Origin: Minisyncoccota bacterium
GTDB taxonomy: Bacteria > Patescibacteriota > Minisyncoccia > Phycocordibacterales > PALSA-1337
Reading direction: 5' to 3'
Length of the DNA stretch: 64,000 nucleotides
Assembly: GCA_041662725.1 (NCBI GenBank)
Contig: JBAZRX010000001.1
Span: 85 to 64,084, forward strand
In this document: one piece after another, positions 1 to 64,000 of the stretch
How positions within the stretch are numbered: position 1 is the first letter of the stretch
How the letters are laid out: the number at the start of each line of letters is the position of its first letter
Notes under the pieces: generated by a model
The model's database searches: none
What the model was told of the DNA's origin: nothing
Seen by the model: only the letters and a program-made list of their open reading frames with translations
Position numbers and translations under genes: made by a program

Positions 1-144
1 AAAACCGTTATCCACAGTTACTGCTTGCAGGTTTTTATCGGTAACATAGATATGGCTACAGAGGATAATCGTCGTAAAGATGCTTATTTGTTAACCAAAG
101 GCTACCGATAATGGTGGCTTTTTTTATACTTAAACAAGGATTAA

Positions 145-1059
145 TCAAAACGCAAAAGAAAAATAGCTCGTAACCTCATAGAATTGACTATGCAAAATCT
201 CGCCAGCATTGGTGTGATAGATCAAATCAAAATCGTCTATACCTTTTTTCTCCATAACCATAAGCAGTGCAATGATCGATGGTGGCGAATCTACATATGC
301 ACTATTTAAATTAATTATTTTTTCATAATCCTTAGCTCTCATAAGTTTCAGTGTGATCTCATCATTTATTTCAGCCTGACTTTTATCTTGATAATGAGAA
401 AAATCCATTGAAGCCAATATCACCGTCTTTTTATTTATTCTTGGAACAAGAGTTTCGACCATATTTTTTATTTGTTCCATTTCAAGATTTCCTGAAAGAA
501 TTATTGGAACAACTTTAGCATCAGGAATATAATATTTTATGAATGGCACAATACTTCCAATGGAATGCTCCTTATCAAGTACTTCTTCGTCAAGATAAAG
601 TATTTTCTTATCATTTAATTCTCTAACAAACTCAATATCCGGCTCAACAATCCCAAAAGGAGTTTCCCAGCCAGAAGTACTAGATAAAATCGGTTCTTCA
701 CCAAGTTCATAATGGTTAGGACCAATAAGAATTATTGTCTCTGGTTTTTGTTTCGCCAAATTTTTGAAAAAATCAGCAATAATGAAACTCGGCAACAAAT
801 GATGAGGAACTACCCCACCGATAATCGGCTTGGGGTAGTTTTTATCACTATATTTAACTTTCTCAATCGCATCTGTAAAAGTTGAAGAATCGAAGAAATA
901 AGCTTGATGGGTAGATGAGGCAATAGATTTATTAAGATTTTCTTCCTTAAACTTAACCTCTGTTGTTGGATAGACTACAAATATAAAAATAATGCAGATC
1001 AAAATACTAAATAGTATTTTATACGCGAGATGATATTTTTTTATATTTATCATATCCAT
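145..1059 (-). CDS. MEMO1-family protein (AmmeMemoRadiSam system protein B-like) with N-terminal signal/TM segment
   Basis: 304 aa. Motifs 'IIGGVVPHHLL', 'ILIGPNHYELGEEPILS', 'WETPFGIV' and 'MDFSHY' align with conserved MEMO1/UPF0103 blocks (APHAGY..., LGPSHH..., DxSH). Hydrophobic N-terminus 'ILFSILICIIFIFVV'. 3' end overlaps the start of the A2M gene by 41 nt. Confidence 0.8.
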   Translation of the reverse strand: MDMINIKKYHLAYKILFSILICIIFIFVVYPTTEVKFKEENLNKSIASSTHQAYFFDSSTFTDAIEKVKYSDKNYPKPIIGGVVPHHLLPSFIIADFFKNLAKQKPETIILIGPNHYELGEEPILSSTSGWETPFGIVEPDIEFVRELNDKKILYLDEEVLDKEHSIGSIVPFIKYYIPDAKVVPIILSGNLEMEQIKNMVETLVPRINKKTVILASMDFSHYQDKSQAEINDEITLKLMRAKDYEKIINLNSAYVDSPPSIIALLMVMEKKGIDDFDLIYHTNAGEILHSQFYEVTSYFSFAF

Positions 1060-4000
1060 GTGTTATACCAGCAATAATCAACATTAACAGAATAATATAT
1101 CCCATAACTCTATATTTTGTCTGCATATCACTTACACCTGTTTGATCTCCCTGATTAAATACCGACTTTGATTTCTGTCCCGTAATAGTAACAACATCTG
1201 TTCCTGTACGACCGTTGATCTCTGGTTCGTACATGAGACTAGCACGTGCTGGTGGAACATTGAATGTCCCCCTAGACACAACTCTCGCCTGATAAGTTAA
1301 ATCCATAGTACTATTGTGGACATAAGAGAACGATGCAATAATTCCATTTTTTGTATATTCTCTATCACCTCCCCAGTAATAATACGAGGAAGGATTGTAA
1401 GCAGAAGATGATCTTTCGTTCTCAAAACTCTTATTTATCGGGACAAGTCCTGCTGGTAGTTCATCTTCAATCACAAGATATCGACTTTCAGGAGGAATAT
1501 TCAAAACCCGAATATTAATATCAACAACATCCCCTATCCCAAAACTACTACTATAAGTTCTCGTAATATCCAGACCGTTATTTTTAGAAGCCGAATCTTT
1601 ACCAGTTCTAAATTGATCAAATACAAATGTTGAATAGATTTGATTATCATTCAATGGTTCAATACGAAGTCTTGCACCATGTGTAAGAAGGTTTGGATCA
1701 ATAGAAATTGTTTTAGTATCAAATACTCCCTGAAGTGTTCCGCTGTCTATCATTTTTTCGCCAATCAAAACTTTGTAAGATGTACTACTTCCTTTACTAT
1801 ACTTTTTAGTAAATTCAAGAAGAGCGTCTATAGTTTGTGACGTAGCAAAAGTATTATGCCAATAATCAGATTTCCTTTCAGAAACAAGATATCTAGCGGC
1901 CCCAATCGTCATTTCTTCCGATGCACCAGCCTCAAGCAAAGCTCTCAGAGCCAAAGCTGTGGAAGCTTCACGAGACCCAAAGAATTTCCAAGTTCCAGCA
2001 TTCCAATACTTCTTACCATTTTCTTCATATGCAGTTTCCTGTAGAAGATCATAGCCATTGGTACTTCGATCTGTAAAACCGTTTCGAATATTAGACAATA
2101 ACCCTAAAGCTATTATATCTGGTGTTGAAGTACCAAAGTTTTTTATTTCTTCCTTTCCAAGTGGAGAATCGAGAAGTGACAAGGTATAAATGTAGCCAAT
2201 ACGTGTTATAGGATCACTAATCTTCGGTAACTCATTTTCAAATCGTGTTTTTGTTGATTCATACAAATCTCTTGGAACAACTGCACCTATTTTCTCAGCT
2301 CTCTTCAGATATTCGATAACATAACCAGTGATAAATGGGTTAACTTCTCCATACCACCATCCCCAACCACCTCGGCCATCTTTCAGAATGGATAACCTAT
2401 CTATTCCAGTTTTCATAAAACCCTGCAAATCCTTATCGCCAATTATTTTTCTGAAGATAGATTCATTTTCTTTGATAATCACCGCCGGCACAAAACGACT
2501 CGTGGTTTGTTCCACACATCCATATGGATATTGCAACAAATAATCAATAGCTGGAGGTAAAGTACCAAACAATGAGGCTGACAGATATAGATTGGCTTTT
2601 GATGATGAAGCATTCGTATCTGGGAATCGAATCGTATCGTAAATCACATTACCCTCTCCAACAAACGAAGTCCTCTCATTAAAACCAAATTCTTGTACAG
2701 GAATCTTTACACTCACAATATCTTTTTCTTCAGGATTATTATTGGACTGTAAACTTGTTTTAACTTCAGCAATTCCAGGTTTAAGAACATTCAATTTCCA
2801 TAAAGTTTCAACGAAACTATTATTATCAATAATAAGAGATACTGTTTTATTACCAATCACACTGCCTCCCATGAAAGACAGAGCATTTTCGAATTGTTTA
2901 CTTGATCCAGTAAAGTTATGAGAGAGAGTGGATATAGTCACATCATCTCCAATTCTCAGAATATTAGGAAGGATCGGACGAACTATTACGGATTTTGTTA
3001 CAAGCAAATCAGTAGCATTTTCACCGACTTTAGTATCGTAAGTCACGGCCAAACCTTGGACTAACCAAGTAGTCAAATTGTCTGGTAATACAAATCTTAC
3101 AACGGCATTACCATTTGCATCTGTTTGTATTTGAGGATTCCAATATGCTACATCAGCGAAACTATCCCTTACACTTCCCCCATCACCTTTTTGGTTGTGA
3201 ACATATATGTTACCAGCAAAATATGTTGCCTTGTTTTCTACTGTGAGATTATAAACCGCTGTTTTACCAGCTTGCCACTCGATTGAATTTACTTTTACTT
3301 CTTTGTTATTTTTATCAATCAATAAATCACCAATCTGGATATTCCCCACATCTTTCCAGCTATTATTAACCCACACACGATGCTCTGGAGTAACTTTTAT
3401 ATTGCCATTCAATATCAAATAACCATCCGTAATTATTGAATGAACTTTTTTTACAGTAGCTTTTACTAATGTTGGATCAATTTCACTCCTTCTGGTCAAA
3501 ACCTGATCGCCAACTTTAATATCTTTTATCTGTTTTAGACCATTTGGTGTAAGTATCAAAGTTTCTCCAACAAAACATCCTTTTTCAGCTCCGCCACTTG
3601 ATGTAATCCCTTCAAATGAATTTTTATAGCTTGTAGAATTATATCTCTTACCCCAAAACACATCTATAATTTTGGCCCTCTGTTCGCTTATAAGCTCATA
3701 GAGTGATTTATCAACAGCCCATACAGCAACTTCAGAAGAGATTGGCAAACCGGAAGAATCAGTAGTTTTTATCCGAAGCTCCACAGTTTCTCCTGGAGCA
3801 TACTTTTTAGCACCTGGAATAATAGATACATTTATTTCTTTACTACTCTTACTGAGAGTTACTGCTTTTGATGAGGAATTGAATAAATGATTTCCTTTAG
3901 TTGTAAAAGTAGAGGCAGATACAAAAACATTTGGCAGATCAGTATTGAATGTAGGGACATAGATTGTACTTGTATATCCAGGAACTGATGTTACAAAATA

Positions 4001-6004
4001 TCTTCTGACCCTATCACGTTCAATAGTTATTAAGACATCCTTATTAGGATCTCCTAGAGAGATGTTTACAGGAACATTCTCGCCAGGAGAAAATTCTCTA
4101 TCCTGTGCTTTCAACGTAACAACTCCAGAACTGTTCTCGGTGTAATAAGGCACATTCTCTTTTGTAATCCATAAAGATAATTTCTTTTCATAAATATTAC
4201 CTTGTCGATCAGAAACTTTAAGATACAAACTATGACTACCTGTTTTCTGAGGAACGTACACTACTACCGCTTCACCTTTGTCATTTGTAGTAACAGAAAA
4301 GTTTGGTAGGTTTTCCTCAACAAAATGATAATTATAATAACCTTGTGAATTTAAAAGATTTTTATCATCTCTTAACCACTCTCCACGAATTGGAAACACA
4401 GAAATATTTACATTAGAAACTGGAGCATCAGAGTGAGATAGAAGCGTTAGTGGTATTGATATTGATTGCTCAGCTTTTGCATAATATTCGTAGTTACCAG
4501 CACGGATACTATATTCATTTCCTCGTAGCAAAATATTTTTACTAGCTCTAACAGGATTACCACTCTGATCTTGATAACTCGCTTCCACAGAAATAATAGA
4601 AAAGGCATCTCTAGGAAGCATATACGTACCAAAAACAATTTCAGCTTCACCTTTATCATTCAATTCAATCTCTTCATTTTTGATTTCATTTTTTCCGTAA
4701 TAATACCCGCTATAACCATATTTTTTGTAATATTCTAAATTCTCCTCTGTGTAATATTGATTCGCAGAATATTTGACTGAATATTTAACTTTTCCACCAG
4801 AGATTGCTTGACCAGAAAAATACTTACCAGAAAAATGAAGTGAGACGTTTTCTCCTTGTAAAAATTCATCTTTTTCTACATTAATGTCTAAATTATATTC
4901 AGGTTTTCGATAATATTCGACATTAAAATCTGTAACTGTACGTAAATACCATTCCCTATCAGATGTTTCGCCTATATTTACTGATATTTGGTAGGTTCCA
5001 GGACGTGCAGTATTTTCAAGACTGTATTCACCAGATATTGTCCCATTAGCAGAAATTGGATATTTCTTCTCAAATAACAGATTCGTCGAATTGTAATCCT
5101 TATACACCTTTACTGTAACCAATCCAGTAGGAATACTATACTCCGCATTGTCATCATTTCGAATAATTGCTTTAAAATAAACTTTATCACCGGGAGTATA
5201 GAGAGGTCGATCTGTAAAAAGTAAGTACTTTGTATTTACCTTGGAAGTACTGAAGTTTTGGTAATTATAATAATCACTCGGTAGATTCAATATTATCAAC
5301 GTCTGACCTTCTGATGAATTTACAAACCCAACATCGGCATTTACTGATTGTAATGTTTTTGCAATCCCGTCTGAATCTATTGGCGAACTAGAAAGATAAG
5401 TAGGTTTATCTTTGAGACTAAATATTTCAATGCTTCCAGAATTAACTTTTTTCCCTGTAACTATGTTTTGAGTCCATAAAATAATTTCCTTATTACCTTC
5501 TCTGGCCATAGTACCGATCGATGTACGTACCACAGCTGAAAATGTTTGTTCACCATCTGAACTGTATGCCCGCAAAAGCCAAAAACCAACTCCTTCTATC
5601 GGTAACAATGTTTTTTCTCCTATCCCCTTAGTATCAATTGTCACAATTTTTTTCAACTTAGAAACATCCGGAACATTCGCTATGTACTTTTCACTATTAT
5701 CAACCTTATATGTCAAAAAATTCAAAAATTCATCTTTTGAAAAATTATAAACATCTATTTTTACATCTCGTTTAACATCATCATAAGCAGAAATCTTTAT
5801 TGATGGCTCTTGATGTGTCCCCCATACAATCAATCTGCGACTTGAATATTGACCTTCAACAGCATCAACAATACCAATTTTTCTATAAGTATTATCTGCT
5901 GAAACATAATGACTAGAATTTAACAACACCACTATTGCAGTTGTAATCAATAAAACCACCGCAATAACTTTTGAAAGTCTATTCAAATTCACATTTTTGG
6001 GCAT
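1019..6004 (-). CDS. alpha-2-macroglobulin family protein (thioester-containing), membrane-anchored, with internal Hint/BIL domain
   Basis: 1661 aa. N-terminal hydrophobic anchor. 'YPYGCVEQTT' thioester CxEQ motif. 'VLPDNLTTW' A2M-domain motif. Size matches bacterial A2M (ECAM/YfhM, ~1650 aa). Repeated Ig-like beta-rich segments. Confidence 0.85.
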   Translation of the reverse strand: MPKNVNLNRLSKVIAVVLLITTAIVVLLNSSHYVSADNTYRKIGIVDAVEGQYSSRRLIVWGTHQEPSIKISAYDDVKRDVKIDVYNFSKDEFLNFLTYKVDNSEKYIANVPDVSKLKKIVTIDTKGIGEKTLLPIEGVGFWLLRAYSSDGEQTFSAVVRTSIGTMAREGNKEIILWTQNIVTGKKVNSGSIEIFSLKDKPTYLSSSPIDSDGIAKTLQSVNADVGFVNSSEGQTLIILNLPSDYYNYQNFSTSKVNTKYLLFTDRPLYTPGDKVYFKAIIRNDDNAEYSIPTGLVTVKVYKDYNSTNLLFEKKYPISANGTISGEYSLENTARPGTYQISVNIGETSDREWYLRTVTDFNVEYYRKPEYNLDINVEKDEFLQGENVSLHFSGKYFSGQAISGGKVKYSVKYSANQYYTEENLEYYKKYGYSGYYYGKNEIKNEEIELNDKGEAEIVFGTYMLPRDAFSIISVEASYQDQSGNPVRASKNILLRGNEYSIRAGNYEYYAKAEQSISIPLTLLSHSDAPVSNVNISVFPIRGEWLRDDKNLLNSQGYYNYHFVEENLPNFSVTTNDKGEAVVVYVPQKTGSHSLYLKVSDRQGNIYEKKLSLWITKENVPYYTENSSGVVTLKAQDREFSPGENVPVNISLGDPNKDVLITIERDRVRRYFVTSVPGYTSTIYVPTFNTDLPNVFVSASTFTTKGNHLFNSSSKAVTLSKSSKEINVSIIPGAKKYAPGETVELRIKTTDSSGLPISSEVAVWAVDKSLYELISEQRAKIIDVFWGKRYNSTSYKNSFEGITSSGGAEKGCFVGETLILTPNGLKQIKDIKVGDQVLTRRSEIDPTLVKATVKKVHSIITDGYLILNGNIKVTPEHRVWVNNSWKDVGNIQIGDLLIDKNNKEVKVNSIEWQAGKTAVYNLTVENKATYFAGNIYVHNQKGDGGSVRDSFADVAYWNPQIQTDANGNAVVRFVLPDNLTTWLVQGLAVTYDTKVGENATDLLVTKSVIVRPILPNILRIGDDVTISTLSHNFTGSSKQFENALSFMGGSVIGNKTVSLIIDNNSFVETLWKLNVLKPGIAEVKTSLQSNNNPEEKDIVSVKIPVQEFGFNERTSFVGEGNVIYDTIRFPDTNASSSKANLYLSASLFGTLPPAIDYLLQYPYGCVEQTTSRFVPAVIIKENESIFRKIIGDKDLQGFMKTGIDRLSILKDGRGGWGWWYGEVNPFITGYVIEYLKRAEKIGAVVPRDLYESTKTRFENELPKISDPITRIGYIYTLSLLDSPLGKEEIKNFGTSTPDIIALGLLSNIRNGFTDRSTNGYDLLQETAYEENGKKYWNAGTWKFFGSREASTALALRALLEAGASEEMTIGAARYLVSERKSDYWHNTFATSQTIDALLEFTKKYSKGSSTSYKVLIGEKMIDSGTLQGVFDTKTISIDPNLLTHGARLRIEPLNDNQIYSTFVFDQFRTGKDSASKNNGLDITRTYSSSFGIGDVVDINIRVLNIPPESRYLVIEDELPAGLVPINKSFENERSSSAYNPSSYYYWGGDREYTKNGIIASFSYVHNSTMDLTYQARVVSRGTFNVPPARASLMYEPEINGRTGTDVVTITGQKSKSVFNQGDQTGVSDMQTKYRVMGYIILLMLIIAGITHGYDKYKKISSRV
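2507..2518 (-). other. thioester motif CVEQ of A2M
   Basis: Codons for C-V-E-Q; Cys at 2516..2518 on the minus strand. Confidence 0.8.
3194..3577 (-). other. Hint (intein-like / bacterial intein-like) domain embedded in the A2M ORF (residues 810-937)
   Basis: Begins 'CFVGETLILTPNGLK' (Hint block A with Cys1) and ends 'NIYVHN' (block G, terminal Asn). 128 aa with no endonuclease domain. +1 residue is Gln. Confidence 0.65.
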
Positions 6005-6094
6005 AAAAATAATTTATCGTCTAGTAATATAGGCATTATACAACAAAGAAACAAGAAGAGTTTTGCGAATCAGAGATAAATTCCCTGTGGTAAC

Positions 6095-6598
6095 TTACCT
6101 CACCAACGATAAATCACCGTTAACAATTACAGGTTTCATTCCTATAATTTCTTGTTTATAAGTAAGTTCTGATGATATTGAATTTAATATGTATATTTTC
6201 TTCCTGAGATAAAAAGCAACACCAATCTCAATCAAAGTGTTACCACCAACATATCCGCTAATACCTCTTTTATCGGGATTGATAACCAAGATCCCATCAC
6301 ACCAATCAATCTTCTCGTAATGATCTCTGATAGCCCCTTCTTTGAGATCCCAGATCTTGTGTCCTATCGGAAATCCGTCAATACCGCCATTCTGTTCGAT
6401 ATATTGACCAAAATAGACTTTTTTACCACCACCAAATTCTGGCGGAACTTCTAAAGCAAGTTCAGGTATTTTCACTTCAAAACCACGTTTGACTAACTCA
6501 TCCCTAGCTTGTTCCATTTCTTTATAAAAACCAATACTGCCACAAATTGTTATTTTCATAATTTTATTTATTAGATTATCTTTAATTCTTTTAACCAA
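6095..6598 (-). CDS. nucleoside 2-deoxyribosyltransferase-like / DNPH1(Rcl)-like protein
   Basis: 167 aa. 'MKITICGS...' start like NDT-family proteins. 'YVGGNTLIEIGVAFYLRKKIYIL' matches the catalytic-Glu block (GTxxExGxAxxxGKP). True start may be the internal Met (~6559). Overlaps the NUDIX gene by 28 nt. Confidence 0.5.
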   Translation of the reverse strand: MVKRIKDNLINKIMKITICGSIGFYKEMEQARDELVKRGFEVKIPELALEVPPEFGGGKKVYFGQYIEQNGGIDGFPIGHKIWDLKEGAIRDHYEKIDWCDGILVINPDKRGISGYVGGNTLIEIGVAFYLRKKIYILNSISSELTYKQEIIGMKPVIVNGDLSLVR

Positions 6599-7038
6599 TC
6601 ATACCAGACCGGCTCCAAACCTGGCGACTCTTCCCACTCATTTTGCTTGATATCTCCACTAAGATATCTTTCGGTTTTATCTGCAAGTAATTTCAAATCA
6701 TCAGATGAATAAAATCCCGCTTGCTTCGTTTCATCTTCGCTCCTTTTTACCTCTCCGCTAGTTTCAACTTTATATATTTTCCAATAATGCCAACTACCAC
6801 CTTCCCGACGACACGGATTTTCTTTTCGACCTTCAATCAATAATTCAATATTTTTTGAATCTAATCCAACTTCTTCTTTGAGCTCACGTTCTGCGGAATG
6901 TTCAAAGGAACTATCTAGATCGAGATGACCAGCTGGAGGTGCAAAACCAAATGGCGGTCTTTTTCTTTCGATCAGCAGTAACTTCCCATCTTTCCAGACC
7001 AACATCCCGACGCTCTTGTTGTCACATTTATTTGTCAT
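6571..7038 (-). CDS. NUDIX hydrolase
   Basis: 155 aa. Nudix box 'GHLDLDSSFEHSAERELKEEVGL' (GX5EX7REUXEEXGU). Confidence 0.8.
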   Translation of the reverse strand: MTNKCDNKSVGMLVWKDGKLLLIERKRPPFGFAPPAGHLDLDSSFEHSAERELKEEVGLDSKNIELLIEGRKENPCRREGGSWHYWKIYKVETSGEVKRSEDETKQAGFYSSDDLKLLADKTERYLSGDIKQNEWEESPGLEPVWYDWLKELKII

Positions 7039-7178
7039 GTTATTTTAATTTCTTTACAAATTCTACTGGTGAAGAAATAATTTCCCTGAAAAGAATGTAA
7101 CTGCACAATAGCTGTTTTCATGATTGATAATTATACTACATCGATATAATAAATAACCCTAGACTTATGGCCTTTTTA

Positions 7179-8219
7179 TTACACAACTTTTCTTATTTTT
7201 TTTGAAGATGATTTTCTAACCTTTACACTTTCGATTGCTTTCAATGCAACTTCATCAAAATCGACATCTTGTTTGGCTTCTATCTGTTTATATTCATCAA
7301 ACTTTTTCTCTGCAATTTCCTTCATTAATTCATGAGAAATTCTACCAGCTGACTGCAAAATATCTCTCCCATTCAACTTCAAGAAACCATCCAGCTTTTC
7401 TATCCAATTTTTCATAGTCATAGGTATTCTACGACGAGCTTGTTCGGTAGCGAAAATCAGATACTGTTCAACAAGAGCGTTGAGTTGTGTTAATTCCTCA
7501 ATATTATAATAATTTTTAGCAATTATAACTTCTTCTTTTGTCGGTTTGGCTCCCCTCCAATTAGTAAGTCCTAAATTATTTTTACCACTATCAATCCTAC
7601 CAACAACAATTTCCGCCGCAGTGTTCCCTGTAACCGCATAATGTACTTTATTTTGTACTGTTTTAAAAAATAAAAGACTTTGATCATCTGTTGGATCATA
7701 ATCAACACTGGTTGCGTATATATCAGTAATCTTCCTGTAAAATCGCTTCTCAGAAGAGCGGATATCAGCAATCCTCTGTGTTAATTCTTCAAAATAATCA
7801 AATGGCAAGTCGGGATTTTTCAGGCGCTCATCATCCAGAACAAAGCCTTTGACTACATACTCACTAAGCCTAGCTGTTGCCCATTGGCGAAAAGCAGTAG
7901 CGACAGAACTTTTGACACGATAGCCTACAGAAATAATCATATCTAAATTATAGTACTCAACATCCCTAGAAACCGCTCTACTACCTTCTTTTTGAACTGT
8001 AAAGAATTTCTTTACAGTTGAATCTTCTGATAATTCTTTCTCCTCAATTACATTTTTTATATGCTGACCAATGTTTTGCTTCGTTGTTTGGAATAAGTCA
8101 GCTAAAGCATTTTGTGTCAACCACACCGTATCACCATCAAAACGAACATCGATTTTGACGTTTCCTTTTTGATCTTTATATATAACGATTTGTGAGTTGG
8201 AAGCTTTCATCCCTATCAT
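7179..8219 (-). CDS. RhuM-family (virulence-protein RhuM-like) protein
   Basis: 346 aa. 'YYNLDMIISVGYRVKS' and overall length/composition typical of Virulence_RhuM family proteins. Confidence 0.65.
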   Translation of the reverse strand: MIGMKASNSQIVIYKDQKGNVKIDVRFDGDTVWLTQNALADLFQTTKQNIGQHIKNVIEEKELSEDSTVKKFFTVQKEGSRAVSRDVEYYNLDMIISVGYRVKSSVATAFRQWATARLSEYVVKGFVLDDERLKNPDLPFDYFEELTQRIADIRSSEKRFYRKITDIYATSVDYDPTDDQSLLFFKTVQNKVHYAVTGNTAAEIVVGRIDSGKNNLGLTNWRGAKPTKEEVIIAKNYYNIEELTQLNALVEQYLIFATEQARRRIPMTMKNWIEKLDGFLKLNGRDILQSAGRISHELMKEIAEKKFDEYKQIEAKQDVDFDEVALKAIESVKVRKSSSKKIRKVV

Positions 8220-8345
8220 ATTACTCTGATTTATTTATTTTTCATCTTTACAATCTTGTCTAATCCAACTCAAATACAAAACCATTCCTACTCCAAAACC
8301 AAAGTGGTGGATGCATGTCGATAGATTGTTATCAATCCTCATATT

Positions 8346-8600
8346 TTACGACAAGTGTTTTGAAACCAACTTTGTCATTTCAAACATATTGACTACATCC
8401 TTACCTCCGAACACCTTCTTCAATGCTTCATCAGCATTAATATTGCGCTTATTCTTTGGATCCTGAAGATTCTTACCTTTAATGTATACCCAGATTTTCT
8501 TAACAACTTCCGATCTTGGCATAGGTCCAGGACCAATTACAACAGCCAAATCGGCGCTGATATTTAATGGCTTCATAAACGCAGAATTCTCTTTTGTCAT
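8346..8600 (-). CDS. SWIB/MDM2 domain protein
   Basis: 84 aa. 'PRSEVVKKIWVYIKGKNLQDPKNKR...ADEALKKVFG...MFEMTKLVSKHL' matches the SWIB fold consensus. Confidence 0.7.
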   Translation of the reverse strand: MTKENSAFMKPLNISADLAVVIGPGPMPRSEVVKKIWVYIKGKNLQDPKNKRNINADEALKKVFGGKDVVNMFEMTKLVSKHLS

Positions 8601-8721
8601 ATTATTTAAAAAATTATTATTAAACTTTACCTAATAAACTATATCCTAACTAATACTAAACTCCTAATAGGCTTATTTCGTTATTTTGAAGAAATAAATT
8701 TTCTATTAAGGTACGGATCAT

Positions 8722-8814
8722 TGGCGGAGAGGGCGGGATTCGAACCCGCGAAGCCGTTTAACGGGCTTACCTCGTTAGCAGTGAGGCGCTTTCGACCAGC
8801 TCAGCCACCTCTCC
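8722..8814 (-). tRNA. tRNA-Ser (anticodon GCU), class II with long variable arm, CCA encoded
   Basis: rc reads GGAGAGG-TG-GCT...; anticodon loop CUGCUAA (identical to E. coli tRNA-Ser GCU); T-arm GCGGG-TTCGAAT-CCCGC; acceptor CCTCTCC-G-CCA. Confidence 0.85.
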
Positions 8815-8867
8815 CCGATAGATTCATTCTTGCATAAAAACATTTATATTTCTAGTATAATAAACTT

Positions 8868-11051
8868 ATGACCATTTCTATTACCTCCCCGATCAGCGAA
8901 CGTTTCCGTATTACACCAATACAAAAAATTGCTTTGAAGCGTTTAGGGATAGAAACTATTGAAGATCTTCTCTACCACTTCCCTGTACGTTATGGCGATA
9001 CTGCTGAAGCTAAAAATATTGATTCTCTGCAAGCTGGAGATACTGCTGTAATCTTCGGTAAAATTACAGGTCTTAAAACTAGCAAGGGTTGGAAATCAAA
9101 AGTTCCTATGGCCGATGGTTATGTTGAAGATGAGACTGGTCGTATTCATTGTGTTTGGTTCAATCAACCTTATGTTGCGAAAATGTTTACAGATAACATG
9201 TTAGTAAGAATTGAAGGAAAAATTTCACAAAAAAGAATTTCTAAAGATCTGACTTCCACACCACAAACAGAGATCAAAAGAGAAATTCTATATTTCTCTA
9301 ATCCCAAGATAGAAGTAGTCAATTCACTACCTACAGGAGTTGGCGATTCCCTTTTCGGTAACGGTAATGAAGCTCATACTTTATACCCAATCTACCCAGA
9401 ATCACGCGGTATTTCTTCTACTTGGATATATCATGCTCTGCAAAAAATATTTAGAAGCGGAGTATTGGAAACATTAGAAGATCCTATCCCTGAAGATATT
9501 CTAGAAAAATACCATTTACCAGGAATAAAAACTGCTTTTATTTGGATTCACGCACCAATAAATCGTGATCATGCTCTTTCGGCACGTAAGAGATTTTCAT
9601 TTGAAGAAGTATTCGTTATTCAACTTGGTAAAAAAAGAGCTAGAAAAGAATATGAGACTTATCCTTCATTTCTCGTAGAAACAAGCAAGAAAAATGTTCA
9701 GGAATTCGTTAAACGCTTTCCATTTCAAGCTACTAACGCACAAAACCGTGCTATTGAGAATATTATTTCTGATATGAAGCGTGAATACGCCATGTCACGA
9801 TTACTTGAAGGAGATGTTGGCTCCGGTAAAACCGCCGTAGCCGCCGCTAGTGCATATGCAGTAATAGTCTCTAAATTACAAACTGCTTATATGTGCCCTA
9901 CGGAAATATTAGCTACTCAACACTTTGAATCTTTCATTAAATACTTTTCTTTTATGCCAATACAAATCGGTCTTATCACCGGTTCTGGTTGTCGTAAGTT
10001 TCCTTCTAAAGTAAATCCAAAAGGCTGGACAGATATTTCACGTGCACAATTATTGAAATGGGTCGCTAATGGAGAAATTGCTGTTCTCATCGGTACCCAC
10101 GCACTAATTCAAAAGTCTGTTGAATTCAAAAACCTTGCTTATGTAATTATTGATGAACAACATCGATTCGGCACAGCCCAAAGAGCAAAACTGGTAAAAA
10201 AGAATAATATCGCTCCTCACTTACTTTCCATGACAGCCACACCAATCCCTCGAACACTAGCTCTCACTATGTATGGAGACCTTGATCTTACTTTACTTGA
10301 TGAATCCCCGGCTGGAAGAAAACCTATTATCACAGAATTAGTTTTACCAGGTAAACGTGAAGAAGTGTACGAAAAAATTCGTAAAGAATTACAAACTGGT
10401 CGACAAATGTATGTAATCTGCCCACGCATTAATGAACCTGATCCGGAAAAAGAAGCCGCCATTATTGCCAAATCAGTCAAAGAAGAAGCTAAACGTCTGA
10501 AAAAAGAAATTTTTCCTGAATACGAAATCGGTATTCTCCACGGCAAAATGAGACCGAGTGAGAAAAATTCTGTAATGCGACAATTTAACAATGGAACAAT
10601 CAAAATACTATGCGCGACTTCAGTGGTAGAAGTAGGTGTAAATGTACCAAATGCTACTGTAATAATTATTGAGGGTGCAGAGAGATTCGGTTTAGCACAA
10701 CTTCATCAACTTCGTGGTCGTGTCATGAGAAGTACTGATCAAGCGTATTGCTATGCTTTTACAGAAACTAATTCTGCAAAATCTATAGATCGTCTTAAAG
10801 CTTTGCAGACAGCCAAGAACGGATTTGAATTAGCGGAACTTGATCTTGCTCAGCGTGGAGCAGGTCAACTGTCTGGAAATCAACAATGGGGTGTTTCTGA
10901 TATTGCTATGGAAGCCTTACAAAATTTGAAAATGGTAGAAGCGGCAAGAACAGAGGCAGTGAGACTTATCAATGAGGATCCTGCTCTTACAAAATATCCT
11001 ATATTGAATAAAAAAATTACTCTACATTCGAAAGATGCTCACTTTGAATAA
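8868..11051 (+). CDS. recG: ATP-dependent DNA helicase RecG
   Basis: 727 aa. Walker A 'GDVGSGKT', 'IIDEQHRFG' (DExH), 'QLRGRV' helicase C motif, N-terminal wedge region. Confidence 0.9.
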   Translation: MTISITSPISERFRITPIQKIALKRLGIETIEDLLYHFPVRYGDTAEAKNIDSLQAGDTAVIFGKITGLKTSKGWKSKVPMADGYVEDETGRIHCVWFNQPYVAKMFTDNMLVRIEGKISQKRISKDLTSTPQTEIKREILYFSNPKIEVVNSLPTGVGDSLFGNGNEAHTLYPIYPESRGISSTWIYHALQKIFRSGVLETLEDPIPEDILEKYHLPGIKTAFIWIHAPINRDHALSARKRFSFEEVFVIQLGKKRARKEYETYPSFLVETSKKNVQEFVKRFPFQATNAQNRAIENIISDMKREYAMSRLLEGDVGSGKTAVAAASAYAVIVSKLQTAYMCPTEILATQHFESFIKYFSFMPIQIGLITGSGCRKFPSKVNPKGWTDISRAQLLKWVANGEIAVLIGTHALIQKSVEFKNLAYVIIDEQHRFGTAQRAKLVKKNNIAPHLLSMTATPIPRTLALTMYGDLDLTLLDESPAGRKPIITELVLPGKREEVYEKIRKELQTGRQMYVICPRINEPDPEKEAAIIAKSVKEEAKRLKKEIFPEYEIGILHGKMRPSEKNSVMRQFNNGTIKILCATSVVEVGVNVPNATVIIIEGAERFGLAQLHQLRGRVMRSTDQAYCYAFTETNSAKSIDRLKALQTAKNGFELAELDLAQRGAGQLSGNQQWGVSDIAMEALQNLKMVEAARTEAVRLINEDPALTKYPILNKKITLHSKDAHFE

Positions 11052-11120
11052 TGCAAATAAAGAGATCTGGTTATATAATTAAAACAGCAGTTCTATAGCT
11101 TATAAACTAAATTAAAAGCT

Positions 11121-11198
11121 ATGACTATACTATTAGTCGTAATTATTTTTGTAGTAGGTTACGTAGCCGGTTTCGTTAGCGCTATAAGATTATTCTAA
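11121..11198 (+). CDS. tiny hydrophobic peptide (25 aa, MTILLVVIIFVVGYVAGFVSAIRLF), speculative
   Basis: Read directly from sequence between recG and the tRNA. Single predicted TM span; no clear SD. Confidence 0.15.
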   Translation: MTILLVVIIFVVGYVAGFVSAIRLF

Positions 11199-11221
11199 TG
11201 CTAAGTCTCTGCAAATGTATG

Positions 11222-11295
11222 TCCGCCCCCTAGGATTCGAACCTAGGACCCTCGAGGTATAAGCTCGATGCTCTAACCAACTGAGCTAGGGGCGG
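11222..11295 (-). tRNA. tRNA with anticodon UAU (predicted tRNA-Ile reading AUA)
   Basis: rc folds as CCGCCCC-TA-GCTC-AGTTGGTTA-GAGC-A-TCGAG-CTTATAC-CTCGA-GGGTC-CTAGG-TTCGAAT-CCTAG-GGGGCGG-A. Anticodon positions 34-36 = TAT. CCA not encoded. Confidence 0.75.
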
Positions 11296-11307
11296 ATAAA
11301 CCCTATA

Positions 11308-13245
11308 TTAGAGCATAACTCCCTTTTGATCAATTAGATCATCTTTCTTTTTCATTACAATCCCCTGCGCAATTAATATTGCTTCATATTCTTCACGTTC
11401 TATAGTTTCCTTTTCAATAAGACGATGAGCAATAGCATCAAAAGCTTTTTTATTAGCTGAGATAGTTTTCTTAGCAAGTTCACGACCATCAGTCATAATA
11501 CGAGAAACTTCAGAATCAACTTCTGCGGCAACTTTCTCAGAATATTCACGGTCTGATACACCCATACCAAACAGAACCTTTCCTTGTGGACTCTCTAATG
11601 CGATAGGACCAATTTTATCTGACATCCCATAGAGCGTAACCATATCTCTAGCCAAAGCTGTAGCTACTTGAAGATCATTAGAAGCACCAGTTGTAAGATC
11701 TCCAAAGACCATCATTTCAGCAACATAACCTCCTAATGAAACTGCAATATCATCAAGAAACTCTTTTCGAGATTGAAGTCTGCGTTCTTCGAAAGGTAAT
11801 TTCAAAGTGTAACCAGCGGCACGACCGCGAGAAATAATAGAAATTTTATGAACAGGGTCAGCATGAGGTAAGATTGAAGAAATTAAAGCATGGCCAGATT
11901 CATGATATGCCGTAATTTCTTTTTCTTTAATTGAAAGAATATGACTCCTACGCTCTGGACCAAGCATAACTTTTTCTATAGAACGAATAAGATCAAACTG
12001 CCCTATCTTGGTACGGTCTTCGCGAGCCGCAAGAATAGCCGCTTCATTCATCAGCGATGCTAGATCTGCTCCAGAAAAACCAGGCGTACGCTCAGCAACA
12101 ACTTGCATGTTTACATCTTCAGCTAACTGCTTCTTTGCAGAATGTATAGCAAGAATAGCCTCACGATCACTACGATCTGGAACATCAATAACCACACGAC
12201 GATCAAATCTTCCTGGTCGCAAAAGTGCTGGATCTAGAACATCAGGACGATTCGTTGCCGCCATGACAATAACTTTTTCATTAGGCTCAAATCCGTCCAT
12301 CTCTACAAGAATCTGATTCAAAGTTTGCTCACGTTCATCGTTACCACCACCCATACCAGAACCACGAGCACGTCCAACAGCATCTATCTCATCAACGAAA
12401 ACAATAGCTGGAGCTACATCCTTAGCCATCTTGAAAAGATCACGAACACGTGACGCTCCTACTCCGACGAACATTTCTACGAATTCGGAACCAGAAATAG
12501 AAAAGAAAGCTACTCCAGCCTCACCAGCAACAGCACGGGCAAGCAAAGTTTTACCTGTTCCAGGAGCACCCATGAGAATAACTCCCTTAGGAATTTCTGC
12601 ACCAATTTCAATAAATTTCTTAGGATTTTTTAGAAAATCAACAATCTCCATTAATTCCTGTTTAGCTTCTTTAGCCCCCGCAACATCTTTGAAAGTGACC
12701 TTCTGTTTTATATCTGAAGGTAATGTTATACGAGCTTTTGATTGACCGAAAGCCATAGCCTGCATTCCTGCCCCGCGCATTTGTCTTGAAATAAGCCAAA
12801 CAAAAAATATCAAGAATATAATCGGAGCTAAAAATGGTGCAAGTTCACCAACCCAATACCAAAAACCACTTGGCTGTCCAACTGTGATAGTGGTGGAAGC
12901 TAATTTTGATGACATTACCCCCAGACGAGTTAGCGATTCTGTTAAAGAAGAATCGTATTCTTTTTGTGCTATTTTTTTAGTTTTATCGGCATAAGTAGCT
13001 ACAACATTATTTCCAGAAAGATTCAACGACATGATTCCGCCATTTTGAATATCAAAAGCAATTTTTGAAAGAGGTACTGGAGTAGCTAAATCAGTTTTTA
13101 TGGAATATTGAGAGTAAATAGCAGAGATAATCAAGAACACCAAGATAATCGTGGATATTATGTTCAAAAAGCTCATGCGTGGTTGGAACATACCTTTAGG
13201 AGCTTTATTGCCGTTATTCTGGTTATTTATACCGCTATTTGCCAT
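11308..13245 (-). CDS. ftsH: ATP-dependent zinc metalloprotease FtsH
   Basis: 645 aa. N-terminal TM, AAA module '[18 protein letters not shown]', second-region homology, 'HESGHAL' zinc site. Confidence 0.95.
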
Positions 13246-13280
13246 ATTTAGTTGATTATACAGAAAAACGCTGTAAATGA

Positions 13281-13303
13281 AAGAAAAAAGACGCCGAAGC
13301 GTC
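13281..13303 (-). terminator. rho-independent terminator after ORF 13332..13745
   Basis: Minus-strand stem GACGC-TTCG-GCGTC followed by TTTTTT. Confidence 0.6.
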
Positions 13304-13331
13304 TGTGTCCTAATCTGAAAAAATTATCTCC

Positions 13332-13745
13332 TTAATGGAGAACAATATTTTTATGTTTAGTAAAATTTGTAATAGGATGACTGTAACCCGTGAGACCAGC
13401 TTCTCTGGACAAGTCATCCTTGCGTTCAAAATCACCCTTTCGAAACGTACGTTTCATCCAAAGAGCCGCTCTCGATATAAAACGTGTAGTACCCCTAAAA
13501 CCAAGTGATCCACAATTTTTACAACGAGAATATTTGTAAGTATCATAGAACATACCAGTTCTTGATACATGAGAAACATTCGGACTCGGATTCATGTAGA
13601 AGTAATGTTTCATGAACACGCAACCGCATATCTTGCACCTTTCTTGAATCATTCTCTTCACACGATGTGCTACAAACCAAAAAATGGTAACGACAATCGC
13701 AGTGATAACGATAATCGATACGATCGATGTTGTCGTCAATGTCAT
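13332..13745 (-). CDS. hypothetical membrane-anchored zinc-ribbon protein
   Basis: 137 aa. N-terminal TM 'IVSIIVITAIVVTIFWFV', then CKICGC...CKNCGS cysteine pairs. Confidence 0.4.
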   Translation of the reverse strand: MTLTTTSIVSIIVITAIVVTIFWFVAHRVKRMIQERCKICGCVFMKHYFYMNPSPNVSHVSRTGMFYDTYKYSRCKNCGSLGFRGTTRFISRAALWMKRTFRKGDFERKDDLSREAGLTGYSHPITNFTKHKNIVLH

Positions 13746-13823
13746 AAAACCTCCATTAATCTAATTATTTATTTCTTATCAATTCCTTATACAAATTACC
13801 ACGTATTGATGTCTTTGACAAAT

Positions 13824-14420
13824 TTATGGAATTGGTTGTCCTTCTGATTGCCAAACCTTAACTGACTCTATTGGATGAAATAACATTATTACATTTAAAG
13901 TTAAATTATCTCTAACCCAAAAGAGACAACCGAGTTCAAGAATAATTATCAATAATATTGCAAACCATATTTTTGATATCTTGGCGATAAGAAAACCTAA
14001 CGACATCATAAGAATATCAGAAAGTGAATTTAAGACACTATCACCAAAATACCCTAGTGCAATAGTTGCTTCTCTATAACGATTAATAATAAAGGAAGAA
14101 TTTTCAAAAAGTTCCCATGCGCCTTCTAAAATAAGTGCGATTAAAAAACGATATTTTATTGGCAATCTCTTAGCTACAAGTGACAAAAATGCAAAAAATA
14201 AAATCCCATGAATAATATGAGAGAAAGAATAAATATCTGCAACACGTTGAGAAGTCTCATTACCCCAAATATTATTATCCCAAAATGCAAACTTCCCATC
14301 AGGGCCTAATACGGAACGACCAAAATATAATTCAATAACCGCAACTGCGCTAAGTACAATAATTGTACTAAGTATAATAAAACGGTGCTCCTTTAAAAAA
14401 GAAATTATTTTTTGAAACAT
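13824..14420 (-). CDS. hypothetical integral membrane protein
   Basis: 198 aa with ~5 hydrophobic segments; no recognisable catalytic motif. Confidence 0.45.
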   Translation of the reverse strand: MFQKIISFLKEHRFIILSTIIVLSAVAVIELYFGRSVLGPDGKFAFWDNNIWGNETSQRVADIYSFSHIIHGILFFAFLSLVAKRLPIKYRFLIALILEGAWELFENSSFIINRYREATIALGYFGDSVLNSLSDILMMSLGFLIAKISKIWFAILLIIILELGCLFWVRDNLTLNVIMLFHPIESVKVWQSEGQPIP

Positions 14421-14524
14421 TTTAGAAGTTTATATGTGATCCTGTATAGTTTACTATAAACAAAACTTATCTGCATATTAATCAACTTTTTTAGACAGAA
14501 ACACCTTAAGATATTTCTACCATC

Positions 14525-15292
14525 TCACATTATTTCTAAAAAAAGCGGTAAATGATCGGAGACTTCGTGATTTAATACTTTAAAATCAACTTCTTTTAAA
14601 TTCTTTGATAAAAATATGTAATCAGCAAACTTATCTTTTTTATTATAAAACGAGCTTCTAGTAGATTGAATATCATATTTTTTAACCAAATTTAACATTC
14701 CAGTTGATTCCAAGATTTTTACACTTTCAGTATCTGGCAGAAGATTAAAATCCCCACAGAGAACGTACTCCCCTTTAAGAGAATTCGTAAACTTAACAAT
14801 ATTCTTTGATTGATTTATTCTGTCATCACAATCAGTCTTCCCTTTTCCATTCCATAATCCATGAAAATTTATAATAGTTAGTGGTTCTTGATCTATCATA
14901 ACCGTAACATACTGAATATTTCTAGCGTGATTCCCAATATCTCCATTTGGAATATGTCCTTTCTCTAGATAAACAAATAATTCTCCCTCAGCTATTACAT
15001 TTAATTTCTTACTTACCATCATTAATAATCCATAATTGTTCAAAAAATGAGGACGAAAATATGCTGTATGTTCAGAGAGCGTATTTGATATATCCTGCAT
15101 ACCACTAGTCATGATCCTACTTTGATCAATTGCTAAGCCACCTGCACTATGACCATTATAATCGTCATATGGCGCTGACCATATTTCCTGAAGACAAAAT
15201 ATATCTACACTATCTTTGTGCTCATTAAAAAAATTAATTAGGCTATCTTTTCCAGCCCTACCACCCCATGTGTTTAGAGTAATTATTTTCAT
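14525..15292 (-). CDS. endonuclease/exonuclease/phosphatase (EEP) family protein
   Basis: 255 aa. 'IITLNTWGG', 'FCLQEIW', 'GDFNLLPDT', 'SDHLPLFLEI' EEP catalytic blocks. Confidence 0.75.
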   Translation of the reverse strand: MKIITLNTWGGRAGKDSLINFFNEHKDSVDIFCLQEIWSAPYDDYNGHSAGGLAIDQSRIMTSGMQDISNTLSEHTAYFRPHFLNNYGLLMMVSKKLNVIAEGELFVYLEKGHIPNGDIGNHARNIQYVTVMIDQEPLTIINFHGLWNGKGKTDCDDRINQSKNIVKFTNSLKGEYVLCGDFNLLPDTESVKILESTGMLNLVKKYDIQSTRSSFYNKKDKFADYIFLSKNLKEVDFKVLNHEVSDHLPLFLEIM

Positions 15293-15463
15293 GTCAAAAT
15301 CATAACTCTAAATTCACAAATCGACTAGACCGATCTGGGAATATTAATAATAATTTCTTTTGGCTTTATAACAGTGCAATTATATGTGCTTGCACTGCGC
15401 AGCTCCGATAGAAGCGAATGCGTGTGCTTGCACTGCGTAGCTCGCGATTAGCGAGCGAAGCAG

Positions 15464-15826
15464 TGGAGATGGGCGGAATCGAACCGCCGTGCAACTGATA
15501 TGATTCGAACGATTCTACGGTGGTAGAAAACTTTATATTTAATGCTCTTACTGAAAAGGTTTTCAAAACATAAGAGCACGATCTCTAGATTTCGGTAAAT
15601 AAGGTGAGAAGTCCTATTTACCTACATTCAAGTTATAACACTCGGTCCTCGAGTTAGAATCCCCCGAGGCGAGCGCGCCCTTTAAACAAAGGCGAATGCA
15701 AAGTCCTTTTGTCCGAAATACGGAGAAACGGTTGTTTTAGCATTTAGAATTTCCATCAGATTTACGAGTTAATGGTGCTCGCACCGCACGAACGAACATG
15801 ATCGATTGTCTATGCCGATCATCCCC
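15464..15826 (-). ncRNA. ssrA: tmRNA (ssrA)
   Basis: rc starts GGGGATG... and ends ...GGCGGTTCGATTCCGCCCATCTCCA (tRNA-like T-arm plus acceptor pairing with the 5' GGGGATG). ~363 nt. Lies immediately downstream of smpB on the same strand. Candidate tag ORF GCT AAA ACA ACC GTT TCT CCG TAT TTC GGA CAA AAG GAC TTT GCA TTC GCC TTT GTT TAA (AKTTVSPYFGQKDFAFAFV*). Confidence 0.75.
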
Positions 15827-15949
15827 TCATTTTTGGTATTGCAAAAATGAGATCGGAAGATTTTTCATGGCGAAGCCGTGAAAAATTTCCGATCAAACTT
15901 CGATTTTAATACATCAAAATCGAAGTCAAATCTTTACAATTACACTTTT

Positions 15950-16402
15950 TCAACGATCTCTAAACTCCCTTCTTATCACCCTATCTGTCTCGCGTTTTTT
16001 CGTAGTTTCGCGTTTGTCGTATTTTTTCTTTCCTCTCACAACCGCTACAGATACTTTGATAAGCTTGGTCTTATTATATATTGAAATAGGCACGATTGTC
16101 AATCCTTTACCCTTACCAGCCTCAATATCTGCTAACTTTGCAATTTCTTTTTTATTTAAAAGAAGTCGACGGTTCCTACGTGGTTCATAACCAGAGGGTG
16201 TATTATTTTCTTGATACGGCGGTATAAATACATTCATGGCATAAGCTTCCCCGCCACGAATTATCACATATGAGCCATCCAATGAACCCTGCCCTTTCTT
16301 TAATGATTTAACTTCAAAACCGAGCAATTCAATACCTGCCTCAAATTTCTCTAATATTTCATAATCAAAATGGGCTTTTTTATAATCTACCAATGTAGTC
16401 AT
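15950..16402 (-). CDS. smpB: SsrA-binding protein SmpB
   Basis: Listed ORF runs to 16480; conserved core begins at the internal 'MTTLVDYKKAHFDYEILEKFEAGIELLGFEVKSL'. C-terminal 'RGKKKYDKRE' tail typical of SmpB. Confidence 0.85.
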   Translation of the reverse strand: MTTLVDYKKAHFDYEILEKFEAGIELLGFEVKSLKKGQGSLDGSYVIIRGGEAYAMNVFIPPYQENNTPSGYEPRRNRRLLLNKKEIAKLADIEAGKGKGLTIVPISIYNKTKLIKVSVAVVRGKKKYDKRETTKKRETDRVIRREFRDR

Positions 16403-16466
16403 AGTGATAATATCGTAACATAAAAAAAGGCCAAGCACTGCACTTAGCCGTTTTACGTGATTCATT

Positions 16467-16943
16467 TTATCTAATAACACAGTGATAACACTGTGAACAT
16501 CTATATATTGAGAATGGATCCTCCAAATGTGAAAAATTCATTTTGCTCCAACATTTTGAACATATCTGCCAATACTCGCCATCTGGTCGCCGCTCGATAT
16601 ATCTGCATTTCCAGCATATCTTGGCAACCAGAGTTTCGACAGTGTGTTCACCAGGACCTAATTCATTATCTTGGCCCCAAACTTCTTCCAAAGAATGCTG
16701 GCAATTTCTTTGAATTTGTTCCAACTCCTCATTGAGTTTGTTGAATAAACCAATAGCCTCTCGGATCTTAATCACTATCGTCTCAACTTTCCATTTAACC
16801 TCATCAGGAAGTATTCTAGCATTCGCTAGGCTTAATGCTTTTTGCAAGCATCCCAAATATTCCCGCGGTCGATCCAATTCACAGACTTGAATCGGGTCTT
16901 TATTAATATCTGTACTAATATTTCTAGTGCTTTCTTCTTTCAT
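16467..16943 (-). CDS. hypothetical cysteine-rich protein
   Basis: 158 aa; C-terminal 'CWKCRY...CSKCW...CSQCYHC' metal-binding-like clusters. Confidence 0.4.
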   Translation of the reverse strand: MKEESTRNISTDINKDPIQVCELDRPREYLGCLQKALSLANARILPDEVKWKVETIVIKIREAIGLFNKLNEELEQIQRNCQHSLEEVWGQDNELGPGEHTVETLVAKICWKCRYIERRPDGEYWQICSKCWSKMNFSHLEDPFSIYRCSQCYHCVIR

Positions 16944-17071
16944 TTTTCACCTCTCTAATAGGCATATTACTCACAATTACAATCTCGTCAAACGCTATCT
17001 ATCAAGCTCTCTATCAGCATCTTCACAACCTCAACATTAAGTAGTAATCTTATTCGAGAAAGTGAGGTTCC

Positions 17072-17278
17072 ATGAAAACAAAAACCGAAAGAAACAGATG
17101 TGTTCTGTCTTTTGTTATTGGTCTAGCATTTGCCGCAGTTGGCATATATAGCATCATTACCGACGTGAACAATATTAAGGCCATAAATCACGAGCTCCTA
17201 CATTCAATAGAATTTTTTACTGTTATCGGTCTAGCATTAACAGTTACGTCTCTAGTTGCATATTACGCACCAGATTAA
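17072..17278 (+). CDS. hypothetical small two-TM membrane protein
   Basis: 68 aa with two hydrophobic helices. Confidence 0.3.
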   Translation: MKTKTERNRCVLSFVIGLAFAAVGIYSIITDVNNIKAINHELLHSIEFFTVIGLALTVTSLVAYYAPD

Positions 17279-17320
17279 ACCAACTTTTATGGAATTATTC
17301 CAAACGCACCAAAGCCTCTG

Positions 17321-18436
17321 GTGCGTTTTTACTTCTATTGTCGTATAATCACCCTTATCATGCCTTCCCCTACTTCTTGGAAACTCTACAATCAAAATGA
17401 AGAGGCTTGGAATTCAATGCTCAATGATTGTGCTAACGCTAAAGAAAGTATTGTCTTGGAACAATTCATCTTCTTTAATGATGAATTCGGTCAGAAATTG
17501 ATAGATGTATGTGTAGAAAGAGCCGCCGCCGGTGTCAAAGTAAGATTCCTATGGGATGCCGCTGGTAGTTTTACTTTTTGGGGATCAAATGTTGCTAAAG
17601 ATTTGCAGACAAAAGGGATTGAACTTCTTTTTTGGAAAACACTTATCCCTGGTTACTTTAAGATACCGAACATGCGTTCATGGTATCTACGCAATCATAG
17701 ACGTACATTAGTTATAGATGAAAAAATCGGTTACACAGGCAGTATCTGTGTATATGATAGTTTCAAAAATTGGCGTGACACCAATGTACGACTTGAAGGT
17801 CCTGTTGTATCAGAAATGTCTAATGCTTTTGAACGTATGTGGGCTCGTGCTAATTCAATCAAATTACCTAAGAAAAAATCATCTAGTGATAGAGAATTTA
17901 GATACATTACAAACTATCCTGCCCCTGGCCGAAGACATATATATGCGACCATAATAAAAGCTATACGTGGAGCTCGCAAAAATGTCTACATTACTACACC
18001 GTATTTTGTTCCAACACATCGTCTAATCAAGGCTATCAAATCAACCACCAAAAAGGGTGTTGATGTTCGCCTTATTATCCCAGAAAAATCAGACTATTAC
18101 GCTGTTGATCTAGGAGCACGAGCTTTTTTCAAAACACTTTTACAATCAGGTGTACGGATCTTTCTTTATTCTGAAAATATGATACACAGCAAATCTATAG
18201 TAGTTGACGGCACGTGGGCTACGGTTGGTTCTATGAATATGGACAGTGCCAGTATGCTTTATAATTTTGAAGCTAATATAGTAACTACTAATAATGCTTT
18301 TACACAGGAATTAACTAATCATTTTATAAATGATCTTAAAGAAACCAAAGAAGTATCTCTAACTGAATGGCAAAATAGGTTTTTCCTAGAAAAAATACCA
18401 GAAATATTGATAAGATTGGTAAAGAAATTTTTATAA
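17321..18436 (+). CDS. cls: cardiolipin synthase / phospholipase D family protein
   Basis: Two HKD motifs: 'NHRRTLVIDEKIGYTGSICV' and 'HSKSIVVDGTWATVGSMNMD'. True start may be the internal 'MPSPTSW' (~17360). Confidence 0.8.
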   Translation: MRFYFYCRIITLIMPSPTSWKLYNQNEEAWNSMLNDCANAKESIVLEQFIFFNDEFGQKLIDVCVERAAAGVKVRFLWDAAGSFTFWGSNVAKDLQTKGIELLFWKTLIPGYFKIPNMRSWYLRNHRRTLVIDEKIGYTGSICVYDSFKNWRDTNVRLEGPVVSEMSNAFERMWARANSIKLPKKKSSSDREFRYITNYPAPGRRHIYATIIKAIRGARKNVYITTPYFVPTHRLIKAIKSTTKKGVDVRLIIPEKSDYYAVDLGARAFFKTLLQSGVRIFLYSENMIHSKSIVVDGTWATVGSMNMDSASMLYNFEANIVTTNNAFTQELTNHFINDLKETKEVSLTEWQNRFFLEKIPEILIRLVKKFL

Positions 18437-18484
18437 TTAGTTTTAAGAAAAAAATTATTCATTAAGCTAGAAAAAGAACGTACA

Positions 18485-18509
18485 CCCCAGCTAAAGCTGG
18501 GGGTTTTCT
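18485..18509 (+). terminator. rho-independent terminator after cls
   Basis: CCCCAGC-TAAA-GCTGGGG then TTTTCT. Confidence 0.65.
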
Positions 18510-18511
18510 GG

Positions 18512-18550
18512 TTAAAAGAAAGAGCCTCCGCAAAAAAATTACGGAGGCTC
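18512..18550 (-). terminator. rho-independent terminator after ORF 18557..19267
   Basis: GAGCCTCCG-loop-CGGAGGCTC followed on the minus strand by a U-tract. Confidence 0.6.
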
Positions 18551-18556
18551 AAGTAA

Positions 18557-19267
18557 TCACTGCTTCCAGGCAGCCGACAAGCCGAGGCTGTTATCGTGGC
18601 TGTCATCCCAATAGCTGTCGACGTGTAGGCCCTCATCGAAGCGACCGACGCAGACGTAGCGACCGTCCGAGTCGCAACTGGACGTCCGAACATAAACACC
18701 CTCGAAGAGTCGGACCCCACGAACCTCGAAATAGGTCGTGATGAACCAGCTCATCTCAGCGACGTTCGGCACCTTCTCGAGCGCAGACAGAAGCTTGTTC
18801 TGCTCGCCCCAGGTTTTACTGGTTGAGTTCGAAACAGGCGTCTTCTTGATCAGGAGCCAGCCGAAGGACGTTTTGTCTTCGCGAGCGAACTTCTGGTCGG
18901 AATACCAACCACCCGTCTCCGAGTAGAAGTGGGCGGACTGGATCTCCCGAACATCGAGCGTGGACATCGCCGTGGGTGGCGCAGGCATGACGGCGTAACC
19001 GTTGTCCTTGCACCACTTGAGCACGTCTTCTGACGGCAGACTTTCGGCAAGCGCCATGATCTGTTCGACTGTGTAAACAATGCTCGGGCGAACTTTCGTG
19101 ATTTCCTCGGGTGTAATGAAATCCGCACCGAGGATTGACTGGGCCAGACTGTAATCGGGCGCTTTGGTTGAGAAGCGACGGAACGTTTCGGTAGCTCTCT
19201 GTCCTTTCGGACTGTCTGCGGTTACCAGTGCAGACGTGTTCAATGTTTTCATCGACATCATCTCCAT
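18557..19267 (-). CDS. hypothetical protein in a compositionally foreign (high-GC) gene
   Basis: 236 aa ORF with GC-rich codons (gcg/cgc/gac abundant), unlike the AT-rich flanks. No recognisable motif. Confidence 0.5.
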   Translation of the reverse strand: MEMMSMKTLNTSALVTADSPKGQRATETFRRFSTKAPDYSLAQSILGADFITPEEITKVRPSIVYTVEQIMALAESLPSEDVLKWCKDNGYAVMPAPPTAMSTLDVREIQSAHFYSETGGWYSDQKFAREDKTSFGWLLIKKTPVSNSTSKTWGEQNKLLSALEKVPNVAEMSWFITTYFEVRGVRLFEGVYVRTSSCDSDGRYVCVGRFDEGLHVDSYWDDSHDNSLGLSAAWKQ

Positions 19268-19320
19268 TTGCTGATTTACCGAGAACGCTCGGAACGTCTT
19301 ATCTCATTTAGTAAAATGAC

Positions 19321-19423
19321 CTACTGGGTCAGTTTGAGACGAGCCCTTTATTGCCAAAATTAGGCTCAAAAAGTTTACCCGTCCATAGCTTTATAGCAAA
19401 GAAGGGCTCGTCTCAATCAGTAG
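19321..19423. repeat. imperfect inverted repeat (~26-bp arms, 53-nt spacer) in the divergent region between the high-GC ORF and infC
   Basis: 'ctactgggtcagtttgagacgagccctt' versus 'aagggctcgtctcaatcagtag'. Confidence 0.6.
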
Positions 19424-19566
19424 ATTAACTTGCTAAATCAACAATGATTTTCTATCAAAGAACTACCATAATAGTATACACCTATTATCAGTATCTGTCA
19501 ATACCATTATTTCATTGTCAATTAACTATGAATATGCTATAAATAACCCTTGTAACATATAAGCCA

Positions 19567-20076
19567 TTGGCAATACGAGTCAAAATAAATCATCAAATTA
19601 AGGCGCCGGAATTGCGCGTCGTTACAGCCGAAGGAGAGAATCTCGGTGTAATAAGTCTTTCTGTGGCTCTAGCAGAGGCACAAAAGCGGGGGCTTGATCT
19701 TATTGAGATCTCCCCTACAGCAATACCACCAGTAGCCAAGATAATGGATTTTGGCAAATATCAGTACGATGAAAAGAAAAAGAATAAGATTGCTAAGAGT
19801 AAAACTCAGATGAGTGAGCTCAAGGTAGTCCAGATCAAGATAGGCACAGGAGACCATGATTTAGAACTAAAAGCTAAAAATATCTCCAAATGGCTTACTG
19901 AGGGTAATCGTGTAAAAGTAGATTTATTTCTTATCGGACGTGCTAAGTACATGGAAATGAAATTCTTGAAAGAACGTATGGACCGCGTCCTAAAACTTAT
20001 TACTATTGAATACAAGATTAGCCAAGAAGTAGTAAAAGGTCCAAAAGGTTTGAGTATGGTTATTGAAAAAAAGTAA
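19567..20076 (+). CDS. infC: translation initiation factor IF-3
   Basis: 169 aa. 'INHQIKAPELRVVTAEGENLGV...' matches the IF3 N- and C-domains. Reading frame starts on TTG (non-AUG start typical of infC autoregulation). Confidence 0.9.
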   Translation: MAIRVKINHQIKAPELRVVTAEGENLGVISLSVALAEAQKRGLDLIEISPTAIPPVAKIMDFGKYQYDEKKKNKIAKSKTQMSELKVVQIKIGTGDHDLELKAKNISKWLTEGNRVKVDLFLIGRAKYMEMKFLKERMDRVLKLITIEYKISQEVVKGPKGLSMVIEKK

Positions 20077-20079
20077 AAA

Positions 20080-20230
20080 CTCATAACTCAAAATGCAAAA
20101 CTTAAACACAATAATAGTGCAAAATTCAAAACTCAAAATGCAAAACTTAAACACAGAATTTAATATTAAAAGATCAAGCATTTCAAAAGATGCGATTAAA
20201 CTTTGCACTTTGAGTTTTGCATTTTAAATT
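20080..20230. repeat. UGCAAA-family hairpin repeat, copy C1 (internally duplicated)
   Basis: 'ctcaaaatgcaaaacttaaacaca' occurs twice, followed by inverted 'ctttgcactttgagttttgcatttt'. ~95% identical to the rc of 32519..32625. Confidence 0.8.
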
Positions 20231-20237
20231 AACCACC

Positions 20238-20432
20238 ATGTCAATAAAAACAAATAAATCATTCTCAAAACGTTTCAAAGTTACCAGAAATGGCAAGATA
20301 ACTTCACGTAGACCTGGACAGAACCATTTCAACGCCAAAGAGCGTACAGGAACAAGTATGAGTAAGCGTCGAACTGTTAACGTGTTTATGGACAATAAAG
20401 CCAAAAGCAGATTTTTAGCAACTTCTAACTAA
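20238..20432 (+). CDS. rpmI: 50S ribosomal protein L35
   Basis: 'MSIKTNKSFSKRFKVTRNGKITSRRPGQNHFNAK' L35 consensus; listed ORF begins 21 nt upstream. Confidence 0.85.
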   Translation: MSIKTNKSFSKRFKVTRNGKITSRRPGQNHFNAKERTGTSMSKRRTVNVFMDNKAKSRFLATSN

Positions 20433-20449
20433 CTTTTAATACTAATAAC

Positions 20450-20794
20450 ATGACCAGAGTCAAAAAAGCCGTAAATGCCCTAAAAAATCGTCGTTCAGTT
20501 CTCAAAGCCGCCAAAGGTTTTCGCTTCCGCCGTTCTACCAACGAGGCCGCCGCTAATGATGCTCTTGCACATGCTGGTGCCTATTCATTTGCACATCGTC
20601 GCGACAAAAAGGGCGATTTTCGCCGTCTTTGGAATGTAAAGATTAATGCCGCTCTTCGTCCTCTTGGTTTTTCTTACTCAAAGTTTATTGGGGCCGCAAA
20701 AAAGAAAGGAATCGCCCTAGACCGCAAAACTCTAGCAAATCTAGCAGAATTCCAGCCAGATACTTTCAAGAAAGTCGTTGAATCTGTAAAGTAG
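20450..20794 (+). CDS. rplT: 50S ribosomal protein L20
   Basis: 'MTRVKKAVNALKNRRSVLKAAKGFRFRR...' L20. Confidence 0.9.
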   Translation: MTRVKKAVNALKNRRSVLKAAKGFRFRRSTNEAAANDALAHAGAYSFAHRRDKKGDFRRLWNVKINAALRPLGFSYSKFIGAAKKKGIALDRKTLANLAEFQPDTFKKVVESVK

Positions 20795-20795
20795 T

Positions 20796-22178
20796 TTAAA
20801 TTTTATAAGTTACACCTCTTTCTGGCACTATAGCCTTTACTCCTAGTTCATCGTTAATTCTCTGTGCTAAATGCATAGAAACTCCTGGTTCCCCCATTAC
20901 AACAAACACTTGTTTCAATTTTTCTGTACCTGTAGAAACAAATTCTACTAAATGATCACTATCTTTGTGCGCAGAGTAACCATAAAGAGTTTCTATACAT
21001 GCTTTTACTTTTACAACCTCCTTATTAATATGTACTTTCTTGGCTCCATCAGCTAATTGGCGACCTAAGGAACCAACAGTTTGATAACCAACTAACAAAA
21101 TAGTGTTTTTTGGATCAGGTAAATAATGCTTCTCATGACTGATCACCCGACCACCAACCGACATCCCTGAGCCAGCTAAAATAATTTTAGCGCCTTTCAA
21201 ATGATCTATAACCCGCGATTCATCTTGGGACATAGTATATTCAAGTTGTGGAAATGCAAAGATATCGTCACCATGCCTTATTTGTTCCTTAACATAATCA
21301 TTGAATAAATCATTACCCTCTTTATAAATCTGTGTAGCTTTGATCGCCAAAGGAGAATCAACAAATACTGGGACTTTTGGAATTATTTTACGTTCAACCA
21401 TATTATTTAATTCATAAAGCAGAACTTGTGTACGGTCCATTGAGAATGCAGGAATAACGAGTGTACCACCACGAGCAATAGTATCCTTTATAACTTTTTC
21501 AAATTTATTTGTGCGTTCTTCTATATTTTCATGATTACGATCACCGTAAACACTTTCCATGATCAAATAATCTATATCCCCAACATCTTCAGTGTTTCTT
21601 AGTAAAGGTGCTGGTGAATTACCAAGATCGCCAGTGAATAGGACTTTTAGAGGCACAGCCTCTGTTTGACCTCTTGAAACAACCTCAACCATTGCTGAAC
21701 CTAATATATGTCCAGCATCTTTGAAAGTAATTGAGAGATCTTCAGATACTTTGAAAAGTTCGTGATATTTTATCGTCTTCCACAAAGGAAAAATTGCTTG
21801 AACATCTTCAATGTTATACAAAGGTTCTAACCCTTCTTGTACCGCCTCCATTTCTAAAATACGAACAGCGTCATCTAAAATAATTTCCGCCAAAGCTTTT
21901 GTTTCGGGTGTTGAATAAATAGGTCCTTTATAACCTTCTTTCACTAATTTTGGAATACGACCAATATGATCCAAATGAGCATGAGTAATGAAAAGTGCAT
22001 CAATAGAAGAAAGATCATAAGAAAATGCTACACGATTTTCCTCCATAACTACCCTATCGCCCTGCACAAGCCCACAATCAACAAGAACTTTCGTACCTGT
22101 TGGTGATTCAAAAAGAAAATTAGCACCTGTAACAGTACCGACCCCAGAATAAAATGTTACTTTAGAATTATTTTCCAT
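20796..22178 (-). CDS. MBL-fold beta-CASP ribonuclease (RNase J / CPSF-like)
   Basis: 460 aa. 'HAHLDHIG' HxHxDH motif, beta-CASP region, C-terminal RNA-metabolising domain. Confidence 0.7.
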   Translation of the reverse strand: MENNSKVTFYSGVGTVTGANFLFESPTGTKVLVDCGLVQGDRVVMEENRVAFSYDLSSIDALFITHAHLDHIGRIPKLVKEGYKGPIYSTPETKALAEIILDDAVRILEMEAVQEGLEPLYNIEDVQAIFPLWKTIKYHELFKVSEDLSITFKDAGHILGSAMVEVVSRGQTEAVPLKVLFTGDLGNSPAPLLRNTEDVGDIDYLIMESVYGDRNHENIEERTNKFEKVIKDTIARGGTLVIPAFSMDRTQVLLYELNNMVERKIIPKVPVFVDSPLAIKATQIYKEGNDLFNDYVKEQIRHGDDIFAFPQLEYTMSQDESRVIDHLKGAKIILAGSGMSVGGRVISHEKHYLPDPKNTILLVGYQTVGSLGRQLADGAKKVHINKEVVKVKACIETLYGYSAHKDSDHLVEFVSTGTEKLKQVFVVMGEPGVSMHLAQRINDELGVKAIVPERGVTYKI

Positions 22179-22180
22179 AA

Positions 22181-22552
22181 TTAATTTTTATTTCTAACAA
22201 ACCAAATAGCTATTCCGCCACCAATAATATCATTTAAAAAGTCTTTGGCTGAATTGAAATAATATAATCTCGTCCCTGGTATATATCCGGAAATATTATA
22301 ATAAGCCTCAATAGTTTCCCAAATTATACCTATTACAAGCACTCCGATCATGATACTCAAGCTCTTAAATCTCAACCTCAACCCACTAGAATTAATCAAA
22401 GCGGATATAAATAGCCCTATACCAATACCTCCTAATACATGTAGTGGTATATCAATGAGGGGTATTGAAATGTACAAGCCATCTATAGCGAAAATCTGCC
22501 CTATTAGAACAATGCAGAGAATTATAAGCGACCAGATGTATGTTACCACCAA
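22181..22552 (-). CDS. hypothetical small membrane protein
   Basis: 123 aa, four hydrophobic segments. Confidence 0.4.
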   Translation of the reverse strand: MVVTYIWSLIILCIVLIGQIFAIDGLYISIPLIDIPLHVLGGIGIGLFISALINSSGLRLRFKSLSIMIGVLVIGIIWETIEAYYNISGYIPGTRLYYFNSAKDFLNDIIGGGIAIWFVRNKN

Positions 22553-22871
22553 GCAATTATACGTGAGAAACCAGGAAAAAGAAAAAGCCTGCTTATAAAA
22601 AGTAGACTTTTTCTAATAGATCGCAAGAGTAGAATACCTGTTAGACAGATTGGCACCTAGCACCAAACGCCACAAAGGGTCGCAGATGAAATTGAACAGC
22701 TCTACCTGTTCGTCAGTTTCCAGCAAAAATTAATTTTGTAGGATTTTACTCTTGCAACCTGATTATATTTTATTCTTCCTACCAATAAGTACAAGTGTAT
22801 AAATAGTTCGAACACATTCTTTGACAAAGAATCAAGAACAGATTATTGAACAAATATTTTTATAATTCAAA

Positions 22872-23480
22872 CTATTCCAAGATCCCATCTAAATCGACGT
22901 CATATAACATCGCCTCAGCAATATGTCTGTAATCAAAGAGTTCTTCTTTTTTAAACCAATGTGCAATCTCATCAAGAGCTTCTTTAGGTGAACCTGAAGC
23001 GTGAACTAGATTACGTACGGCACGTCCATCAACATCACTCATACGATACGAATCAAGAACAAAATCACCACGAATGGTACCCATATCAGAAGTAAGAGGT
23101 TCAGTACCTCCTGTAATTTTGCGAACAATTTCAACAGCATGTGCTCCCTGCCATACCATAGCTATAACTGGCCCCTTGGTCATATAATTTACTAAATTCT
23201 TTAGAATAATAGCGGTAATCTTTAGCGGATCTGTAGAAGGTGGAGTTAAACCTTTATCTGTATAACCTTTAATAGTTTTCAAACCTGTTTTAATACGCCA
23301 TTCTGGATCTAAAGTATAGTGTTTTTCAATAAGTTCAGGAGTTGGTATTGTCATTTTAATTCCAACTAATTTAAGTCCTATCTTTTCGTATCTCTTGATT
23401 ATCTCTCCAATAAGAGACCTCTGAATACCATCTGGCTTAATAACAACTAGCGTACGCTCATATTTTGGGTGTTTTTTCAT
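22872..23480 (-). CDS. ndk: nucleoside diphosphate kinase (with internal insertion)
   Basis: 'ERTLVVIKPDGIQR...GEII.R.E..GLK' N-terminal NDK block and 'NLVHASGSPKEALDEIAHWF' active-site His block. Listed ORF starts 39 nt further upstream. Confidence 0.8.
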   Translation of the reverse strand: MKKHPKYERTLVVIKPDGIQRSLIGEIIKRYEKIGLKLVGIKMTIPTPELIEKHYTLDPEWRIKTGLKTIKGYTDKGLTPPSTDPLKITAIILKNLVNYMTKGPVIAMVWQGAHAVEIVRKITGGTEPLTSDMGTIRGDFVLDSYRMSDVDGRAVRNLVHASGSPKEALDEIAHWFKKEELFDYRHIAEAMLYDVDLDGILE

Positions 23481-23545
23481 AATTCGTTTATTATATGGGA
23501 AAAGTAAGGAATGAAGCAAGAGGAGAGTAGCCCTTAAGGGCTACT

Positions 23546-24334
23546 CTACATTGTCAAAACTTCTGCCCCACTCTTCGTAATCACAATGGTATGTTCAAAA
23601 TGTGCGCTTGGACTGCCATCTGCTGTTCTATACGTCCAACCATCTTTATCAAGTTTAATATTCTTTGTACCAATGTTAAACATCGGTTCAATAGCAATAA
23701 CCATTCCAGGTTTCAAAACTTCTCCTTTACCAGATTCACCGAAATTAGGAACATAGGGATCTTCGTGAACACTGTAACCAACACCATGACCAGCAAGTTC
23801 TTCAACTACTCCATATTTGAAAGGTAAAGCTGTTCTAGAAATAGCATTACCAATATCACCAATCCTCTTCCCTCCTTTAGCGGCTTTTATCCCGGCAAAA
23901 AGTGCCTTCTTTGTAACTTCTATTAATTGTTCTAACTCTAGAGAAATCTTACCAACTGGAACAGTTACTGCGGCGTCAGTAATAAGCCCTTTGTGTGTAA
24001 GACCAAGATCAAGAGAAACGATGTCACCTTCTTTAAGAATCTTATCGGTTTCATTAGGAATACCATGAACAATTTCATCATTTACGGAAACACACAAAGC
24101 CGCTGGGTAAGAACTCTTTGAACCAGCAGGTTTGTAATTAAGAAAAGCTCCTTTATCACCACCTTCAGCAATAAGTTCTAATGCGCGTTTTTCTAATTCA
24201 TAAGAATGAACACCTGGACGGATCATTGAAGATAATTCATTCAAAATAAAAGCGTGTCGTTTACCACCTTCACGGAGAATTTGTATATCTTCTTTTGTTT
24301 TTGTTGTGATCATGTGAGAATTAAACAATTGCAC
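23546..24334 (-). CDS. map: type I methionine aminopeptidase
   Basis: 262 aa; conserved MetAP metal-ligand blocks (D..D..H..E..E). Confidence 0.9.
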   Translation of the reverse strand: MQLFNSHMITTKTKEDIQILREGGKRHAFILNELSSMIRPGVHSYELEKRALELIAEGGDKGAFLNYKPAGSKSSYPAALCVSVNDEIVHGIPNETDKILKEGDIVSLDLGLTHKGLITDAAVTVPVGKISLELEQLIEVTKKALFAGIKAAKGGKRIGDIGNAISRTALPFKYGVVEELAGHGVGYSVHEDPYVPNFGESGKGEVLKPGMVIAIEPMFNIGTKNIKLDKDGWTYRTADGSPSAHFEHTIVITKSGAEVLTM

Positions 24335-24425
24335 AATTTAATAATTAAACAATTGCACAATTTAACAATCCCACAATTGAATAGATACAAGTTGTTTTAA
24401 TTGTCATATTGTAGAATTGTTTAAT
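24319..24425. repeat. ACAATT-family hairpin repeat A1 (arms of tandem 8-bp nnACAATT units; contains a 24-bp internal direct duplication)
   Basis: 'ttaaacaattgcacaattta' x2 ... loop ... 'ttaattgtcatattgtagaattgtttaat'. The right arm encodes the last 7 codons of adk (LNNSTI*). Confidence 0.8.
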
Positions 24426-25024
24426 CTTTCCATAATATCCTTATGAATCTCTTCTACCGACCTTTCTCCAAATATCTTCAAAAAATTATATTTTGGATTA
24501 CCATCATAATAAGAGAGAGTTGGTACAACTTCAGTTTCATACCAAGATAAACGCTCTTTTATATCTTCTTCATTATCATCTATACGCTTTCTAGCTAATA
24601 AACGTTTCAATGCCTCTTCAGAACTAATTTCGATATTCACTAACCATGGTTTTGAAAGATTATAAAAATCAAAAATAGAATTTAGTACACCAGCCTCATG
24701 AAATCTTCTAGGAGTACCATCAAAAATAAGATGTTCATTACCTGTATATTTCTCTGAAAGAACCTTTATCCATAAATATACGGGTAGAAATTCAGGCTGA
24801 AGACCACCTTTATCGTATATCTCTTTTGACTTAATCTGTGTAAAAGTTGGACCATTAATAAATTCTCTTAATTCTTTACCTGTCTCTATATGCAAAATAT
24901 CTCTTGCTGGATCCTTTTCTTTTAAAGCTTTTATTAAAAGCTCCACCTGTGTACCTTTACCACAGCCAGAGCGACCTATAAATATAAATGATTGAGGAAT
25001 CATAAGCTTAAGTTTACAGTGCAA
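24404..25024 (-). CDS. adk: adenylate kinase
   Basis: P-loop 'GRSGCGKGTQ', LID and NMP-binding regions. Confidence 0.9.
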   Translation of the reverse strand: MHCKLKLMIPQSFIFIGRSGCGKGTQVELLIKALKEKDPARDILHIETGKELREFINGPTFTQIKSKEIYDKGGLQPEFLPVYLWIKVLSEKYTGNEHLIFDGTPRRFHEAGVLNSIFDFYNLSKPWLVNIEISSEEALKRLLARKRIDDNEEDIKERLSWYETEVVPTLSYYDGNPKYNFLKIFGERSVEEIHKDIMERLNNSTI

Positions 25025-25082
25025 AAGATAAAATGCAAAGTTCTTTGAATTGAACTCTGCATTTCGCCTTTTGCACTATTTT
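25005..25082. repeat. UGCAAA-family hairpin, copy C3, in the secY–adk spacer
   Basis: 'agtgcaaaagataaaatgcaaagttc ... gaactctgcatttcgccttttgcact' inverted repeat. Confidence 0.6.
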
Positions 25083-26370
25083 AATACTCTCTCATTGCTA
25101 CCTGAGCATCTACTTTCTTTAACAAATCAAGAACTACAGAAACAACGATTAGAAGGGCTGTTCCACCAACAGCAACAGAACGATCATTGCCTGGAGAAAA
25201 AGCTTGGATAATAAGTGGAAGAATAGCGACAGCACCAAGGAAAAGCGCACCAACAAGCGTAATGCGAGTCACAATATTACCTATATGTTCCTGTGTATCC
25301 TCACCTGGTCGTACGCCCGGAATAAATGCTCCTGAACGTTGAAGATTTTCTGAGATCATCTTTGGATCAAAAGTTACAGCTGTATAGAAATATGTGAAAA
25401 GTACAACTAAAACAAAGTAGACGGCGCCATAGAACCATTGATTATTGAAGAGTGTCACTACATAAGAAGCCAAACTTGCGATAGTTGGGTAAGCGGCCCA
25501 CTTAGCTAAAGCTGATGCAATAATCTGAGGAAACATCAATATGGAAAGAGCGAAGATTATTGGAATAACGCCAGATTGATTAAGACGTAATGGTAAATAA
25601 GTTGATGAGCCACCGTATACTTTATTACCACGCACTTGTTTAGCATAAGTTACAGGCACAGAGCGTTCAGCTTCCGTAACATAGACTACACCAGCAACAG
25701 AAGCAATAGCGATGACTAACACTGCAAGGTAGAAAGGAAGATCTGATGCTCCAGCTGTAATAATTTTCTGATAATTTTGTACAATTGCCGTAGGTAAACT
25801 GGAAACGATACCAGCAAATATAATAAGTGAAACACCGTTGCCTATACCAAATTCTGATATAAGTTCACCGATCCACATAAGTAACATTGAACCAGCAGAT
25901 ACAACAATAACGTTAACAATGAAAGAGAATATATCCATTTGCGGTAATACATTCTGTGATTGCAAAAGAATAATGAAACCAATACCTTGAACAACAGCCA
26001 AAGGCGCACCGATAAGGCGAGAATACTGTGAAAGTTTCATGCGTCCAGCATCACCTTCTTCATGCATAAGAGCTTTCCATGAAGGAAACATCATGGTCAA
26101 TAACTGGATAATGATAGAAGCTGTGATAAAAGGACCAACACCAAGCATAACTATGGAAAGGTTTGAAAGACCTCCTCCAGAAAATATATTCAAAAACCCA
26201 AGAAGTTGACTAGAGGAGAGTAATTTTGCTAACGCTACAGGGTCAATTCCTGGAATAGGAATAGATGCTAATGCGCGAAATATTACAAGAGCAATAACAG
26301 CAAAACCAATCCTCTTTCTTAAGATTGGATCTCTGAAAGCTATCGTTACTTTTTCTATAAAATTTTGCAT
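25081..26370 (-). CDS. secY: preprotein translocase subunit SecY
   Basis: 429 aa, 10 TM; conserved SecY plug/TM2-TM7 blocks. Confidence 0.95.
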   Translation of the reverse strand: MQNFIEKVTIAFRDPILRKRIGFAVIALVIFRALASIPIPGIDPVALAKLLSSSQLLGFLNIFSGGGLSNLSIVMLGVGPFITASIIIQLLTMMFPSWKALMHEEGDAGRMKLSQYSRLIGAPLAVVQGIGFIILLQSQNVLPQMDIFSFIVNVIVVSAGSMLLMWIGELISEFGIGNGVSLIIFAGIVSSLPTAIVQNYQKIITAGASDLPFYLAVLVIAIASVAGVVYVTEAERSVPVTYAKQVRGNKVYGGSSTYLPLRLNQSGVIPIIFALSILMFPQIIASALAKWAAYPTIASLASYVVTLFNNQWFYGAVYFVLVVLFTYFYTAVTFDPKMISENLQRSGAFIPGVRPGEDTQEHIGNIVTRITLVGALFLGAVAILPLIIQAFSPGNDRSVAVGGTALLIVVSVVLDLLKKVDAQVAMREY

Positions 26371-26396
26371 GAGAATTATTTAATTTACTTCTTCTC

Positions 26397-26570
26397 TTAC
26401 TTCACAACCTTGTCAGATTTCGCAACTTTCTTAGGTTTTTCAGTCTTTACTGCAGAAACTTCTTTCTTTTCGGGCTTAGCAACTTTTTCCTTCTTTGGTG
26501 CCGCCTTCTTTTTAGCTGATTTAACAATCTGTACTTCAGTTTTTACTTTTACAATAACCCTAGAAGCCAA
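26397..26570 (-). CDS. possible lysine-rich small protein (or frameshifted K-rich tail of L15) in the rplO–secY spacer
   Basis: Open frame 'ASRVIVKVKTEVQIVKSAKKKAAPKKEKVAKPEKKEVSAVKTEKPKKVAKSDKVVK' with coding-like AAG/AAA/GCN/CCN codon pattern. Candidate TTG start at 26568..26570. Overlaps the rplO 3' end in another frame. Confidence 0.3.
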   Translation of the reverse strand: MASRVIVKVKTEVQIVKSAKKKAAPKKEKVAKPEKKEVSAVKTEKPKKVAKSDKVVK

Positions 26571-27010
26571 TCCGTAATAGAACCACCAGCTTTTACAATC
26601 TTCTCGCGAGCAGAACCAGAAACAGCACAACCAGAGATCTTAAAAGCCTTCGTAACTTCACCGTCGCCCAAAATTTTAATATAAGGAATATGGCCTGATC
26701 CTGTAGAAACAACACCTTTTTCTATAAGAGTCGTAGGGGTTATCTCTGCATTAACAGAAAAAACTGTTTCAATATCTGAAAGATTAACTACTGTTGCTCT
26801 TTCCTGAAAAGATTTATTAGAATTTTTACCACGACCACGTAACTTTGGAACACGCTTGATAATATCGCGCCACTCTGGACGACGTTTATTACCAGAACGA
26901 GCAGATTGACCTTTACCTCCACGACCTGATGTTTTGCCACGCTTACCTCCACGAGCAACAATCATGCGCTTTGTGTTTGGATATTTTCTTTGTAGTTGAT
27001 TTGATTGCAT
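26549..27010 (-). CDS. rplO: 50S ribosomal protein L15
   Basis: Gly/Arg-rich N-terminus 'GGKRGKTSGRGGKGQ...' and C-terminal 'AREKIVKAGGS'. Confidence 0.9.
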   Translation of the reverse strand: MQSNQLQRKYPNTKRMIVARGGKRGKTSGRGGKGQSARSGNKRRPEWRDIIKRVPKLRGRGKNSNKSFQERATVVNLSDIETVFSVNAEITPTTLIEKGVVSTGSGHIPYIKILGDGEVTKAFKISGCAVSGSAREKIVKAGGSITDWLLGLL

Positions 27011-27030
27011 GGTATTTATTTATTCCACAA

Positions 27031-27810
27031 TTATTTTCTCTCAACTGGCTTCCTCCCACGTAAAGTAGCTCTTGTTTCCTTACTAAGATTCTTCAAAGCT
27101 TCAATAGCGGCCTTTGCATTATTCAAACGATTTTTACTACCTGACATGAATTTAGCACAGACATCTTTGATACCAGCCAATTCAATAACAGCACGAGCTG
27201 AGCTTCCAGCAACCACTCCACTTCCACGAGCTGGGAAAATCTTTATGACCGAACTACCGTACTTACCTTCAACAGCATGAGGAATGATCATTTGAGGAGA
27301 CATAACAACTTTAATAAGATTCTTTTTAGCTTCACGAGTCGCCTTCTCTACTGATAAAGCAGTATCTCCACCTTTACCTAAACCAACACCTACGCGTCCT
27401 TTATGATCTCCTGCAACAACAGCAACACTGAAAGTATATCTACGTCCTCCTGCCGCCACACGAGTCACACGACGAATATCAATAATCTTGGAATCAAACT
27501 CTGGCTTTACCCTCTCGCGTGGTTCACCACGACCACCTCTAGGACCACCACGGCTTTGACCTTGCCCCGCTCCACCATGTCCACCTCGTCTAGCTGGATC
27601 ACCTCTCATTTTGCGTCCAGGTGTAAACTTATTAGGAGTTGGAGTATTTGTTGCTACAGACGGAACAGTATCTATAACATCTATAGCAGAAGCTACTTCA
27701 GGAACCAATGCATTTGCATCAACACCAGAAGCAGGAATTTTCACATCTAAATCTACTGTTTCGTTAACAGCTTGTACTTCTTTATTTATTTTAATATCTT
27801 TGTCTTTCAT
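27031..27810 (-). CDS. rpsE: 30S ribosomal protein S5 with ~95-aa N-terminal extension (RGG-rich)
   Basis: Core 'KIIDIRRVTRVAAGGRRYTFSVAVVAGDHKGRVGVGLGKG...' preceded by 'RRGGHGGAGQGQSRGGPRGGRGEPRER'. Confidence 0.9.
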   Translation of the reverse strand: MKDKDIKINKEVQAVNETVDLDVKIPASGVDANALVPEVASAIDVIDTVPSVATNTPTPNKFTPGRKMRGDPARRGGHGGAGQGQSRGGPRGGRGEPRERVKPEFDSKIIDIRRVTRVAAGGRRYTFSVAVVAGDHKGRVGVGLGKGGDTALSVEKATREAKKNLIKVVMSPQMIIPHAVEGKYGSSVIKIFPARGSGVVAGSSARAVIELAGIKDVCAKFMSGSKNRLNNAKAAIEALKNLSKETRATLRGRKPVERK

Positions 27811-27818
27811 AATATTTA

Positions 27819-28169
27819 TTAGAACTCTAATCCTCCTTCTCTTGCAGAAAGAGCAACCATCTTAATCTTACCTGTATAAAGATACCCTGCACGATCAAAA
27901 ACTACTTTGGTTATTTTAGCGGCCTTGGCTTTCTTGGCAATTTCAAGACCTACCTCTTTAGCACATTCTACGGGTTTTAAACCTTTCATCTTACGAGTAT
28001 CAACAGCAACCAAAGTATGACCCTTATCGTCATTTATAATTTGGGCATAAATATATTTATGAGATTTGAAAACTGCCAAACGAGGTCGTTCTGCTGTACC
28101 ATGAATCTTGGCACGAACACGAGCCTTTCTTCTAGCAAATATTAAATCTTGTTTTTGTAATGTATTCAT
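27819..28169 (-). CDS. rplR: 50S ribosomal protein L18
   Basis: 'ARRKARVRAKIHGTAERPRLAVFKSHKYIYAQ...' Listed ORF extends to 28244 and overlaps rplF; internal Met at ~28169 is the likely start. Confidence 0.85.
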   Translation of the reverse strand: MNTLQKQDLIFARRKARVRAKIHGTAERPRLAVFKSHKYIYAQIINDDKGHTLVAVDTRKMKGLKPVECAKEVGLEIAKKAKAAKITKVVFDRAGYLYTGKIKMVALSAREGGLEF

Positions 28170-28179
28170 ATGCTTAATT

Positions 28180-28713
28180 TTATGCAGCCTTTTTACCTTG
28201 CTTTCTGCGAACAACTTCATCTGAATAATGAACTCCCTTTCCAAGATAAGGTTCTGGTTTCTTCAAAGCTCTAATCTGAGCGGCGAATTGTCCAACTTTT
28301 TCACAATCAATACCTGAAATTGTAACTGTATTTTTCTCAGATGTAATCTTGAGATCTTCTGGGATAGGTACAACAATCTGATGTGAGAAACCGAGTGCTA
28401 AAACCAAATCTTTCCCTTTTATATCAGCCTTATAACCAATACCTTCAATAACAAGTTTCTTTTCATAAGCCTTATTAACACCAGCAATCATATTTTTTAT
28501 ATGAGAAGCATATGTACCCCAAAGAGCTTTTGCTTGAATACTTTCATTTTGTAAGGTAAGCGTAATACCATTTGCATCAATAACAATATTTATGTGTGAC
28601 TTTATAACTTTAGATAAAGTACCGAGAGGACCTTTGATCGTCATAACGCCACCAGAAAAAGACGCTTCTGTTTTAGCTGGCAATACAATAGGTTTTTTTG
28701 CGATGCGTGACAT
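28180..28713 (-). CDS. rplF: 50S ribosomal protein L6
   Basis: Two-domain L6 'MSRIAKKPIVLPAKTEASFSGGVMTIKGPLGTL...'. Confidence 0.9.
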   Translation of the reverse strand: MSRIAKKPIVLPAKTEASFSGGVMTIKGPLGTLSKVIKSHINIVIDANGITLTLQNESIQAKALWGTYASHIKNMIAGVNKAYEKKLVIEGIGYKADIKGKDLVLALGFSHQIVVPIPEDLKITSEKNTVTISGIDCEKVGQFAAQIRALKKPEPYLGKGVHYSDEVVRRKQGKKAA

Positions 28714-28722
28714 ATATTTTTA

Positions 28723-29115
28723 TTACCAAATTCTAAACAAGACTTCTCCACCGACATTATTCTTCTTAGCTTCAACATCGGTCATAATACCTTTTGGAGT
28801 AGAGAGGAAGGTGTTACCAAAGCCACTTCTGTATGAACGAATATCACCAGATCTAACATAAATACGTCTTGATGACTTAGAAATACGTTCTACTCCATGA
28901 ATACGGGCTCCTGTAGCAAAATAAACAAGTCCAATTTCTAATTCCCTTGTAAAAGGCTTACCCTTCTTTTCAATGGTAGAAACGTATCCAGCCTTCTTTA
29001 AAGCATGTGCGACATTTTCAACAAATTTTGATTGGGAAACAATAACAAAAGGCTTTTTAGCATTACTGCTGTTCTTGAGACGAATTATAAAATCTGAAAT
29101 AGGGTCGGTTACCAT
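28723..29115 (-). CDS. rpsH: 30S ribosomal protein S8
   Basis: '[21 protein letters not shown]...' S8. Confidence 0.9.
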
Positions 29116-29294
29116 GATGATTTTTTTATACCTGGAATATTTCCATTGTTAGCAAATTCACGGAAGCAAATACGACAAAGATCAAAATCTCTCATGTAGC
29201 CATGCTTTCGTCCACATCGGAAACATCGACGAACTACGCGCGACTTAAATTTCGGCTTCTTCTTTGATCTTGCTATAACTGATGTTTTTGCCAT
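29109..29294 (-). CDS. rpsN: 30S ribosomal protein S14, type Z (zinc-binding)
   Basis: 61 aa. '[23 protein letters not shown]' four-Cys motif. Confidence 0.9.
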
Positions 29295-29505
29295 TTATTT
29301 TTATTCCTTCGTAGCTCTGCGAAGCGGAGCGTAGTAGGAGATATTTTTGAACAAAACGAGGATTGGTTAGCTATTTACCTTGAGCGAGGGCTACCCTCTA
29401 TCCAAGCTAATCTGCTTCCAATCACTGTATTTCGTACAAATTCCTTAAAAACTAAGGTATTTAAGATACTAGCAGATGAGAGAAAAATGTGCAAATTTTC
29501 TAAAC

Positions 29506-30060
29506 CTATTTCTTCACTTCCTCCCTCTTCAACGGTAATCCTAAATGTTCCAAGAAAGCCAATGTGGTCTTCTTATCTTTTGAAGTAGTAACTATGGTAA
29601 TTGCAAATCCAAAAACGTTTTTCAAATCTTCATCAGATGTTTCTGGAAAAATAGTATGCTCTTTGATACCAAGAGTATAATTACCCATAGCATCAACTGA
29701 ACCACGTGATAATCCACGGAAGTCCTTCGTACGAGGTAAGGCTACATGAACAAGACGATCTAAAAACTCATTCATTCGGCGACCACGAATAGTAATGATA
29801 TAACCAATAGGGTCACCTGTACGTGTCTTGAATGACGCAATAGCTTTCTTTGTAGCACGTACAGCTGGCTTTTGACCTGTAATCTTGGCCAATCTGTCAG
29901 CAATAAGTTCTATTTTGTTCTTATCTTTAACTGATCCAAATCCATTAGAAATAACCACTTTAACTAAACGTGGTGCTTGCATTGGATTCTTAAGATTAAG
30001 TGGGCCTTTTAGAGCCTCAAATGCATTTTTACTTAATTCATTTACAGTTGTGTATGACAT
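29506..30060 (-). CDS. rplE: 50S ribosomal protein L5
   Basis: 184 aa L5 consensus. A 211-nt spacer separates it from rpsN. Confidence 0.9.
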   Translation of the reverse strand: MSYTTVNELSKNAFEALKGPLNLKNPMQAPRLVKVVISNGFGSVKDKNKIELIADRLAKITGQKPAVRATKKAIASFKTRTGDPIGYIITIRGRRMNEFLDRLVHVALPRTKDFRGLSRGSVDAMGNYTLGIKEHTIFPETSDEDLKNVFGFAITIVTTSKDKKTTLAFLEHLGLPLKREEVKK

Positions 30061-30065
30061 GGTGG

Positions 30066-30206
30066 TTAATTAAACAATTCTACGATATAACAATTAGATA
30101 ATTACACAATTCTACAATATGACAATCAAATAGCTATAAATTGTGTTAATTGTTTAATTGTCATATTGTAGAATTGTCATATTGTTTAATTGTTTAATTT
30201 TTTAAT
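30066..30206. repeat. ACAATT-family hairpin repeat A2 (largest; ~60-bp arms of 8-bp units nnAATTGT)
   Basis: Left 'ttaattaaacaattctacgatataacaattagataattacacaattctacaatatgacaat', loop 'caaatagctata', right 'aaattgtgttaattgtttaattgtcatattgtagaattgtcatattgtttaattgtttaatt'. Confidence 0.85.
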
Positions 30207-30426
30207 TTTTTTCTGCTAATTTAACTTTTGAAGCACTAAACGGCATTTCTCTAACAACTGTCTGACCTTTTTGTCCTTGCTTCCTAGCACGTTCATGCTT
30301 TTTCACTGTATTCATGCCCTCAATAACAATCTTATTACTACGTGGAAAAGCCCTAACAACCTTGCCGGTTTTACCCTTATCGTCTCCAGATAATATTATG
30401 ACTGTATCTCCTTTTTTGATATGCAT
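30202..30426 (-). CDS. rplX: 50S ribosomal protein L24
   Basis: 'MHIKKGDTVIILSGDDKGKTGKVVRAF...' KOW motif. Confidence 0.85.
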   Translation of the reverse strand: MHIKKGDTVIILSGDDKGKTGKVVRAFPRSNKIVIEGMNTVKKHERARKQGQKGQTVVREMPFSASKVKLAEKN

Positions 30427-30435
30427 GATGGTTTA

Positions 30436-30478
30436 TTTAACAATTCTACAATATAACAATTAAACAATTACAATTAAA
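30436..30478. repeat. ACAATT-family single-arm tandem array A3
   Basis: 'aacaattctacaatataacaattaaacaattacaatt'. Confidence 0.7.
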
Positions 30479-30845
30479 CGATTTCGGCGGCCTTAGAAGC
30501 AATAGTTTTGAAGCCTGCTTCACCGATCTCTCTTGGAATTGGACCGAAGATACGCCCAGCGATTGGCTCTTTCTTCTCCTTTTCAATAATCACAACAGCG
30601 TTTTCATCAAAACGAATATATGAACCATCTTTACGACGTAATGGCTTGGTCTGTCTAACAACAACAGCACGAAGAACATCTTTCTTTTTGATAGCCTTAC
30701 GAGGTTCTGCTTTTTGAACAGAGAGAATAACCATCTCACCAATTTCAGCATATCTCTTGCGACTTGCCCCGAGCACTTTAAAAATACGGCCTATTTTGGC
30801 TCCGGAATTATCAGCAATATTTACTATCGAACGTGGTTGTATCAT
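30474..30845 (-). CDS. rplN: 50S ribosomal protein L14
   Basis: 'MIQPRSIVNIADNSGAKIGRIFKVLG...' L14. Confidence 0.9.
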   Translation of the reverse strand: MIQPRSIVNIADNSGAKIGRIFKVLGASRKRYAEIGEMVILSVQKAEPRKAIKKKDVLRAVVVRQTKPLRRKDGSYIRFDENAVVIIEKEKKEPIAGRIFGPIPREIGEAGFKTIASKAAEIV

Positions 30846-30847
30846 GG

Positions 30848-31105
30848 TTATGAAATAACTTTAAATGCTTTATTCTTAGAAATCGGCCTGCAAGATTCTA
30901 TTGTAGCTTTATCCCCTATTTTCTTTGTATTACCAACATCGTGTGCCATTAACTTCGTATGTTTGGTTTGAAACTTATGATATTTCTCATGTTTAATAAA
31001 ACGCTCAATTTTGACAATAACTGTATCTTTCATCTTGTCAGAAACAACCACGCCTGAATATGTCTGGCGTCTTGGCTTATTTTCGGTTGTTTGTACTGTT
31101 GTCAT
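30848..31105 (-). CDS. rpsQ: 30S ribosomal protein S17
   Basis: 85 aa S17 OB-fold consensus. Confidence 0.9.
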   Translation of the reverse strand: MTTVQTTENKPRRQTYSGVVVSDKMKDTVIVKIERFIKHEKYHKFQTKHTKLMAHDVGNTKKIGDKATIESCRPISKNKAFKVIS

Positions 31106-31133
31106 GTGATTTGTGATATTACTTTAAATTTAC

Positions 31134-31334
31134 CTAATTGTCTATATTCTTTGACCTTAATGTTAAAGATGTCATTATTCTCGCAATATCTTTCTTTATA
31201 TTTCTACCCTGTTTCACATTCTTAGCTTTTGCTCCTGCAGCACCAAAACGGAACACTCTCAAAGATTCACGCTTTTCTGAGAGCATCTTTGTAAGATCTG
31301 GTACTGTTTTAATTGTAATATCTTTCATTTTCAT
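31134..31334 (-). CDS. rpmC: 50S ribosomal protein L29
   Basis: 66 aa 'LTKMLSEKRESLRVFRF...' L29. Confidence 0.85.
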   Translation of the reverse strand: MKMKDITIKTVPDLTKMLSEKRESLRVFRFGAAGAKAKNVKQGRNIKKDIARIMTSLTLRSKNIDN

Positions 31335-31350
31335 ATAATTCTTATGTGTT

Positions 31351-31404
31351 TATTCGTAGATTTGTATATTTGTAGCTCATTCGCATAATTCGTAAATTCG
31401 TAGT
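31351..31404. promoter_or_regulatory. ACGAAT-family motif B1 upstream of rpmC
   Basis: 'tattcgtagatttgtatatttgtagctcattcgcataattcgtaaattcgtagttt' shares the ~40-nt core with 44700..44746 and 52450..52488. Confidence 0.6.
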
Positions 31405-31830
31405 TTATATTCTAGCAACTATTCTTGATTTAACTGGTAATTTAGTTCCAGCCTTACGAAGTGCTTCACTAGCTATCTCCTGATCAACACCATCAATTTC
31501 AAACATAATACGACCTGGTTTAACTTCAGCGATAAAACCGACTGGATCACCTTTACCTTTACCCATCTTTACTTCAGCTGGCTTCTGAGTATAAGGATGA
31601 TCAGGAAAAATACGAACCCAGACTTTACCAGATTTTGTAGCATAACGTGCCATAACTTTACGTGCAGATTCAATCTGATTAGAAGTAATGCGGGCATAAT
31701 TAACAGCCTTCAATCCATATGAACCAAAAGATACTTTTATACCTCGTGTATCAGCATGAGCAGCCTCCTTGACCGGATGCATACGCATTGTGAACCACTT
31801 TCGATGTTTTACTTTTTTTGGAAATAACAT
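31405..31830 (-). CDS. rplP: 50S ribosomal protein L16
   Basis: 141 aa L16. Confidence 0.9.
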
Positions 31831-31839
31831 GGTAGTTAA

Positions 31840-32535
31840 TTAACTGTTTTTCTGATCCTTCTTAAATATCTCTCCTTTATAAATCCATACCTTAATTCCA
31901 ATATCTCCGTATGTCATATGGGCCTTCTCGCGAGCAAAATCAATGTCAGCACGCAATGTCTGTAAAGGAATACGTCCACGCTTCATATCTTCGCTTCTAG
32001 CGATCTCTGCCCCTCCCAAGCGACCTCCTAGATGGATTCTTATCCCTTGTACCTCTTTGTTGGCCATAATCTTTTCTACAGATTGCTTCATAACACGACG
32101 GAAAGGTAAGCGCTTTTCCAAAGATTCAGCCACCATCATTGCAACTATAGAAGCATTAGATGCTGGACTGCGTATTTCCTCAATATCAATCTTTAGTTCT
32201 TGATTAGCAATTTCTGCTTTATTTTCACGTAACAAACGCAAAAGTTTCTCACGTAATTTAACAACTCCATCTCCAGCCTTACCTATAAGCATACCTGGTC
32301 TTGAAGTCTTAACAATAACACGCAAAACCTTTTGATTACGTTCTATATCAATTCCACCGAGGAAATTAGCCCTTAAATGTTCTACCAGAAACTCACGAAT
32401 GAGTAAATCTGCCTTGAGAGCAGTACGGTATCCTTTATTCACAAGAAACCAACGACTATTCCAATCGCGGATGATTCCTAATCTATGTGAATATGGGTGA
32501 ACGGTGTGTGACATGATAATTAAGTTAAAATGCAA
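31840..32535 (-). CDS. rpsC: 30S ribosomal protein S3
   Basis: KH domain + S3-C; probable start at the internal 'MSHTVHPYSHRLG' (~32514). Confidence 0.9.
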   Translation of the reverse strand: MHFNLIIMSHTVHPYSHRLGIIRDWNSRWFLVNKGYRTALKADLLIREFLVEHLRANFLGGIDIERNQKVLRVIVKTSRPGMLIGKAGDGVVKLREKLLRLLRENKAEIANQELKIDIEEIRSPASNASIVAMMVAESLEKRLPFRRVMKQSVEKIMANKEVQGIRIHLGGRLGGAEIARSEDMKRGRIPLQTLRADIDFAREKAHMTYGDIGIKVWIYKGEIFKKDQKNS

Positions 32536-32625
32536 AAGTCAAAATGCAAAGTTTAATCGCATTATTTGAAATGCTTGATCTTTTAATATTAAATTTTGTG
32601 TTTAAGTTTTGCATTTTGAGTTATG
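32519..32625. repeat. UGCAAA-family hairpin repeat, copy C2 (reverse complement of C1)
   Basis: rc is 'cataactcaaaatgcaaaacttaaacacaaaatttaatattaaaagatcaagcatttcaaataatgcgattaaactttgcattttgacttttgcatttt', ~95% identical to 20128..20228. Confidence 0.85.
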
Positions 32626-32627
32626 AA

Positions 32628-32966
32628 TTATGGGTTTTTCTTTGAGGCTAAGGTAATGCTCACATGACTAGTTCTCTTTTTGATTGGATGTGCTGAACCA
32701 CGAGAAACTGGCATGCTTCTTTTCATAACAAATCCTTGATCAACACGAATTTCCTTTACAAAAAGATCTGTACTGTCAATTTTGAAATTATTTTTAGCAT
32801 TAGCAACAGCTGAGGCTAAAAGATCGTTTAGAGGACCTCCAGCTTTTTTATCAACATGTGTAAGTATATTATTAGCATCAAAAACGCTTTTACCGCGAAC
32901 CATATTTGCAACAACACGGACCTTACGAGGAGAAATACGATAATTTTTAAGTGAAGCGGTAATCAT
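32628..32966 (-). CDS. rplV: 50S ribosomal protein L22
   Basis: 112 aa L22. Confidence 0.9.
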   Translation of the reverse strand: MITASLKNYRISPRKVRVVANMVRGKSVFDANNILTHVDKKAGGPLNDLLASAVANAKNNFKIDSTDLFVKEIRVDQGFVMKRSMPVSRGSAHPIKKRTSHVSITLASKKNP

Positions 32967-32975
32967 GGTAGTGGA

Positions 32976-33326
32976 TTATTTCTTTGGTGCGGCGGCAGTA
33001 GTAGCGGCTTCTTTTGCTGATTTAGCGGCAGTCATCTCAGCTTCCTTGGCCTTCAACTCTATCTCCTTCTGCATCTTACCTCCATGTCTTATAAATTTCT
33101 TTGTAGACGAAAATTCACCGAGGCGGTGTCCAACCATGTCCTCGGTTACCAAAACATCTATATGTATCCTTCCGTTATGTACTCCAAAAGTAAAACCCAC
33201 CATTTCTGGTGAAATTTGTGAGCGACGTGCCCATGTTTTTATAGAAGCTGTTGTAGCAGGCTTTTTGCCAGAAATCTTCTTCAAAAGATTTTCATCAACA
33301 TATGGGCCTTTCTTAAGCGATCTTGA
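32976..33326 (-). CDS. rpsS: 30S ribosomal protein S19 with A/K-rich C-terminal extension
   Basis: Core '[19 protein letters not shown]...[18 protein letters not shown]' plus tail '[25 protein letters not shown]'. Listed ORF starts 72 nt upstream. Confidence 0.9.
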
Positions 33327-33473
33327 CATAAAGTTATAGTATAAAAAATGCTCTAAAGAGCGTTCCTGCATGTTAACAGAGCGGCCTATTGAAGTCAAGA
33401 AACCGTGCAGGACTCTTTGTTGTTTTAGAAATCTTATCTATGTTTACTACAATATAGCTTTTTATTGTTTATA

Positions 33474-34325
33474 CTACACATTAACCTTTTTTTCAGTATT
33501 TACAAACATAGAAATCAGAGAGATAAGGAGGTAGATATACCAAGGAATATTAACACCAAAAATAATACCTAGAACAACGTCAATTATAATCGCTAACGTT
33601 ATAGCATATAAGCCTAATTTGAATGCCTGTCTATAAGTTACATCTATCTTACGTACCTTGTTTATTATCCAAAATATGAATGATCCAATCGTAATTGTTA
33701 ATAAATTCACAATAGTGTAAATAAAGAATAGGCCAGCGAAAAAGCCAACAATAATAAATGGAATCACTAATTTTATATATGGCTGTATCTTTGATATCTC
33801 TTCACCAAACTTAACTTTGTCTAATACCATATTAGGTACTGACTTCAAACTTTGAACAGATAGTTTCCCTTTATTGTTGTCTGGATAGACTAGATAATCT
33901 CTTGTAAGAAACGCAAACGTCTTATTATCATCAAATAATTCAGGTGTTAAAGAAGACTTCGTATCTATAACCAAGATATTTTCTGGAATTATTTCTTCCT
34001 CAGTTTTATTACTGAATTTATTAGACAATACTTCAGGAAGAGGAATATAGTATGGTTCTTGAACATTTGTTGATACCTGACCGTCCTGGAAAGTAATCTT
34101 TAATTCTTGTGGAAATGCATTAGTTAATATATCAAATGTTTCCTGAGAAAACACATTACTAATTATTGGAATAACTTGAAAGCATGCAACAATAGCTGTT
34201 ATTATCGTTACAAGTAGAATAAGTTTAAAAAAGTATTTAAATGCTTTTCCGAGACTAGTACTTTTCTGTTCAACATAGAAAGCTGGATTATAAACACTAT
34301 CTTTAATTGTTTTGAATATTGTCAT
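33474..34325 (-). CDS. hypothetical integral membrane protein (DUF1189-like?)
   Basis: 283 aa, N-terminal and C-terminal TM clusters around a soluble middle. Confidence 0.45.
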   Translation of the reverse strand: MTIFKTIKDSVYNPAFYVEQKSTSLGKAFKYFFKLILLVTIITAIVACFQVIPIISNVFSQETFDILTNAFPQELKITFQDGQVSTNVQEPYYIPLPEVLSNKFSNKTEEEIIPENILVIDTKSSLTPELFDDNKTFAFLTRDYLVYPDNNKGKLSVQSLKSVPNMVLDKVKFGEEISKIQPYIKLVIPFIIVGFFAGLFFIYTIVNLLTITIGSFIFWIINKVRKIDVTYRQAFKLGLYAITLAIIIDVVLGIIFGVNIPWYIYLLISLISMFVNTEKKVNV

Positions 34326-34424
34326 AAAAATGATTTATTTAAATAAAACCGACTGATTCGATTAAGACTAATTGTAAAACAAATTGATAATTTTAGCTAA
34401 TGATTGAATCATTACTTATGCGTT

Positions 34425-34729
34425 TAGAGCTTGGTAAATATGTTCTTTCATAACACTTGGTTGTAATTCAAATAATTGCACAATATGACAATTTAACAAT
34501 TAAGCTTGTTTCTAGCAAAACCCCACCACACTCATGTTCTAGAGCATTTCGCAGGCGTCGGGGAAATGTAATCCGCATACCTACGACACGACGCCGAGAA
34601 TAGACGGCCTTGCGAGTCTTTCGTTATTCGAGCAAGGCCGATCGTGCTCTAGAACATGAGTGTGGTGGGGTTTTGCTTAGAGATGGCGATCTTGCGAGTG
34701 TTATGAAAGAACATATTTACCAAGCTCTA
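34425..34729. repeat. 305-bp nested palindromic element (MITE-like or structured regulatory RNA/DNA)
   Basis: Outer perfect 33-bp IR (34425..34457 vs 34697..34729). Inner perfect 32-bp IR (34515..34546 vs 34645..34676). GC-rich core with further short IRs (ggccttgc/gcaaggcc). Contains an ACAATT-family arm at 34462..34505. Confidence 0.85.
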
Positions 34730-34740
34730 TACACGGTATT

Positions 34741-35577
34741 ATGATATTATTAGTTCATATGTTTTATGAACTATTTATTAATGGGTCACCTATTCTTAAT
34801 GGTAATGTTGTTGTCGTATTTACACTTATTTTCTCATTCTTAGCAATAATCTTAGCTCTTATTACCTATACTATTAGAAAGATAAAAGAAAATGAATCAC
34901 AAAAATATGAATTCATTACTATTATCGCTCACAAATTTCGCACACCGTTAACTTCAATAAAATGGCTTGCTTTGTCATTAATACAAAAAGAAACAGACCC
35001 TTATAAAAAACAAGACTTAGAAGATATCAACAAGTCCAATCAAAAACTCATAGATCTTACTGGAACTTTGATAGAATTGACCGAAAACGCTAATTCAAGC
35101 AAAGCTTCATATGTTTTTGAACGATTATCCTTATGTTCCCTAGTGCGTGATGTCTCCGATACATTTAAAGACTCTTTCCATAAGAAAAATATATTCTTTT
35201 CCGTCAGCTGTTCGGAGGAAATTTTTGTTAAAGCTGATAGACCAAGATTGGAATTTGTAATTCAAACTATTTTAGAAAATGCGCGCAATTATACATCTCC
35301 AGGCAAGAATGTTGATGTTTTTGTGTCTCGCTTACATCGCAGAGCTATTATCACTGTAGTAGATCATGGTATAGGCATAGACCAAAAAGATATTTCAAAG
35401 ATTTTTTCAAAATTCTATAGAACTCAAAATGCAAAATCTTTTGATACCGAAGGATTCGGTGTAGGTTTATACCTGGCAAAATCAATTATAAGACATCACC
35501 GAGGTAAAATAGAGATATTTTCTGAAGGAATAGATAAAGGCTCAACTTTCTCAATTGTCTTACCTAAAGTAAAATAA
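34741..35577 (+). CDS. sensor histidine kinase (orphan; no adjacent response regulator)
   Basis: 278 aa. One N-terminal TM, H-box 'IAHKFRTPLTSIKW', N/G1/G2 boxes 'ILENARNYT', 'DHGIGID', 'GFGVGLYLAKSII'. Confidence 0.8.
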   Translation: MILLVHMFYELFINGSPILNGNVVVVFTLIFSFLAIILALITYTIRKIKENESQKYEFITIIAHKFRTPLTSIKWLALSLIQKETDPYKKQDLEDINKSNQKLIDLTGTLIELTENANSSKASYVFERLSLCSLVRDVSDTFKDSFHKKNIFFSVSCSEEIFVKADRPRLEFVIQTILENARNYTSPGKNVDVFVSRLHRRAIITVVDHGIGIDQKDISKIFSKFYRTQNAKSFDTEGFGVGLYLAKSIIRHHRGKIEIFSEGIDKGSTFSIVLPKVK

Positions 35578-35700
35578 TCGACTACTAAATCGTCGAATAC
35601 CGTAAAAATGACACGTATTTACGAGTCTTTGTTCGCTAGAATAAAGAAAAATAGTTTATCAAAAATCTTTTTAGTTGTATTTACGATAGATCTAAGCATT

Positions 35701-36555
35701 TTATACACTACTTCTCATATTCTTTCCTGGCTGGCGTCTGGAAACAACATAAACATTTGAATATTTCTTTGATCGACGTGTTCTCTGACCCTTTCCTGCC
35801 GGTTTACCCCACATGGTCTTCAAACGACGCAAACCACGACCTTGTCTTTGTTCACCACCACCATATGGGTGATCTACGGGGTTCATGGCTGAACCACGTA
35901 CTGTTGGGCGAATACCCATCCAACGTGAACGACCGGCTTTACCTATGTTCACAAGACGAGACTCTTCGTTAGAAACCGCACCGATAGATGCCCAAGAATC
36001 TTCATGAATCTTTCTAACTTCTGTTGATGGCATCTTAATGTGTGTATATCCAGCATCGTTAGCAACTACTTGAGCAAAAGAACCAGCAGAACGAACTAAC
36101 TTTGCACCACTTTTTGGCTTAACTTCAATATTATAAATAAATGTACCGACTGGAATCTTCTTTAAAGGTAAACGATTACCTATTTCAATAGGGGCATTTT
36201 CCGAAACGATAAATGAATTACCAACTTTCATTGTCTTTGGTAAAAGAACATAACGTTTTGCACCATCTTTATAATTTACAATACCGATATAACCAGTACG
36301 AAAAGGATCATACTCAACAGTTTTAACAGTCGCAATAATATCTTTCTTATCATACATAAAATCAATCTCTCTATAGAGTTTCTTGTGTCCTCCACCATGA
36401 TGGCGAGTAGTAATGCGTCCAGCAGAATTGCGTCCCACATCACGTTTCATTCCATGAGTAAGAGACTTGTTTGGTTCTGACACAGTCAAATATTCTTTGA
36501 ACGGTAAAACCGTCATATGTCTCCTTGATTTACTTGTTGGATTAAATGATTTCAT
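35701..36555 (-). CDS. rplB: 50S ribosomal protein L2
   Basis: 284 aa L2 consensus including 'HHGGGHKKLYR' region and C-terminal 'GGGEQRQGRG'. Confidence 0.95.
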   Translation of the reverse strand: MKSFNPTSKSRRHMTVLPFKEYLTVSEPNKSLTHGMKRDVGRNSAGRITTRHHGGGHKKLYREIDFMYDKKDIIATVKTVEYDPFRTGYIGIVNYKDGAKRYVLLPKTMKVGNSFIVSENAPIEIGNRLPLKKIPVGTFIYNIEVKPKSGAKLVRSAGSFAQVVANDAGYTHIKMPSTEVRKIHEDSWASIGAVSNEESRLVNIGKAGRSRWMGIRPTVRGSAMNPVDHPYGGGEQRQGRGLRRLKTMWGKPAGKGQRTRRSKKYSNVYVVSRRQPGKNMRSSV

Positions 36556-36572
36556 GGTAATTGATTTCTATG

Positions 36573-37034
36573 TTATACAAAGTCAATTTTCTCTCCCTTC
36601 TTTACAGTCACGATAGCCTTACGAATTCCTGATACTGTTCCTTTGCGGCCTTTTACAAAGACCTTTCTTTCTGGTGTATTGATCATAGCAATCTTGACAG
36701 GATTTACCTTGTAAAGAGCGATAATAGCCTTAGAAACCATCATTTTATTAGCATCCTTGGTTACCTTAAATGTATAAACACCACTTTGACTCAAAATACC
36801 AGATTTCTCTGTAATACAAGGACTGATAATAACCGACGCTGTATTTGATGCAGAACCAGAACTGAGTATTGGAGCTGTAATACTTTTTGTTGCAACAGCT
36901 TTTGTTGATTTGGAAGAAACCAATTTTTGAACCTTTTGTTCCTTATATGACCCTTTTTCAGATGCGCTTTTAGTCACCTTGGCTTCTTGCTCAAGCTTCT
37001 CATCTTTTCTTTTTTTAAATCCGAATATTGCCAT
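36573..37034 (-). CDS. rplW: 50S ribosomal protein L23 with ~60-aa K/S-rich N-terminal extension
   Basis: Core 'VIISPCITEKSGILSQSGVYTFKVTKDANKMMVSKAIIALYKV...' preceded by low-complexity 'KRKDEKLEQEAKVTKSASEKGSYKEQKVQKLVSSKSTKAVATKS'. Confidence 0.85.
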   Translation of the reverse strand: MAIFGFKKRKDEKLEQEAKVTKSASEKGSYKEQKVQKLVSSKSTKAVATKSITAPILSSGSASNTASVIISPCITEKSGILSQSGVYTFKVTKDANKMMVSKAIIALYKVNPVKIAMINTPERKVFVKGRKGTVSGIRKAIVTVKKGEKIDFV

Positions 37035-37039
37035 GGTAT

Positions 37040-37702
37040 TTATTTTACTGTCTTAGCGACAAGCATCTTTAAAGAAACTTCTGGGTTAACAATTACTAAA
37101 TAAGTATGATTCAAAATTGATACTGGATTAATATTACGAAATTCTTCTATTGAAATGTTGCCCATATTATTAAAACTCTTTTCAACTGACTCAACCTTCT
37201 TATCCATAGCTATTACTGCAGTATTAATTCTTTTTGTTAAAAGCCTTTCATAACCTTTGATTCCTGCGAGGGCTGAAACAATATTTTTTGCTTCCTTTGT
37301 CTTTGGCTTGGTTATATCTACATTATCAACAAAGATGATTTCCCCTTCTTTAAATTTCTTTGATAAAACAGTAAAAAGAGCCTTAGTTCTGACTTTTTTA
37401 TTGATCTTTCTATCAAAATTCTTATCATTACGAGGACCGTGAGCACCACCACCAACCCATATAGGAGATCTTGATGAGCCATGACGAGCACGTCCAGTAC
37501 CCTTCTGTTTCCAAGGCTTCTTTCCACCTCCACGAACCTCTCCACGAGTCTTTGTATGAGCAATATTGGTACGAGAGTTGGAATTCATAAGACGTACAAC
37601 TTCATGAACTAGATCGGCATTCCAAGGAACACCAAAAATATTCTCTGGTAAAGAAATTTTACCTGTTGATTTACCTATTTGATTGTAGATAGTAGCTTCC
37701 AT
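37040..37702 (-). CDS. rplD: 50S ribosomal protein L4
   Basis: 220 aa; 'RGEVRGGGKKPWKQKGTGRARHGS' L4 loop. Confidence 0.9.
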   Translation of the reverse strand: MEATIYNQIGKSTGKISLPENIFGVPWNADLVHEVVRLMNSNSRTNIAHTKTRGEVRGGGKKPWKQKGTGRARHGSSRSPIWVGGGAHGPRNDKNFDRKINKKVRTKALFTVLSKKFKEGEIIFVDNVDITKPKTKEAKNIVSALAGIKGYERLLTKRINTAVIAMDKKVESVEKSFNNMGNISIEEFRNINPVSILNHTYLVIVNPEVSLKMLVAKTVK

Positions 37703-37769
37703 GAAAGAAAATTGGCTCTAATGAGCGTGCAAAGCATCTTAACAGAGGCGTGAAGTGAAGTCAAATGAC

Positions 37770-38282
37770 TCATTCTGTTGAATATTTCAATGCAAATACG
37801 ATTGCAGTTATCACTACGAATATACCTATACTATAAGTTAAATATGCCAAAGTATTTGTGTATGAAAGTAAATTCAGCTGTGAAAGCAAGTAATTCCAAT
37901 CATGCATTGAAGAATCCCCTCCTAGCAACGGTAATTGCTGAACTATGGCATCACCCATATAAACAGATACGTTTATTATATTGTACCCAACCCACAACAG
38001 GAGTAACGAGGCTGAAAAAAATTCTTTACGAAAAAAGAAGTAGTTTGCAAAAATAAGCGGAACAAATACTTGAAGAATAGACCCGCCAAGCATTTGTATA
38101 AATTCACCAAAAAATATAAAGATTGAATGACCGGCCTCATGAATAATGAGATCTACATTATCAATAAAATGCCAATCATTTAAATTTGAAATACAATTAA
38201 AAAAATATAACCCTAAAATTATCGTCATTATCAAACGGTAATAATTTATTTTCACTGAGTTGATATTTTTGTCATTACTCAT
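37770..38282 (-). CDS. hypothetical membrane protein with HEAGH (HExxH) motif – putative membrane metallopeptidase
   Basis: 170 aa, 4-5 TM; 'LIIHEAGHSIFIFFGE' within a hydrophobic context. Confidence 0.4.
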   Translation of the reverse strand: MSNDKNINSVKINYYRLIMTIILGLYFFNCISNLNDWHFIDNVDLIIHEAGHSIFIFFGEFIQMLGGSILQVFVPLIFANYFFFRKEFFSASLLLLWVGYNIINVSVYMGDAIVQQLPLLGGDSSMHDWNYLLSQLNLLSYTNTLAYLTYSIGIFVVITAIVFALKYSTE

Positions 38283-38309
38283 ATCTATATCTTAAAAACT
38301 ACTAGGTAT

Positions 38310-39551
38310 TTATTCATAACGAAGCGCTTCTATTGGACTTTTCTTTGAAGCTTGTCTAGCAGGATAACCACCAAATATAAGACCTATAAGAGCCGATACA
38401 GAAAGACCTAGAATTGCACCGTCCCAAGGAAAAACAAATGTCCAATTAACACCTAAACCTTTAGACAAAACTATAGCGGCTATAAGAGCTAGAGAAGCTC
38501 CTAAAATAATACCTATAATTCCACCTATAGCTGTAAGCATAACCGCTTCAAGAAGAAATTGGGTTAGAATATCTCTATCAGTAGCACCTAAGGCTTTGCG
38601 TAAACCTATCTCACGTGTACGCTCTGTTACAGCCACAAGCATAATATTCATAATACCTACACCGCCTACAAACAAAGCAATTGAAGCTACGGCCACAAGA
38701 AACCAAGTTAAAGCAGATGTAATAGTTCCAAGTCTATTAGCCAGATCTTCTTGAGTTTGAACATAAAAATCATCTTTAGAAGAATCGGTAATACCATGAG
38801 ATTCCCTAAGAGTCCTACGAACATCTTCAGCTGTAGACTGAACTTGGTTATCAGTTTTCGCCTGGATAATAAAATGATGATAATACTTAATACCAAGCAT
38901 GTAATTATTTGCTGTTGTGTAAGGAACAACCACTGCCTCATCAAAATTAAATAATGAACCACCACCACCCTTCTCTAAGACTCCTACAATTTTAAGATTA
39001 CGATTCTTTAATTTTATCTTCTGTCCTATTGGATTTTCACCATCAATAAATAAATGCTCAACTACTTTTGCACCTATAACTGCCACATCCGCACGAGAAG
39101 AGACGTCATCTAGAGCAAAGAAATCTCCTTCAGCTATTTTCGCATCGAATATATCAGCAAGAAGCTCCGTACCTCCAAAAATAGATACTTGATAAACTTC
39201 AGATTTATATGAGGCTGAATCAGCACCAGCAACAAGAGGCATAAGTACTTTCAGATCTGGAACATTAGTTAATTTCATGAGCTCTCTTATGTCTTTATCT
39301 TTAAGAGAATCACTAAACATCTGAGCAGAATCAGATGGTCCAGTAGGTTCTCTCCCAGGAGTAACTATTATTGTGTTTGTTCCTAATCCCTGTACTTGCC
39401 CAAGGATAAGCTCTTGTGCACCAGCTCCAATTGAAACAACCATCATAATAGCTGTGATACCGATCACAATGCCTAGAATCGTCAAAAATGATCTTGATCT
39501 ATTCGTAGTAAGTCCGGTTAATGCTGTTTTTATTGAGTGTTTCCAAGTCAT
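38310..39551 (-). CDS. ABC transporter permease (MacB/FtsX family)
   Basis: N-terminal TM, large extracytoplasmic domain, C-terminal FtsX 4-TM bundle. Listed ORF extends to 39620 and overlaps the ATPase gene; start placed at the internal 'MTWKHSIKTAL'. Confidence 0.8.
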   Translation of the reverse strand: MTWKHSIKTALTGLTTNRSRSFLTILGIVIGITAIMMVVSIGAGAQELILGQVQGLGTNTIIVTPGREPTGPSDSAQMFSDSLKDKDIRELMKLTNVPDLKVLMPLVAGADSASYKSEVYQVSIFGGTELLADIFDAKIAEGDFFALDDVSSRADVAVIGAKVVEHLFIDGENPIGQKIKLKNRNLKIVGVLEKGGGGSLFNFDEAVVVPYTTANNYMLGIKYYHHFIIQAKTDNQVQSTAEDVRRTLRESHGITDSSKDDFYVQTQEDLANRLGTITSALTWFLVAVASIALFVGGVGIMNIMLVAVTERTREIGLRKALGATDRDILTQFLLEAVMLTAIGGIIGIILGASLALIAAIVLSKGLGVNWTFVFPWDGAILGLSVSALIGLIFGGYPARQASKKSPIEALRYE

Positions 39552-39567
39552 AAAATAACAATTTGCC

Positions 39568-40284
39568 TTATTTAACAAATTCATCACTAGCTGTAAGTCT
39601 TTTTTTAACTTTCGTATCACTTTCTATCTCCCCATCCATGAGTCTAATAATACGCTCCGCATGTTCTGCAGTAGAAGTCTCATGAGTTATAAGGACGATG
39701 GTTTTTCCATGTTCTTCATTCAAATGCTGTATGATAGCCATAACATTTTTCCCTGACTTAGAATCAAGATTACCAGTAGGTTCATCAGCAAAGATTACTT
39801 CAGGGTCAGTAACTAATGCCCTAGCGATAGCTACACGTTGTTTCTCTCCACCAGAAAGTTCTGACGGTTGGTGGTACATCCTATGCTCCAAACCAACAGA
39901 TATAACTGCTTTGCGAGCTCTCTCTTCCCATTCATTTTCAGAAACTTTTGAGTAATACAGCGGTAATTTCACATTTTCAAGTACAGATGTGCGTGGTAAA
40001 AGATTAAACATTTGGAAAACAAAACCAATTTCACGGTTACGTAAATCGGCTAATTCATCACTAGTATATGTTGATACATTTTTTCCATTAAAAGTATAAC
40101 GCCCGCCAGTTGGAGTGTCTAAAAGACCAAGTAAATGCAGTAATGTTGATTTACCACTACCAGAAGGGCCCATAATAGCCAAAAACTCACCTTTACGGAC
40201 GGAAAAAGATACTTTATTTAAAGCAATAGTATCTATACCATCATCGTATGACTTTTTTAGGTTGTTTACATCTATTATGTTCAT
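39568..40284 (-). CDS. ABC transporter ATP-binding protein (MacB/LolD-type)
   Basis: Walker A 'GPSGSGKST', signature 'LSGGEKQRVAIARAL', Walker B 'IFADEPTGNLD'. Confidence 0.9.
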   Translation of the reverse strand: MNIIDVNNLKKSYDDGIDTIALNKVSFSVRKGEFLAIMGPSGSGKSTLLHLLGLLDTPTGGRYTFNGKNVSTYTSDELADLRNREIGFVFQMFNLLPRTSVLENVKLPLYYSKVSENEWEERARKAVISVGLEHRMYHQPSELSGGEKQRVAIARALVTDPEVIFADEPTGNLDSKSGKNVMAIIQHLNEEHGKTIVLITHETSTAEHAERIIRLMDGEIESDTKVKKRLTASDEFVK

Positions 40285-40289
40285 GAAAA

Positions 40290-40378
40290 TTTAACAATTA
40301 CACAATTAGACAATTTAACAATTGAGACGCCGTGCTTTAATTGTTCAATTGTGTAATTGTTAAATTGTAGAATTACTA
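40290..40378. repeat. ACAATT-family hairpin repeat A5
   Basis: 'aacaattacacaattagacaatttaacaattg' – loop 'agacgccgtgcttt' – 'aattgttcaattgtgtaattgttaaattg'. Confidence 0.8.
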
Positions 40379-41902
40379 TTTTACATACGTCACAATCTTA
40401 TCCCCTGCTCTCAATCCTGAAATAATTTCAACCATACCATCTGAACCTTTAAGACCAACTTCTACAGGTATTGATACAAAACTTTTACCATCAGATCCAA
40501 GAAGACGCACATTTTTTGTTCCAGAAACATCAATAATAGTTCTTGTAGGAACAGTAATCACGTTACTGCGTTCACGAGTCAGTATATCTAAGTTAGCGGT
40601 CATGCCAGAACGAATACGCTCATCTTTCTGTAAAAAATGTAAAGTAACTTTATAAGTAGGTACGCCTTCCAATATTGTTTCAGCCGGGTCCATAGTAACT
40701 GCTACTGCCGGAAAATCCACATTCTGACCATAAGCATCCAAAGTAGTAGAAGCATAATTACCAATAACAATCTTAGCAATATCAGCTTCTGGAACATAAG
40801 CTTCTATTTTATATACATCATCACTTTGAACTCCATACACAATCTTACCTGCCTGAACAAATTCACCCACACTAGGATCTGCACGAGTAATAATGCCGCT
40901 AATAGGAGAAACTATTCTATCTTTTTCATATTCTGCTTTATATGCTGCTACCAGAGCGGCTTGTGCCGCAATAGTTTGAGCAGATGACCCCGTCTTTCTT
41001 AAAATAAAATTGCTATCAGCTTGTTCATACGCTGACAAAGCATTTTCCAAACCAGTTTTCGCACTAGTAATTGAAGCTATAGCTTGATTCGTTAATGTAA
41101 GGCCTGAGTTTATTGATGAAACATAAGTATCAATAGTAGCCTGAGTTAAACCAGAATTACCTAGATTTAGATTATTAACAATAGTAGAAAGGCTACTCAT
41201 AAAATCTCTCACCACATTTACATACATATCTGCTTTTGAAATAAGAATATTTATATTATCTGTTGATGTTACAGCATCAATATCTGCTTTCCACTTAACT
41301 AAAGTTTCAGCTACTGAAATACGTGACATGTTAATTGTATTTTTTTCAGTTTGAGACTGAGTACGTACTTTTATTTCAGGGTTAGCACTTTGAGGACTAT
41401 CAAATAATGAATCGGCATAGTTTGTAATAGCACTTTGTGCCTGTACATAAGCCGTTCTAGAAGCATCAAAAGCTTCTTGTTTAGCATTCGCAAGAGAAAC
41501 TTTAGCTGTATTAACCTTTGATTGTTCCACTGCAAGTTCTTGTGAATTCAGATTGCGAGATAAATCATCCAACTTAGCTTGTGCTGAAGCAAGATTAGCA
41601 GCATCACCAGAACTGTTAAGCCCAGCAATCAGCGAACCTTTTTCTATTTTATCCCCAACTTTGACATTAATAGTTTTAATAATTCCACCTTTTTCAAAAG
41701 CCAAATCCGCCTTACCAACTGGAGATATTTTACCAGTAACACTAACTTTTTCTGTAATATTACCAACAGTAGCTACAGCGAATTCTATATTAACAGCAGG
41801 ATTTCTATTATAAAAAATAAATACTAGTACAATCGCAAGTATTACTACAAAAATAAAAACATATTTGTTTTTAATATAATGCTTAAAAAAAGATCTTTTC
41901 AT
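40376..41902 (-). CDS. efflux periplasmic adaptor (HlyD/MacA-like) protein
   Basis: N-terminal TM, long coiled-coil region, beta-barrel/lipoyl-like C-terminus. Listed ORF extends to 41962 across a GC-rich palindrome; start placed at 'MKRSFFKHY'. Confidence 0.65.
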   Translation of the reverse strand: MKRSFFKHYIKNKYVFIFVVILAIVLVFIFYNRNPAVNIEFAVATVGNITEKVSVTGKISPVGKADLAFEKGGIIKTINVKVGDKIEKGSLIAGLNSSGDAANLASAQAKLDDLSRNLNSQELAVEQSKVNTAKVSLANAKQEAFDASRTAYVQAQSAITNYADSLFDSPQSANPEIKVRTQSQTEKNTINMSRISVAETLVKWKADIDAVTSTDNINILISKADMYVNVVRDFMSSLSTIVNNLNLGNSGLTQATIDTYVSSINSGLTLTNQAIASITSAKTGLENALSAYEQADSNFILRKTGSSAQTIAAQAALVAAYKAEYEKDRIVSPISGIITRADPSVGEFVQAGKIVYGVQSDDVYKIEAYVPEADIAKIVIGNYASTTLDAYGQNVDFPAVAVTMDPAETILEGVPTYKVTLHFLQKDERIRSGMTANLDILTRERSNVITVPTRTIIDVSGTKNVRLLGSDGKSFVSIPVEVGLKGSDGMVEIISGLRAGDKIVTYVK

Positions 41903-41918
41903 AAACAAATACATTGTA

Positions 41919-41952
41919 CCACGAGGCCTCGCCTCGAGGCGAGGCCTCGTGG
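41919..41952. promoter_or_regulatory. perfect 34-bp GC-rich palindrome upstream of the efflux operon
   Basis: 'ccacgaggcctcgcctcgaggcgaggcctcgtgg' is its own reverse complement; stark GC contrast with the surroundings. Confidence 0.7.
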
Positions 41953-42035
41953 AAATCGCCATAAAAAGTCTTAAGCAAACAAATATCCGTAGATTTTCTT
42001 AAGTAAAGCAGACAAAAACAAACTAGATATTAAGA

Positions 42036-42066
42036 AGCACGAAAAATCCCCTGCAGGGGATTTTTC
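42036..42066 (-). terminator. rho-independent (bidirectional) terminator after rplC
   Basis: 'aaaaatcccctgcaggggattttt'. Confidence 0.65.
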
Positions 42067-42166
42067 TAGTCCTCAATGATTTTTCTGCTGAAAAATCATT
42101 TGCGGAGCCTCTTCATACCTATTTGTTTTCGTCTGCTACTATTTTATCGCTATGGAACACTAAAAT

Positions 42167-42772
42167 TTAACCCACTATCTCCACAAGCGTTCCCCTTCTT
42201 CCAGGAATAGCTCCTGAAACGTATAAAACACTTTCTTCAGCATCAATGTGAGCAACTTTAAGATTGGTAACGGTAATACGATCACTACCCATACGTCCTG
42301 CCATACGCATACCTACCGGAACATGTGTACGTAAGCCACCACCGATAGAACCTGCTTCACGTTCAGAGTGTTTCTGACCATGAGAACGAGGTCCTCCTCC
42401 GAAACCATGACGTTTTACAACACCCTGAAAACCTTTACCTTTGGAAACTGCTGTAACCATTACAGTATCACCTGGTTTGAACTGTGATATTTCTATCTTA
42501 TCTCCAACTTTAAGCGTAGGACTTTCAACACGAAATTCCTTAACTGAAGCAAATGATCCTAATTCCTTGAAATGACCTTTTTGTGGTTTATTTATACGAT
42601 TTGGATTACGAGAACCCTCGCCTATCTGTACAGCTTCATAACCATCTGTGTCTTTGGTGCGAACTTGTGTAACGACATTTCCACGTATAACTACTGCTGT
42701 AACTGGAATAGCAACACCAGAGGCATCGTATATTTGTGTCATATTCAGTTTTCTTCCTAGAATAAATTTCAT
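42167..42772 (-). CDS. rplC: 50S ribosomal protein L3
   Basis: 201 aa L3 consensus. Confidence 0.9.
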   Translation of the reverse strand: MKFILGRKLNMTQIYDASGVAIPVTAVVIRGNVVTQVRTKDTDGYEAVQIGEGSRNPNRINKPQKGHFKELGSFASVKEFRVESPTLKVGDKIEISQFKPGDTVMVTAVSKGKGFQGVVKRHGFGGGPRSHGQKHSEREAGSIGGGLRTHVPVGMRMAGRMGSDRITVTNLKVAHIDAEESVLYVSGAIPGRRGTLVEIVG

Positions 42773-42785
42773 GTGAATTTCTGTA

Positions 42786-43172
42786 TTACATCATCTTTAC
42801 ATCAATGTTAACTCCTGATGGCAAGCTAAGGTTAGTTAACGCTTCAATAACTTTTGGATTCGGATTAATAATATCAATCAAACGCTTGTGAACTCTCATT
42901 TCAAACTGCTCACGAGAATTCTTATCAATAAAAGACGCGCGATTTACGGTGTATTTCTTGATTTCCGTTGGCAAAGGTACTGGACCATGGATCTCAGCAT
43001 CATAACGAGCCGCTGTATCCATAATCTGTTTCAATGAAGCATCTAAAATCTTATGCTCATAAGCACGTACGCGAATGCGTAGATGTTGAACCTCGCCAGC
43101 AATCTTAGCTTTTTTAATTCTAGGATGTTTGACTGATTTAGACTCTTTTTTAATTGTTTCTTTTGTTGCCAT
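42786..43172 (-). CDS. rpsJ: 30S ribosomal protein S10 (with ~25-aa K-rich N-terminal extension)
   Basis: 'HLRIRVRAYEHKILDAS...' S10 core. Confidence 0.9.
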   Translation of the reverse strand: MATKETIKKESKSVKHPRIKKAKIAGEVQHLRIRVRAYEHKILDASLKQIMDTAARYDAEIHGPVPLPTEIKKYTVNRASFIDKNSREQFEMRVHKRLIDIINPNPKVIEALTNLSLPSGVNIDVKMM

Positions 43173-43182
43173 AATATTTAAT

Positions 43183-43269
43183 ATTCAACAATTTAACAAT
43201 TCCACAATTTAACAATCAAAACACCGTGTTCTAATTGTTAAATTGTCATATTGTTGAATTGTTAAATTA
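43183..43269. repeat. ACAATT-family hairpin repeat A6 (tuf–rpsJ spacer)
   Basis: 'caacaatttaacaattccacaatttaacaat' – loop 'caaaacaccgtgttc' – 'taattgttaaattgtcatattgttgaattgttaaatt'. Confidence 0.8.
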
Positions 43270-44457
43270 CTACGCGATCACTTTTGTTACAACACCAGCA
43301 CCCACAGTCTTTCCTCCTTCACGAACAGCAAATCTCTGTTTATCTTCAAGAGCAACTGGAGCAACGAGCTTTACTTTGAAAGTAATAGTATCTCCTGGCA
43401 TAACCATCTCAACCTTTTCAGGAAGAGTTACTTCACCAGTAACATCAGTAGTACGAATATAAAACTGAGGCTTATAACCTGTAAAGAATGGAGTGTGACG
43501 ACCACCTTCTTCCTTCTTCAAAACGTAAACTTCTGACTCAAATTCTGTATGAGGTTTGACAGACCCTGTCTTGGCAAGAACCTGACCTCTTGAAACATCA
43601 TCTTTAGCTGTACCACGAAGAAGAACTCCGGCGTTATCTCCAGCCATTCCCTCTTTGAGAGATTTATTAAACATTTCAATACCTGTAACAGTAGTCTTGG
43701 TTGTATCCTTGAAACCTACAATTTCAACTTCCTCACCAACCTTGATCATACCGCGTTCAATACGACCAGTAACCACAGTTCCACGACCTTCAATAGAGAA
43801 GATATCCTCAATAGGCATAAGGAAAGGCTTATCAACCTCACGAACTGGAGCTGGAATATAAGTATCAAGTGCGTTCATGAGCTCATCAATCTTTGTTGAC
43901 CATGTAGCATCACCATTCAAAGCATTTGAGGCTGAACCACGAATAATAGGAACATTTTTACCATCAAACTTGTTCTTCGTAAGAAGTTCGCGAACTTCCT
44001 CTTCAACAAGATCAATAAGATCTGTCTCAGGAACGAGATCACACTTGTTCAAGAAGACTACAATCTTTGGAACACCCACTTGGTAAGCCAAAAGAACGTG
44101 CTCACGTGTTTGTGGCATAACACCATCAGTTGCAGAAACGACGAGAATAGCTCCGTCCATTTGAGCGGCACCTGTAATCATGTTCTTAATAAAGTCGGCG
44201 TGTCCTGGACAGTCAATGTGAGCATAGTGACGAGTAGGAGTTTCGTACTCTACGTGAGACAAAGAAATTGTAACTGTCTTTGTAGCATCACGAACAGTAC
44301 CACCCTTTGTGATATCAGCGTATGCTTTAACATTTGCTAAACCTTTCTTGGATTGAACGGCCAAGATAGCTGCTGTCAAAGTAGACTTCCCGTGGTCAAT
44401 GTGACCAATGGTTCCAACGTTGATATGCGGCTTGTTGCGATTAAATTCTGCTGCCAT
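43270..44457 (-). CDS. tuf: elongation factor Tu
   Basis: 395 aa; 'GHIDHGKST', 'DCPGHADF', 'NKCD' GTPase motifs. Confidence 0.95.
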
Positions 44458-44635
44458 GTGATTATTGATTTAGTGCCCTGATTTTTTGGATCTTATCGTT
44501 AACGGTTGTGTGCAAACGCTAGCGATAGAGATCCAAAAAAAAGGGATAAATTATTAATAGTTAATAAATAATAATGAACTAAAGACTAACAAAACGCAGG
44601 GTCTGCGCTTGTATCATAAGATAGCATAACGCAAT

Positions 44636-44746
44636 AAAATTCGCAAATTTTTTTCTACGAATCTACGAATATGCGAATGAAACACAGCATCTGCGATTAT
44701 TCGTAGATTCGTAGCCCATTCGCATAATTCGTAGATTCGTAGTTTA
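44636..44746. promoter_or_regulatory. ACGAAT-family hairpin B2 (upstream of tuf, immediately downstream of the giant gene)
   Basis: Left arm 'ctacgaatctacgaatatgcgaatg', right arm 'cattcgcataattcgtagattcgtag'; 8-bp ctACGAAT units. Confidence 0.75.
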
Positions 44747-47700
44747 CTTAGCAAAATATTCTCCTAAAGAATCCCAAACTGAAGCTCTTCCACTAGTACT
44801 ATTATTTACAGAAGTTGGTGCTGAATTAGGGGTTGGTGTAGGAGTTGGTGTAGGTTTTATTAAATTATAATATTCTGCTGTATTCATCAGAACGCCTTTT
44901 ATATAACTAATATCATAACCAGAATTTACCCAGTAATCTAAACCAGCTTGATCTGGATTACGTTTAAGTAAAGTTACGTACAACTGAGTTATATCATTAA
45001 TTCTTGCTTGTTTTGGAGAAATTGTTGATGTTGGGGTTGGGGTTAAAGTTGGTGTAGGTGTTGGTGAATAATACGGTTTTGTTGTTGGTGAAGGAGAAGG
45101 AGTAATTACTGAAGATTGTGCCTTCACAGTTGTTGTTTGACTTGAAACTATTGATGAAACAGGAATAACCGCAACAGCCTGTGAACCATCGGTGAATTTA
45201 ACTATAAGTTTACCGCCATACCATGTTGTTATTGACTCTTTTTGACCATAGAGCATATAGACTTGAGAACTATATGATGCTTGACCAAGAGGCAAAACGT
45301 CATAATACTTATCATTAAATTGAGTACTTGAGCCCTGTATAACAATAACAAGTGGATATGGCTTTCTACCATAAGAATCAAGTTCGGCACTTGTTGACCA
45401 CGCTTCACCATTATTATCACTCAAAACAGTTATTGATTTTATACTTTTTCCACCAGCACTATTGATTTTCATTTCCATACGCCATCCCCAATCAGATGGA
45501 TCTTTACTTATATACCCACGTCCAGAACTAAATTGATCCCAAGCACCAGCACGATCTTCATTGGCGCTATACACAACAGCTTTAATAGTGCCATCAAATG
45601 TAGGGTAATTCGATGACGGTGTTTGTGTAGGGGTAGGATTTAAAGAAACAGCAGAAGTTTTAATTGTAGACTGTGTTACTTTTGCATATGTTGGTGGAAG
45701 ACTAAGCTTCTCTTCGTCTGATGCTATAACTGTTTTACCATCTTTTACTGAAAGAAGTTCGGCCTTAGCAACAACAGTTTGGACAACACTGGTATTATTT
45801 TTAAATATCACATCAATAAAACCGTCAGGAGCAACTTTATTTTTTACACCACAAGCAAGACCGCCGTTTACATTAGTTGGAGCTGAAGCGACAACACCTG
45901 TAGGACAGACGATTGAAAGAATCCAATCAAACTCATCAACTTGACTGTTTGTAGAATAACGTACACGAATACCTTCATTAGTTCCGATTATTTTTGAAGA
46001 AAGAGTAAAAACAGAAGAAGAAACTGGGGCTGTAATAGAAGATTGTGCCGAATTAGAAACTTTAACTTTTATAGTATTACTTTTTATAGCTTCATTTTTA
46101 GCATTTAAGGACATTAAATATAAATTGTAATCACCATCAACAATAGAAGTAGTTGGCTCATTCCACCAACCATCTGGATGCACGCCACGACCTATTGTGC
46201 TAGGAATTGTAAAACTGAGTTTAGAACCATCGTATAGTGAATATCCTGTTAATGTACGAACATCATGAGAATACCCCACTGACCATGTTTTTGAGCCATC
46301 AACTGTTGTAAGAATAATATTTCCTGTTCTACCAGCACCTGTTGCATAAATTGTTAATAAAGATCCTACTGAAACAGGCTGAGGTGCAACTCGGCTTATT
46401 TCTGGTTGTACTCCACTTACTGGAGGAATAATACTAAAAAAATCATTACTATCATCACAAATATCTGTTCCTGCTTTACATACCCTTGCCTTATATTGAC
46501 CAACAGAAATTTGACTAGGATACGTAGAAAATCCGAGTGACTGTGCATTTTTATTTGATGGTTTTAAATTTAACTGGATAGGACTTGGTATAACTTGACC
46601 AGATGAATTTAGTAACTTTACATCAACTGATTGGGTAGGATCTATGGAATCCCATATAACACTCAATGATTCGCCCTGTGCTATTTTTTCTCCTCCATTA
46701 GGTGAAACAATAACAACACTACCCCTATTAGGAGCTGGAACGTCAACTTTAGCCTTAACCGCTTTTGCATTACATGATGCATTTATTTTTTTTAAAGTAA
46801 AAGGTCCAGCAACGCCAGTTGAAGGAACTCCGATTGATGTTTGAAATGCTTTTACTGCGGCTTTGGTATCAGAACCAAAATATCCCTTCAGAGCATTACC
46901 TAAAGAAATACTCGGAATATCAAAACCGTTATTGATCAACCATGTTTGCAAAGCTACGACTTCTGATCCAGAACTACCTACAGAAAGGCCAGAGTTTTCT
47001 AAAGCAAAGATAGCTGAGAAGTTGTAACACAAACTTATTCCTGAAGAAGCTTTGAATTTAGAGTTAGTTGAATCAACTGAACTATCCGCCACAGTACACA
47101 CATATCCGGTAGGACATCCTTCAGGTTGAACAGCTAGAGGTGTACAAACATAACCTTCAGGACATGAAAAAGGAAGTGTACAAATATATCCAACAGGACA
47201 TAAAACAGAAGATTGCTCTAGTGCATCCCCTACAGCGGCAACAAGTCTTGTATCTCTTGGTACAAGACTAACTGGACTAGAACTCGGCATTGGTGTTGGA
47301 GAAGATGAAGATGTTGGAGAAGTTGAAGGAGTCGGTGTAGGAGATGGAGTTGAAGAAGGTGTAGGAGATGGAGTTGGAGTAATAATCGGTGTTGGGGTAG
47401 GAGTAGAAGCTGGAGATGGCGTTGGTGTTGAAGAAGGAGCTACTGAAGGAGTCGGCGAAGAATAATAACTTGAAGTTGGAGATGGTGAAGGTGTATATGT
47501 TGGTGAGTAAGTAGATGTTGGGGAAGGAGTATATGTTGGGGAATAAGAAGAAGTTGGTATAGGAGTAGAAGTTGGTCTAGGTGTATATGTTGGTGAGTAA
47601 GTAGAAGTCGGAACAGGAGTTGCTGAAGATACTGGTCTAGGAGTAGCTGAGTAAGCAGGAATTGGAGTTGTTGCTGGAACATAAGCAGGACTTGGAGAGA

Positions 47701-49063
47701 TAGAACGCATACACCTATCACCTATCTTAGTGTAACCAGGAGGACAAGATGCTGGTGAAGGTGAAGCTGCTGGTGCTGATGAATACGTAGGAGCAGAAGA
47801 AACCGCTGGAGTAGCTTGTGGTGTACTAACTGGTAACGTTGTTGGTGAAGAGCCTGTAATTAACGAAGTGGCAAATCTTAAAGCGCTTGAGTATGTATTA
47901 CGTATTCTTCCGAAGAAACCAGTTGATGCTGCTGGAGTTGGGGCTGGGGTGGAAACTACTGGACGATTCAATGTAGTAAAAACACCTTCTCTTGTTAACA
48001 CACCAGACCAAGTATAGAAATTATCTAAACCAGTAGTTTGATTAGTAACAGTTTTTCCCCCTACAGTGTAATCAATATCCTTAACTGCCATAAGCAAGTT
48101 AAGGGAAGGATTGTTTGGAGTGAAAGGAAGTGCTTGGTTTGATGATACCTGACCATTCAAAACAACTGTATATGTACCACCATCCCCGATAGTTGCATCA
48201 GACGGAGTCACATATATATTCATAATACTTGCTGTGTATGCATTCTGTTTGTTCCCTGCTGTCGATGTTACATAGGCACCATTTGTCTGTGTTGATGATG
48301 CAAATACAAGAGTGAAGTCTTTAAGGGTAGGTTTAACCATCACTCCTCCAACTGCTTTAGCTTTAAGAGTAATAGTTCCGAATAGAGAGCTTGAGGCTAC
48401 ATCTTTTACACCTGGTGCTGAAAAAATATCAGCACTTACGAATGACCAGTCGACGCGAGGATATGTTGTATTTGACAAAGTACTATTACAAAGACCATTT
48501 CTAGGATAATCAAGACTTAATTCCTTTGTATTTGTCTTAAAATCCATTAAATCTCTAATTTCAACTCTAGCCACCCTTCCACCAACGTTAAAAGTAATAT
48601 CTCTAATTGCCATAAAGAGATTTTGGGCTGAACAAATATCAGGATTATTAGACATAACAGCACCGTAAATTGTTACTGTGTATTCTTCTCCATCATTAAT
48701 CGTAGGTTTATTTGGTGTAACAACAATAGATCTGATGACCCCAGAATAGATAGAATTTGAAGAATCAATACGTTTAAAAGGTTTGTATATTTCCGTACTG
48801 GAAGCAAAAATTAAACTAAAATCGCTAGCCTTTGGCTTAACTATCGTTCCTCCAACCGCTTTAACTTTAAGAGTAATAGTTCCGGTTAGAGAGCTTGAAG
48901 CTACATCTTTTACACCTGGTGTTGAAGCAATATCGGAACTTACGAAGGACCAAGAGGCACGAGGAGAGGTAGCCTGCGCCTCAACTTTCGTTATTTCACC
49001 AGAGAAAACCGCAAACGATAATACTGTTAGCGAAATAAAGAAAGAAAATAATATTTTTTTCAT
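44744..49063 (-). CDS. giant secreted multidomain protein (PT-rich linkers, PG_binding_1-like and DUF4214-like domains)
   Basis: 1439 aa. Signal peptide. Tandem duplicated ~55-aa module ([36 protein letters not shown] / [37 protein letters not shown]). '[12 protein letters not shown]' repeats. Three 'CPxGYxCT' repeats. '[16 protein letters not shown]...[14 protein letters not shown]...GVAGPFT' peptidoglycan-binding-like. C-terminal '[22 protein letters not shown]' DUF4214-like. Confidence 0.8.
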
Positions 49064-49204
49064 AATTTAAAATAGAGACTAATAATAATTGATAATAATT
49101 TTGATATAAAAAAACAAGTTATAGCATCCGAGATATTTCGGATACTTAGCTAACCAACATAATAACACCATATCTTTATAAAGAACATAGGATAATGTTG
49201 TGGG

Positions 49205-49240
49205 TAATACAAAAAGAACCTGTGTAAAACAAGTTCTTTT
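49205..49240 (-). terminator. rho-independent terminator after fusA
   Basis: Minus-strand 'AAGAAC-ttgttttacacag-GTTCTT' followed by a U-run. Confidence 0.55.
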
Positions 49241-49275
49241 TGTATTTATATTTTTACTTACTAAATAAAACTTTA

Positions 49276-51420
49276 TTACTTCCTTTTTTCTATTATCTCT
49301 TGAGCCACATTACTTGGTACAACATCATAATGATCAAATTCCATCATGGCACTTCCTTGACCTGAAGTCATAGAACGAAGTTGGGTTGTATAACCGAACA
49401 TCTCTGACAGTGGAACTTTAGCAATAATAGAAATAACTTGGCCTTTTGGTTGACTACCTTCAATCTGACCACGCTTGGAAGCGATAGAACCATTGATATC
49501 ACCCATATATTTCTCTGGAGCCACAACTTCAAGTTTCATTATAGGTTCCAGAATAACAGGTTTAGCACGCTTAGCGGCATCTTGGAAAGCTTGAGAAGCG
49601 GCAATCTTGTAGGCAATTTCAGAAGAGTCAACATCGTGGTATGAACCGAATGTGAGTTCACAAGAAACATTAACCATCTTATAACCAGCTACAATACCGC
49701 GATCCATGGCTTCATGGACACCCTTTTCAACCGCAGGAATAAATTCATTTGGAATTACACCACCTTTGATTGAGTTTATAAACTCAAAATCATCATAGCG
49801 TTTGACATATTTAGGAATCTTTTCCCCTTCTGGCCATGGTTCCATCGGCTTAAGAGTTAGACGAACGTGACCATATTGACCTTTACCACCAGTCTGCTTG
49901 ATATATTTATGTTCAGCTTCAGCAGTACTCTGAATAGTCTCACGATATGCTACTTGTGGTTCACCAACATTAGCTTCCACGCTAAATTCTCGCTTCATAC
50001 GATCAACCATGATTTCCAAATGAAGTTCGCCCATTCCAGAAATAATAGTTTCTCCAGTTTCTTGATTGGATGAAACTCTAAAGGTTGGATCTTCGTTACC
50101 AAGTTTATGAAGTGCTATACCCATTTTTTCTTGATCAGCTTTAGTCTTTGGTTCAATACGCAAAGAAACGACCGGCTCCATAAATTTGATAGTTTCTAGA
50201 ACGATAGGATTTTTTTCATCACAGAAAGTATTGGAAGTAAGAGCATCTTTCAGACCTACCGCAGCGGCGATTTCTCCGGAAAAGACTTTCTTTACTTCTT
50301 CACGGGCATCAGCTTGCAAACGCACAATACGGCCTAAACGCTCTCTTTTTCCAGTAGATGAATTGTAAATATATGTTCCAGCTTCAATAGTTCCTGAATA
50401 AACTCTAAAGAATGTTAATTGTCCAACGAATGGATCGTTCTGTAACTTGAAAGCAAGGGCACAGAAAGGTTCTTCATCTGAAGGATGGCGAAGAATTTCT
50501 TCTCCTGTATTTGGGTCAATACCTTTGACAGCTTCAATATCTAGAGGAGATGGTAAATAATCAACAACCGCATCAAGAATCAATTGAATTCCAACGTTTT
50601 TCAAAGCTGAACCAGTGAAAACTGGAAATATTTCATTTTTAATAACAGCTACACGAGCAATCTTTTTCAAAACATCAACAGAAATTTCTTTACCTTCTAA
50701 ATATTGTTGCATAGCCGTATCATCATGTTCAACTATCTTTTCTACCAACTCTGCATGATACTTCTTGGCATCTTCCAAAAGTTCAGCTGGAATTTCTTTT
50801 TCAACAATATTAACTCCTTTTTCTCCTTCAAAATAATAAGCTTTCATGCGCATAAGATCTACAACACCTACATGGTCACCCTCTGTTCCTATAGGGATTT
50901 GGAATCTAACTGCGCGCTTATTTAATCTTTCAACAATAGATTTGAATGATTTTTCAAAAGAAGCACCCATACGATCCATTTTGTTGATAAAACAAAGACG
51001 TGGCACTTTACTTTCATCAGCGTAACGCCAATTTGTTTCTGATTGAGGTTCTACGCCAGCCACACCGTCAAATACCACAACGGCACCATCTAGAACACGT
51101 AGAGAACGTTTCACTTCCACTGTAAAATCGATGTGTCCTGGAGTATCTATAACGTTAAAACGAGTCTTTTTGGAAAGATCTGTTTTTGGCATATAAGTTG
51201 GATTCCAGAAACAAGTAATGGCCGCAGCTGTAATAGTAATGCCACGCTCCCTTTCCTGTTCCATCCAGTCTGTAGTGGTCTCACCTTCGTGAACTTCTCC
51301 AATTTTATGGATCATTCCAGTATAAAATAGAATACGTTCTGACGTAGTTGTCTTGCCCGCATCAATGTGAGCAATAACTCCAAAGTTTCTAACTTGTGCT
51401 AATGGATAATCGCGATTCAT
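49276..51420 (-). CDS. fusA: elongation factor G
   Basis: 714 aa; 'AHIDAGKTT', 'DTPGHIDF', domain IV/V consensus. Confidence 0.95.
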   Translation of the reverse strand: MNRDYPLAQVRNFGVIAHIDAGKTTTSERILFYTGMIHKIGEVHEGETTTDWMEQERERGITITAAAITCFWNPTYMPKTDLSKKTRFNVIDTPGHIDFTVEVKRSLRVLDGAVVVFDGVAGVEPQSETNWRYADESKVPRLCFINKMDRMGASFEKSFKSIVERLNKRAVRFQIPIGTEGDHVGVVDLMRMKAYYFEGEKGVNIVEKEIPAELLEDAKKYHAELVEKIVEHDDTAMQQYLEGKEISVDVLKKIARVAVIKNEIFPVFTGSALKNVGIQLILDAVVDYLPSPLDIEAVKGIDPNTGEEILRHPSDEEPFCALAFKLQNDPFVGQLTFFRVYSGTIEAGTYIYNSSTGKRERLGRIVRLQADAREEVKKVFSGEIAAAVGLKDALTSNTFCDEKNPIVLETIKFMEPVVSLRIEPKTKADQEKMGIALHKLGNEDPTFRVSSNQETGETIISGMGELHLEIMVDRMKREFSVEANVGEPQVAYRETIQSTAEAEHKYIKQTGGKGQYGHVRLTLKPMEPWPEGEKIPKYVKRYDDFEFINSIKGGVIPNEFIPAVEKGVHEAMDRGIVAGYKMVNVSCELTFGSYHDVDSSEIAYKIAASQAFQDAAKRAKPVILEPIMKLEVVAPEKYMGDINGSIASKRGQIEGSQPKGQVISIIAKVPLSEMFGYTTQLRSMTSGQGSAMMEFDHYDVVPSNVAQEIIEKRK

Positions 51421-51461
51421 GTTTATATTTGAATTTAAGATTTAATTTTTAAGATTGTATT

Positions 51462-51932
51462 TTACCATGCAAAGTGTGCAAAAGCTTTGTTAGCTTCAGC
51501 CATCTTGTGGACATTCTCGCGTTTCTTAACAGCTTCACCTTCATTTTTGGAAGCAGAAATAATTTCATCGGCTAATTTCATATATATCGGAGCTCCCTTT
51601 TTAGAACGGGCGGCTTCAATAATCCACTTCATAGATAAAGCTTGTTTGCGTTCTGGACGGACTTCACGAGGAACCTGGTAGTTTGCTCCACCCACACGAC
51701 GTGAGCGTACTTCCATAGCAGGAGAGGTATTTTTCAAAGCCGCTTCAAATACTTCTAATGGATTCTCTACTTTGGCCTTTTCTTTAATAGCATTCATACA
51801 ATCTGCAACAATGCCACGTGCGATATTCTTCTTACCAGACTCCATAATGTAATTTGTAAACTTGGATAGCTTCAAAGAACTGTAGGTAATATCTGGCTTT
51901 AAATCTCTTTTTATGTTTAGTTTTCTTCTCAT
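51462..51932 (-). CDS. rpsG: 30S ribosomal protein S7
   Basis: 156 aa S7. Confidence 0.9.
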   Translation of the reverse strand: MRRKLNIKRDLKPDITYSSLKLSKFTNYIMESGKKNIARGIVADCMNAIKEKAKVENPLEVFEAALKNTSPAMEVRSRRVGGANYQVPREVRPERKQALSMKWIIEAARSKKGAPIYMKLADEIISASKNEGEAVKKRENVHKMAEANKAFAHFAW

Positions 51933-51943
51933 GGTATTTTAAA

Positions 51944-52360
51944 TTATTTAGCAGCTTTCGGCCTTTTATTACCATATTGACTACGACCTTTTCTCCTTGC
52001 TTCAACACCTGCACAGTCCAAAACTCCACGAACAATAGAATAACGTAATCCTACATCCTTAACACGACCTCCACGAAGAAGGACTACTGCGTGTTCTTGC
52101 AAGTTATGACCCATTCCTGGAACATAAGCTGTTACTTCCATACCATTAGTAAGTCTTACACGGGCAATCTTACGAATAGCCGAGTTAGGTTTCTTTGGAG
52201 TTTTTGTAGTAACTTTAGTGCAAACTCCGCGTTTAAATGGAGCCGGAAAGAATATTGGACGATTTTTGATCGTATTGAAAGTACGAGTCAAAGCTATAGA
52301 TTTAGATTTTCTCTTAAAAAGTTTTCGATTCTTTTTGGTTAATTGATTGATTGTTGGCAT
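51944..52360 (-). CDS. rpsL: 30S ribosomal protein S12
   Basis: '[19 protein letters not shown]...' S12. Confidence 0.9.
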
Positions 52361-52380
52361 ATTTTAATAATATTTTTTAT

Positions 52381-52488
52381 AACGAATCTACAAATTATGC
52401 GAATGACTACAAATCTACAAATATTTGCAAACATTATGTTTCATTTGCATATTCGTAGCCCATTCGCATAATTCGTTAATTCGTAGTT
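52381..52488. promoter_or_regulatory. ACGAAT-family hairpin B3 upstream of rpsL (likely str-operon promoter region)
   Basis: 'acgaatctacaaattatgcgaatg' ... 'cattcgcataattcgttaattcgtag'. Core 'attcgtagcccattcgcataattcgt' identical to B2. Confidence 0.75.
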
Positions 52489-52814
52489 GGCAATTATGAA
52501 TTCTTCACCGTTTTTGGTTTGAGTATGTCTTTCAACTTAGCCTTGCAATCTAGGCCTTGTTATAGACAAATACCATAACGATTACTCATTTTTGCCTTAA
52601 TAAATGTACAATCTCTAATGAAAGAGACAGTGGGGGTACAGTAACATAAAAGAAATCATGGTGCAATGAATCGCAAGAATCTATTTTATCAAAATGGTAA
52701 AAAAGATTGGTGACGCTTATTTACAAGGTTTTAATTTTGCCATGAATGAATCATAAGCCTATGCTGTTATTAAATTTGATGTAGATTTCCAACACTAACC
52801 AGAACCAATTAACA

Positions 52815-52850
52815 GGTAAAAAGAAAGAGCAAGTTGTTAGCTTGCTCTTT
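52815..52850 (-). terminator. rho-independent terminator after ORF 52870..53580
   Basis: 'aaagagcaag-ttgtta-gcttgctcttt' hairpin with minus-strand U-tract. Confidence 0.6.
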
Positions 52851-52869
52851 ATGAAAATCCGGTCTCGGA

Positions 52870-53580
52870 TTATTTAGGAATAATTCCTGCCGCTTTTTCC
52901 GCCGCGACGATTTGTGCCGGTGTAAATGGAACGTTGGTATAATTCCAAATGATACCAAACTTCTGTTCGATTTCGACTTTGTTTTCGGCGTCGGTTTTCA
53001 CACGTTCATTCTTCGGACGAGGTTTAGTTCGACCACATTTCTTGCAGAACTTACCCATAGCTCCAGTGCCAGCAACTCCACCGTGAATCATTCCTCGCTC
53101 ATACTTATGCCTACATTTTGTGGCACAGGCATTGCAGGTTAACCACTCACATTCTAAACAGCTGATCATTTGAGCTTGGCAGTGCTTACAAAATCCGAGA
53201 GTGATGACAATTGACTTTACACCGTCAACATCGGAGGTATTCAAGAAAATCGGACTGCATCCTCCAAAGTAGCAGGAATCTCGCAAACCGCAAATTACAC
53301 TCTTGTCGCCGTTGGTTGTTCCTTTGAGAGTAAGACGAACACCACCCACCATAACTGTATCCTCAATAGTTACGTTGTTTTTAACTTGTGTTCGTGGTTT
53401 GACCGTCGATCCAAAATACAAGTTAATTTTGCAGTAATTGCCATCATCCTCTCGATTTCCGTAGATGAACTTGTCGCCTTTTTTCAATATTGGGATGAGA
53501 TGAGTAAACAGCTCGTGCTCATCTTTTTCAACGGGTACCAATGTTAACGTGGCTACTTTATCGTTACGAATAACTTTCAT
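52870..53580 (-). CDS. hypothetical Cys-rich (multi zinc-ribbon) protein
   Basis: 236 aa. 'CKHCQAQMISCLECEWLTCNACATKC' and 'CKKCGRTKP' clusters; 3' quarter is noticeably GC-richer. Confidence 0.4.
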   Translation of the reverse strand: MKVIRNDKVATLTLVPVEKDEHELFTHLIPILKKGDKFIYGNREDDGNYCKINLYFGSTVKPRTQVKNNVTIEDTVMVGGVRLTLKGTTNGDKSVICGLRDSCYFGGCSPIFLNTSDVDGVKSIVITLGFCKHCQAQMISCLECEWLTCNACATKCRHKYERGMIHGGVAGTGAMGKFCKKCGRTKPRPKNERVKTDAENKVEIEQKFGIIWNYTNVPFTPAQIVAAEKAAGIIPK

Positions 53581-53776
53581 TATTTATTTTCCTTTCAAGT
53601 TACATAGCGCATATTTTATGCACTATTGGTTTAATCCACCATAACAGTATCTTTTTATAGTATGCAACTTATTGTATTATCTGTCAATTTAATTCCTGCA
53701 CTTATTTAATTGATAAGTGTAATATGTATGCGAACTTAGTTACGAGTAAAAAATATACGATACAGAACGTGAGCAA

Positions 53777-54385
53777 TTAAGCTCCAATTCCTGTAATCAA
53801 TTTAAACACCCATGGAATTATTGGTGAGATAATCTGCCAAAGAAAAACTACTAAAATAACTATAAAAATAGGAGCATACATTTCCATAGTCATACGAATA
53901 CGTCCGTATTGTTGAGGTAACCAAGCAAATAATAATTTTGAACCATCAAGTGGTGGTAAAGGAATAAGATTAAAAATAGCGAGAACGATATTAATGACCA
54001 CAATATACGATGCAATTTCTACAAATGATGTAATAGTTGTAGCACCTGCAATAGAAAAACGAATGATTATCCCGAAGATAATGGCAATTAAAAGATTAGA
54101 AGCTGGACCAGCTAAAGCAATTAAAAATTCTCCCTGGCGCTTATTCTTTAAGTTATACGGATTAAATTCAACAGGTTTAGCCCAGCCAAAGGTGAAACCA
54201 GCTAAAGAAGTTACTAATGGTACTAAAATAGAGCCAACAGGATCAATATGCTTCAAAGGATTCAGGGTTAATCTTCCCTGTAATCGTGCTGTTGGGTCTC
54301 CTAAACGATCAGCCATAAAGCCATGAGAGACTTCGTGAATAATGACTGAGAATATAAGTATTATGATAGAAAATGTTGTTAACAT
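53777..54385 (-). CDS. site-2 protease family (M50) membrane metalloprotease
   Basis: 'IIHEVSHGF' HExxH in TM1 and 'NLIPLPPLDGSKL' LDG motif. Confidence 0.75.
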   Translation of the reverse strand: MLTTFSIIILIFSVIIHEVSHGFMADRLGDPTARLQGRLTLNPLKHIDPVGSILVPLVTSLAGFTFGWAKPVEFNPYNLKNKRQGEFLIALAGPASNLLIAIIFGIIIRFSIAGATTITSFVEIASYIVVINIVLAIFNLIPLPPLDGSKLLFAWLPQQYGRIRMTMEMYAPIFIVILVVFLWQIISPIIPWVFKLITGIGA

Positions 54386-54456
54386 TGGATTAATGGAAAA
54401 GGCATTTTTTGCCTTTTACATTTGTCTATGTTACCATACTTCCCACTAATACTTTT

Positions 54457-54699
54457 ATGTCAAAAATCTGTCAAATAACAAAAAGAGGTTCAATTGTTGG
54501 TGGTCGTTACTCCAACCGTACTCGTGCTACACAATTCAATCCTTGTGGAGCCATTCGCAAATATCCAAATCTTCAAAAGAAGCGAATTTACGTTCCTGAA
54601 TTAAAGAAAACTGTAATTCTAAATATTTCTACTAGAGCACTTCGTACTATTGAGAAAAACGGTGCTTTCAAAACACTAAAGAAAGCGGGGTTAATATAA
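54457..54699 (+). CDS. rpmB: 50S ribosomal protein L28
   Basis: 'MSKICQITKRGSIVGGRYSNRTRATQFNP...' L28 consensus (listed ORF begins 48 nt upstream). Confidence 0.8.
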   Translation: MSKICQITKRGSIVGGRYSNRTRATQFNPCGAIRKYPNLQKKRIYVPELKKTVILNISTRALRTIEKNGAFKTLKKAGLI

Positions 54700-55668
54700 C
54701 ACGTCCGACCTCCCAGAAATATCGGCGACGCTGACTCCAATACCATCTGAAGTTATTTTAATAGCTCCCCTCTCTTTTAAGTTAAACCTATTTTCATCAA
54801 GAACATAACCTAATGGATCTTTAATTTCCTTTTTCTTTAAAGATGCTGTTTTTGAGTCTTTAACCGATTTGGTTGAGGTATTTCTAATCAATTTTGAATA
54901 AATCAAATACTTTGGTCGTAATTTATCCATTAATACTGGAGATATGTTCACCGGTAAAGCACTATGTGAAACGATTAGAATATCCGTAGTAATCTCATTC
55001 GTTTTGGTTGTTTCGTCAATAATCGGCGATGTTGAAGCAATGAATTTCTGCACCTTATTTGAAGCGTTTCCGAGAAATGTTACTGAGGTGGCGCCTAGAG
55101 AAATGCTAAAGAGTATCTCTGGAGCACTAGCTTTGGAATATGCAAACCTATCTTGATGTACAGGAAAAAATACATGTAAATCAGTTTTATTATCTAAATG
55201 AATATTGTCTCCAGCTATTAATTCTTGAGTTTTGATAACTTCACGCTGTAAAGTATCAGTAAATGTGGAAAATATCTGATCTGATGAACTAGCAATTCCG
55301 AGAACTTCTAAATTAATTCCTGAAATATAAGCTTCGCTCACATCGTATCTCTCAATAATATCAATAAGACCAGAAATATTTTTACCTTCAGTATTAGTAG
55401 CGATAATCTTATCAATGCGCCGTGAATAAAAAGGTAGAATATCTGTAAGCTTACGAACAATTTCTGAATTTGATCCACCGTCAATCAAAACCCTTTTATC
55501 TTCTGGGGTACGAATAAACATGGAGCGTCCGCTTGAAAGTACAAAAACATATATTTCTAGAATTGGTGGTCGTGCTTCAATCTTCCAAATATACGCACCA
55601 AGACTACTCGCTACAGCGGTAGTTGCAGCAACAACAAGAAGTGGTTTAGATATACTTTTAATACTCAT
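54691..55668 (-). CDS. ComEC C-terminal-like MBL-fold protein (metal-binding motif degenerate), membrane-anchored
   Basis: 'LEIYVFVLSSGRSMFIRTPEDKRVLIDGG' matches the ComEC lactamase_B block, but the HxHxDH position reads 'ATNTEGKNISG'. N-terminal TM. Confidence 0.5.
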   Translation of the reverse strand: MSIKSISKPLLVVAATTAVASSLGAYIWKIEARPPILEIYVFVLSSGRSMFIRTPEDKRVLIDGGSNSEIVRKLTDILPFYSRRIDKIIATNTEGKNISGLIDIIERYDVSEAYISGINLEVLGIASSSDQIFSTFTDTLQREVIKTQELIAGDNIHLDNKTDLHVFFPVHQDRFAYSKASAPEILFSISLGATSVTFLGNASNKVQKFIASTSPIIDETTKTNEITTDILIVSHSALPVNISPVLMDKLRPKYLIYSKLIRNTSTKSVKDSKTASLKKKEIKDPLGYVLDENRFNLKERGAIKITSDGIGVSVADISGRSDVLY

Positions 55669-55685
55669 ACCGCAAGTATACTCAC

Positions 55686-55738
55686 GCGAGATAAAATCCT
55701 GATAAAGAAACGATAAAGATTTGATAAAGATTTGATAG
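55686..55738. promoter_or_regulatory. ~50-nt repeat (copy 1) in the divergent region between the MBL gene and sod
   Basis: 'gagataaaatcctgataaagaaacgataaagatttgataaagatttgatag', near-identical to 57746..57798. Confidence 0.7.
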
Positions 55739-55823
55739 TCGCTTCGCTCGTCAGAATAAAGATGATTCAGTTTTCTTAAATTAGACGTATAATAAGCAAA
55801 TACTAATAATCAATAAATAAGCC

Positions 55824-56435
55824 ATGAAAACATTTGAGACTAAAACATATAAAATACCAGTTCTAAAAGGCCTTTCACAAAAAAGTATAGACGAACACTT
55901 GAAGCTTTATGCTGGTTATGTGAAAAATTCAAATCTCGTTTTAGAAAAAATAGAAGAATTGAAAAAAGAACCAGAGAAAAATGCATATGCCTTAAGCGAA
56001 ATTAGCCGTAGATTCGGCTTCGAATATAACGGCATGCGTAATCATGAAATTTACTTCGCTTCACTTGAGGGTGGTGCAAATGCAATAAAAGAAAAAAGTC
56101 CTCTCTATCAGGCTATTACTGAAAACTGGGGTTCATTTGAAGCTTGGCTAAGTGAGTTTAAAGCTATTGCCATGACTAGAGGTATTGGCTGGGCAATGCT
56201 TTATTATGATTACAAAAACTCACGACTACTTAATGCGTGGGTTGATGAGCATCATATTGGTCAACTAAATGGCTGTGAACTGATTCTTGGACTAGATATG
56301 TGGGAACATTCCTTTGTCTTAGACTACTTACCTTCAGGAAAGAAAAATTATATTGAAGATTTCTTTGTAAATCTCAATTGGCGCGTAGTAGAAGAGAATT
56401 TTCTGGTAAAAAACAATATCGCAAATAATATATAA
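55824..56435 (+). CDS. Fe/Mn-family superoxide dismutase (divergent)
   Basis: 203 aa. C-terminal 'DMWEHSFVLDY...NLNWRVVEENF' matches the D-x-W-E-H-[STA]-[FY] signature; N-terminal 'LPVLKGL...EH...YV.N.N' helix-hairpin. 3' end overlaps the comEC 3' end by ~88 nt (convergent). Confidence 0.65.
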   Translation: MKTFETKTYKIPVLKGLSQKSIDEHLKLYAGYVKNSNLVLEKIEELKKEPEKNAYALSEISRRFGFEYNGMRNHEIYFASLEGGANAIKEKSPLYQAITENWGSFEAWLSEFKAIAMTRGIGWAMLYYDYKNSRLLNAWVDEHHIGQLNGCELILGLDMWEHSFVLDYLPSGKKNYIEDFFVNLNWRVVEENFLVKNNIANNI

Positions 56436-57742
56436 AAACCAACTACCCACCAACCAGAAAAAACTGGTATATTAACAGCCGCAAAAGGCAATTGCGCAAA
56501 TTTTTGTACCATAAATAACTCATATGAAAGTAAAAAATGTGTAATCCAACCAAAAACTTGAGCAAAAGGTAAATAAACCATACCAATTAATCCTGTAATA
56601 AAAACAAAAAACATCGTAACAGGAATAAAAGGTAAAACTAAAATATTTACAACTACTCCAATAATAGAAAGCTGGCCCATTGTATATAAAATATATGGCG
56701 AAACAAATATTTGTGTAGCAATCGTTGCCGCCACTATGCCACGAATACCAAATTTTTCTGGAATAAATATTAAATATTTTTCTACAGGTGAAGCCAGAAC
56801 AATCAAACCTAAAGTAGCTAAAAACGATAATTGAAATGATGGATCATAAAAAAGAATCATTGGATTTTGAATAAGCATAATGAGGCCAGCAAAAATCAAT
56901 GCACGAGTAACGTTGTAATCCCGACGAATCAAATCTGCCGAAAGAGCCACGCCAGCCATAAAACAAGAACGAATCACTGTGGCTCCACCACCAACCATTA
57001 TTCCAAATGCGGCTATACCTAGGCCTCCTATAGCTATTCCCCAAATACGTGGCAGAAACAATAAAATCCTTCTCATAGCATCACCAACAATAGTGATGTT
57101 ATAACCAGAAAGTACTACAATATGAATTAGTCCTACTGTACGAAAATCATTCAGTAAATCTTTACCTAAAGCAGCTTTCTCTCCCACCACAAGTCCTGAA
57201 GCTAAAGCCGCATGTGGTTCACCTAAAGTTTTTTCTAAACTATTTACAAATTTTCTTTTAAGAAAATACAACCAATAATTAATATTTGATTTCTGTCCAC
57301 CAGCTGATAAATTGGGATCTAAAATTCCAACTGTCGCACTTTTCATTTCAAAATAAATATCATTTTTAGCTAAATACCCTTTATAATTGAAAGATCTACC
57401 ATCACTACTATCAAAATTAATTGGTTGTAATAATTTTCCAGTAAACGAAATGCGATCATTAAAAATAAACTTCGGATAAAGTTTTGTCTTCATACGAATA
57501 AGAAAGTTTGCACCACATGATTTAGAAGTGCTTGCAATACTCAAAGATTCAACCGAAACAACCAGAACCTGTCCTGTTTCTTTGCGTTCTGGTTCAGAAT
57601 TAACAACACCAATACCATTTACAACTTGTTTTACACAAGAATCAACAGATGGTGGCTCTATATCAAAAGATTGCCATACACGAAATACAGCCGCCGCAAT
57701 AAAAATACTCCAAAAGATAAAAATCCCTCGCTTCATGAGCAA
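56348..57742 (-). CDS. ComEC/Rec2 DNA-uptake channel protein (DUF4131 + Competence domain only; MBL domain absent)
   Basis: 464 aa. 'LGEPHAALASGLVVGEKAALGKDLLNDFRTVGLIHIVVLSGYNITIV' Competence-domain consensus; polytopic. Confidence 0.7.
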   Translation of the reverse strand: MLMKRGIFIFWSIFIAAAVFRVWQSFDIEPPSVDSCVKQVVNGIGVVNSEPERKETGQVLVVSVESLSIASTSKSCGANFLIRMKTKLYPKFIFNDRISFTGKLLQPINFDSSDGRSFNYKGYLAKNDIYFEMKSATVGILDPNLSAGGQKSNINYWLYFLKRKFVNSLEKTLGEPHAALASGLVVGEKAALGKDLLNDFRTVGLIHIVVLSGYNITIVGDAMRRILLFLPRIWGIAIGGLGIAAFGIMVGGGATVIRSCFMAGVALSADLIRRDYNVTRALIFAGLIMLIQNPMILFYDPSFQLSFLATLGLIVLASPVEKYLIFIPEKFGIRGIVAATIATQIFVSPYILYTMGQLSIIGVVVNILVLPFIPVTMFFVFITGLIGMVYLPFAQVFGWITHFLLSYELFMVQKFAQLPFAAVNIPVFSGWWVVGFYILFAILFFTRKFSSTTRQLRFTKKSSI

Positions 57743-57745
57743 TCA

Positions 57746-57798
57746 TTTTACTCAGAAGAGATAAATTCCTGATAAAGAAGTAATAAAGATTTGATAAA
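57746..57798. promoter_or_regulatory. ~50-nt repeat (copy 2) immediately upstream of comEC
   Basis: 'gagataaattcctgataaagaagtaataaagatttgataaagattatagag'. Confidence 0.7.
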
Positions 57799-57800
57799 GA

Positions 57801-60797
57801 TTATAGAGTAGGTGTAATTTCAGGAGTAGGTTCTAAAACCGGTTCTGGAGTAGGTGTTAAAAGAGGTGTGAGTTCTGGTGTTGGAGTAAGAGTTACTTCA
57901 GGAGTAATCGTAGGTTCAGTTGGAGTAGCTGTTGGTGTTGGAAAAACTATTGGTTCTGGAGTTACGATAGGTTCTGTAGAAGTAGCGATGAACTCAGTTG
58001 AAGTGGCTACAGAAGGTGTTGAAGTTGAGGTTGGAGTTACTGTTGGAACTGGAGTCGCTTCTGGCGTAGGCGTGGATATTGGTGAAGCAATTGAAGGTGT
58101 AGGAGTTGGAGTTAATGAAGTTAAAGAGATTGTACTACTAGCGTTAATTAATAATGCTTTAATTTGGTCTTCATTAAGACAGGTCTCCCCAACACACAAC
58201 ATATCTGTTTTCACCCTCGTAAACACCCCACTCACCGCGGTAATCGTATTCATCGCAAGGTTCCCTATTGATTTGATAAGATCAAGAACAGCAGTAGCGA
58301 TCTTTTCAATAAATGACTGTGAATTGATGTAATCTGTAGTACTGGCTGTAGTGGTAGAAACAATTAAACTCCAGTTTTCAAGGTTTAAGAGACGACTATT
58401 TAAAGAAAGTGTAGTACTTCCTACATTAGTGATGAAATCATCAATTTTAGTGTTTAAGCCAGAGAATGTCAGAGCTTGTTCTTCAGCTGTAGTACTGGCT
58501 AAAGCATCTAGATTAGCTCTTAGAGTGTTTAATGATCTATTAAAGCAAGTAACACTGTTAGAACAGATGTCTCCTAAGATGTTCAGATTACCTTCTTCAT
58601 CTATGTTGAGTATAGAATCTCCTTTTTGATTCTGTAGAAAGAGAGCTTGTGGTACAGCGTCACTTAATGCTTCAGTGAATCTGAAGTTGTTGGCAAAGAT
58701 TAAGTCACCTGTGTATGTATTATCTGCTCTAAAGCCTCCTATGACTCTTATATTACCTATGATGGTAGAAGTAGCTAATGGAGTGTTTATAGTTAGAGTA
58801 CCATCGGAGTTGATTTGGAAGACGGTGGTGGTGGCAGAAGCTGTGGAGGTTGAAACAGCAAAGATTGGAGTTGTCTGGTTTGACGAACCTGCTACAGAGA
58901 GTTTGGTGTATGGAGAAGTGGTACCGATGCCGACGTTGCCTCTATCAAAAGTAAGAACATCAGGGTATGAAGTACCATTAGTCTGGTCAAATGTCCATCT
59001 AACAACACCTGCTGTAACAGATTGTTTAAGTTTCAAATTGTATGCCATATCTAATGTGTTATATCCCCACATTTGACTTACTATTTGATCACCACCATTT
59101 TTGGTATCAATATGAAGGTATGCTTGTGGTGAAGTTGTTCCAATACCAACTTTACTAGATGTAATTCTCATAACTTCACTATTGTTAGCATAAAAAGTTG
59201 GGAAATATCCTGAATGGAAAGAACCTATTCTTACCTCACCTGTTAAATTATTTCCGGTAATTCCACCAAATACAACACCGCTTGTTCCAGTCATTTTTAA
59301 TCCAATATCATCACTAGAATTTAATGGTTTTAAAGTAATTATAGGTAAGTCATCTGTAGATCCTTGAATAAACAACATGCCACTTTTTGTTCCTGTCCCT
59401 AAAGCAATAGGACCACCAAATGAACTTGTAGTTGTTCCTGCTGTGTAGATGGCGTAATTTTTTGTTGTACCCTTAGATAATTGAGGTATATAAACTCCGT
59501 AGTTATTCACAACAGTTCCACTACCTGTTGGATCAGCAGAGTAGGAACCATACATATTTGTTACTGTTCCATAATTAACCGATGGAACATTCACAAAACC
59601 ATACATTGTATCCATTGTTCCAGACGAACTGTAATTTGCTCCATTTTGAAAAGCAGCATAGTGTCCATAGTCAGCAACACCTCCGACAAATATTCTTCCA
59701 TCAAAAGAGTTATAAGAAATTGTACCGCTTCTGACTACATATGAACTATCAGAAAAAGCATGCCCATTTCCACTAACAGAATCATTAACTGATCTACTGA
59801 TTAGTATTTGTGAATCAACACTGTTATTATTTACTCCACTACCCACATGTAATATCGCTAGCGGATTCACTGTCCCAATCCCGACATTTCCAGCAGAAGT
59901 AATTGCCAAAGCCCTATAACTTGCATTTGTGGCTAAAGCATCAGAAGTAGTACCGATATAAAATTGACCGGAATTAGATTCTATAAACCAATGTTTTTGA
60001 TTAGTTGAAGCATCTGTATCAGAAAGTGTAATCTTTGGCGCTGTAGCTCCGGCAACTTGAAGGAGTGAAGTTGGGCTCGTCGTCCCCACCCCCACATTCC
60101 CTCCTCCTGTCGCTAAATAAGTAGAACCTGTTGTGGTTAGTTGAGTAGTTGAAGCATATCCAAGAGTTGTAAGTCCTGTCACATTCAAAGTAGATGAGAA
60201 AACACCTGTCGTTCCAGAGAATGAAGAGCTAGTGATAGCAGAACCAGAGATGTCACCTCCTGTAATAGATGGGCTAGTTATGGCACCATTGTTTGACACA
60301 GAAGAAACTGAAGCACCTGCGCTTCTAGCACTGCTATCTGCTTGTCTAGAGATACGGTCATATATAGCTTGCAGATCTGAAGAAGAGACATTCGCTGTTA
60401 GATTAGACTTAACAGTGTTTAACTGTGATTGAAGTGCTTGTACTTTAGCTTGAAGGTTAGCTAACAGTTGTTGATTATTTGATGTTGATTGTTGAGCAGG
60501 TGTTGTTTGTTCTACAGATGATGTTGGTGAATCTACATTATTGGTAGGATAATCGTTATCAAGTGTTTTGGTAGTTTGAACAGTATTATCTATATTACTG
60601 TTCTCTAATAACTCTGTTGGTGCTTCTGGTGTTTCTTCTACAGGACAAGTGAATACTAAACACTTAACACTATTCCAGATGCTAGCTAGAAGACTAAGGG
60701 GATTGTAATTAAAGGACGCTTCAGAGAATGAAGGTAGAACAAGAATAGCTACTATAAGTACGATTAAGATTCGCTTGCTGTAGGTGTTTAAATTCAT
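57801..60797 (-). CDS. giant secreted repeat protein with tail-fibre-like NVGIGTTSP repeats and PT-rich C-terminus
   Basis: 998 aa. Signal peptide. S/T/G-rich beta-repeat body with 'GNVGIGTVNPLAILHV', 'SKVGIGTTSPQAYLHI', 'GNVGIGTTSPYTKLSV'. C-terminal 'PTPTPSIASPISTPTPEATPVPTVTPTSTSTP...' tail. Confidence 0.7.
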   Translation of the reverse strand: MNLNTYSKRILIVLIVAILVLPSFSEASFNYNPLSLLASIWNSVKCLVFTCPVEETPEAPTELLENSNIDNTVQTTKTLDNDYPTNNVDSPTSSVEQTTPAQQSTSNNQQLLANLQAKVQALQSQLNTVKSNLTANVSSSDLQAIYDRISRQADSSARSAGASVSSVSNNGAITSPSITGGDISGSAITSSSFSGTTGVFSSTLNVTGLTTLGYASTTQLTTTGSTYLATGGGNVGVGTTSPTSLLQVAGATAPKITLSDTDASTNQKHWFIESNSGQFYIGTTSDALATNASYRALAITSAGNVGIGTVNPLAILHVGSGVNNNSVDSQILISRSVNDSVSGNGHAFSDSSYVVRSGTISYNSFDGRIFVGGVADYGHYAAFQNGANYSSSGTMDTMYGFVNVPSVNYGTVTNMYGSYSADPTGSGTVVNNYGVYIPQLSKGTTKNYAIYTAGTTTSSFGGPIALGTGTKSGMLFIQGSTDDLPIITLKPLNSSDDIGLKMTGTSGVVFGGITGNNLTGEVRIGSFHSGYFPTFYANNSEVMRITSSKVGIGTTSPQAYLHIDTKNGGDQIVSQMWGYNTLDMAYNLKLKQSVTAGVVRWTFDQTNGTSYPDVLTFDRGNVGIGTTSPYTKLSVAGSSNQTTPIFAVSTSTASATTTVFQINSDGTLTINTPLATSTIIGNIRVIGGFRADNTYTGDLIFANNFRFTEALSDAVPQALFLQNQKGDSILNIDEEGNLNILGDICSNSVTCFNRSLNTLRANLDALASTTAEEQALTFSGLNTKIDDFITNVGSTTLSLNSRLLNLENWSLIVSTTTASTTDYINSQSFIEKIATAVLDLIKSIGNLAMNTITAVSGVFTRVKTDMLCVGETCLNEDQIKALLINASSTISLTSLTPTPTPSIASPISTPTPEATPVPTVTPTSTSTPSVATSTEFIATSTEPIVTPEPIVFPTPTATPTEPTITPEVTLTPTPELTPLLTPTPEPVLEPTPEITPTL

Positions 60798-60884
60798 GTG
60801 TAAGATAAGGAATCCAGAGTTAAAAAACGCAGGGATTACTTGGTTGTAATTATATCAGAATTTATGAGGGGGGGGAAAAAATAG

Positions 60885-61000
60885 AGGGTGGGGATAACTA
60901 CTCTGGCTTAGGCTCTTATTGATTATTATTAGATATACCTAATACTACCCAATACTACCCAATTATACAAATGAGTCTTCTTCTACCCATGGGGATAACT
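60885..61000. repeat. direct repeats in the upstream region of the 57801..60797 gene
   Basis: 'ggggataactactc' at 60885..60898 and 60987..61000; tandem 'aatactaccc' x2 at ~60940..60962. Confidence 0.6.
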
Positions 61001-62321
61001 ACTCATTCTTAATATTTATCTCAATCCTAGATACATTTTTCGGTACTTTAGCCCACATAGGCAAAAGTTCTCCGGTAGCGGATTCAATAACAGAACTGTA
61101 GGTTCTAAAGACACTTTCTGTTTCTATTAGTGAAATACCAGCTAATTTACCCTTTATTTCTTCAATTGGTACTATACCAATAAGTTTTACATTACCCTTT
61201 GCATGAATTACTAAAGAAGTTTTTTTATCAGGTGAAAAGTCTTTAATATTATTGATCACCACGTCTAACGATTCCAAACCTGGAGCTGTATAAGAAAATG
61301 GTTCAAACAAAGATGTTGCACTACTACCAGCAAGAGCATCTATAAGAGCTTTCCTTGGAAATAAAATAGCATAGATCGTACCCTGTTCAGATACAGTAGC
61401 AGTCCCTGGTTTACCATCACCTGTCATAGGAACTCCAAATGTCGTTATGTAATTGGAATCATACATAATATATTCTTCTGGAATTTGTGACTTCACTTGC
61501 GACAATAGAGAAGTTGTCAGATTTGTTTTCAAAGCCGCAGTTGTTGAAGCCATAAGAGCTGGATTTATAATTTTCTTTGTACCAGAAAATCCACCTGCAA
61601 TATCTGTTAGGAGACGAGCGTAAACAGAATCGTATTTGACTGAACCTTTGTAAGCAACTATTTTTAAATCTCCAACTATACCCAACTTGGAAATATTATA
61701 ATTCTGTCCAGGTTGATCCGCGATAATACTTACATTAATTTTTCCTGCCACAATAGTACCAGTCGTTGACTTCGTATATCCTGGTACCACTATAGAACTA
61801 GTTAATTTATATAAAAGATTATTATCTCCAGACAAACGTGTACCAGCAATAAGTCGTATAGGTTGTGCACTAAAATTATTATATACAGTTACCTTACCTG
61901 TAGATTTTGTATTGGTTGTCGCACCGTTTGTAGCCGCTACTGTTGTTGATGCTGTGGCACGTATAGTCACAAGCTTATAAGGTATAATGCCATTTTTTGA
62001 TACTTTTTCTGATGAAGCTTCTGCTATATAAGGCTTTGTACCATTTATAACAATAGGTACTACCTTAGGAACTATAGTGAATATAGCTTTAGAATAAAGT
62101 GTTGAAGCGAAATATCCAGCAATTGCAATAATTACAAAAATTCCCAAAGTAACTGCCAACCACTTGAAATGACGACTCTTCTCACGACGTTGTGGTGGCG
62201 GAGGAGGAGTTATAGGCATACGCTTTAAAGGTTCTTTTACACGACGAACATGTATATCACGAGTTACGTCATGTATTTCACGATGATTTGCAGGAACTAT
62301 ATCTTCAACTCTTCTTGGCAT
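60999..62321 (-). CDS. hypothetical bitopic membrane protein (PilN/PilO-like placement downstream of a PilM-like gene)
   Basis: 440 aa. Cytoplasmic 'PPPPPQRREK' N-terminus, single TM 'WLAVTLGIFVIIAIAGYF', large T/S-rich extracytoplasmic domain. Confidence 0.35.
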   Translation of the reverse strand: MPRRVEDIVPANHREIHDVTRDIHVRRVKEPLKRMPITPPPPPQRREKSRHFKWLAVTLGIFVIIAIAGYFASTLYSKAIFTIVPKVVPIVINGTKPYIAEASSEKVSKNGIIPYKLVTIRATASTTVAATNGATTNTKSTGKVTVYNNFSAQPIRLIAGTRLSGDNNLLYKLTSSIVVPGYTKSTTGTIVAGKINVSIIADQPGQNYNISKLGIVGDLKIVAYKGSVKYDSVYARLLTDIAGGFSGTKKIINPALMASTTAALKTNLTTSLLSQVKSQIPEEYIMYDSNYITTFGVPMTGDGKPGTATVSEQGTIYAILFPRKALIDALAGSSATSLFEPFSYTAPGLESLDVVINNIKDFSPDKKTSLVIHAKGNVKLIGIVPIEEIKGKLAGISLIETESVFRTYSSVIESATGELLPMWAKVPKNVSRIEINIKNE

Positions 62322-62349
62322 ATAGCGTAATTATAGCATTAGTGGAATA

Positions 62350-63462
62350 TTATTCCATACTGTGAATAGCAACTGGTAAAAGATTAGATTCAGAGACTAA
62401 AGTAATCTTTATTTTTGGATATGCTTTCTGAAGTATTTCTGCAAAACAATTTTCATGTGCACAAGCTAAAAGAATTATTTTGTTAAAGTTTTGAATTTTC
62501 TGTGTAGAAATTGAAAAAACTTTACTAAGTTCACCCGTCCAACCTCCAGATATATTTTCAATTGAGGAATATACTTTTTTATTTTGTACTGGATCTAGAC
62601 GACGAGCTGTGTAAAGAGTAATCATAGAATCTGTTACATGGTGATTTATTTTCGTAGAGGCAGATATTTTCCTTATGAATGTATGTGTTCCAAACGGATA
62701 TGATCCAAAAAAGACACATGCCCGATCGTTAATAATAGCCACATCAGTTAACTCACCGTGGACATGTATAATAGCGTAATTTTTATCAGTAATTAGAGAT
62801 TTTTCTGCACCAATAAATTGTAATAACAATGATGAATGGAAACGTACTTTATGTGGATTAACAATGTGTTCACAAAGAGACGCAAATCGTTCCATGGTAT
62901 GTGTCCCAACTACAGATACTGTAAATGATACATCCAGTTTACGCGCTTCTTTATTTTGCCAATCACTAATTGAGTAACCATTTAAACGTACATCAAATAT
63001 TTTTTCCTCTACAACACGAATAGGTTCAGATTGTGACGGTATCATCTTCGCTCTTTCTTTTTCAATAAGTTCTGTAATGTATTCATGAGTAATCTTTGTC
63101 TCTTTTTCAAAGGTTGTAGAAATAAGCTTTGCTTGAGAAATCATCCACGGAGAAGAAAGTGAGAAATGCACAGAAGAAATCTTCTTGGGAAGATCATTAT
63201 CTTTACTTGCTGAAGAAAGAATATGCAGATGTCTAAGCGTTGTTTCTACAGCTTCACGAATAGCTTTTTCAGTTGTTTTTATTAGATAACGACTATCGGT
63301 ATGAGGTTTCCATGGTACTGGTATAGCGCACGTAAAAATGACTTTAGGAACATTAGATTCAATCTTATCTTTTTCCATAAGAATCAATGACCCATGAACA
63401 GCGCAACTTTCTACGCCAAGCAATAAAACTAATTTTTCATTATTACCATTAGAAAAGAGCAT
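62350..63462 (-). CDS. PilM-like / actin-fold (ASKHA) protein, putative
   Basis: 370 aa. N-terminal 'LVLLLGVESCAVHGSLILMEK' resembles the first phosphate-binding loop of PilM/FtsA-like proteins. Identification is weak. Confidence 0.3.
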   Translation of the reverse strand: MLFSNGNNEKLVLLLGVESCAVHGSLILMEKDKIESNVPKVIFTCAIPVPWKPHTDSRYLIKTTEKAIREAVETTLRHLHILSSASKDNDLPKKISSVHFSLSSPWMISQAKLISTTFEKETKITHEYITELIEKERAKMIPSQSEPIRVVEEKIFDVRLNGYSISDWQNKEARKLDVSFTVSVVGTHTMERFASLCEHIVNPHKVRFHSSLLLQFIGAEKSLITDKNYAIIHVHGELTDVAIINDRACVFFGSYPFGTHTFIRKISASTKINHHVTDSMITLYTARRLDPVQNKKVYSSIENISGGWTGELSKVFSISTQKIQNFNKIILLACAHENCFAEILQKAYPKIKITLVSESNLLPVAIHSME

Positions 63463-63483
63463 GGGATAATTATAACACTATTT

Positions 63484-64000
63484 TTATTGCAAAACCGCTT
63501 TAATTCTTCTCACTCCTTGCGCGACAGCTTCTTCTTTTTGGATCTTAAAACGCCACTTACCTTCTGGACCAGCTAAATCTTTAGTGTTTGAAACGTGAGG
63601 ACCGCCACAGAATTCTTTGGAATAAGCGGAATCTAGATCATTACCGATAAAATAGATTGAAATCTCATCGCCATACTTATCGCCGAAGAAGTGTCGAGCG
63701 CCAGTTTTTTCTGCCTCATTCAGGGACATTACAACTTTCTGGACTGGTAAGACGGCTTGAATCTTGGAATTTACAATATCTTCAACCTTCTTTTTTTCTT
63801 CATCAGTCATTTTTGTACCGTGAGAGAAGTCGAATCTTAGACGTTCTTCGGTAATATTTGAACCTTTCTGCATGACTTCATCGCCAAATATGTCATGTAG
63901 AGCTTGATGAAGTAAGTGTGTGGCTGTGTGATATCTCACGACCATTTCATTGTCTGTACTCGCCAAACCACCTTTGAATTTTTGTTCGGCTCCAAGTCGA
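63484..64000 (-). CDS. alaS: alanyl-tRNA synthetase, C-terminal portion (editing domain); gene continues beyond the window edge
   Basis: 'RYHTATHLLHQALHDIFGDEV.QKGS' (HxxxH zinc site) and 'EFCGGPHVSNT' (CxxxH) editing-domain motifs. Frame remains open to position 64000. Confidence 0.7.
   Translation of the reverse strand, partial: RLGAEQKFKGGLASTDNEMVVRYHTATHLLHQALHDIFGDEVMQKGSNITEERLRFDFSHGTKMTDEEKKKVEDIVNSKIQAVLPVQKVVMSLNEAEKTGARHFFGDKYGDEISIYFIGNDLDSAYSKEFCGGPHVSNTKDLAGPEGKWRFKIQKEEAVAQGVRRIKAVLQ

Follow-up and report, generated by a model that had tools for sequence, protein, structure and literature searches.

The left end of the window, the 64,000-nucleotide stretch of Minisyncoccota DNA analyzed here, carries a gene for a thioester-type alpha-2-macroglobulin (A2M)-like protein followed by a gene of the MEMO family (Table 1). 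As originally predicted, the MEMO-like open reading frame lies on the strand of the A2M gene and begins within its 3′ end; the strand, which the prediction had left unnamed, is the minus strand for both. From this overlap, translational coupling of the two genes appears likely. The NCBI call of the MEMO protein (P0001, 100% identity) begins at the second ATG. Among the sequence blocks by which the gene had been recognized, GPxH (present as GPNH) and DFSH were found, whereas APHxG holds only approximately, the actual block being VPHH.

Table 1. Features of the A2M-MEMO locus (positions refer to the window).
Feature	Position	Strand	Remarks
3′ end of convergent ORF and terminator-like hairpin	1..122	plus	stop 109-111; hairpin with T-run 97-122
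MEMO-family gene	145..1059	minus	304 aa from first ATG (1059); NCBI start at ATG 1053, 302 aa
Predicted metal-site codons of MEMO protein	289..804 (span)	minus	His84 (802-804), His114 (712-714), Asp255 (289-291); also His163, Asp217, His220
Predicted signal-anchor (TM helix) of MEMO protein	970..1026	minus	aa 10-28, AYKILFSILICIIFIFVVY; preceded by Lys-rich N-terminus
A2M 3′/MEMO 5′ overlap	1019..1059	minus	41 nt (35 nt with NCBI start); codes for A2M cytoplasmic tail after C-terminal TM
Thioester-type A2M-like gene	1019..6004	minus	1661 aa; Pfam MG2, A2M_BRD, PT-HINT, A2M, TED_complement, bMG10
A2M C-terminal TM anchor	1055..1105	minus	MGYIILLMLIIAGITHG, then basic tail
CVEQ thioester motif of A2M	2507..2518	minus	aa 1163
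Hint domain of A2M	3194..3577	minus	128 aa between A2M_BRD and A2M domains (bait-region position); PT-HINT E=8e-10
A2M N-terminal signal/anchor	5912..5971	minus	KVIAVVLLITTAIVVLLNSS, then YVSA

The 304-aa protein belongs to the MEMO family, as seen from its matches to Pfam Memo PF01875 (E=3.1e-33; 115.6 bits, cut-off 27) and TIGR04336 (E=5e-39; 134.2 bits, cut-off 26), and has a MEMO/LigB-like fold. With the stricter equivalog model NF001987 it scored 120 bits, below the cut-off of 295. The name assigned by NCBI is AmmeMemoRadiSam system protein B. At the N-terminus, a hydrophobic segment was found with a window score of 2.95. Comparable segments are present in 105 of 120 homologues, and in some, e.g., P0065 and P0108, a lipobox stands in place of the TM segment. 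In the AlphaFold2 model of the protein, residues 4-27 are helical and lead into a disordered linker, and no in-frame start exists between the hydrophobic segment and the conserved H..FF motif of the reading frame. Taken together, the conservation, the modeled helix and the lack of an alternative start argue that the hydrophobic N-terminus is genuine and not the artefact of a mis-called start, as had been considered. The predicted topology places the N-terminus inside and the catalytic domain outside the cell.

Within an alignment of 40 sequences, His84, His114, and Asp255 as well as His163, Asp217, and His220 form invariant columns. In a sequence-based alignment the first three correspond to H49, H81, and C244 of human MEMO1 and the latter three to H131, D189, and H192, so that both metal-site histidines are conserved and the position of the cysteine is occupied by Asp. 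For the human sequence used here, the residue numbers and residues 36-204 agree with the PDB alignment. Comparison with the PDB was performed by profile search, a single-sequence phmmer search having given noise only, and yielded 15-16% identity to human MEMO1 (PDB 3BCZ, 7KQ8, 7L5C), which, in contrast to the protein described here, is cytosolic and soluble. The metal ligands of MEMO1 are His49, His81, and Cys244 (PMC11081632). The His/His/Cys site would hence be converted to His/His/Asp in the anchored clade, and the replacement of C244 by an invariant Asp would restore a dioxygenase-type 2-His-1-carboxylate triad. The protein would share the combination that marks LigB-type class III extradiol dioxygenases, a LigB fold bearing a 2-His-1-carboxylate Fe(II) site. 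For MEMO1, no dioxygenase activity was observed with standard substrates; enzymatic activity is known for no member of the MEMO family, and the molecular function of the family is stated as unknown (PMC11081632).

The adjoining A2M possesses the CxEQ motif of thioester macroglobulins, which was present in all A2M partners of this class (class I); C-terminal hydrophobic segments are typical of them as well. Its inserted Hint domain shows Cys1, TxxH, a terminal His-Asn and a Gln at position +1. T/SxxH was found in 52 of 52 distinct Hint domains compared, and the +1 residue is Q, D, E, or G in 25 of 26. With no Cys, Ser, or Thr at +1, as canonical splicing inteins would require, the domain is, judged by its sequence, non-splicing. 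A literature search for macroglobulins with a bacterial intein-like domain returned nothing relevant. The sequence ‘GAExGG...R..F.D’, invariant at the A2M bait position, was considered as a recognition site for the MEMO protein and rejected, since Gly-rich stretches precede the same R..F.D also in MEMO-less A2Ms of the PBP1c and PGA_cap types. A role in anti-phage defence was likewise discarded, as PADLOC gave no match for either protein.

The combination of the two genes is not peculiar to this genome. In 74 non-redundant GTDB loci chosen by MEMO similarity, an A2M-like gene (approximately 1600-1800 aa) lies upstream of the MEMO gene on the same strand at position -1 in 71 cases and, including a near-adjacent one, in 72. 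These loci span at least five phyla, namely Patescibacteria, Bacillota, Chloroflexota, Acidobacteriota, and WOR-1. Out of 71 scored pairs, 54 overlap, 35 of them by a 4-nt ATGA, and 13 others are at most 35 nt apart, where the calling of ORFs by their longest form may exaggerate all overlaps but those of -4 and -1. Reciprocally, a MEMO gene was found beside 31 of the 33 CPR-type A2M genes whose flanks could be read, two being without one, and beside none of approximately 40 soil-type A2Ms, the partners of which are PBP1c or DUF1175/PBP-SpoIID. One locus (L048) contains an anchored MEMO without an A2M. The pairwise identities of the MEMO and A2M proteins are correlated (Spearman 0.56), pointing to co-diversification, and the nearest MEMO neighbor belongs to the same A2M class in 49 of 51 cases. 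In Firmicutes and Chloroflexi, the partners are true A2Ms (Big_5, bMG3, MG2, A2M_BRD, A2M) without CxEQ (class II); partners lacking the thioester occur in Clostridia/Peptococcaceae/Desulfitobacterium, Dehalococcoidia, one Acidobacteriota MAG, and WOR-1. The wide occurrence of the pair is reflected by no fewer than 630 MEMO clusters (50% identity, E≤1e-30) and at least 570 GTDB species-level matches. Hence, the two-gene extracytoplasmic module initially proposed is upheld with regard to adjacency in both directions of the comparison, and it is not confined to CPR, as pairs occur in Firmicutes, Chloroflexi, Acidobacteriota, and WOR-1, too. The A2M and MEMO genes form a conserved two-gene operon, also outside of CPR. 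No published description of such a pairing was found in the literature.

Apart from A2M and MEMO, the MEMO-bearing loci have no widely conserved gene in common. The left neighbor in the window is convergent and ends in a hairpin, which makes the MEMO gene the last of its transcription unit here; an intrinsic terminator on the minus strand was not detected after it, the sole hairpin at this place being that of the convergent gene. For the same reason, the expectation that further operon partners would lie past the left edge does not hold in this genome. Other neighbors of the pair in the window encode a 167-aa protein without Pfam match, a NUDIX protein, and RhuM. That the partners AMMECR1 and radical SAM are not visible in the window had been stated before and applies to the loci of the relatives, too: the AMMECR1 motif LRGCIG is absent from 167 locus sequences (2.26 Mb in total), just four scattered CxxxCxxC-type motifs of the radical SAM kind, none of them consistent, occur in these 2.26 Mb, and neither AMMECR1 nor radical-SAM Pfam domains were found among the MEMO neighbors. 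Judged from these loci, the MEMO protein does not belong to an AmmeMemoRadiSam system, in spite of its database name. Among the relatives, a CapA-like PGA_cap gene recurs as third partner, which is fused to MEMO in L034, L071, and L120, adjoins the pair in approximately 20 loci and stands in the place of MEMO in L121; none was found in the window, and it is present in only about one fifth of the loci. The pair is also adjoined by an ECF sigma factor gene in approximately 10 loci and by a YkuD+Peptidase_S11 gene in L001/L008. A2M loci without MEMO contain PBP1c (L135) or Transpeptidase+SpoIID (L144), and DUF1175 was seen only in the latter, the MEMO-less soil-type locus tested.

Two types of bacterial macroglobulin operons have been described from studies of Gram-negatives, one combining a thioester A2M with PBP1c, for which a trap plus repair logic was proposed, and the Mag operon with a thioester-less A2M (PMC5764988). 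The locus in the window resembles the co-transcribed genes of type I (E. coli YfhM/ECAM; Salmonella Sa-A2M with pbpC) in that a CxEQ macroglobulin at the cytoplasmic membrane is combined with one membrane-anchored, envelope-facing enzyme. In contrast to type I, this partner is a MEMO-fold metalloprotein instead of a GT51/transpeptidase PBP, the A2M is anchored by a C-terminal TM segment and contains an inserted Hint domain, and the hosts are CPR and monoderm-type lineages, not Proteobacteria. An adjacent pbpC (Transgly + Transpeptidase + BiPBP_C) is missing, PBP1c being found only beside the MEMO-less A2M of L135. With type II (Pseudomonas magABCDEF), the loci share a single-pass membrane protein in the same operon and, in the case of the class II A2Ms of Firmicutes and Chloroflexi, the lack of the thioester that also characterizes MagD. 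However, the operon comprises two genes instead of six, an enzyme-like metal site is conserved in the partner, the A2M of the window does contain a thioester, and MEMO is the only conserved neighbor kept by the class II relatives. Compared to AmmeMemoRadiSam protein B of the AMMECR1/MEMO1-like/radical-SAM triad, with which it shares family, fold, and a TIGR04336 score above cut-off, the protein is not a soluble cytoplasmic one, given its predicted TM helix (or lipobox), and would be membrane-anchored and extracytoplasmic; it lacks AMMECR1 and radical-SAM neighbors, has Asp for Cys as third ligand, and comes with an obligate A2M neighbor.

On balance, we lean towards the reading that the anchored MEMO protein serves as dedicated accessory enzyme of its macroglobulin class, encoded in a co-translated operon and located at the outer face of the membrane. 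Both products would face outward from the cytoplasmic membrane, the A2M-like protein as a protease-trapping macroglobulin (in the window with thioester, N-terminal signal, and C-terminal TM anchor) and the MEMO-fold protein as a type-II-anchored metalloprotein, or as a lipoprotein in some lineages. MEMO would thereby take the slot that is held elsewhere by PBP1c (type I), by Mag proteins including the membrane-anchored MagB (type II), or by PBP-SpoIID (soil-type). The two proteins may be produced in fixed proportion and act next to each other at the surface of the membrane; we infer that they interact physically or functionally, and that the MEMO protein catalyzes a reaction on a substrate. 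Since many hosts are strict anaerobes, its metal centre would perform a non-oxidative step. As target, either an envelope polymer guarded by the macroglobulin or the macroglobulin itself could be envisaged, the latter being stabilized or processed in the manner of MagB acting on MagD. We rank the envelope polymer slightly higher, as the partner enzyme is not constant across A2M clades and fusion or proximity of MEMO to a CapA-like surface enzyme recurs, which amounts to an analogy by guilt of association.

MagB is a single-pass membrane protein that binds MagD 1:1 and stabilizes, localizes and controls the cleavage of it (PMC5764988). By this precedent, the MEMO protein could alternatively be a maturation or docking factor that binds the macroglobulin 1:1, retains it at the membrane and is required to keep it stable or to control its cleavage, with the metal site serving binding or macroglobulin modification and not the cell wall. 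This is possible, if doubtful. The strict 1:1 adjacency with ATGA overlap is typical of stoichiometric complexes and MEMO co-diversifies with the A2M class, and the cleft of MEMO1 reportedly binds peptides (Qiu et al. 2008). On the other hand, A2Ms of both classes have membrane anchors of their own and do not need MEMO for anchoring, and the fusion of PGA_cap to MEMO in several lineages, together with the place after the A2M that PGA_cap takes without MEMO in L121, is more in line with interchangeable enzymes than with a specific chaperone. Rather unlikely appears a metalloenzyme acting on the adjoining macroglobulin or its trapped protease, perhaps by modification or processing of the Gly-rich linker conserved at the bait position. 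Should this hold, the MEMO family would have its first biochemical activity, with a hint at the action of eukaryotic MEMO1 on its peptide ligands.

A further explanation is that of an O2-dependent extradiol-type dioxygenase, cleaving a catechol-like compound, or of a redox/metal-buffering protein, sequestering Cu/Fe, at the cell surface that is merely co-regulated with the macroglobulin in an envelope-stress regulon. We regard this as improbable. Many hosts, such as Peptococcaceae, Desulfitobacterium, Syntrophothermus, Dehalococcoidia, and groundwater CPR, are strict anaerobes, which argues against O2-dependent ring cleavage of catechols; in addition, aromatic-catabolism genes are absent from the neighborhoods, and the near-obligate overlapping adjacency exceeds what co-regulation needs. 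An ordinary cytoplasmic AmmeMemoRadiSam protein B that neighbors the A2M by chance, with a start-codon artefact and its partners elsewhere, would agree with the TIGR04336 score and the NCBI name and is hardly credible, being already contradicted by the conserved TM segment, the lipobox variants and the lack of an alternative start, by the lack of AMMECR1 and of a consistent radical SAM in the 2.26 Mb of loci, by the A2M adjacency in both directions, and by the low NF001987 score.

The A2M-MEMO pair thus represents a third type of macroglobulin operon in bacteria, one that has apparently not been described. This architecture is widespread, has its centre in CPR and monoderm-type lineages, and includes thioester as well as thioester-less macroglobulins. 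It also defines a MEMO subfamily that is tied to one predicted compartment and to one partner, and whose dioxygenase-like His/His/Asp site is found in hosts that are for the most part anaerobic. The automatic annotation of hundreds of anchored-MEMO genes as ‘AmmeMemoRadiSam system protein B’ is misleading for this clade. With the macroglobulin, the enigmatic MEMO family gains a defined partner, which opens complex, substrate, and metal to concrete experiments.

The genes at the left end of the window are arranged as originally predicted, with the MEMO ORF overlapping the 3′ end of the A2M ORF on the same strand (see the table). The identical NCBI protein, P0001, starts at the second ATG (1053), comprises 302 aa and is labeled 'AmmeMemoRadiSam system protein B [Candidatus Paceibacterota bacterium]'. 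The 304-aa protein matched Pfam Memo PF01875 with 115.6 bits (cut-off 27) and TIGR04336 with 134 bits (cut-off 26), and for the stricter equivalog NF001987 it scored 120 bits, below the cut-off of 295. The window A2M contains the domains MG2, A2M_BRD, A2M, TED_complement, bMG10 and PT-HINT/Hint as well as a thioester motif (CVEQ, aa 1163). Since the left neighbor is convergent, MEMO is the last gene of its transcription unit, and the idea that further partners in the same unit lie beyond the left window edge has to be abandoned. The same-strand genes upstream of A2M do not include PBP1c, the partner in type I A2M operons, and no PGA_cap was detected within the window.

Coordinates of the described features (window positions, or positions in fetched homologous loci where an L number is given)
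Feature	Position	Strand	Remarks
Hairpin with T-run	97-122		after + strand ORF
ORF entering from left edge	stop 109-111	+	convergent to MEMO gene
MEMO ORF	145..1059	-	304 aa
A2M/MEMO ORF overlap	1019..1059	-	41 nt; 35 nt from NCBI start
A2M ORF	1019..6004	-	1661 aa
Hint domain within A2M	3194..3577	-	aa 810-937; 128 aa
167-aa ORF upstream of A2M	within 6095..8219	-	no Pfam match
NUDIX hydrolase gene, overlapping, upstream of A2M	6571..7038	-	
RhuM-family 'virulence protein' gene, upstream of A2M	7179..8219	-	E=1.8e-106
PGA_cap fused to MEMO C-terminus	L034:2170-3990; L071:10007-11773; L120:755-2608		607 aa; 589 aa; 618 aa
PGA_cap directly downstream of MEMO	e.g. L012, L014, L027, L089, L091, L099, L102, L108		
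PGA_cap convergent just past MEMO	L013, L088, L050		
PGA_cap upstream of A2M	L001, L008, L009, L087, L097		
PGA_cap in MEMO's place after A2M	L121:11409-12413		
YkuD + Peptidase_S11 gene	L001:3551-4981; L008:3393-4826	-	divergent from A2M; closest CPR relatives
ECF sigma factor genes (examples)	L076:4182-4742; L032:2-502; L113:3304-3861		

A pattern scan covering one genome per GTDB species yielded at least 570 relatives of the MEMO protein, of which the best 80 loci were taken with 10-kb flanks. tblastn searches with the window A2M (Hint removed) gave matches upstream on the same strand at nearly all of them. When the ORFs, called with a simple routine, were clustered all against all, an A2M-like cluster (median 1647 aa) was found at position -1 in 71 of the 74 non-redundant loci among these best ones, and no other cluster occurred in more than 10 of the 74. 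L026 and L074 carry the A2M-like gene at -2, with a short ORF in between, and L048 is the only locus without such a gene upstream of the anchored MEMO. There (L048:4599-5621), the MEMO gene is flanked by small unrelated ORFs. Overlaps were observed for 54 of the 71 pairs (35 by the 4-nt ATGA, 5 by 1 nt); 13 further pairs are spaced by 0-35 nt and 4 more widely. The pair is also present in six assemblies for P0003, the closest sequenced relative (67% identity).

In the reverse direction, metagenomes were scanned with an alignment of A2Ms, which gave 80 loci, and those A2Ms were scored that have at least ~31% identity to that of the window and whose flank spans 1 kb or more or shows part of a gene. 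A MEMO gene lies beside 31 of these window-like A2Ms (downstream of 29, upstream of two, L113 and L120); two, L100 and L121, have none. It was also found beside four Hint-bearing, thioester-less A2Ms (L126, L127, L133, L154). Since no MEMO was present beside ~40 A2Ms of 23-28% identity from the same scan, the association is specific to particular A2M clades and not a property of A2Ms generally. Pairwise identities of MEMO and A2M correlate (Spearman 0.56) and the nearest MEMO neighbor has the same A2M class in 49 of 51 pairs, which indicates a long-standing partnership, although vertical co-inheritance alone would have the same effect. As a measure of the size of the MEMO clade, a full HMMER pass over 1.84 billion representatives retrieved 630, 2783 and 6347 proteins at E-value limits of 1e-30, 1e-10 and 1e-3, respectively.

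The AmmeMemoRadiSam gene triad, the normal place of MEMO proteins, is absent at these loci, as had been noted for the window. In six-frame translations of the 166 loci and the window (2.26 Mb), LRGCIG, the AMMECR1 hallmark, did not occur, the strict radical-SAM pattern CxxxCxxC occurred four times in inconsistent placement, once in a MEMO-less locus, and the annotated neighbors of P0003 in the six assemblies contained neither domain.

The hydrophobic N-terminus of the MEMO protein is real and not an artefact of a mis-called start. A Lys-rich N-terminus precedes the segment AYKILFSILICIIFIFVVY (aa 10-28), and the window ORF offers no in-frame start between this segment and H..FF, the conserved motif with which the MEMO core begins. 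With a 17-residue N-terminal window and a Kyte-Doolittle mean of at least 1.8 as criterion, such a segment was found in 105 of 120 homologues, most exceptions being visibly truncated. Two homologues have a lipobox-like sequence in its place (P0065 '..ITGC', P0108 '..AAGC'), which independently points to export. An AlphaFold2 model from a 40-sequence alignment (pLDDT 93.8, pTM 0.84) shows a helix (4-27), a low-confidence linker (~28-46) and a compact domain, which by the positive-inside rule probably faces outward. In the A2M, an N-terminal signal or anchor and, at the C-terminus, a TM segment with a basic tail behind it would place the body in the same compartment as the MEMO domain.

The A2M partners fall into two classes. 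Class I partners come from CPR contigs, possess CxEQ and usually have a C-terminal TM segment and a Hint insertion, whereas class II A2Ms lack CxEQ and match the window A2M by BLAST over the N-terminal half only. Pfam detected Big_5, bMG3, MG2, A2M_BRD and A2M in class II partners, with a weak bMG10 in one of four scanned; they are macroglobulins without a thioester. Their hosts comprise Clostridia, Peptococcaceae, Desulfitobacterium, Tepidanaerobacter, Syntrophothermus, Symbiobacteriaceae and Dehalococcoidia/Chloroflexi as well as one Acidobacteriota MAG, WOR-1 and some Patescibacteria. The contigs L013, L015, L023, L026, L028 and L033 are labeled Nevskiaceae, Gammaproteobacteria or Bdellovibrionales; these labels look unreliable, since the contigs carry CPR-type A2M-Hint-MEMO loci and have a GC content of 32-46%.

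For the MEMO metal site, the window protein was aligned to PDB MEMO1 by profile and to the human sequence by MAFFT; in the human sequence used, the numbers of all six site residues check out and residues 36-204 agree with the PDB alignment. MEMO1 residues H49, H81, H131, D189, H192 and C244 ('TICGRHPI') correspond to H84, H114, H163, D217, H220 and D255 ('YVDSPPSI') of the window protein. All of these are invariant in the 40-sequence alignment, which takes in CPR, Firmicutes and Chloroflexi, except H163, which is conserved at >=90%. MEMO1 binds Fe or Cu via H49, H81 and C244, for which LigB-type enzymes have the equivalent 2-His-1-Glu ligands (PMC11081632). By homology, H84, H114 and D255 probably form one metal site, so that the anchored clade would have the classical non-haem iron triad His/His/Asp in contrast to the unusual His/His/Cys of MEMO1.

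The Hint domain of the window A2M lies between 'GAEKG' and 'QKGDGG..R..F.D', at the bait-region position that separates A2M_BRD from the A2M domain, where Hint-less relatives read 'GGAEQGGEGGSERKDFRD'. It was also seen in L008-L044, L056, L062, L071, L081, L087-L120, L126, L127, L133 and L154, always flanked by '...AE.GG' and '(Q/D/E/G)KG..R..F.D'. In 26 distinct homologues it measures 127-129 aa; the -1 residue is Gly in all 26, whereas at +1 there is Q/D/E/G in 25 of them (Gln in the window) and Ser in one. The T/SxxH block-B motif is kept in 52 of 52 distinct Hint domains from both locus sets, which were picked by Cys1 and the terminal His-Asn/Gln; in the window Cys1, TxxH and His-Asn are intact. 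A canonical splicing intein can be ruled out, as the +1 nucleophile (Cys/Ser/Thr) is missing in 25 of 26. The domain resembles autoprocessing modules of the Hedgehog/BIL-like type, here incorporated in a macroglobulin. It could split the A2M into two chains or generate a reactive Gly-Cys thioester.

PGA_cap (PF09587, CapA-like) recurs near the pairs in four arrangements, among them fusions to MEMO, and in L121 takes MEMO's place; ~590-aa proteins also appear among the HMMER family representatives. Next to the A2M, the closest CPR relatives encode a protein of 476-477 aa in which an L,D-transpeptidase domain (YkuD) is fused with a D-Ala-D-Ala carboxypeptidase domain (Peptidase_S11). An ECF-type sigma-70 gene directly adjoins the pair in L113 and ~10 Peptococcaceae-type loci, which suggests envelope-stress control; some of these loci have a histidine kinase further upstream. 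All these neighbors point to the cell envelope. The soil-metagenome thioester A2Ms (23-28% identity) have no MEMO. L144 (5146-14794), the single such MEMO-less Transpeptidase+SpoIID locus scanned against Pfam, encodes, in this order, DUF1175, A2M, a 286-aa protein without Pfam match and a 973-aa Transpeptidase+SpoIID protein, a macroglobulin with a peptidoglycan enzyme distinct from the PBP1c arrangement; judging by their ORF sizes, L128, L131, L136, L138, L148, L149 and L164 seem to be laid out alike. Canonical PBP1c accompanies the MEMO-less A2M of L135.

Across phyla, and whether viewed from MEMO or from A2M, an overlapping gene pair is conserved that encodes two exported or anchored proteins, the smaller of which carries, by sequence, a conserved MEMO-type metal site. 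The observation behind the original prediction of an extracytoplasmic two-gene module is confirmed, and its interpretation is supported and extends beyond CPR to the class II hosts. The predicted translational coupling is suggested by the overlaps, with ATGA in half of the pairs, the window MEMO start having no obvious Shine-Dalgarno sequence. Known macroglobulin operons combine a trap with envelope-facing partners: for PBP1c peptidoglycan repair has been proposed, and MagB, a single-pass membrane protein of the type II Mag operon, binds MagD in a 1:1 ratio and controls how stable it is, where it is located and how it is cleaved (PMC5764988). We infer that A2M and MEMO act jointly at the membrane surface, and propose the MEMO-fold protein as the accessory enzyme of its macroglobulin and counterpart of PBP1c or MagB. 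It might be an envelope-polymer enzyme deployed together with the trap, as favored by the interchangeability of enzyme partners between A2M clades, the MEMO-PGA_cap fusions and replacement, and the neighboring L,D-transpeptidase/carboxypeptidase. Alternatively, it might act on the macroglobulin itself, for which the strict 1:1 coupling, the co-diversification and the MagB precedent speak. O2-dependent dioxygenase chemistry is unlikely as general function, since many hosts of the pairs are strict anaerobes. Moreover, no dioxygenase activity was found for MEMO1 (PMC11081632).

Among 8 million open-access papers and preprints, no link of macroglobulins to MEMO or AmmeMemoRadiSam was found, nor one to intein-like domains. 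The bacterial A2M operons described comprise two types, both from Gram-negatives (PMC5764988). We therefore regard A2M-MEMO as a third macroglobulin operon architecture and the anchored clade as a distinct, mis-annotated MEMO subfamily; the Hint domain of the A2M may equal the pairing in interest.

Follow-up and report, generated by a model that had tools for sequence, protein, structure and literature searches.

Proteins of the alpha-2-macroglobulin (A2M) and complement families are defined by an external protease that cuts a bait region or an ANA domain, which springs a conformational trap and fires a thioester. In the A2M superfamily this trigger requires a discontinuity in the bait, and such a discontinuity is enough to cause it; in human A2M, with its conserved R732 and F735, the alpha'NT segment threads a channel and retracts on cleavage, whereas in complement C3, C4 and C5 the ANA domain is cut on its N side in maturation and on its C side for activation (PMC9352918). 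The disordered bait of the E. coli protein ECAM comprises residues 923-942 (PMC4498604). Among Hint domains, BIL2 of the Tetrahymena thermophila BUBL locus uses a lysine amine as the acceptor in its chemistry (PMC8616854). A literature search combining macroglobulin with Hint, PT-HINT, intein and Patescibacteria, in which the Patescibacteria matches were judged by title, found no paper describing an A2M-Hint architecture, although this architecture is already present, unremarked, in public databases.

Here we describe such an architecture in a stretch of DNA of 64,000 nucleotides (the window). The features relevant to the analysis are the following.

1019..6004, minus strand: A2M-family gene, 1661 aa plus stop (open reading frame list, Pfam, fold match)
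5912..5971, minus strand: N-terminal hydrophobic segment, aa 12-31 (sequence and hydropathy)
3692..4117, minus strand: bait-region domain of the A2M (Pfam A2M_BRD, E 1.2e-10; 42.3 bits, cut-off 22.7), aa 630-771, on the upstream side of the Hint domain
3578..3616, minus strand: FEGITSSGGAEKG, the N-side linker (aa 797-809), with Gly-1 as its last residue
3194..3577, minus strand: Hint domain of the type-A bacterial intein-like (BIL) kind, aa 810-937, 128 aa
3575-3577, minus strand: codon of Cys1 (Cys810), start of the Hint domain
3380-3391, minus strand: block-B TPEH, aa 872-875
3194-3199, minus strand: terminal His-Asn (His936-Asn937), end of the Hint domain
3173..3193, minus strand: C-side linker QKGDGGS, aa 938-944, with +1 Gln, +2 Lys939 (codon 3188-3190) and +3 Gly
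3134..3172, minus strand: conserved post-bait segment VRDSFADVAYWNP, aa 945-957, holding Arg946 and Phe949
2894..3148, minus strand: A2M domain (Pfam PF00207, E 1.2e-14), aa 953-1037, on the downstream side of the Hint domain
3065-3088, minus strand: LPDNLTTW motif, aa 973-980, inside the A2M domain
2507..2521, minus strand: thioester motif GCVEQ, aa 1162-1166, within the TED
1055..1123, minus strand: C-terminal TM-like helix, within aa 1628-1650, followed by a basic tail (hydropathy)
145..1059, minus strand: Memo-like gene, downstream of and overlapping the A2M gene (Pfam Memo, E 3e-33), with an N-terminal TM helix

The original prediction had assigned the 1661-aa reading frame to the A2M family and given its extent, which holds, leaving unstated that it lies on the minus strand. 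Its product is 100% identical to a public entry, 'MAG: alpha-2-macroglobulin family protein [Candidatus Paceibacterota bacterium]', and the family assignment is well founded, since the Pfam profiles MG2, A2M_BRD, A2M, TED and bMG10 all match above threshold (an NCBIfam search with the whole protein matched no family) and the AF2 model of aa 462-1661 (pLDDT 86.5) finds the native A2Ms of Salmonella (SaA2M, 4U48) and E. coli (ECAM, 5A42) as its nearest folds (Foldseek E 1e-44). Pfam and Foldseek thus place the protein in the A2M superfamily by its chain of MG domains with a bait-region domain and a C-terminal MG domain, and both motifs named beforehand are where they were said to be: LPDNLTTW, and GCVEQ within a region that matches the TED profile, where the CxEQ motif predicts a thioester. 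The whole protein has only two cysteines, Cys810 in the Hint domain and Cys1163 in the thioester motif, as is also the case in 81 of about 164 full-length Hint-bearing homologues. The hydrophobic segment behind the proposed N-terminal anchor is present as well, and may be either a signal peptide or a membrane anchor; in addition there is the TM-like helix at the other end, where the AF2 model shows a long helix, and by hydropathy 108 of 161 Hint-bearing homologues have hydrophobic segments at both the N- and C-terminus. Pairing of the A2M gene with a Memo-like gene recurs at locus L003, which is Hint-bearing, and at L004, which is Hint-less, and is not seen at L002; the Memo-like gene thus accompanies these A2M genes with or without a Hint domain.

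Residues 810-937 (CFVGETLILTPNG...NIYVHN) are the exact translation of the minus strand at 3194-3577, whereas a plus-strand reading of the same interval was ruled out by its many stops. Among the Pfam profiles, PT-HINT passes its gathering score of 27.7 with 39.5 bits (E 8e-10); the match spans aa 816-937 and the full length of the profile, and is bracketed by the A2M_BRD and A2M matches. The other Pfam profiles Hint_2, Vint, Intein_splicing and Hint all stay below their gathering scores for this segment, and NCBIfam gives only sub-threshold matches to intein N- and C-termini. The top sequence match among solved structures is 2LWY, the 'bacterial intein-like domain' of Clostridium thermocellum (phmmer against the PDB, E 2.4e-10 over the whole domain), with which the block F 'VYN' is shared. 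The core of the AF2 model has pLDDT 95-98, and a Foldseek search with it gave BIL2 (6Y75/6TMM) as the best match (E 1e-11, TM about 0.76-0.8) and 2LWY at an rmsd of 1.7 A, with a probability of 1.00 for BIL2, 2LWY, the DnaB, gp41-1 and RecA mini-inteins and Hedgehog (1AT0/6TYY). The domain is therefore a type-A BIL, as it has Cys1, TPEH, a terminal His-Asn, Gln938 as the +1 residue and no endonuclease, for which 128 aa would be too short; these points other than TPEH, and the likeness to BILs, agree with the original prediction. Gln938, where Cys, Ser or Thr would be expected, and the site in a variable bait loop set the domain apart from a canonical intein. We also rejected a pretoxin-HINT module of a polymorphic toxin, since the downstream domains are A2M MG7, CUB, TED and MG10 with no toxin domain among them, and a disulfide redox switch within the Hint domain, since Cys1 is its only cysteine. 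No second Hint domain was found elsewhere in the window.

The domain lies between A2M_BRD and the conserved post-bait segment, and hence at the bait position, as had been proposed. It had further been placed directly before VRDSFADVAYWNP; that segment is present, but the seven residues QKGDGGS intervene. Of the two relations to the bait that had been offered, abutting does not hold and replacement does: the bait position contains the Hint domain plus about 16 mostly Gly residues and no other bait, and therefore the Hint domain effectively takes the place of the bait. In the AF2 model both linkers have pLDDT below 50 (aa 794-808 and aa 939-943), and at this site A2Ms without a Hint domain have a short loop of Gly residues or else a long bait of low complexity; aa 794 aligns, albeit weakly, near SaA2M residue 925. 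An R-x-x-F motif starts with Arg946, 8 residues past the Hint domain's C-terminal end, and the Arg946 position is invariant and Phe949 nearly so, both in the broad alignment (A3) and in the narrower one (A4) that was used for the GTDB genome scan. From their spacing and position, Arg946 and Phe949 are probably equivalent to the R-x-x-F of the alpha'NT plug; both this plug threading and an ANA-like placement of the Hint domain are read from the order of elements along the sequence.

A Hint domain at the same site occurs in about 185 A2M homologues and in 77-93 GTDB species genomes, both mostly Patescibacteria, where 77 is the number of loci recovered with the junction pattern G-C[FL]...[VA]HN. 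It is thus no one-off insertion but a trait conserved in a large A2M clade that is mostly Patescibacteria, and about 85% of the close Patescibacteria homologues retain it. The architecture is present in a complete Saccharibacteria chromosome (L019), and by their labels some MAGs (Gammaproteobacteria, Bdellovibrionales, Bathyarchaeia, Methanoperedens and Limnocylindrales) would extend it beyond the CPR. The residues at both junctions are strictly conserved: Gly-1 is found in 171 of 174 homologues (in the other three the boundary was apparently called one residue off) and in 77 of 77 GTDB loci, Cys1 in 171 of 174 (three alignment offsets), the block-B TxxH in 173 and the C-terminal HN in all 174. 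The +1 position varies among Gln (75), Asp (53), Glu (18) and Gly (16), together 162 of the 174, with Ser in 5, and is non-nucleophilic in about 97% of relatives; the corresponding counts in the GTDB loci are Q42, D17, E9, G4, N4 and S1. Lysine follows at +2 in 169/174 homologues and 77/77 loci. All catalytic positions are invariant despite about 56% sequence divergence, and the Hint domain is better conserved than its host in 96% of pairs (mean identity 44% vs 32%); Hint and host distances are correlated (Mantel r 0.33, 0/500 permutations). The CxEQ motif is absent from 25 of about 177 Hint-bearing proteins whose Hint domain is fully intact, and therefore the Hint domain is not tied to the thioester itself. 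It occurs in several A2M clades, which include thioester-containing ones, thioester-less ones and one of 2200-aa proteins, and the same Hint subfamily forms tandem arrays in unrelated proteins.

Eight Hint-less relatives are nested at five places of the clade (50/50 bootstraps). They are contiguous exactly at the insertion point, keep the CxEQ motif, and have a Gly-rich loop of 14-16 residues, compared with a median of 16 for Hint-bearing loops minus the Hint domain. The +2 lysine is missing in all eight, which ties the constraint on this residue to the Hint domain. As for the origin of the insertion, AAAAAGG stands on both sides of the domain in the window, giving EKG|C...HN|QKG, but a repeat of the target-site-duplication or microhomology kind was rejected for the family, as the longest word shared by the junctions averages 4.69 nt over 77 loci against 4.56 +/- 0.12 for permuted pairs, i.e., not enriched. 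Base composition gave no signal of recent horizontal acquisition, either in GC (0.328 in the Hint domain, 0.349 in the rest of the gene) or in GC3 (0.25 and 0.23).

What the domain is, where it sits, how it folds, how well it is conserved and in which genomes it occurs are observed; building on this, we hypothesize, with a probability of roughly 45%, that in a large, mostly Patescibacteria clade of surface-anchored A2M-family proteins a catalytically competent type-A BIL has replaced the protease bait and cuts the loop from within as a maturation or trigger module. After export and folding, Cys810 would carry out an N-S acyl shift, assisted by Thr872 and His875 of block B, turning the Gly809-Cys810 peptide bond into a thioester, and Asn937 would cyclise with the help of His936 and cut the Asn937-Gln938 bond. 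Because the +1 residue is Gln, intein-type transesterification would be precluded, and the domain would break the bait-loop backbone from inside, at a point 8 residues upstream of the R-x-x-F plug. The plug might then retract, the protein collapse and the CxEQ thioester become exposed. Since bait discontinuity is the trigger in the A2M superfamily, the Hint domain would amount to a built-in, protease-independent module for maturation and trigger, which at the ANA position would make its own 'furin-like' cut on the N side and its own 'convertase-like' cut on the C side. The strict conservation of Cys1, TxxH, HN and Lys+2, the better conservation of the Hint domain than of its host, and the lack of further cysteines in many family members argue for selection on catalysis, and we infer that the domain is active, cleaves more than it ligates, and by cleavage triggers the conformational change of the A2M. 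A 'self-triggered thioester trap', as the original prediction put it, would fit the anatomy of the protein and the published trigger mechanics. Constitutive self-triggering makes little sense for a protease-trap inhibitor, however, so that for this reading to hold the trigger would have to be conditional, or else the protein would have to act in tagging or adhesion as C3 does. In one elaboration, which we consider doubtful, the protein would arm itself, with the Hint domain as an internal 'convertase' that has its own clock or an environmental switch; excision would free the plug, and the CxEQ of the membrane-anchored protein, possibly along with the Gly thioester generated by the Hint domain, would fire at an adjacent surface. 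If true, bacteria would have a counterpart of C3 tick-over, by which an episymbiont could tag or covalently tether its host cell; in a variant, Lys+2 would close the bait loop through a Gly-epsilon-Lys isopeptide.

Three observations weigh against a self-cut loop. The Hint-less relatives combine CxEQ with a continuous loop of just the length predicted for a ligation product, so that a short continuous loop is compatible with function; the invariant Gly-1 and near-invariant Lys+2 suit ligation chemistry (PMC8616854); and, as noted, some Hint-bearing proteins have no CxEQ at all. It is possible, and in our tentative judgment the main, somewhat less probable rival, that the domain is an endonuclease-free passenger in a permissive loop, which excises itself and rejoins its flanks to leave a mature A2M with a short, continuous, Gly-rich bait, and which stays on because precise deletion is rare. 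Rejoining could follow the type-A BIL route, in which Asn cyclisation frees the +1 alpha-amine for attack on the Gly-Cys thioester, or the epsilon-amine of Lys+2 could attack and close the loop by an isopeptide. Ligation without a +1 nucleophile is possible in type-A BILs, but in those studied cleavage exceeds ligation (PMC4031507). For the second route, BIL2, the best structural match, forms an isopeptide when the epsilon-amine of a lysine resolves its thioester (PMC8616854), and the chemistries of both junctions are strictly conserved here, including Gly-1, the least hindered thioester, and a Lys+2 found in 0/8 Hint-less relatives. The nested Hint-less forms with loops of the expected length and CxEQ, the occurrence of the Hint domain in several A2M clades including thioester-less ones, and tandem arrays in unrelated proteins likewise suit a passenger. 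On the other hand, the domain lacks a homing endonuclease and its composition carries no sign of recent transfer, it sits, as inteins typically do not, in a surface protein that is non-essential and in that protein's least conserved loop, and the host correlation and high retention look more like those of a domesticated part than of a parasite.

If the thioester at Gly809-Cys810 were instead resolved by an external amine or hydroxyl, as happens in BUBL/BIL2 or Hedgehog, the MG1-MG6 fragment would be linked covalently by its C-terminal Gly to a target, which might be a lysine of a protease, the cell wall of the bacterium itself or a host-cell surface, and this linkage would supplement the CxEQ thioester or stand in for it where it is absent. 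BIL2, the nearest fold match, does pass its N-flank to lysines of other proteins (PMC8616854), the invariant Gly-rich C-terminus of the N-flank resembles Gly-Gly donors of the ubiquitin type, the 25 members without CxEQ keep an intact Hint domain, and membrane anchors are predicted at both ends in most members. We nevertheless regard such conjugation as improbable, since it is pure analogy with a hypothetical acceptor, and since it would leave the strict conservation of His-Asn and Lys+2 unexplained unless Lys+2 were an intramolecular acceptor, which is self-ligation again. By contrast, an inert Hint relic serving as a bulky bait or spacer, or a chimera of assembly or gene calling, is effectively refuted by conservation. 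Nothing specific speaks for it beyond the sub-threshold scores of four of the Pfam profiles, whereas PT-HINT passes, the fold match is confident, the catalytic positions are invariant, and recurrence in independent assemblies (about 185 sequences, besides the GTDB species genomes) rules out an assembly artefact.

Taken together, a predicted self-cleaving domain at the trigger point of about 185 proteins from many CPR lineages suggests protease-independent arming of a thioester protein, and a folded domain just before the plug would be a bacterial parallel to the design of C3. For intein and BIL biology, the family offers many natural versions of a single BIL, all at the same site in an extracytoplasmic host. 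Its conserved flanks, with an invariant Gly-1 and a near-invariant Lys+2, point to a specific chemistry, and revertants that lack the Hint domain provide natural controls. For the biology of CPR bacteria, it brings to light a widespread, large surface protein, predicted to be doubly anchored, that may mediate interaction with host cells.

Compared with known systems, the host protein resembles ECAM/YfhM and SaA2M, which are type I, thioester-containing A2Ms, in its MG chain, bait-region domain, TED with CxEQ, C-terminal MG10 and (here predicted) anchoring at the cell envelope, although identity in the Foldseek structural alignment is only 15-16%. ECAM has a disordered bait, of which Arg923-Leu942 are unresolved after cleavage (PMC4498604), where this protein has a folded Hint domain with its short Gly-rich linkers. 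ECAM is held by an N-terminal lipoprotein anchor, whereas here there are a C-terminal TM helix and a Memo-like neighbour gene. In E. coli, the neighbour of yfhM is pbpC.

The Hint domain has the fold and the N- and C-terminal catalytic residues of the DnaB, gp41-1 and RecA mini-inteins, but differs from them in lacking a +1 Cys, Ser or Thr (Gln here, and Ser in only 5/174 relatives), in a site that is not the conserved catalytic one of a protein of replication or repair, and in having an extracytoplasmic host. With type-A BILs (2LWY; PT-HINT PF07591) it shares the Hint fold, a length of about 130 aa, Cys1, TxxH, VYN, His-Asn, the absence of a +1 nucleophile and of an endonuclease, and secreted bacterial hosts with non-conserved insertion sites (PMC4031507). 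Type-A BILs belong to variable proteins resembling adhesins or stand upstream of toxin domains, whereas here the site is an A2M bait loop, kept as one site across the host clade with an invariant Gly-1 and a near-invariant Lys+2. A Gly-rich N-flank ending at a thioester-forming Cys is common to this domain and BIL2, and by analogy Lys+2 could serve as a BIL2-like acceptor; BIL2, however, is eukaryotic, has ubiquitin-like flanks that are absent here, and is only about 23% identical.

In complement C3, C4 and C5, finally, it is likewise a folded domain and not a disordered bait that lies immediately N-terminal to the alpha'NT plug, a match that is one of sequence order. The Hint domain appears to take the place of ANA in the order of domains and would have the chemistry for both of its cuts, but ANA is helical and is cut by furin and convertases, whereas the Hint domain is a beta-fold and would cut itself.

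The 1661-aa A2M-family open reading frame of the original prediction (window 1019..6004) is confirmed and lies on the minus strand, and a public entry with exactly the same sequence as its product bears the sole annotation 'alpha-2-macroglobulin family protein [Candidatus Paceibacterota bacterium]'. The plus-strand translation of window 3194-3577 is full of stops, and the minus strand encodes CFVGETLIL...NIYVHN, 128 aa at residues 810-937 followed by Gln938, which matches exactly the segment and the +1 Gln that had been read from the sequence as a Hint domain. The profile search proposed for residues ~800-945 gave a PT-HINT match far above chance, and the Hint_2, Vint, Intein_splicing and Hint models of Pfam matched the same segment, all below threshold.

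Features of the window protein (encoded on the minus strand)
aa 261-348: MG2 (Pfam scan of the whole protein)
aa 630-771: A2M_BRD (Pfam scan)
aa 816-937: PT-HINT (Pfam, 39.5 bits vs gathering score 27.7, E 8e-10)
aa 945-957: VRDSFADVAYWNP, post-bait segment
aa 953-1037: A2M (Pfam scan)
aa 973-980: LPDNLTTW, sequence motif
aa 1150-1250: TED (Pfam scan)
aa 1162-1166: GCVEQ, sequence motif
aa 1481-1595: bMG10 (Pfam scan)

The post-bait segment is thus present as predicted, but not directly after the Hint domain, since seven residues lie between them. Cysteine occurs just twice in the window protein, as Cys810 (Cys1 of the Hint domain) and as the thioester Cys1163 of CxEQ; exactly two are also found in 81 of ~164 full-length Hint-bearing relatives, and the Hint Cys is the sole cysteine in 11 thioester-less relatives. 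A hydrophobic segment at the N-terminus and a TM-like helix at the C-terminus suggest a surface-anchored ectodomain, and hydrophobic segments occur at both termini in 108 of 161 Hint-bearing relatives.

The closest sequence relative of solved structure is 2LWY, a 'bacterial intein-like domain' of Clostridium thermocellum (E 2.4e-10 over the whole domain), which shares with the Hint domain the block-B TxxH, the block-F VYN and the terminal HN. An AlphaFold2 model of aa 795-955, built from a 52-sequence alignment, reaches pLDDT 95-98 in its core, has disordered flanks and gives a Hint fold. A Foldseek search of the PDB matched this model to 6Y75/6TMM (BIL2 from the BUBL locus of Tetrahymena, E 1e-11) and to 2LWY (rmsd 1.7 A), with mini-inteins and the Hedgehog autoprocessing domain ranking after these. 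The domain has Cys1, TPEH, His-Asn and Gln at +1, leaves no space for an endonuclease, and fits the definition of a type-A BIL (PMC4031507), in agreement with the BIL-like assignment first made.

The same insertion, sought in related CPR genomes, is widespread. The Hint domain occupies the same site in ~50 full-length homologues (33-72% identity), and when 1.84 billion cluster representatives were searched exhaustively, flank, Hint and flank aligned in a single stretch in ~145 of the best 150 matches; ~185 Hint-bearing A2M sequences were collected in total, and a scan of the GTDB species, each represented by one genome, confirmed 93 loci. Among the matches listed (80 of the 93 GTDB loci) are Microgenomates-type and Parcubacteria-type lineages, WWE3 and Saccharibacteria. 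Many Hint-A2M MAGs that are GTDB representatives (loci L007, L009-L013, L037, L054, L057, L077 and others) are titled Gammaproteobacteria, Pseudomonadales, Bdellovibrionales, Limisphaerales, Limnocylindrales, Methanoperedens or Bathyarchaeia; these labels may be placeholders or mis-binned, or may reflect real spread beyond CPR. On a 311-kb Candidatus Amesbacteria contig (L001 7001-10717), the homologue P0001 is split into several short called genes, and its neighbours are broken up likewise, a pattern suggestive of long-read indel errors in the assembly and not of a pseudogene.

Across 174 homologues, Gly-1 and Cys1 are each found in 171 (the three Cys1 exceptions are boundary offsets), TxxH in 173 and His-Asn in all. 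Position +1 is Q/D/E/G in 162 and Ser in only 5, followed by Lys+2 in 169 and Gly+3 in 156; Lys+2 is also present in 77/77 GTDB loci recovered by the junction pattern G-C[FL]...[VA]HN. The distances of host and Hint are correlated (Mantel r 0.33, 0/500 permutations), as would fit a Hint domain that has mostly descended vertically with its host.

A second AlphaFold2 model, of aa 462-1661 (1200 residues, pLDDT 86.5), lies nearest, at E ~1e-44, to the native A2Ms of Salmonella (4U48) and E. coli (5A42), the ECAM/YfhM-type fold on which superposition had been proposed, and is less like the protease-activated forms. In this model the Hint domain is a confident unit between two low-confidence linkers, aa 794-808 and 939-943. 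Residue 794 falls, in a weak sequence alignment, opposite SaA2M residue 925, and the disordered bait of ECAM spans Arg923-Leu942 (PMC4498604). Homologues without the insert (P0005, P0006) have a long Ala/Pro/Gln-rich low-complexity bait at the exact Hint point. R946-x-x-F949, whose Arg is invariant and Phe nearly invariant in family alignments, begins eight residues past the Hint domain, and its two residues are spaced like R732/F735 of the human A2M 'plug' (alpha'NT; PMC9352918). Model, alignment and insert-less homologues agree with the proposed location, and the Hint domain sits where the bait would be, immediately ahead of the plug. We are highly confident that the bait site holds a conserved type-A BIL that is catalytically intact.

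Eight close relatives from Patescibacteria (1537-1578 aa; P0050, P0051, P0053, P0060, P0062, P0064, P0067 and P0068, aligned to window aa ~795-945) are contiguous across the site and lack precisely 'C...HN-x-K' (e.g., AERGGG-GGGEVRSVFKD). When a neighbour-joining tree is built from the host sequence without the Hint, they are scattered over five positions within the Hint-bearing clade, and parsimony gives 6 changes, 5 inside the clade, in 50/50 bootstraps, suggesting repeated loss. CxEQ is retained in all eight, and between SLEGI and the plug Arg they have 14-16 loop residues, equal in length to the Hint-bearing loops without their Hint (median 16). This Hint-less bait loop is unusually short and almost pure glycine (e.g., AERGGGGGGEVR), and should resist most proteases.

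The Hint domain also occurs, with Cys1, TxxH and HN intact, in an A2M-like clade of 21 sequences without any CxEQ (P0117, P0195, P0215, P0219, P0223, P0225, P0237, P0254-P0257, P0260-P0262, P0265-P0267, P0269-P0271, P0273), and therefore is not strictly coupled to the TED thioester. Another Hint-bearing clade, of 2200-aa proteins, is nested among Chloroflexi-labelled A2Ms that lack the Hint; the occurrence of the domain in these two clades may reflect either ancient presence or transfer between A2M genes. Among non-A2M proteins, P0268 (1132 aa) carries the same Hint subfamily in head-to-tail tandem arrays with K-G(-G-G) linkers (HN/KG/CF, HN/KGG/CF ...), P0259 (3399 aa) carries it three times, and the small P0007 (414 aa) and P0008 (374 aa) have a Hint ~45% identical to that of the window, with the junction HN/KC, preceded by a Gly/Thr-rich repetitive N-terminal region. 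Judging by the tandem arrays, a Lys at most two residues past the C-terminal junction seems to belong to the Hint module as such. The 7-nt direct repeat AAAAAGG flanking the Hint domain (window 3173-3193 and 3578-3586, minus strand; E-K-G/Cys1 ... Asn/Q-K-G) probably reflects mere Lys/Gly codon composition, as junction repeats are no longer than chance across 77 loci.

The next gene downstream of the A2M gene, whose 3' end it overlaps by 41 nt, is Memo-like (PF01875) and encodes an N-terminal TM helix (window 145..1059, minus strand). The pairing recurs beside the Hint-bearing P0027 (L003 11165-12070) and the Hint-less P0062 (L004 10792-11625), and is absent at the third locus compared (P0043). 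E. coli yfhM adjoins pbpC, whereas no PBP1c/pbpC-like gene is adjacent to the window A2M gene. Upstream neighbours (window 6095..8600, minus strand, and 8868..11051, plus strand) are a 167-aa ORF without a Pfam match, a NUDIX hydrolase, a RhuM-family protein, an ORF of 84 aa and, in the opposite orientation, a helicase-like ORF of 727 aa, none obviously related to A2M function.

In A2M, the essential trigger is a backbone discontinuity in the bait, upon which the alpha'NT plug retracts from its channel and the protein collapses, and A2M still works with a bait wholly of Gly/Ser (PMC9352918). In type-A BILs a thioester forms at the N-terminus, and cyclisation of Asn cuts the C-terminal end (PMC4031507). 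We infer the function of the Hint domain in the A2M as follows. At the bait position it would be able to break the loop at both its ends, and the loop apart from it, ~16 mostly Gly residues, is a poor substrate for most proteases; we therefore favour, with a probability of roughly 0.45, a built-in, protease-independent maturation and trigger module.

The freed amine in type-A BILs can also attack the thioester and ligate the flanks, with cleavage products dominating (PMC4031507). As the main rival, it is possible, if somewhat doubtful, that the Hint domain is a self-ligating passenger and that the loop it leaves behind is short and continuous, as favoured by the invariant Gly-1, by a nearly invariant Lys+2 tied to Hint presence, and by viable Hint-less derivatives of equal loop length. 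In BIL2 a lysine epsilon-amine resolves the thioester into an isopeptide (PMC8616854), and we regard a conjugating 'second thioester' role of the domain here as unlikely. The Hint domain is better conserved than its host (mean identity 44% vs 32%, and in 96% of pairs), and it is most improbable that it is an inert relic or artefact.

A2M and BIL are each already known, and the Hint-A2M sequences and their precomputed Pfam matches are already public. No description of A2M and BIL combined at the trigger loop was found in the searchable literature, in line with the unfamiliarity first remarked upon, and the combination would surprise A2M, complement and intein specialists. The place held by the Hint domain, upstream of the plug, is that of the folded ANA domain in C3, C4 and C5. 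In complement factors, ANA replaces the bait, furin cuts on its N side without triggering, and the C-side cut activates (PMC9352918); under the trigger-module reading, the C-terminal cut by the Hint domain would likewise free the plug, as the convertase does.

Follow-up and report, generated by a model that had tools for sequence, protein, structure and literature searches.

A GC-rich cassette in a Patescibacteria genome encodes a variable protein of a diversity-generating retroelement family, apparently parted from its mutator

The GC-rich gene at 18557..19267 (minus strand) of the window, by which we mean the whole 64,000-nt stretch of Minisyncoccota DNA analysed here, probably belongs to a horizontally acquired cassette of ~1 kb that encodes a variable protein of Patescibacteria diversity-generating retroelements (DGRs), and it most likely survives as a frozen, single-variant binding protein that is not diversified in cis. 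What had first been taken for an anonymous 'foreign' gene is now defined as a DGR variable protein parted from its mutator. In complete elements of the family, a module comprising reverse transcriptase (RT), Avd and template repeat (TR) copies the ~118-nt TR into cDNA with misreading of the template adenines, and the cDNA replaces the 3' end of the target gene; in this way, ~12-15 codons are randomised on the face by which a domain with a C-type-lectin fold binds its ligand. The window holds the target cassette alone: a promoter, a structured leader, an ORF with a presumably once mutagenised variable region (VR), and a terminator. Transcribed from its own promoter, the gene would yield one fixed variant of a ligand-binding protein; its VR would no longer be overwritten by cDNA, and the gene is probably still expressed and still under purifying selection.

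The first-pass annotation had noticed this gene because the ORF and ~100 nt on each side looked GC-richer than the rest of the window, and the computed profile, which is not flat, bears this out. In 200-nt windows, GC reaches 0.51-0.585 across positions 18500-19299 against a window mean of ~0.36, and the ORF itself (GC 0.557, ~6 sd over the mean) is essentially the top 711-nt stretch in 64 kb. GC at its codon positions 1, 2 and 3 amounts to 0.52, 0.45 and 0.70, the last value comparing with a GC3 of 0.242±0.045 in host ORFs (n=27; z=10.1). Whole-gene GC deviates from that of the host ORFs by z=5.4, the tetranucleotide distance of the GC-rich unit by z=4.1, and the codon choices of the ORF are opposite to those of the host. 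The raised GC reaches only ~40-100 nt past the ORF ends, into the cassette's own conserved untranslated regions, and the compositional jump is abrupt at both edges of the island. Elsewhere in the window, GC is locally up (0.434) at 47001-48000, with a strongly positive GC skew (+0.39), within a 1,439-aa ORF on the minus strand (44744..49063).

Around the cassette lie the housekeeping genes typical of a small genome rich in AT: tmRNA, smpB, a PLD-like gene, infC-rpmI-rplT and an RNase J-like gene. The whole inserted unit spans 18514..19528 (minus strand), the limits at which the homology to relatives stops, between the PLD/cardiolipin-synthase-like gene (17321..18436, plus strand) and infC-rpmI-rplT (from 19567, plus strand). 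Its right-hand edge on the host side is marked by a promoter-like motif of infC, ATGCTATAAAT (19534..19544, plus strand), which is kept in syntenic relatives. Among 14 related loci obtained by searching with the neighbouring PLD protein, six (L040, L043, L047, L049, L050 and L053) show the order smpB-PLD-infC-rpmI-rplT-RNase J with an empty site, the gap between PLD and infC measuring 55-230 nt in these syntenic relatives versus 1,130 nt in the window. Hence, the cassette was inserted. Furthermore, it is 87-94% identical at the DNA level to copies from dozens of Patescibacteria assemblies, where their genomic contexts are unrelated, while the flanks of these near-identical copies are unalignable or at most ~70% identical. 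Atypical composition is thus combined with absence from the orthologous site, and horizontal acquisition, proposed from the composition at the outset, is well supported by the six empty sites and by the recurrence of the same cassette elsewhere.

The donor is a different matter. The gene does not look like an anonymous gene from a high-GC donor, as had been suggested, but belongs to a DGR target family that is GC-rich across its hosts. Likewise, a phage donor is unsupported, since no relative of the target cassette was found among the IMG/VR viral contigs. Adjacent to the insertion there is neither an integrase nor a transposase gene, and no target-site duplication, terminal inverted repeat or convincing direct repeat was found at its borders in the window. 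At the same site (equivalent to window 18437-19566), two relatives carry other genes, a histidine kinase (L044:6128-7720) and a secreted protein (L048:6154-6900), each running against the direction of PLD and infC, which indicates that the interval between PLD and infC is a recurrent or variable insertion spot.

The hairpins reported on both sides of the gene are real: we find a terminator-like pair (18485-18502 and 18550-18522) and a long inverted repeat with 26-nt arms. They are not, however, boundary marks of a mobile element, and the description of the pair as a bidirectional terminator holds only insofar as both members are terminator-like. A search for rho-independent terminators recovered 18485-18502 on the plus strand and 18550-18522 on the minus strand (4 sites versus 1.7±1.3 in shuffles), but these are two separate things. 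The hairpin at 18485..18502 (plus strand) is that of the host PLD/cardiolipin-synthase-like gene and lies outside the region homologous to relatives, whereas 18514..18550 (minus strand) is the cassette's own GC-rich terminator, a 12-bp stem at 18522-18550 followed by a T-run, whose sequence almost all relatives have kept. As for the long inverted repeat, it forms a stem-loop in the 5' leader of the cassette (19334..19416, minus strand) that is likewise conserved, with arms at 19334-19359 and 19391-19416 that are 85% complementary.

Read in the direction of transcription, the cassette begins with a sigma-70-like promoter (TTGACA-17-TATACT, 11 of 12; 19473..19501, minus strand), which is conserved in relatives. 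The leader stem-loop is followed by the rest of the leader (19279..19331, minus strand), comprising a small hairpin, TGACCCAGTAGGTCA, at 19317-19331 and a conserved hairpin, CCGAGCGTTCTCGG, at 19279-19292, and downstream of these lies a GGAG ribosome-binding site (19262-19265, minus strand). In the other aligned loci, the conserved order of the unit is promoter, ~140-nt leader, ORF, a small hairpin between CTTGA repeats, and GC-rich terminator. The main stem-loop stands at the same position in 20 aligned related loci, save for one degenerate copy (L018), and compensatory changes occur in 6 of 25 pairs of its stem. In the window copy, the inner stem and loop of this hairpin are enlarged, and the leader folds with -67.6 kcal/mol (z=-4.8). 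As no U-run stands behind it, a role of the stem-loop as terminator was rejected; more probably, it serves to stabilise the mRNA or to control its translation. At the other end of the cassette, a 37-nt element that contains the small hairpin and normally lies between stop codon and terminator is deleted in the window, with a junction near 18553. Rfam returned nothing near gathering score within 18000-20000, and in the whole window only the tmRNA and two tRNAs. The palindrome GACCCAGTAGGTC, which in the window (19317-19331) follows the leader hairpin on its downstream side, is found upstream of it in L003 and L032, and appears to be a mobile mini-hairpin inside the leader.

A search of a large protein collection yielded 288 relatives of the window protein at 60-83% identity, almost all of them from Patescibacteria and none with a Pfam domain; the named records with other taxon labels are two, P0096 (Thermodesulfobacteriota) and P0216 (Actinobacteria). 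With a profile search at E<=1e-3, the superfamily grows to 3,448 representatives of 50%-identity clusters. The family alignment combines a conserved body with hypervariable positions scattered over the C-terminus (SSLDSDGxRVxVGxFDSxGLxVxxxWxDxRxDxLGVSAARK), and inside one 90%-identity cluster nearly all differences fall on these hypervariable positions. Some relatives belong to 90% clusters that hold 27-45 VR variants, while the window protein is a singleton in its own.

In locus L004, genes for bAvd and for an RVT_1 reverse transcriptase come after the target, and in L006 both genes precede it. Altogether, Avd/RT genes lie within 6 kb of the target in 17 of ~37 loci, about half of the loci being orphan targets, and a ~118-nt TR is present at every locus with adjacent Avd/RT. 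The 118-nt direct repeat of L004 differs from the 3' end of the target at 18 positions, of which 17 are adenines of the repeat. When the strictly homologous span is compared, 12 of 14 linked VRs agree with their own TR at every non-adenine position and mismatch it at 14-22 adenines. Linked VRs thus differ from their own TR at adenines, which is the defining signature of a DGR. Across the family, VR entropy amounts to 1.43 bits at template-adenine columns versus 0.37 elsewhere (p=1e-12). In L035, tandem targets of different subfamilies (4631-5464 and 5812-6624) both have VRs that match one TR at 7023-7143; the first of the two represents a sister subfamily, and the profile search that uncovered it gave 1,127 matches. 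The orphan target of L021 (match from 6016) has an in-frame TAG at codon 147, a conserved Trp position, and is a pseudogene; at least some orphans decay.

The window protein itself (236 aa; NCBI MFA6294807.1, locus tag WC666_00095, from a Candidatus Paceibacterota MAG) probably starts at the ATG at 19252, 9 nt past the GGAG, as in most homologues. The protein had been described as one without recognisable motif. Searches of Pfam, PHROGs and PDB sequences with the protein and with family profiles returned only sub-threshold noise (Aldo_ket_red, Pdc1_Ge1), and a Pfam FGE-sulfatase match was absent even at E<=10; the description no longer holds, given the DGR-type VR and the C-type-lectin fold. 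AF2 gave a pLDDT of 50 from an alignment of 74 close homologues alone and a confident model of the window sequence once the sister subfamily was added. The model has a C-type-lectin/FGE-like fold and places the VR at the surface, the arrangement by which DGR variable proteins (C-type-lectin or Ig-like) are recognised. Foldseek matches of the model to the PDB have weak E-values, yet every one of them is of the C-type-lectin/FGE class; a BFVD fold search with the model gave nothing significant. No signal peptide or membrane anchor is evident in the protein.

Compared with its family, the window protein lacks ~30 aa near the N-terminus through an in-frame deletion (junction near 19181), and other intact members (P0034, P0091 and P0110) have N-terminal deletions of a like kind. 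Residue 234 is Trp instead of a nearly invariant Arg. All deletions in the ORF are in frame and the ORF is intact, and the amino-acid identity of the body to relatives reaches 0.82-0.94, indicating purifying selection. The alternative that the GC-rich island is a structured RNA was ruled out, since the ORF is kept as a protein, with amino-acid identity far above the synonymous expectation, and folds confidently.

The VR comprises the 3' ~118 nt of the ORF (18563..18680, minus strand) and is homologous to the TRs of related DGRs. Relative to the nearest of these, that of L012, differences in the window VR affect 14 of the 28 template adenines and 13 of the 83 remaining positions (p=6e-4), and a 3-nt gap marks the loss of one codon. 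Variation at template adenines is thus seen both in the entropy of the family and in the window copy. The non-adenine changes exceed those of most other orphans; the 13 differences could mean that the cognate TR is a divergent, unsampled one rather than that the VR has drifted. At its IMH-like 3' end, the VR has kept its sequence but for a single mismatch (A-to-T) in the last 21 nt, and a 12-bp GC-rich hairpin stands ~6-9 nt past the stop codon; its loop is not a GRNA tetraloop, and the small proximal hairpin of the family is deleted. In phage DGRs, functional targets have a GC-rich hairpin/cruciform 4-34 bp from the VR (PMC3240598). As judged from the near-intact VR 3' end and a hairpin within this distance, the window copy may remain homing-competent.

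The rest of the machinery is missing from the window. A second copy of 18557-18720, as expected of a TR, was not found by blastn (word size 7) in the 64 kb analysed out of a 75-kb contig, nor was an RT with its IGNLTSQ motif or an Avd by tblastn with two DGR RTs and two Avds (best E=0.6). As such, the gene has the hallmarks of a DGR variable protein at the protein level, whereas at the locus level neither a cognate TR nor RT and Avd genes accompany it within the window. The losses of the VR-adjacent small hairpin, of ~30 N-terminal codons and of one VR codon, together with the absence of TR, Avd and RT, make a frozen state the most likely one. Indeed, the VR indel, the non-adenine changes, the deletion of the proximal hairpin and the singleton cluster all argue against recent homing.

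Is the gene instead a remote target, which an RT, Avd and TR encoded at another place in this genome still diversify in trans? We regard this as unlikely, albeit worth keeping in mind. Its IMH-like end and the GC-rich downstream hairpin would be those of a working target, and the one TR shared by two VRs in L035 makes more than one VR per DGR possible. Moreover, orphan copies have kept adenines at TR-adenine columns as linked copies have (0.43 vs 0.45), the orphan L032 has no non-adenine mismatch to a TR from another genome, and such remote targets are stated to exist and to be missed in surveys (PMC8144416). Repeated homing, however, would erase both the 3-nt deletion and the 13 non-adenine differences that separate the window VR from every known TR; the small hairpin beside the VR is gone, RT, Avd and TR are all absent from the 64 kb, and the protein stands alone in its 90% cluster where some relatives have 27-45 VR variants. 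These observations agree better with the frozen copy that we prefer.

The same losses could be taken one step further, to a functionless remnant of a former DGR locus that is turning into a pseudogene. Three deletions relative to the family (~30 aa at the N-terminus, one VR codon, 37 nt downstream), the Arg-to-Trp change at residue 234 and the stop codon of the L021 orphan point in this direction; but an intact ORF with exclusively in-frame deletions, an intact promoter, ribosome-binding site, leader and terminator, the confident model of the window sequence, the comparable deletions in P0034, P0091 and P0110, and an amino-acid conservation that is high relative to synonymous divergence render such decay improbable. 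Least credible of all is an assembly chimera with DNA of a different, high-GC organism, a possibility raised by the first-pass annotation to which the abrupt compositional jump at both edges lends some appeal. The GC-rich unit lies inside low-GC Patescibacteria contigs of >30 independent assemblies made with different assemblers, it is bounded by a promoter and a terminator and not by arbitrary points, both flanks carry on the synteny of relatives, and the family is almost confined to Patescibacteria records, the exceptions among the named ones being P0096 and P0216. A chimera is therefore very unlikely, and the frozen, acquired cassette remains the reading that we favour.

The high GC is not peculiar to the window. 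Target genes have a GC of 0.52-0.66 in 36 of 37 loci, in hosts of 0.32-0.53, and a GC3 of 0.62-0.90 in the loci where it was computed, whereas the adjacent Avd and RT genes, at 0.28-0.52, are nearer to host composition. The one exception, L039, is the most distant relative (target GC 0.42, GC3 0.33) and looks like an old resident that has lost the bias. At four-fold sites, the window target is 0.61-0.77 identical to most relatives, where chance would give ~0.29, the distant family members give ~0.35-0.45, and those of them that are equally GC-rich (L031, L033, L035 and L036) 0.31-0.47. Since this identity is far above such values, the cassettes descend from a recent common ancestor, too recent for their composition to have approached that of the hosts; the high GC came with the cassette lineage and did not arise in the window genome. 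The values of 0.31-0.47 in the GC-rich distant members also rule out pure compositional convergence behind the synonymous identity. Avoidance of adenine as the cause of the high GC was rejected as well, because four-fold sites are poor in T as well as in A (A 0.13, T 0.18, G 0.30, C 0.39).

The mutator module has had another history. For the same pairs of loci (drawn from L004, L006-L008, L011-L013, L015, L018, L022, L023, L030, L031 and L035), the median four-fold identity is 0.69 for the target body but 0.33 for Avd and 0.34 for RT, which is near saturation; between L006 and L007, it is 0.81 for the target and 0.25-0.26 for Avd/RT. At the DNA level, target cassettes are 88-94% identical where the RT-Avd-TR module is ~75% identical, and the module varies in its orientation and in the side of the target on which it lies. 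The simplest reading of these sequence comparisons is that the cassette would spread, or be replaced, independently of the mutator module, the window representing a landing without it.

The RT genes of relatives have a peculiarity of their own. Among 13 distinct RT genes, 8 have a (GA)n tract of 6-15 units within their ORF, just upstream of the GVPIGNLTSQ motif (L007:4470-4489, L011:2505-2516, L012:4459-4486, L013:4464-4493, L008:8223-8249, L018:8336-8356, L030:4278-4297 and L006:8456-8471). Only that of L007 is in frame, the others being shifted by +1 or +2, and in-frame (RE)n of varied lengths are common among the best RT homologues. All dinucleotide repeats of at least 6 units in ~600 kb of fetched loci are such RT (GA)n tracts. 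This pattern suggests that the DGR reverse transcriptase could be subject to ON/OFF phase variation by slipped-strand mispairing; in a full-text literature search, no publication that connects DGRs to repeats of this kind was found. Tentatively, and aware that the idea has a better chance of failing than of holding, we propose that the target cassette might circulate among Patescibacteria independently of the RT-Avd-TR module, landing beside much more divergent resident machinery or alone; its persistent GC of 55-64% and its low synonymous divergence would then be due to one cassette lineage having spread recently and repeatedly, not to vertical descent, partner RTs would be switched by hypermutable (GA)n tracts, and hypermutation would be both modular and phase-variable. 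The decoupled histories of cassette and module and the tracts in the RT genes point to testable rules that would govern the use of hypermutation and its silencing.

Cellular DGRs of Patescibacteria/CPR were reportedly treated by Paul et al. in 2017. DGRs are abundant in the candidate phyla radiation, with CPR targets that have no recognisable transmembrane or Pfam domains, and surveys miss the remote targets that exist (PMC8144416). The relatives of the window gene resemble the cellular Patescibacteria/CPR DGRs (clade 2; Roux et al. 2021, PMC8144416) in host group, RT, bAvd, TR and a target with C-terminal VR, and here, too, the targets are without recognisable transmembrane or Pfam domain. 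They differ in that the window has the target alone, that the module of the family occurs on either side and in either orientation, and that the target cassette is far more conserved than the module at synonymous sites. With remote or multiple targets served in trans, the window gene shares a VR, an IMH-like end, a downstream hairpin and the lack of an adjacent RT, but its VR is set apart by an indel and by non-adenine changes relative to all known TRs. The solved DGR variable proteins TvpA of Treponema denticola (PDB 2Y3C), Mtd of Bordetella phage BPP-1 (1YU0) and TaqVP (5VF4) are only 6-13% identical to the window protein; TvpA has a lipoprotein signal, which the window protein lacks, and Mtd sits in a phage tail-fibre context, unlike the window gene. 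Furthermore, the proteins with formylglycine-generating-enzyme-like (FGE-like) domains, pFGE/SUMF2 (1Y4J), EgtB, SenA and OvoA, are enzymes with catalytic Cys or metal sites, whereas no such motifs are evident in the window protein.

The window gene is thus an orphan copy from a very large, uncharacterised family of C-type-lectin targets, in a radiation in which DGRs were already known. Surveys that start from the RT miss orphan targets, which make up about half of the loci examined here, and the reach of DGR-shaped proteins in CPR is probably underestimated. With its thousands of 50%-identity clusters, the lack of a Pfam model, a C-type-lectin fold modelled with confidence and a leader RNA that is conserved, the family is a tractable candidate for the ligand-binding and possibly host-attachment proteins of these episymbionts.

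Several minor observations concern the surroundings of related cassettes. In L010, a perfect 29-nt inverted repeat (5716-5744 and 6877-6905) brackets an orphan target cassette and may have been left behind by an inversion or by the duplication of a cassette end; a bracketing repeat of this type is absent from the window and from the five loci checked (L007, L001, L009, L032 and L029). The complete DGR of L004 adjoins a prophage-like block (L004:13247-18880) with two N6/N4 DNA methyltransferase genes, a terminase-like gene and a serine recombinase gene. A segment of ~220 nt stands behind the target terminator in L007 (6888-7108) and, at 80% identity, before the RT module in L012 (3694-3911), an arrangement compatible with terminal repeats or with a circularly permuted element.

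Follow-up and report, generated by a model that had tools for sequence, protein, structure and literature searches.

The DNA analysed here, referred to as the window throughout, is a stretch of 64,000 nucleotides with ~36% G+C from a Minisyncoccota bacterium and is read in the standard genetic code. It is rich in intergenic hairpins built of tandem short words. The infC-rpmI and rplV-rpsC spacers, which belong to operons on opposite strands, and the spacer between secY and adk are each occupied from end to end by a copy of one such element, designated copies 1 to 3 in the following (Table 1). The genes were assigned by NCBIfam and carry the names given to them in the original prediction. That prediction had been made from the sequence alone and had described a repeated hairpin with an assumed function at the RNA level.

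Table 1. Positions of genes, hairpin elements and mini-ORFs in the window
Feature	Position	Strand	Remarks
infC	19567-20076	+	NCBIfam
copy 1	20077..20237	+	entire infC-rpmI spacer
copy 1, duplicated 5' arm	20077-20120	+	
copy 1, inner unit	20121-20227	+	followed by a 10-nt tail
mini-ORF of copy 1	20093..20227	+	44 codons and TAA; MQNLNTIIVQNSKLKMQNLNTEFNIKRSSISKDAIKLCTLSFAF
rpmI	20238-20432	+	NCBIfam
rplT	20450-20794	+	NCBIfam
ACAATT-family element	24335..24403	-	period 8; adk-map spacer
adk	24404-25003	-	NCBIfam
mini-ORF of copy 3	25000..25062	-	20 codons; MQSSIQRTLHFIFCTVNLSL
copy 3	25004..25080	-	secY-adk spacer; tight hairpin
secY	25081-26370	-	NCBIfam
ACAATT-family hairpin	30061..30201	-	period 8; rplX-rplE spacer
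ACAATT-family half element	30427..30473	-	3' arm words only; rplN-rplX spacer
TACGAAT-word half element	31335..31404	-	period 8; rplP-rpmC spacer
rpsC	31840-32514	-	NCBIfam
copy 2	32515..32627	-	entire rplV-rpsC spacer
mini-ORF of copy 2	32525..32614	-	29 codons and TAA; MQNLNTKFNIKRSSISNNAIKLCILTFAF
rplV	32628-32966	-	NCBIfam
ACAATT-family member	34456-34516		
ACAATT-family hairpin	40286..40378		3' end of RND-adaptor gene
ACAATT-family hairpin	43173..43269	-	period 8; tuf-rpsJ spacer; without mini-ORF
TACGAAT-family hairpin	44654..44746	-	upstream of tuf
TACGAAT-family hairpin	52407..52490	-	upstream of rpsL

In a repeat search, positions 20120-20243 pair with the reverse complement of 32509-32632 over 124 nt with 91% complementarity. 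A gapped local alignment of the inner unit shows 101 of 108 positions to be identical (93.5%), so that the near-identical element expected in the infC-rpmI and rplV-rpsC spacers is indeed present, at an identity close to the predicted value of about 95%. The repeat search also revealed a second match of 89% between 20068-20111 and 32596-32639, and copy 1 therefore contains a 45-nt tandem duplication of its 5' arm. The unit common to copies 1 and 2 is an imperfect hairpin of ~110 nt. Copy 3 forms a hairpin at 25018-25077 with 26-nt arms (85%), and shares 30 of 35 positions with copy 2 in the 3' arm, which confirms the presumed relationship of this diverged third copy. The arms are arrays of 7-nt words, NNCAAAA in one arm and TTTTGNN in the opposite one; the word period determined with TRF (20120-20151 and 32527-32550) is 7 and not 6.

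Since the infC operon is located on the plus strand, the rplV operon on the minus strand, and the two copies are inverted with respect to each other, both mRNAs carry the same sense sequence. The gene strands and the alignment thus agree with the polarity that had been proposed. The element is a quasi-palindrome in which both strands read nearly identical words, and polarity was consequently judged from the non-palindromic centre of 44 nt, the mismatches and the reading frame inside the element. An "A-rich arm first" marker of polarity was dropped, as the reverse complement of the hairpin reads the same words. Two or three copies by themselves are insufficient for an orientation rule, since chance would give the same arrangement with a probability of 0.25-0.5. 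Traits typical of miniature inverted-repeat transposable elements (MITEs) are present, namely terminal inverted repeats, small size and three family copies in 64 kb.

The TGCAAAA element is one example among several such hairpins in this genome. Families with ACAATT and TACGAAT words, both of period 8, occupy further positions in the window (Table 1), and a GATAAAG family with period 11 was detected by TRF. The hairpin between rplX and rplE has the same placement and the same TTAACCACC-ATG tail as the copies and is without a mini-ORF. It belongs to a different word family and has the same class of architecture as the TGCAAAA element. The ACGAAT words of the rplP-rpmC spacer also fill this spacer in two related loci (L098 and L106). 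For the ACAATT, TACGAAT and GATAAAG families no coding-cassette partner was found, and their words vary from genome to genome. The window contains no rRNA genes.

Spread among relatives and folding of the spacer RNA

The comparison with relatives was based on 73 metagenomic loci around rpsC orthologues of 50-92% amino-acid identity. Operon spacers in this lineage are generally short, with a median of 10 nt (n=538); 49 of them have 55 nt or more. The rplV-rpsC spacer measures at most 12 nt in 44 of 63 loci and at least 28 nt in 14, and most relatives have spacers of 1-16 nt at the sites of the copies. Between infC and rpmI, the three nearest relatives looked up, whose IF3 proteins are 92, 88 and 84% identical, have 16, 13 and 1 nt, respectively, and the element of copy 1 is absent from this spacer in these relatives (L196, L197 and L198). 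Diverged versions of copy 2, alignable in the 3' half, were detected in the rplV-rpsC spacers of L090, L095, L143 and L079, the last of which has its spacer filled by a related heptamer hairpin. These orthologous elements show that copy 2 is an old resident, and the absence of the element from the infC-rpmI spacers of the nearest relatives shows copy 1 to be recently derived from copy 2 and placed in a second operon. Copy 3 has an orthologue between secY and adk in L110. L103 and L104, once considered as a filled and an empty site, turned out to be identical in sequence, the apparent difference being an artefact of ORF calling. In most elements a TAA follows the 3' arm. This triplet is also the stop codon of the mini-ORF, and by our own estimate a TAA is expected by chance in ~65% of such AT-rich tails.

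As sense RNA, the copies fold with dinucleotide-shuffle z values of -4.7 (copy 1), -3.0 (copy 2) and -8.6 (copy 3). The antisense strand folds better than the sense strand in copy 1 (-44.5 vs -28.0 kcal/mol) and copy 2 (-29.5 vs -16.8 kcal/mol), and for copy 3 the sense fold is the better one (-36.5 kcal/mol). Among 17 hairpins in spacers of r-protein operons, the antisense fold is superior in 13 and the sense fold in 3 (Wilcoxon p 0.049), and 23 A.C mismatches stand against 11 G.U pairs in the sense strands. Full-length cassettes, described below, show the same trend in 6 of 8 cases. Selection for folding of the sense strand, for which G.U pairs were compared with A.C mismatches, is not supported by these counts, which run the opposite way. 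A G-poor sense strand is general in hairpin-free spacers as well (C 871 vs G 520), and for this reason the bias gives neither support for a selected sense hairpin nor evidence for an antisense RNA. We attribute the better antisense folding to decay under the pressure that translation-start regions exert on base composition.

The orthologous elements between rplV and rpsC align well in their 3' half, and RNAalifold found no consensus sense stem among them, with five trivial and no compensatory pairs. Those of L090, L095 and L143 have weak sense folds (-8 to -10 kcal/mol), as if they were decaying. Searches of Rfam with gathering thresholds and with E-values gave no match to any family, including L20 and other r-protein leaders, and scans for terminators and promoters at copies 1 and 2 returned nothing above shuffle expectation. 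In copy 3, the inner stem was flagged as terminator-like; its T-rich "tail" is part of the outer stem.

Mini-ORFs and placement between stop and start codons

All three copies in the window carry a mini-ORF, the ATG of which lies 13-18 nt downstream of the upstream stop codon. In copy 1 it starts 16 nt past the infC stop, contains a second in-frame ATG at 20138 and ends with a TAA 10 nt before the rpmI ATG; this frame is the single open one, the other two having 4-5 stops. The mini-ORF of copy 2 begins 13 nt past the rplV stop, ends with a TAA 10 nt before the rpsC ATG and matches at its N-terminus the MQN(L/Y)NSKFK start of a family of four-helix-bundle proteins. In copy 3, the TGA of the mini-ORF overlaps the adk ATG (ATGA). 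The orthologous element of L143 follows the same pattern; its mini-ORF opens 2 nt past the stop of rplV and closes 4 nt ahead of the rpsC ATG.

Of 11 elements of the heptamer family, 10 have exactly one stop codon in the frame that the first ATG sets, and this stop is located 4-17 nt before the ATG of the next gene or overlaps it. The exception is L109, where the second ATG sets the open frame. The two remaining frames contain none to five stops; with three exceptions the number is at least two. Only in the sense direction does the internal reading frame exist. Relative to the alignment, the frame in use changes between orthologous elements, so that an open frame is kept and not a particular peptide. 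An ORF that covers at least half of the spacer and ends beside the next ATG was found in the sense direction in 15 of 46 long spacers and in the antisense direction in 2 of 46 (Wilcoxon p 0.0025), where shuffled sequences average 10% coverage. Hairpins of the ACAATT and TACGAAT families and those of the types seen in L101, L110 and L144 are located in the same operons without such an ORF.

The position of the hairpins is likewise constrained. In 16 of 17 cases (p 0.0003) the stem lies closer to the preceding stop codon than to the ATG that follows, and most hairpins start 0-6 nt past the stop and end 10-25 nt before the ATG. Copy 1 begins directly past the stop, and its last 10 nt ahead of the rpmI ATG, a TTAACCACC-type leader, form a short G-poor tail that resembles the spacers of relatives. 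Similarly, the last ~9 nt of copy 2 before the ATG resemble the short spacers of element-free relatives. The tails with this resemblance read TTAACCACC, TTTACCACC and CTTATCATC. Motifs similar to a Shine-Dalgarno (SD) sequence precede only 9 of the 61 genes in the window.

Cassettes with a four-helix-bundle gene

A search with an 18-mer of the arm, carried out with one genome per species, yielded 89 loci with a single hit and only few with an extended match (L030, L050, L067, L079; three Patescibacteria loci with extended match). The arm words of L067 continue into an ORF with the start ATGCAAAACTTAAACTCAAAA (MQNLNSK...), which matches PF05635 (23S rRNA intervening-sequence protein) with 1.9e-25 and TIGR02436 (four helix bundle protein) with 6e-29 and has 2rld as its closest solved structure. 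The complete cassette, sited between dnaK and dnaJ, consists of 5' arm words, the ORF and a complementary T-rich 3' arm. With a cut-off of E <= 1e-10, a protein search retrieved over 1,500 homologues. Of the 120 listed, nearly all start with MQN(L/Y)NSKFK, the peptide encoded by the arm words. Searching cluster representatives from one member gave 4,787 clusters at 50% identity, many of which have K/N/Q/S-rich repetitive N-termini of the same kind.

An ORF of the PF05635/TIGR02436 type between such arms was found in L067, L170, L163, L179, L189, L199, L201 and L202. One anatomy is common to these eight loci: upstream stop codon, A-rich words, ATG with the ORF, ORF stop, T-rich words and next ATG. 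The A-rich words mostly take up 14-27 nt between the upstream stop and the ATG of the ORF (92 nt in L179), and the T-rich words mostly 45-64 nt between the ORF stop and the next ATG (40 nt in L201 and 115 nt in L202). The ATG and the first ~9 codons of the cassette gene are part of the 5' arm with its A-rich heptamer words. The arms can pair and thereby enclose the start codon of the ORF itself, the stem of L201 reaching -35.8 kcal/mol. The four-helix-bundle gene is the sole ORF found between such ends, and no transposase adjoins the cassette at any of the eight loci. Shine-Dalgarno sequences are absent from the full cassettes, and most of them have no promoter of their own, with the exception of L179, in which a TATAAT-like motif is located just upstream. 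Sited after a host stop codon and in the direction of the operon, most cassettes thus depend on host transcription.

The gene in the cassette has the orientation of both neighbours at six out of six distinct sites: between dnaK and dnaJ (in three lineages), between two LamG-domain genes, between a hypothetical gene and a TSP3-repeat gene, between two pilin genes, between an ABC ATPase and its permease, and between a pilin-like gene and a TPR gene. Given co-directional neighbours, six co-oriented sites reach no better than p ~0.016. Co-orientation is what expression of the cassette needs, because most cassettes have neither promoter nor Shine-Dalgarno sequence of their own. The same-sense orientation of copies 1 and 2 is most simply explained as inherited from this rule. 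Hence the polarity of the element relative to transcription is no accident, as the parent cassettes are co-oriented at all six sites and the internal frame exists in the sense direction only. The suspicion that orientation carries meaning was justified to this extent, and not as a sign of a dedicated RNA function.

Several matches connect the window copies with these cassettes. The 5' flanks of the cassettes carry the same heptamer words as the window copies; a 26-nt exact word is common to copy 1 and the 5' junction of the cassette in L201, which had been located via protein homology and not via DNA, and an 18-nt exact word is common to the 3' arm of copy 2 and the 3' flank of the L163 cassette. 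The copies start with MQNLNT(K/E)FN (MQNLNTKFN in copy 2) and then depart from the four-helix-bundle protein. For copy 2 and the cassettes, nucleotide similarity discriminates only weakly between sense and antisense, since the element is quasi-palindromic. At the level of sequence comparison, these matches establish the descent of the window element from a four-helix-bundle cassette. No Pfam match was obtained for the 29-codon remnants tested, including the part of copy 1 from 20138, and the 64-kb window has no four-helix-bundle gene. Searches with single-sequence phmmer detected none in ~0.7 Mb of related ribosomal-protein loci either, and none was found inside the long gaps of relatives' operons, where the rplE-rpsN gaps hold unrelated genes. 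A local source of the copies consequently lacks support. As the copies begin like the protein, then leave it and contain no full gene, they appear to be internally deleted derivatives, and on these sequence grounds we file them as ORF-less derivatives and not as full members of the cassette family.

Interpretation and comparison with known systems

Taken as a whole, the data are best explained if the element is an ORF-less derivative of the cassette, a selfish or neutral passenger that is tolerated because its mini-ORF, and perhaps its hairpin, keep translation coupled. We assign this reading a probability of about 0.65, and we infer that the element is such a passenger and not a regulator. 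A cassette would insert after a host stop codon in sense orientation and rely on host transcription, and an internal deletion would leave both arms and the first codons. The ribosome that ends the upstream gene would then restart at the mini-ORF ATG, which lies where the stem would be opened by a terminating ribosome, translate through both arms with melting of the hairpin, and terminate beside the next ATG. Such a translational relay is proposed as a route to tolerance because the genome is poor in Shine-Dalgarno sequences and its genes are packed 1-10 nt apart. The mini-ORF is not the sole route, since ACAATT, TACGAAT and other hairpins are tolerated without an ORF. In addition, the stem may shorten the physical distance between stop and start, an idea that is weakened by the weak sense hairpins of copies 1 and 2.

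Other explanations have to be weighed against this one. In the original prediction, the element was regarded as a cis-regulatory RNA of r-protein operons that acts as a processing site, an attenuator or a feedback operator mimicking rRNA. Its occurrence in sense orientation in operons of the translation apparatus, hairpins far more stable than shuffled sequences and the terminator-like inner stem of copy 3 would suit such a role, which we nevertheless regard as very unlikely and, for the most part, as already refuted by comparison with relatives. Most of these lack the element in the corresponding spacers, which are short, and the covariation expected of a conserved structure did not appear, as orthologous copies have neither a shared fold nor a compensatory pair. 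Furthermore, the folding bias and the mismatch counts favour the antisense strand, Rfam gives no match, copies 1 and 2 are not terminator-like, and the same arms flank an unrelated gene at dnaK-dnaJ, in an ABC transporter operon, at pilin genes and elsewhere. The prediction had opposed RNA-level function to a MITE, and this proved to be a false choice: the element is MITE-like only as the miniature, ORF-less derivative of a larger cassette, which encodes no transposase, and transcription and translation set limits to its orientation and placement. That it is a MITE proper, moved in trans by a transposase, with an orientation and a position that merely reflect non-lethal insertions, is unlikely. 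Terminal inverted arms, small size, several families per genome, a patchy distribution among relatives and the recent new copy in a second operon would agree with it, the TAA often seen past the 3' arm could be a duplicated target, and strong selection after random insertion could yield the features of orientation, placement and frame. The only coding partner of the arms is a four-helix-bundle gene, however, and not a transposase gene, and uniform co-orientation at the cassette sites, stems lying towards the upstream stop and frames that are nearly always open speak against insertions of this kind.

It is also quite improbable that the element serves as an RNase III substrate, the cutting of which breaks up the polycistronic mRNA and makes the stability of the genes ahead of the element independent of that of the genes behind it. 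Homologous rRNA cassettes are excised at their terminal stem (PMC4990558), rRNA insertions in CPR bacteria carry PF05635 ORFs, and long stems are present here too. These stems are AT-rich, though, interrupted in the sense strand and decaying in orthologues, cleavage between tightly coupled r-protein genes needs a new downstream translation start, and the open frame across the element argues for translation of an intact mRNA. Going back to the preferred reading, that of a passenger derived from a cassette, a wider version of it is possible but rather doubtful: four-helix-bundle cassettes would form a general operon-embedded selfish class in Patescibacteria, with the rRNA intervening sequences (IVS) as its best-known habitat and the relay ORF preserving downstream expression in full cassettes and remnants alike. 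The strict polarity of the cassettes could even reflect copying through an RNA intermediate, given that the four-helix-bundle protein is related to Avd, an accessory factor of diversity-generating retroelements.

Among known systems, the rRNA intervening sequence with its S23p ORF comes closest. In Leptospira, Coxiella burnetii and other bacteria, 23S rRNA intervening sequences contain, like the cassettes, a PF05635/TIGR02436 ORF inside terminal inverted repeats that form a stem. In Coxiella, RNase III cuts the 28-bp terminal stem of the element, the loop contains the homologous ORF, and tandem heptamers (GACAGAT x3) precede the ORF start and vary in number between strains (PMC4990558); PF05635 ORFs have also been described from rRNA insertions of CPR bacteria (bioRxiv 10.1101/2024.02.27.582315). 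Tandem heptamers before the ORF start, decay-prone ORFs, short ORF-less versions and co-transcription with a highly expressed host gene are thus shared features (PMC4990558; bioRxiv 10.1101/2024.02.27.582315). In contrast, the cassettes and copies studied here are located past a stop codon in spacers between protein-coding genes and not in an rRNA helix, the window copies are without the PF05635/TIGR02436 ORF, and the short frame that is open up to the next start codon has no rRNA counterpart. Excision by RNase III is known for rRNA and is only putative here, where the stem is read from the sequence. What sets them apart from the rRNA intervening sequences is the habitat in mRNA spacers past stop codons together with the open relay frame.

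Repeats such as MITEs, Correia, ERIC/IRU, RUP, BOX and REP/BIME resemble the element in being imperfect palindromes of ~100-150 nt that occur in several copies, often inside transcription units, with a patchy distribution among relatives. Some of them, the enterobacterial RU/ERIC elements, are reported to carry small ORFs (PMC2759123, PMC3184786). The present element differs in that its parent encodes a four-helix-bundle protein and no transposase, its arms are arrays of 7-nt words, and there are constraints on its orientation and on its distances to the stop and start codons.

In bacterial operons and phages, translation can be coupled by short relay or leader ORFs and by ATGA stop-start overlaps. 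The mini-ORFs described here are similar in that their stop is 4-17 nt from the next ATG or overlaps it, in a genome with few Shine-Dalgarno sequences and very short native spacers. The difference is that the presumed relay, a function we deduce from the reading frames, is carried by an inserted, repeated element and passes through both arms of a hairpin. Integron cassettes are promoterless small ORFs, co-oriented with an outside promoter and associated with an imperfect palindrome (attC), and one particular DNA strand serves as the folded recombination substrate. The corresponding observation here is limited to better antisense folding, the ORF has a palindrome arm on either side, neither an integrase nor an array was seen, and the sites are scattered in housekeeping operons, so that the similarity is one of resemblance only.

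No description of such cassettes or hairpins in operon spacers of Patescibacteria was found in the searchable literature, which is itself incomplete. Questions about the nature and mobility of the rRNA intervening sequences and of the S23p or four-helix-bundle ORF date back to the early 1990s and are still open (cf. PMC4990558). The mRNA-spacer cassettes provide testable handles on them, such as co-orientation with the operon, placement past a stop codon and remnants with an open frame, which bear on the host functions that the element needs, on translation through the element and on cutting by RNase III. The elements also explain why some r-protein operon spacers measure 100-160 nt when the norm of the lineage is ~10 nt. 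The hairpin with its two near-identical copies in the window is a remnant without sign of a regulatory role, and the annotation of such Patescibacteria spacers as regulatory RNAs or small hypothetical proteins should be avoided.

A large hairpin in the interrupted S10 operon

The S10 operon of the window is split between rplB and rpsS by a pair of genes, an unnamed ORF of 283 aa and a histidine kinase gene, which flank a near-perfect hairpin of approximately 310 nt (see table). Its outer arms comprise 36 nt (97%) and its inner arms 33 nt (100%), and for the 415-nt spacer holding it a folding energy of -186 kcal/mol was calculated. Nested inside the hairpin is a half-element, that is, the words of one arm only, of the ACAATT family, a period-8 family of spacer hairpin words lacking a mini-ORF. 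A match to the large hairpin was not found in Rfam.

Coordinates of features in the window
Feature	Position	Strand
Gene start with TATAAT-like hexamer	8868	+
tRNA-Ile gene	11221-11295	
Gene start with TATAAT-like hexamer	13245	-
tmRNA gene	15461-15826	-
Two hairpins at tmRNA gene	15826-15950	
rplE-rpsN spacer	29295-29505	
283-aa ORF	33474-34325	-
Large hairpin	34422-34732	
ACAATT half-element	34456-34516	
Histidine kinase gene	34741-35577	+
rplB	35701-36555	
RND-adaptor gene	40376-41962	
Palindrome	41919-41952	
tuf	43270-44457	
1439-aa ORF	44744-49063	
Periodic repeats in 1439-aa ORF	47285-47680	
fusA	49276-51420	
Gene start with TATAAT-like hexamer	62321	-
Gene start with TATAAT-like hexamer	63462	-

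Spacers and arm words in related genomes

The structured rplE-rpsN spacer of the window has a length of 211 nt. In the related loci L098, L106, L110, L117, L122, L125, L128, L134, L135, L138, L140 and L142, this gap measures 126-207 nt, or 549-5928 nt where unrelated genes are inserted, and looks like a conserved leader as well as an insertion hotspot. Spacer hairpins in the r-protein operons of relatives are built from word families of their own in each genome (L101, L110, L130, L144, L108 and L096), with the words ACTAGTAA, TCTAGAAT, GATTGAAA, GTTGGTTG, GATTTAGG and AATTAGAA, and the majority of these hairpins have no mini-ORF. At the 3' end of rplV, tandem words of the arm type (AACTCAAAAGTCAAAGCTCAAAAGTCAAAA in L096 and three copies of CGCAAGAG in L115) are read as a C-terminal extension of L22; apparently, coding sequence can absorb half elements.

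Further genes, a palindrome and translation starts

ARAGORN detected a tRNA-Ile gene with the anticodon TAT (UAU); the usual counterpart carries CAT, modified to lysidine. Two strong hairpins are located immediately 5' of the tmRNA gene. Between fusA and tuf lies an ORF of 1439 aa with long internal periodic repeats (6, 12 and 18 nt), for which a weak SleB-like stretch is the sole family match. The RND-adaptor gene harbors at its 5' end a perfect 34-nt palindrome, CCACGAGGCCTCGCCTCGAGGCGAGGCCTCGTGG, which is G+C-rich and as such unusual in a genome of 36% G+C.

SD-like motifs precede only 9 of the 61 genes in the window, and genes usually start in the context ..A(T/C)C-ATG. Several genes show a TATAAT-like hexamer 6-9 nt 5' of the ATG, an arrangement suggestive of leaderless transcripts.
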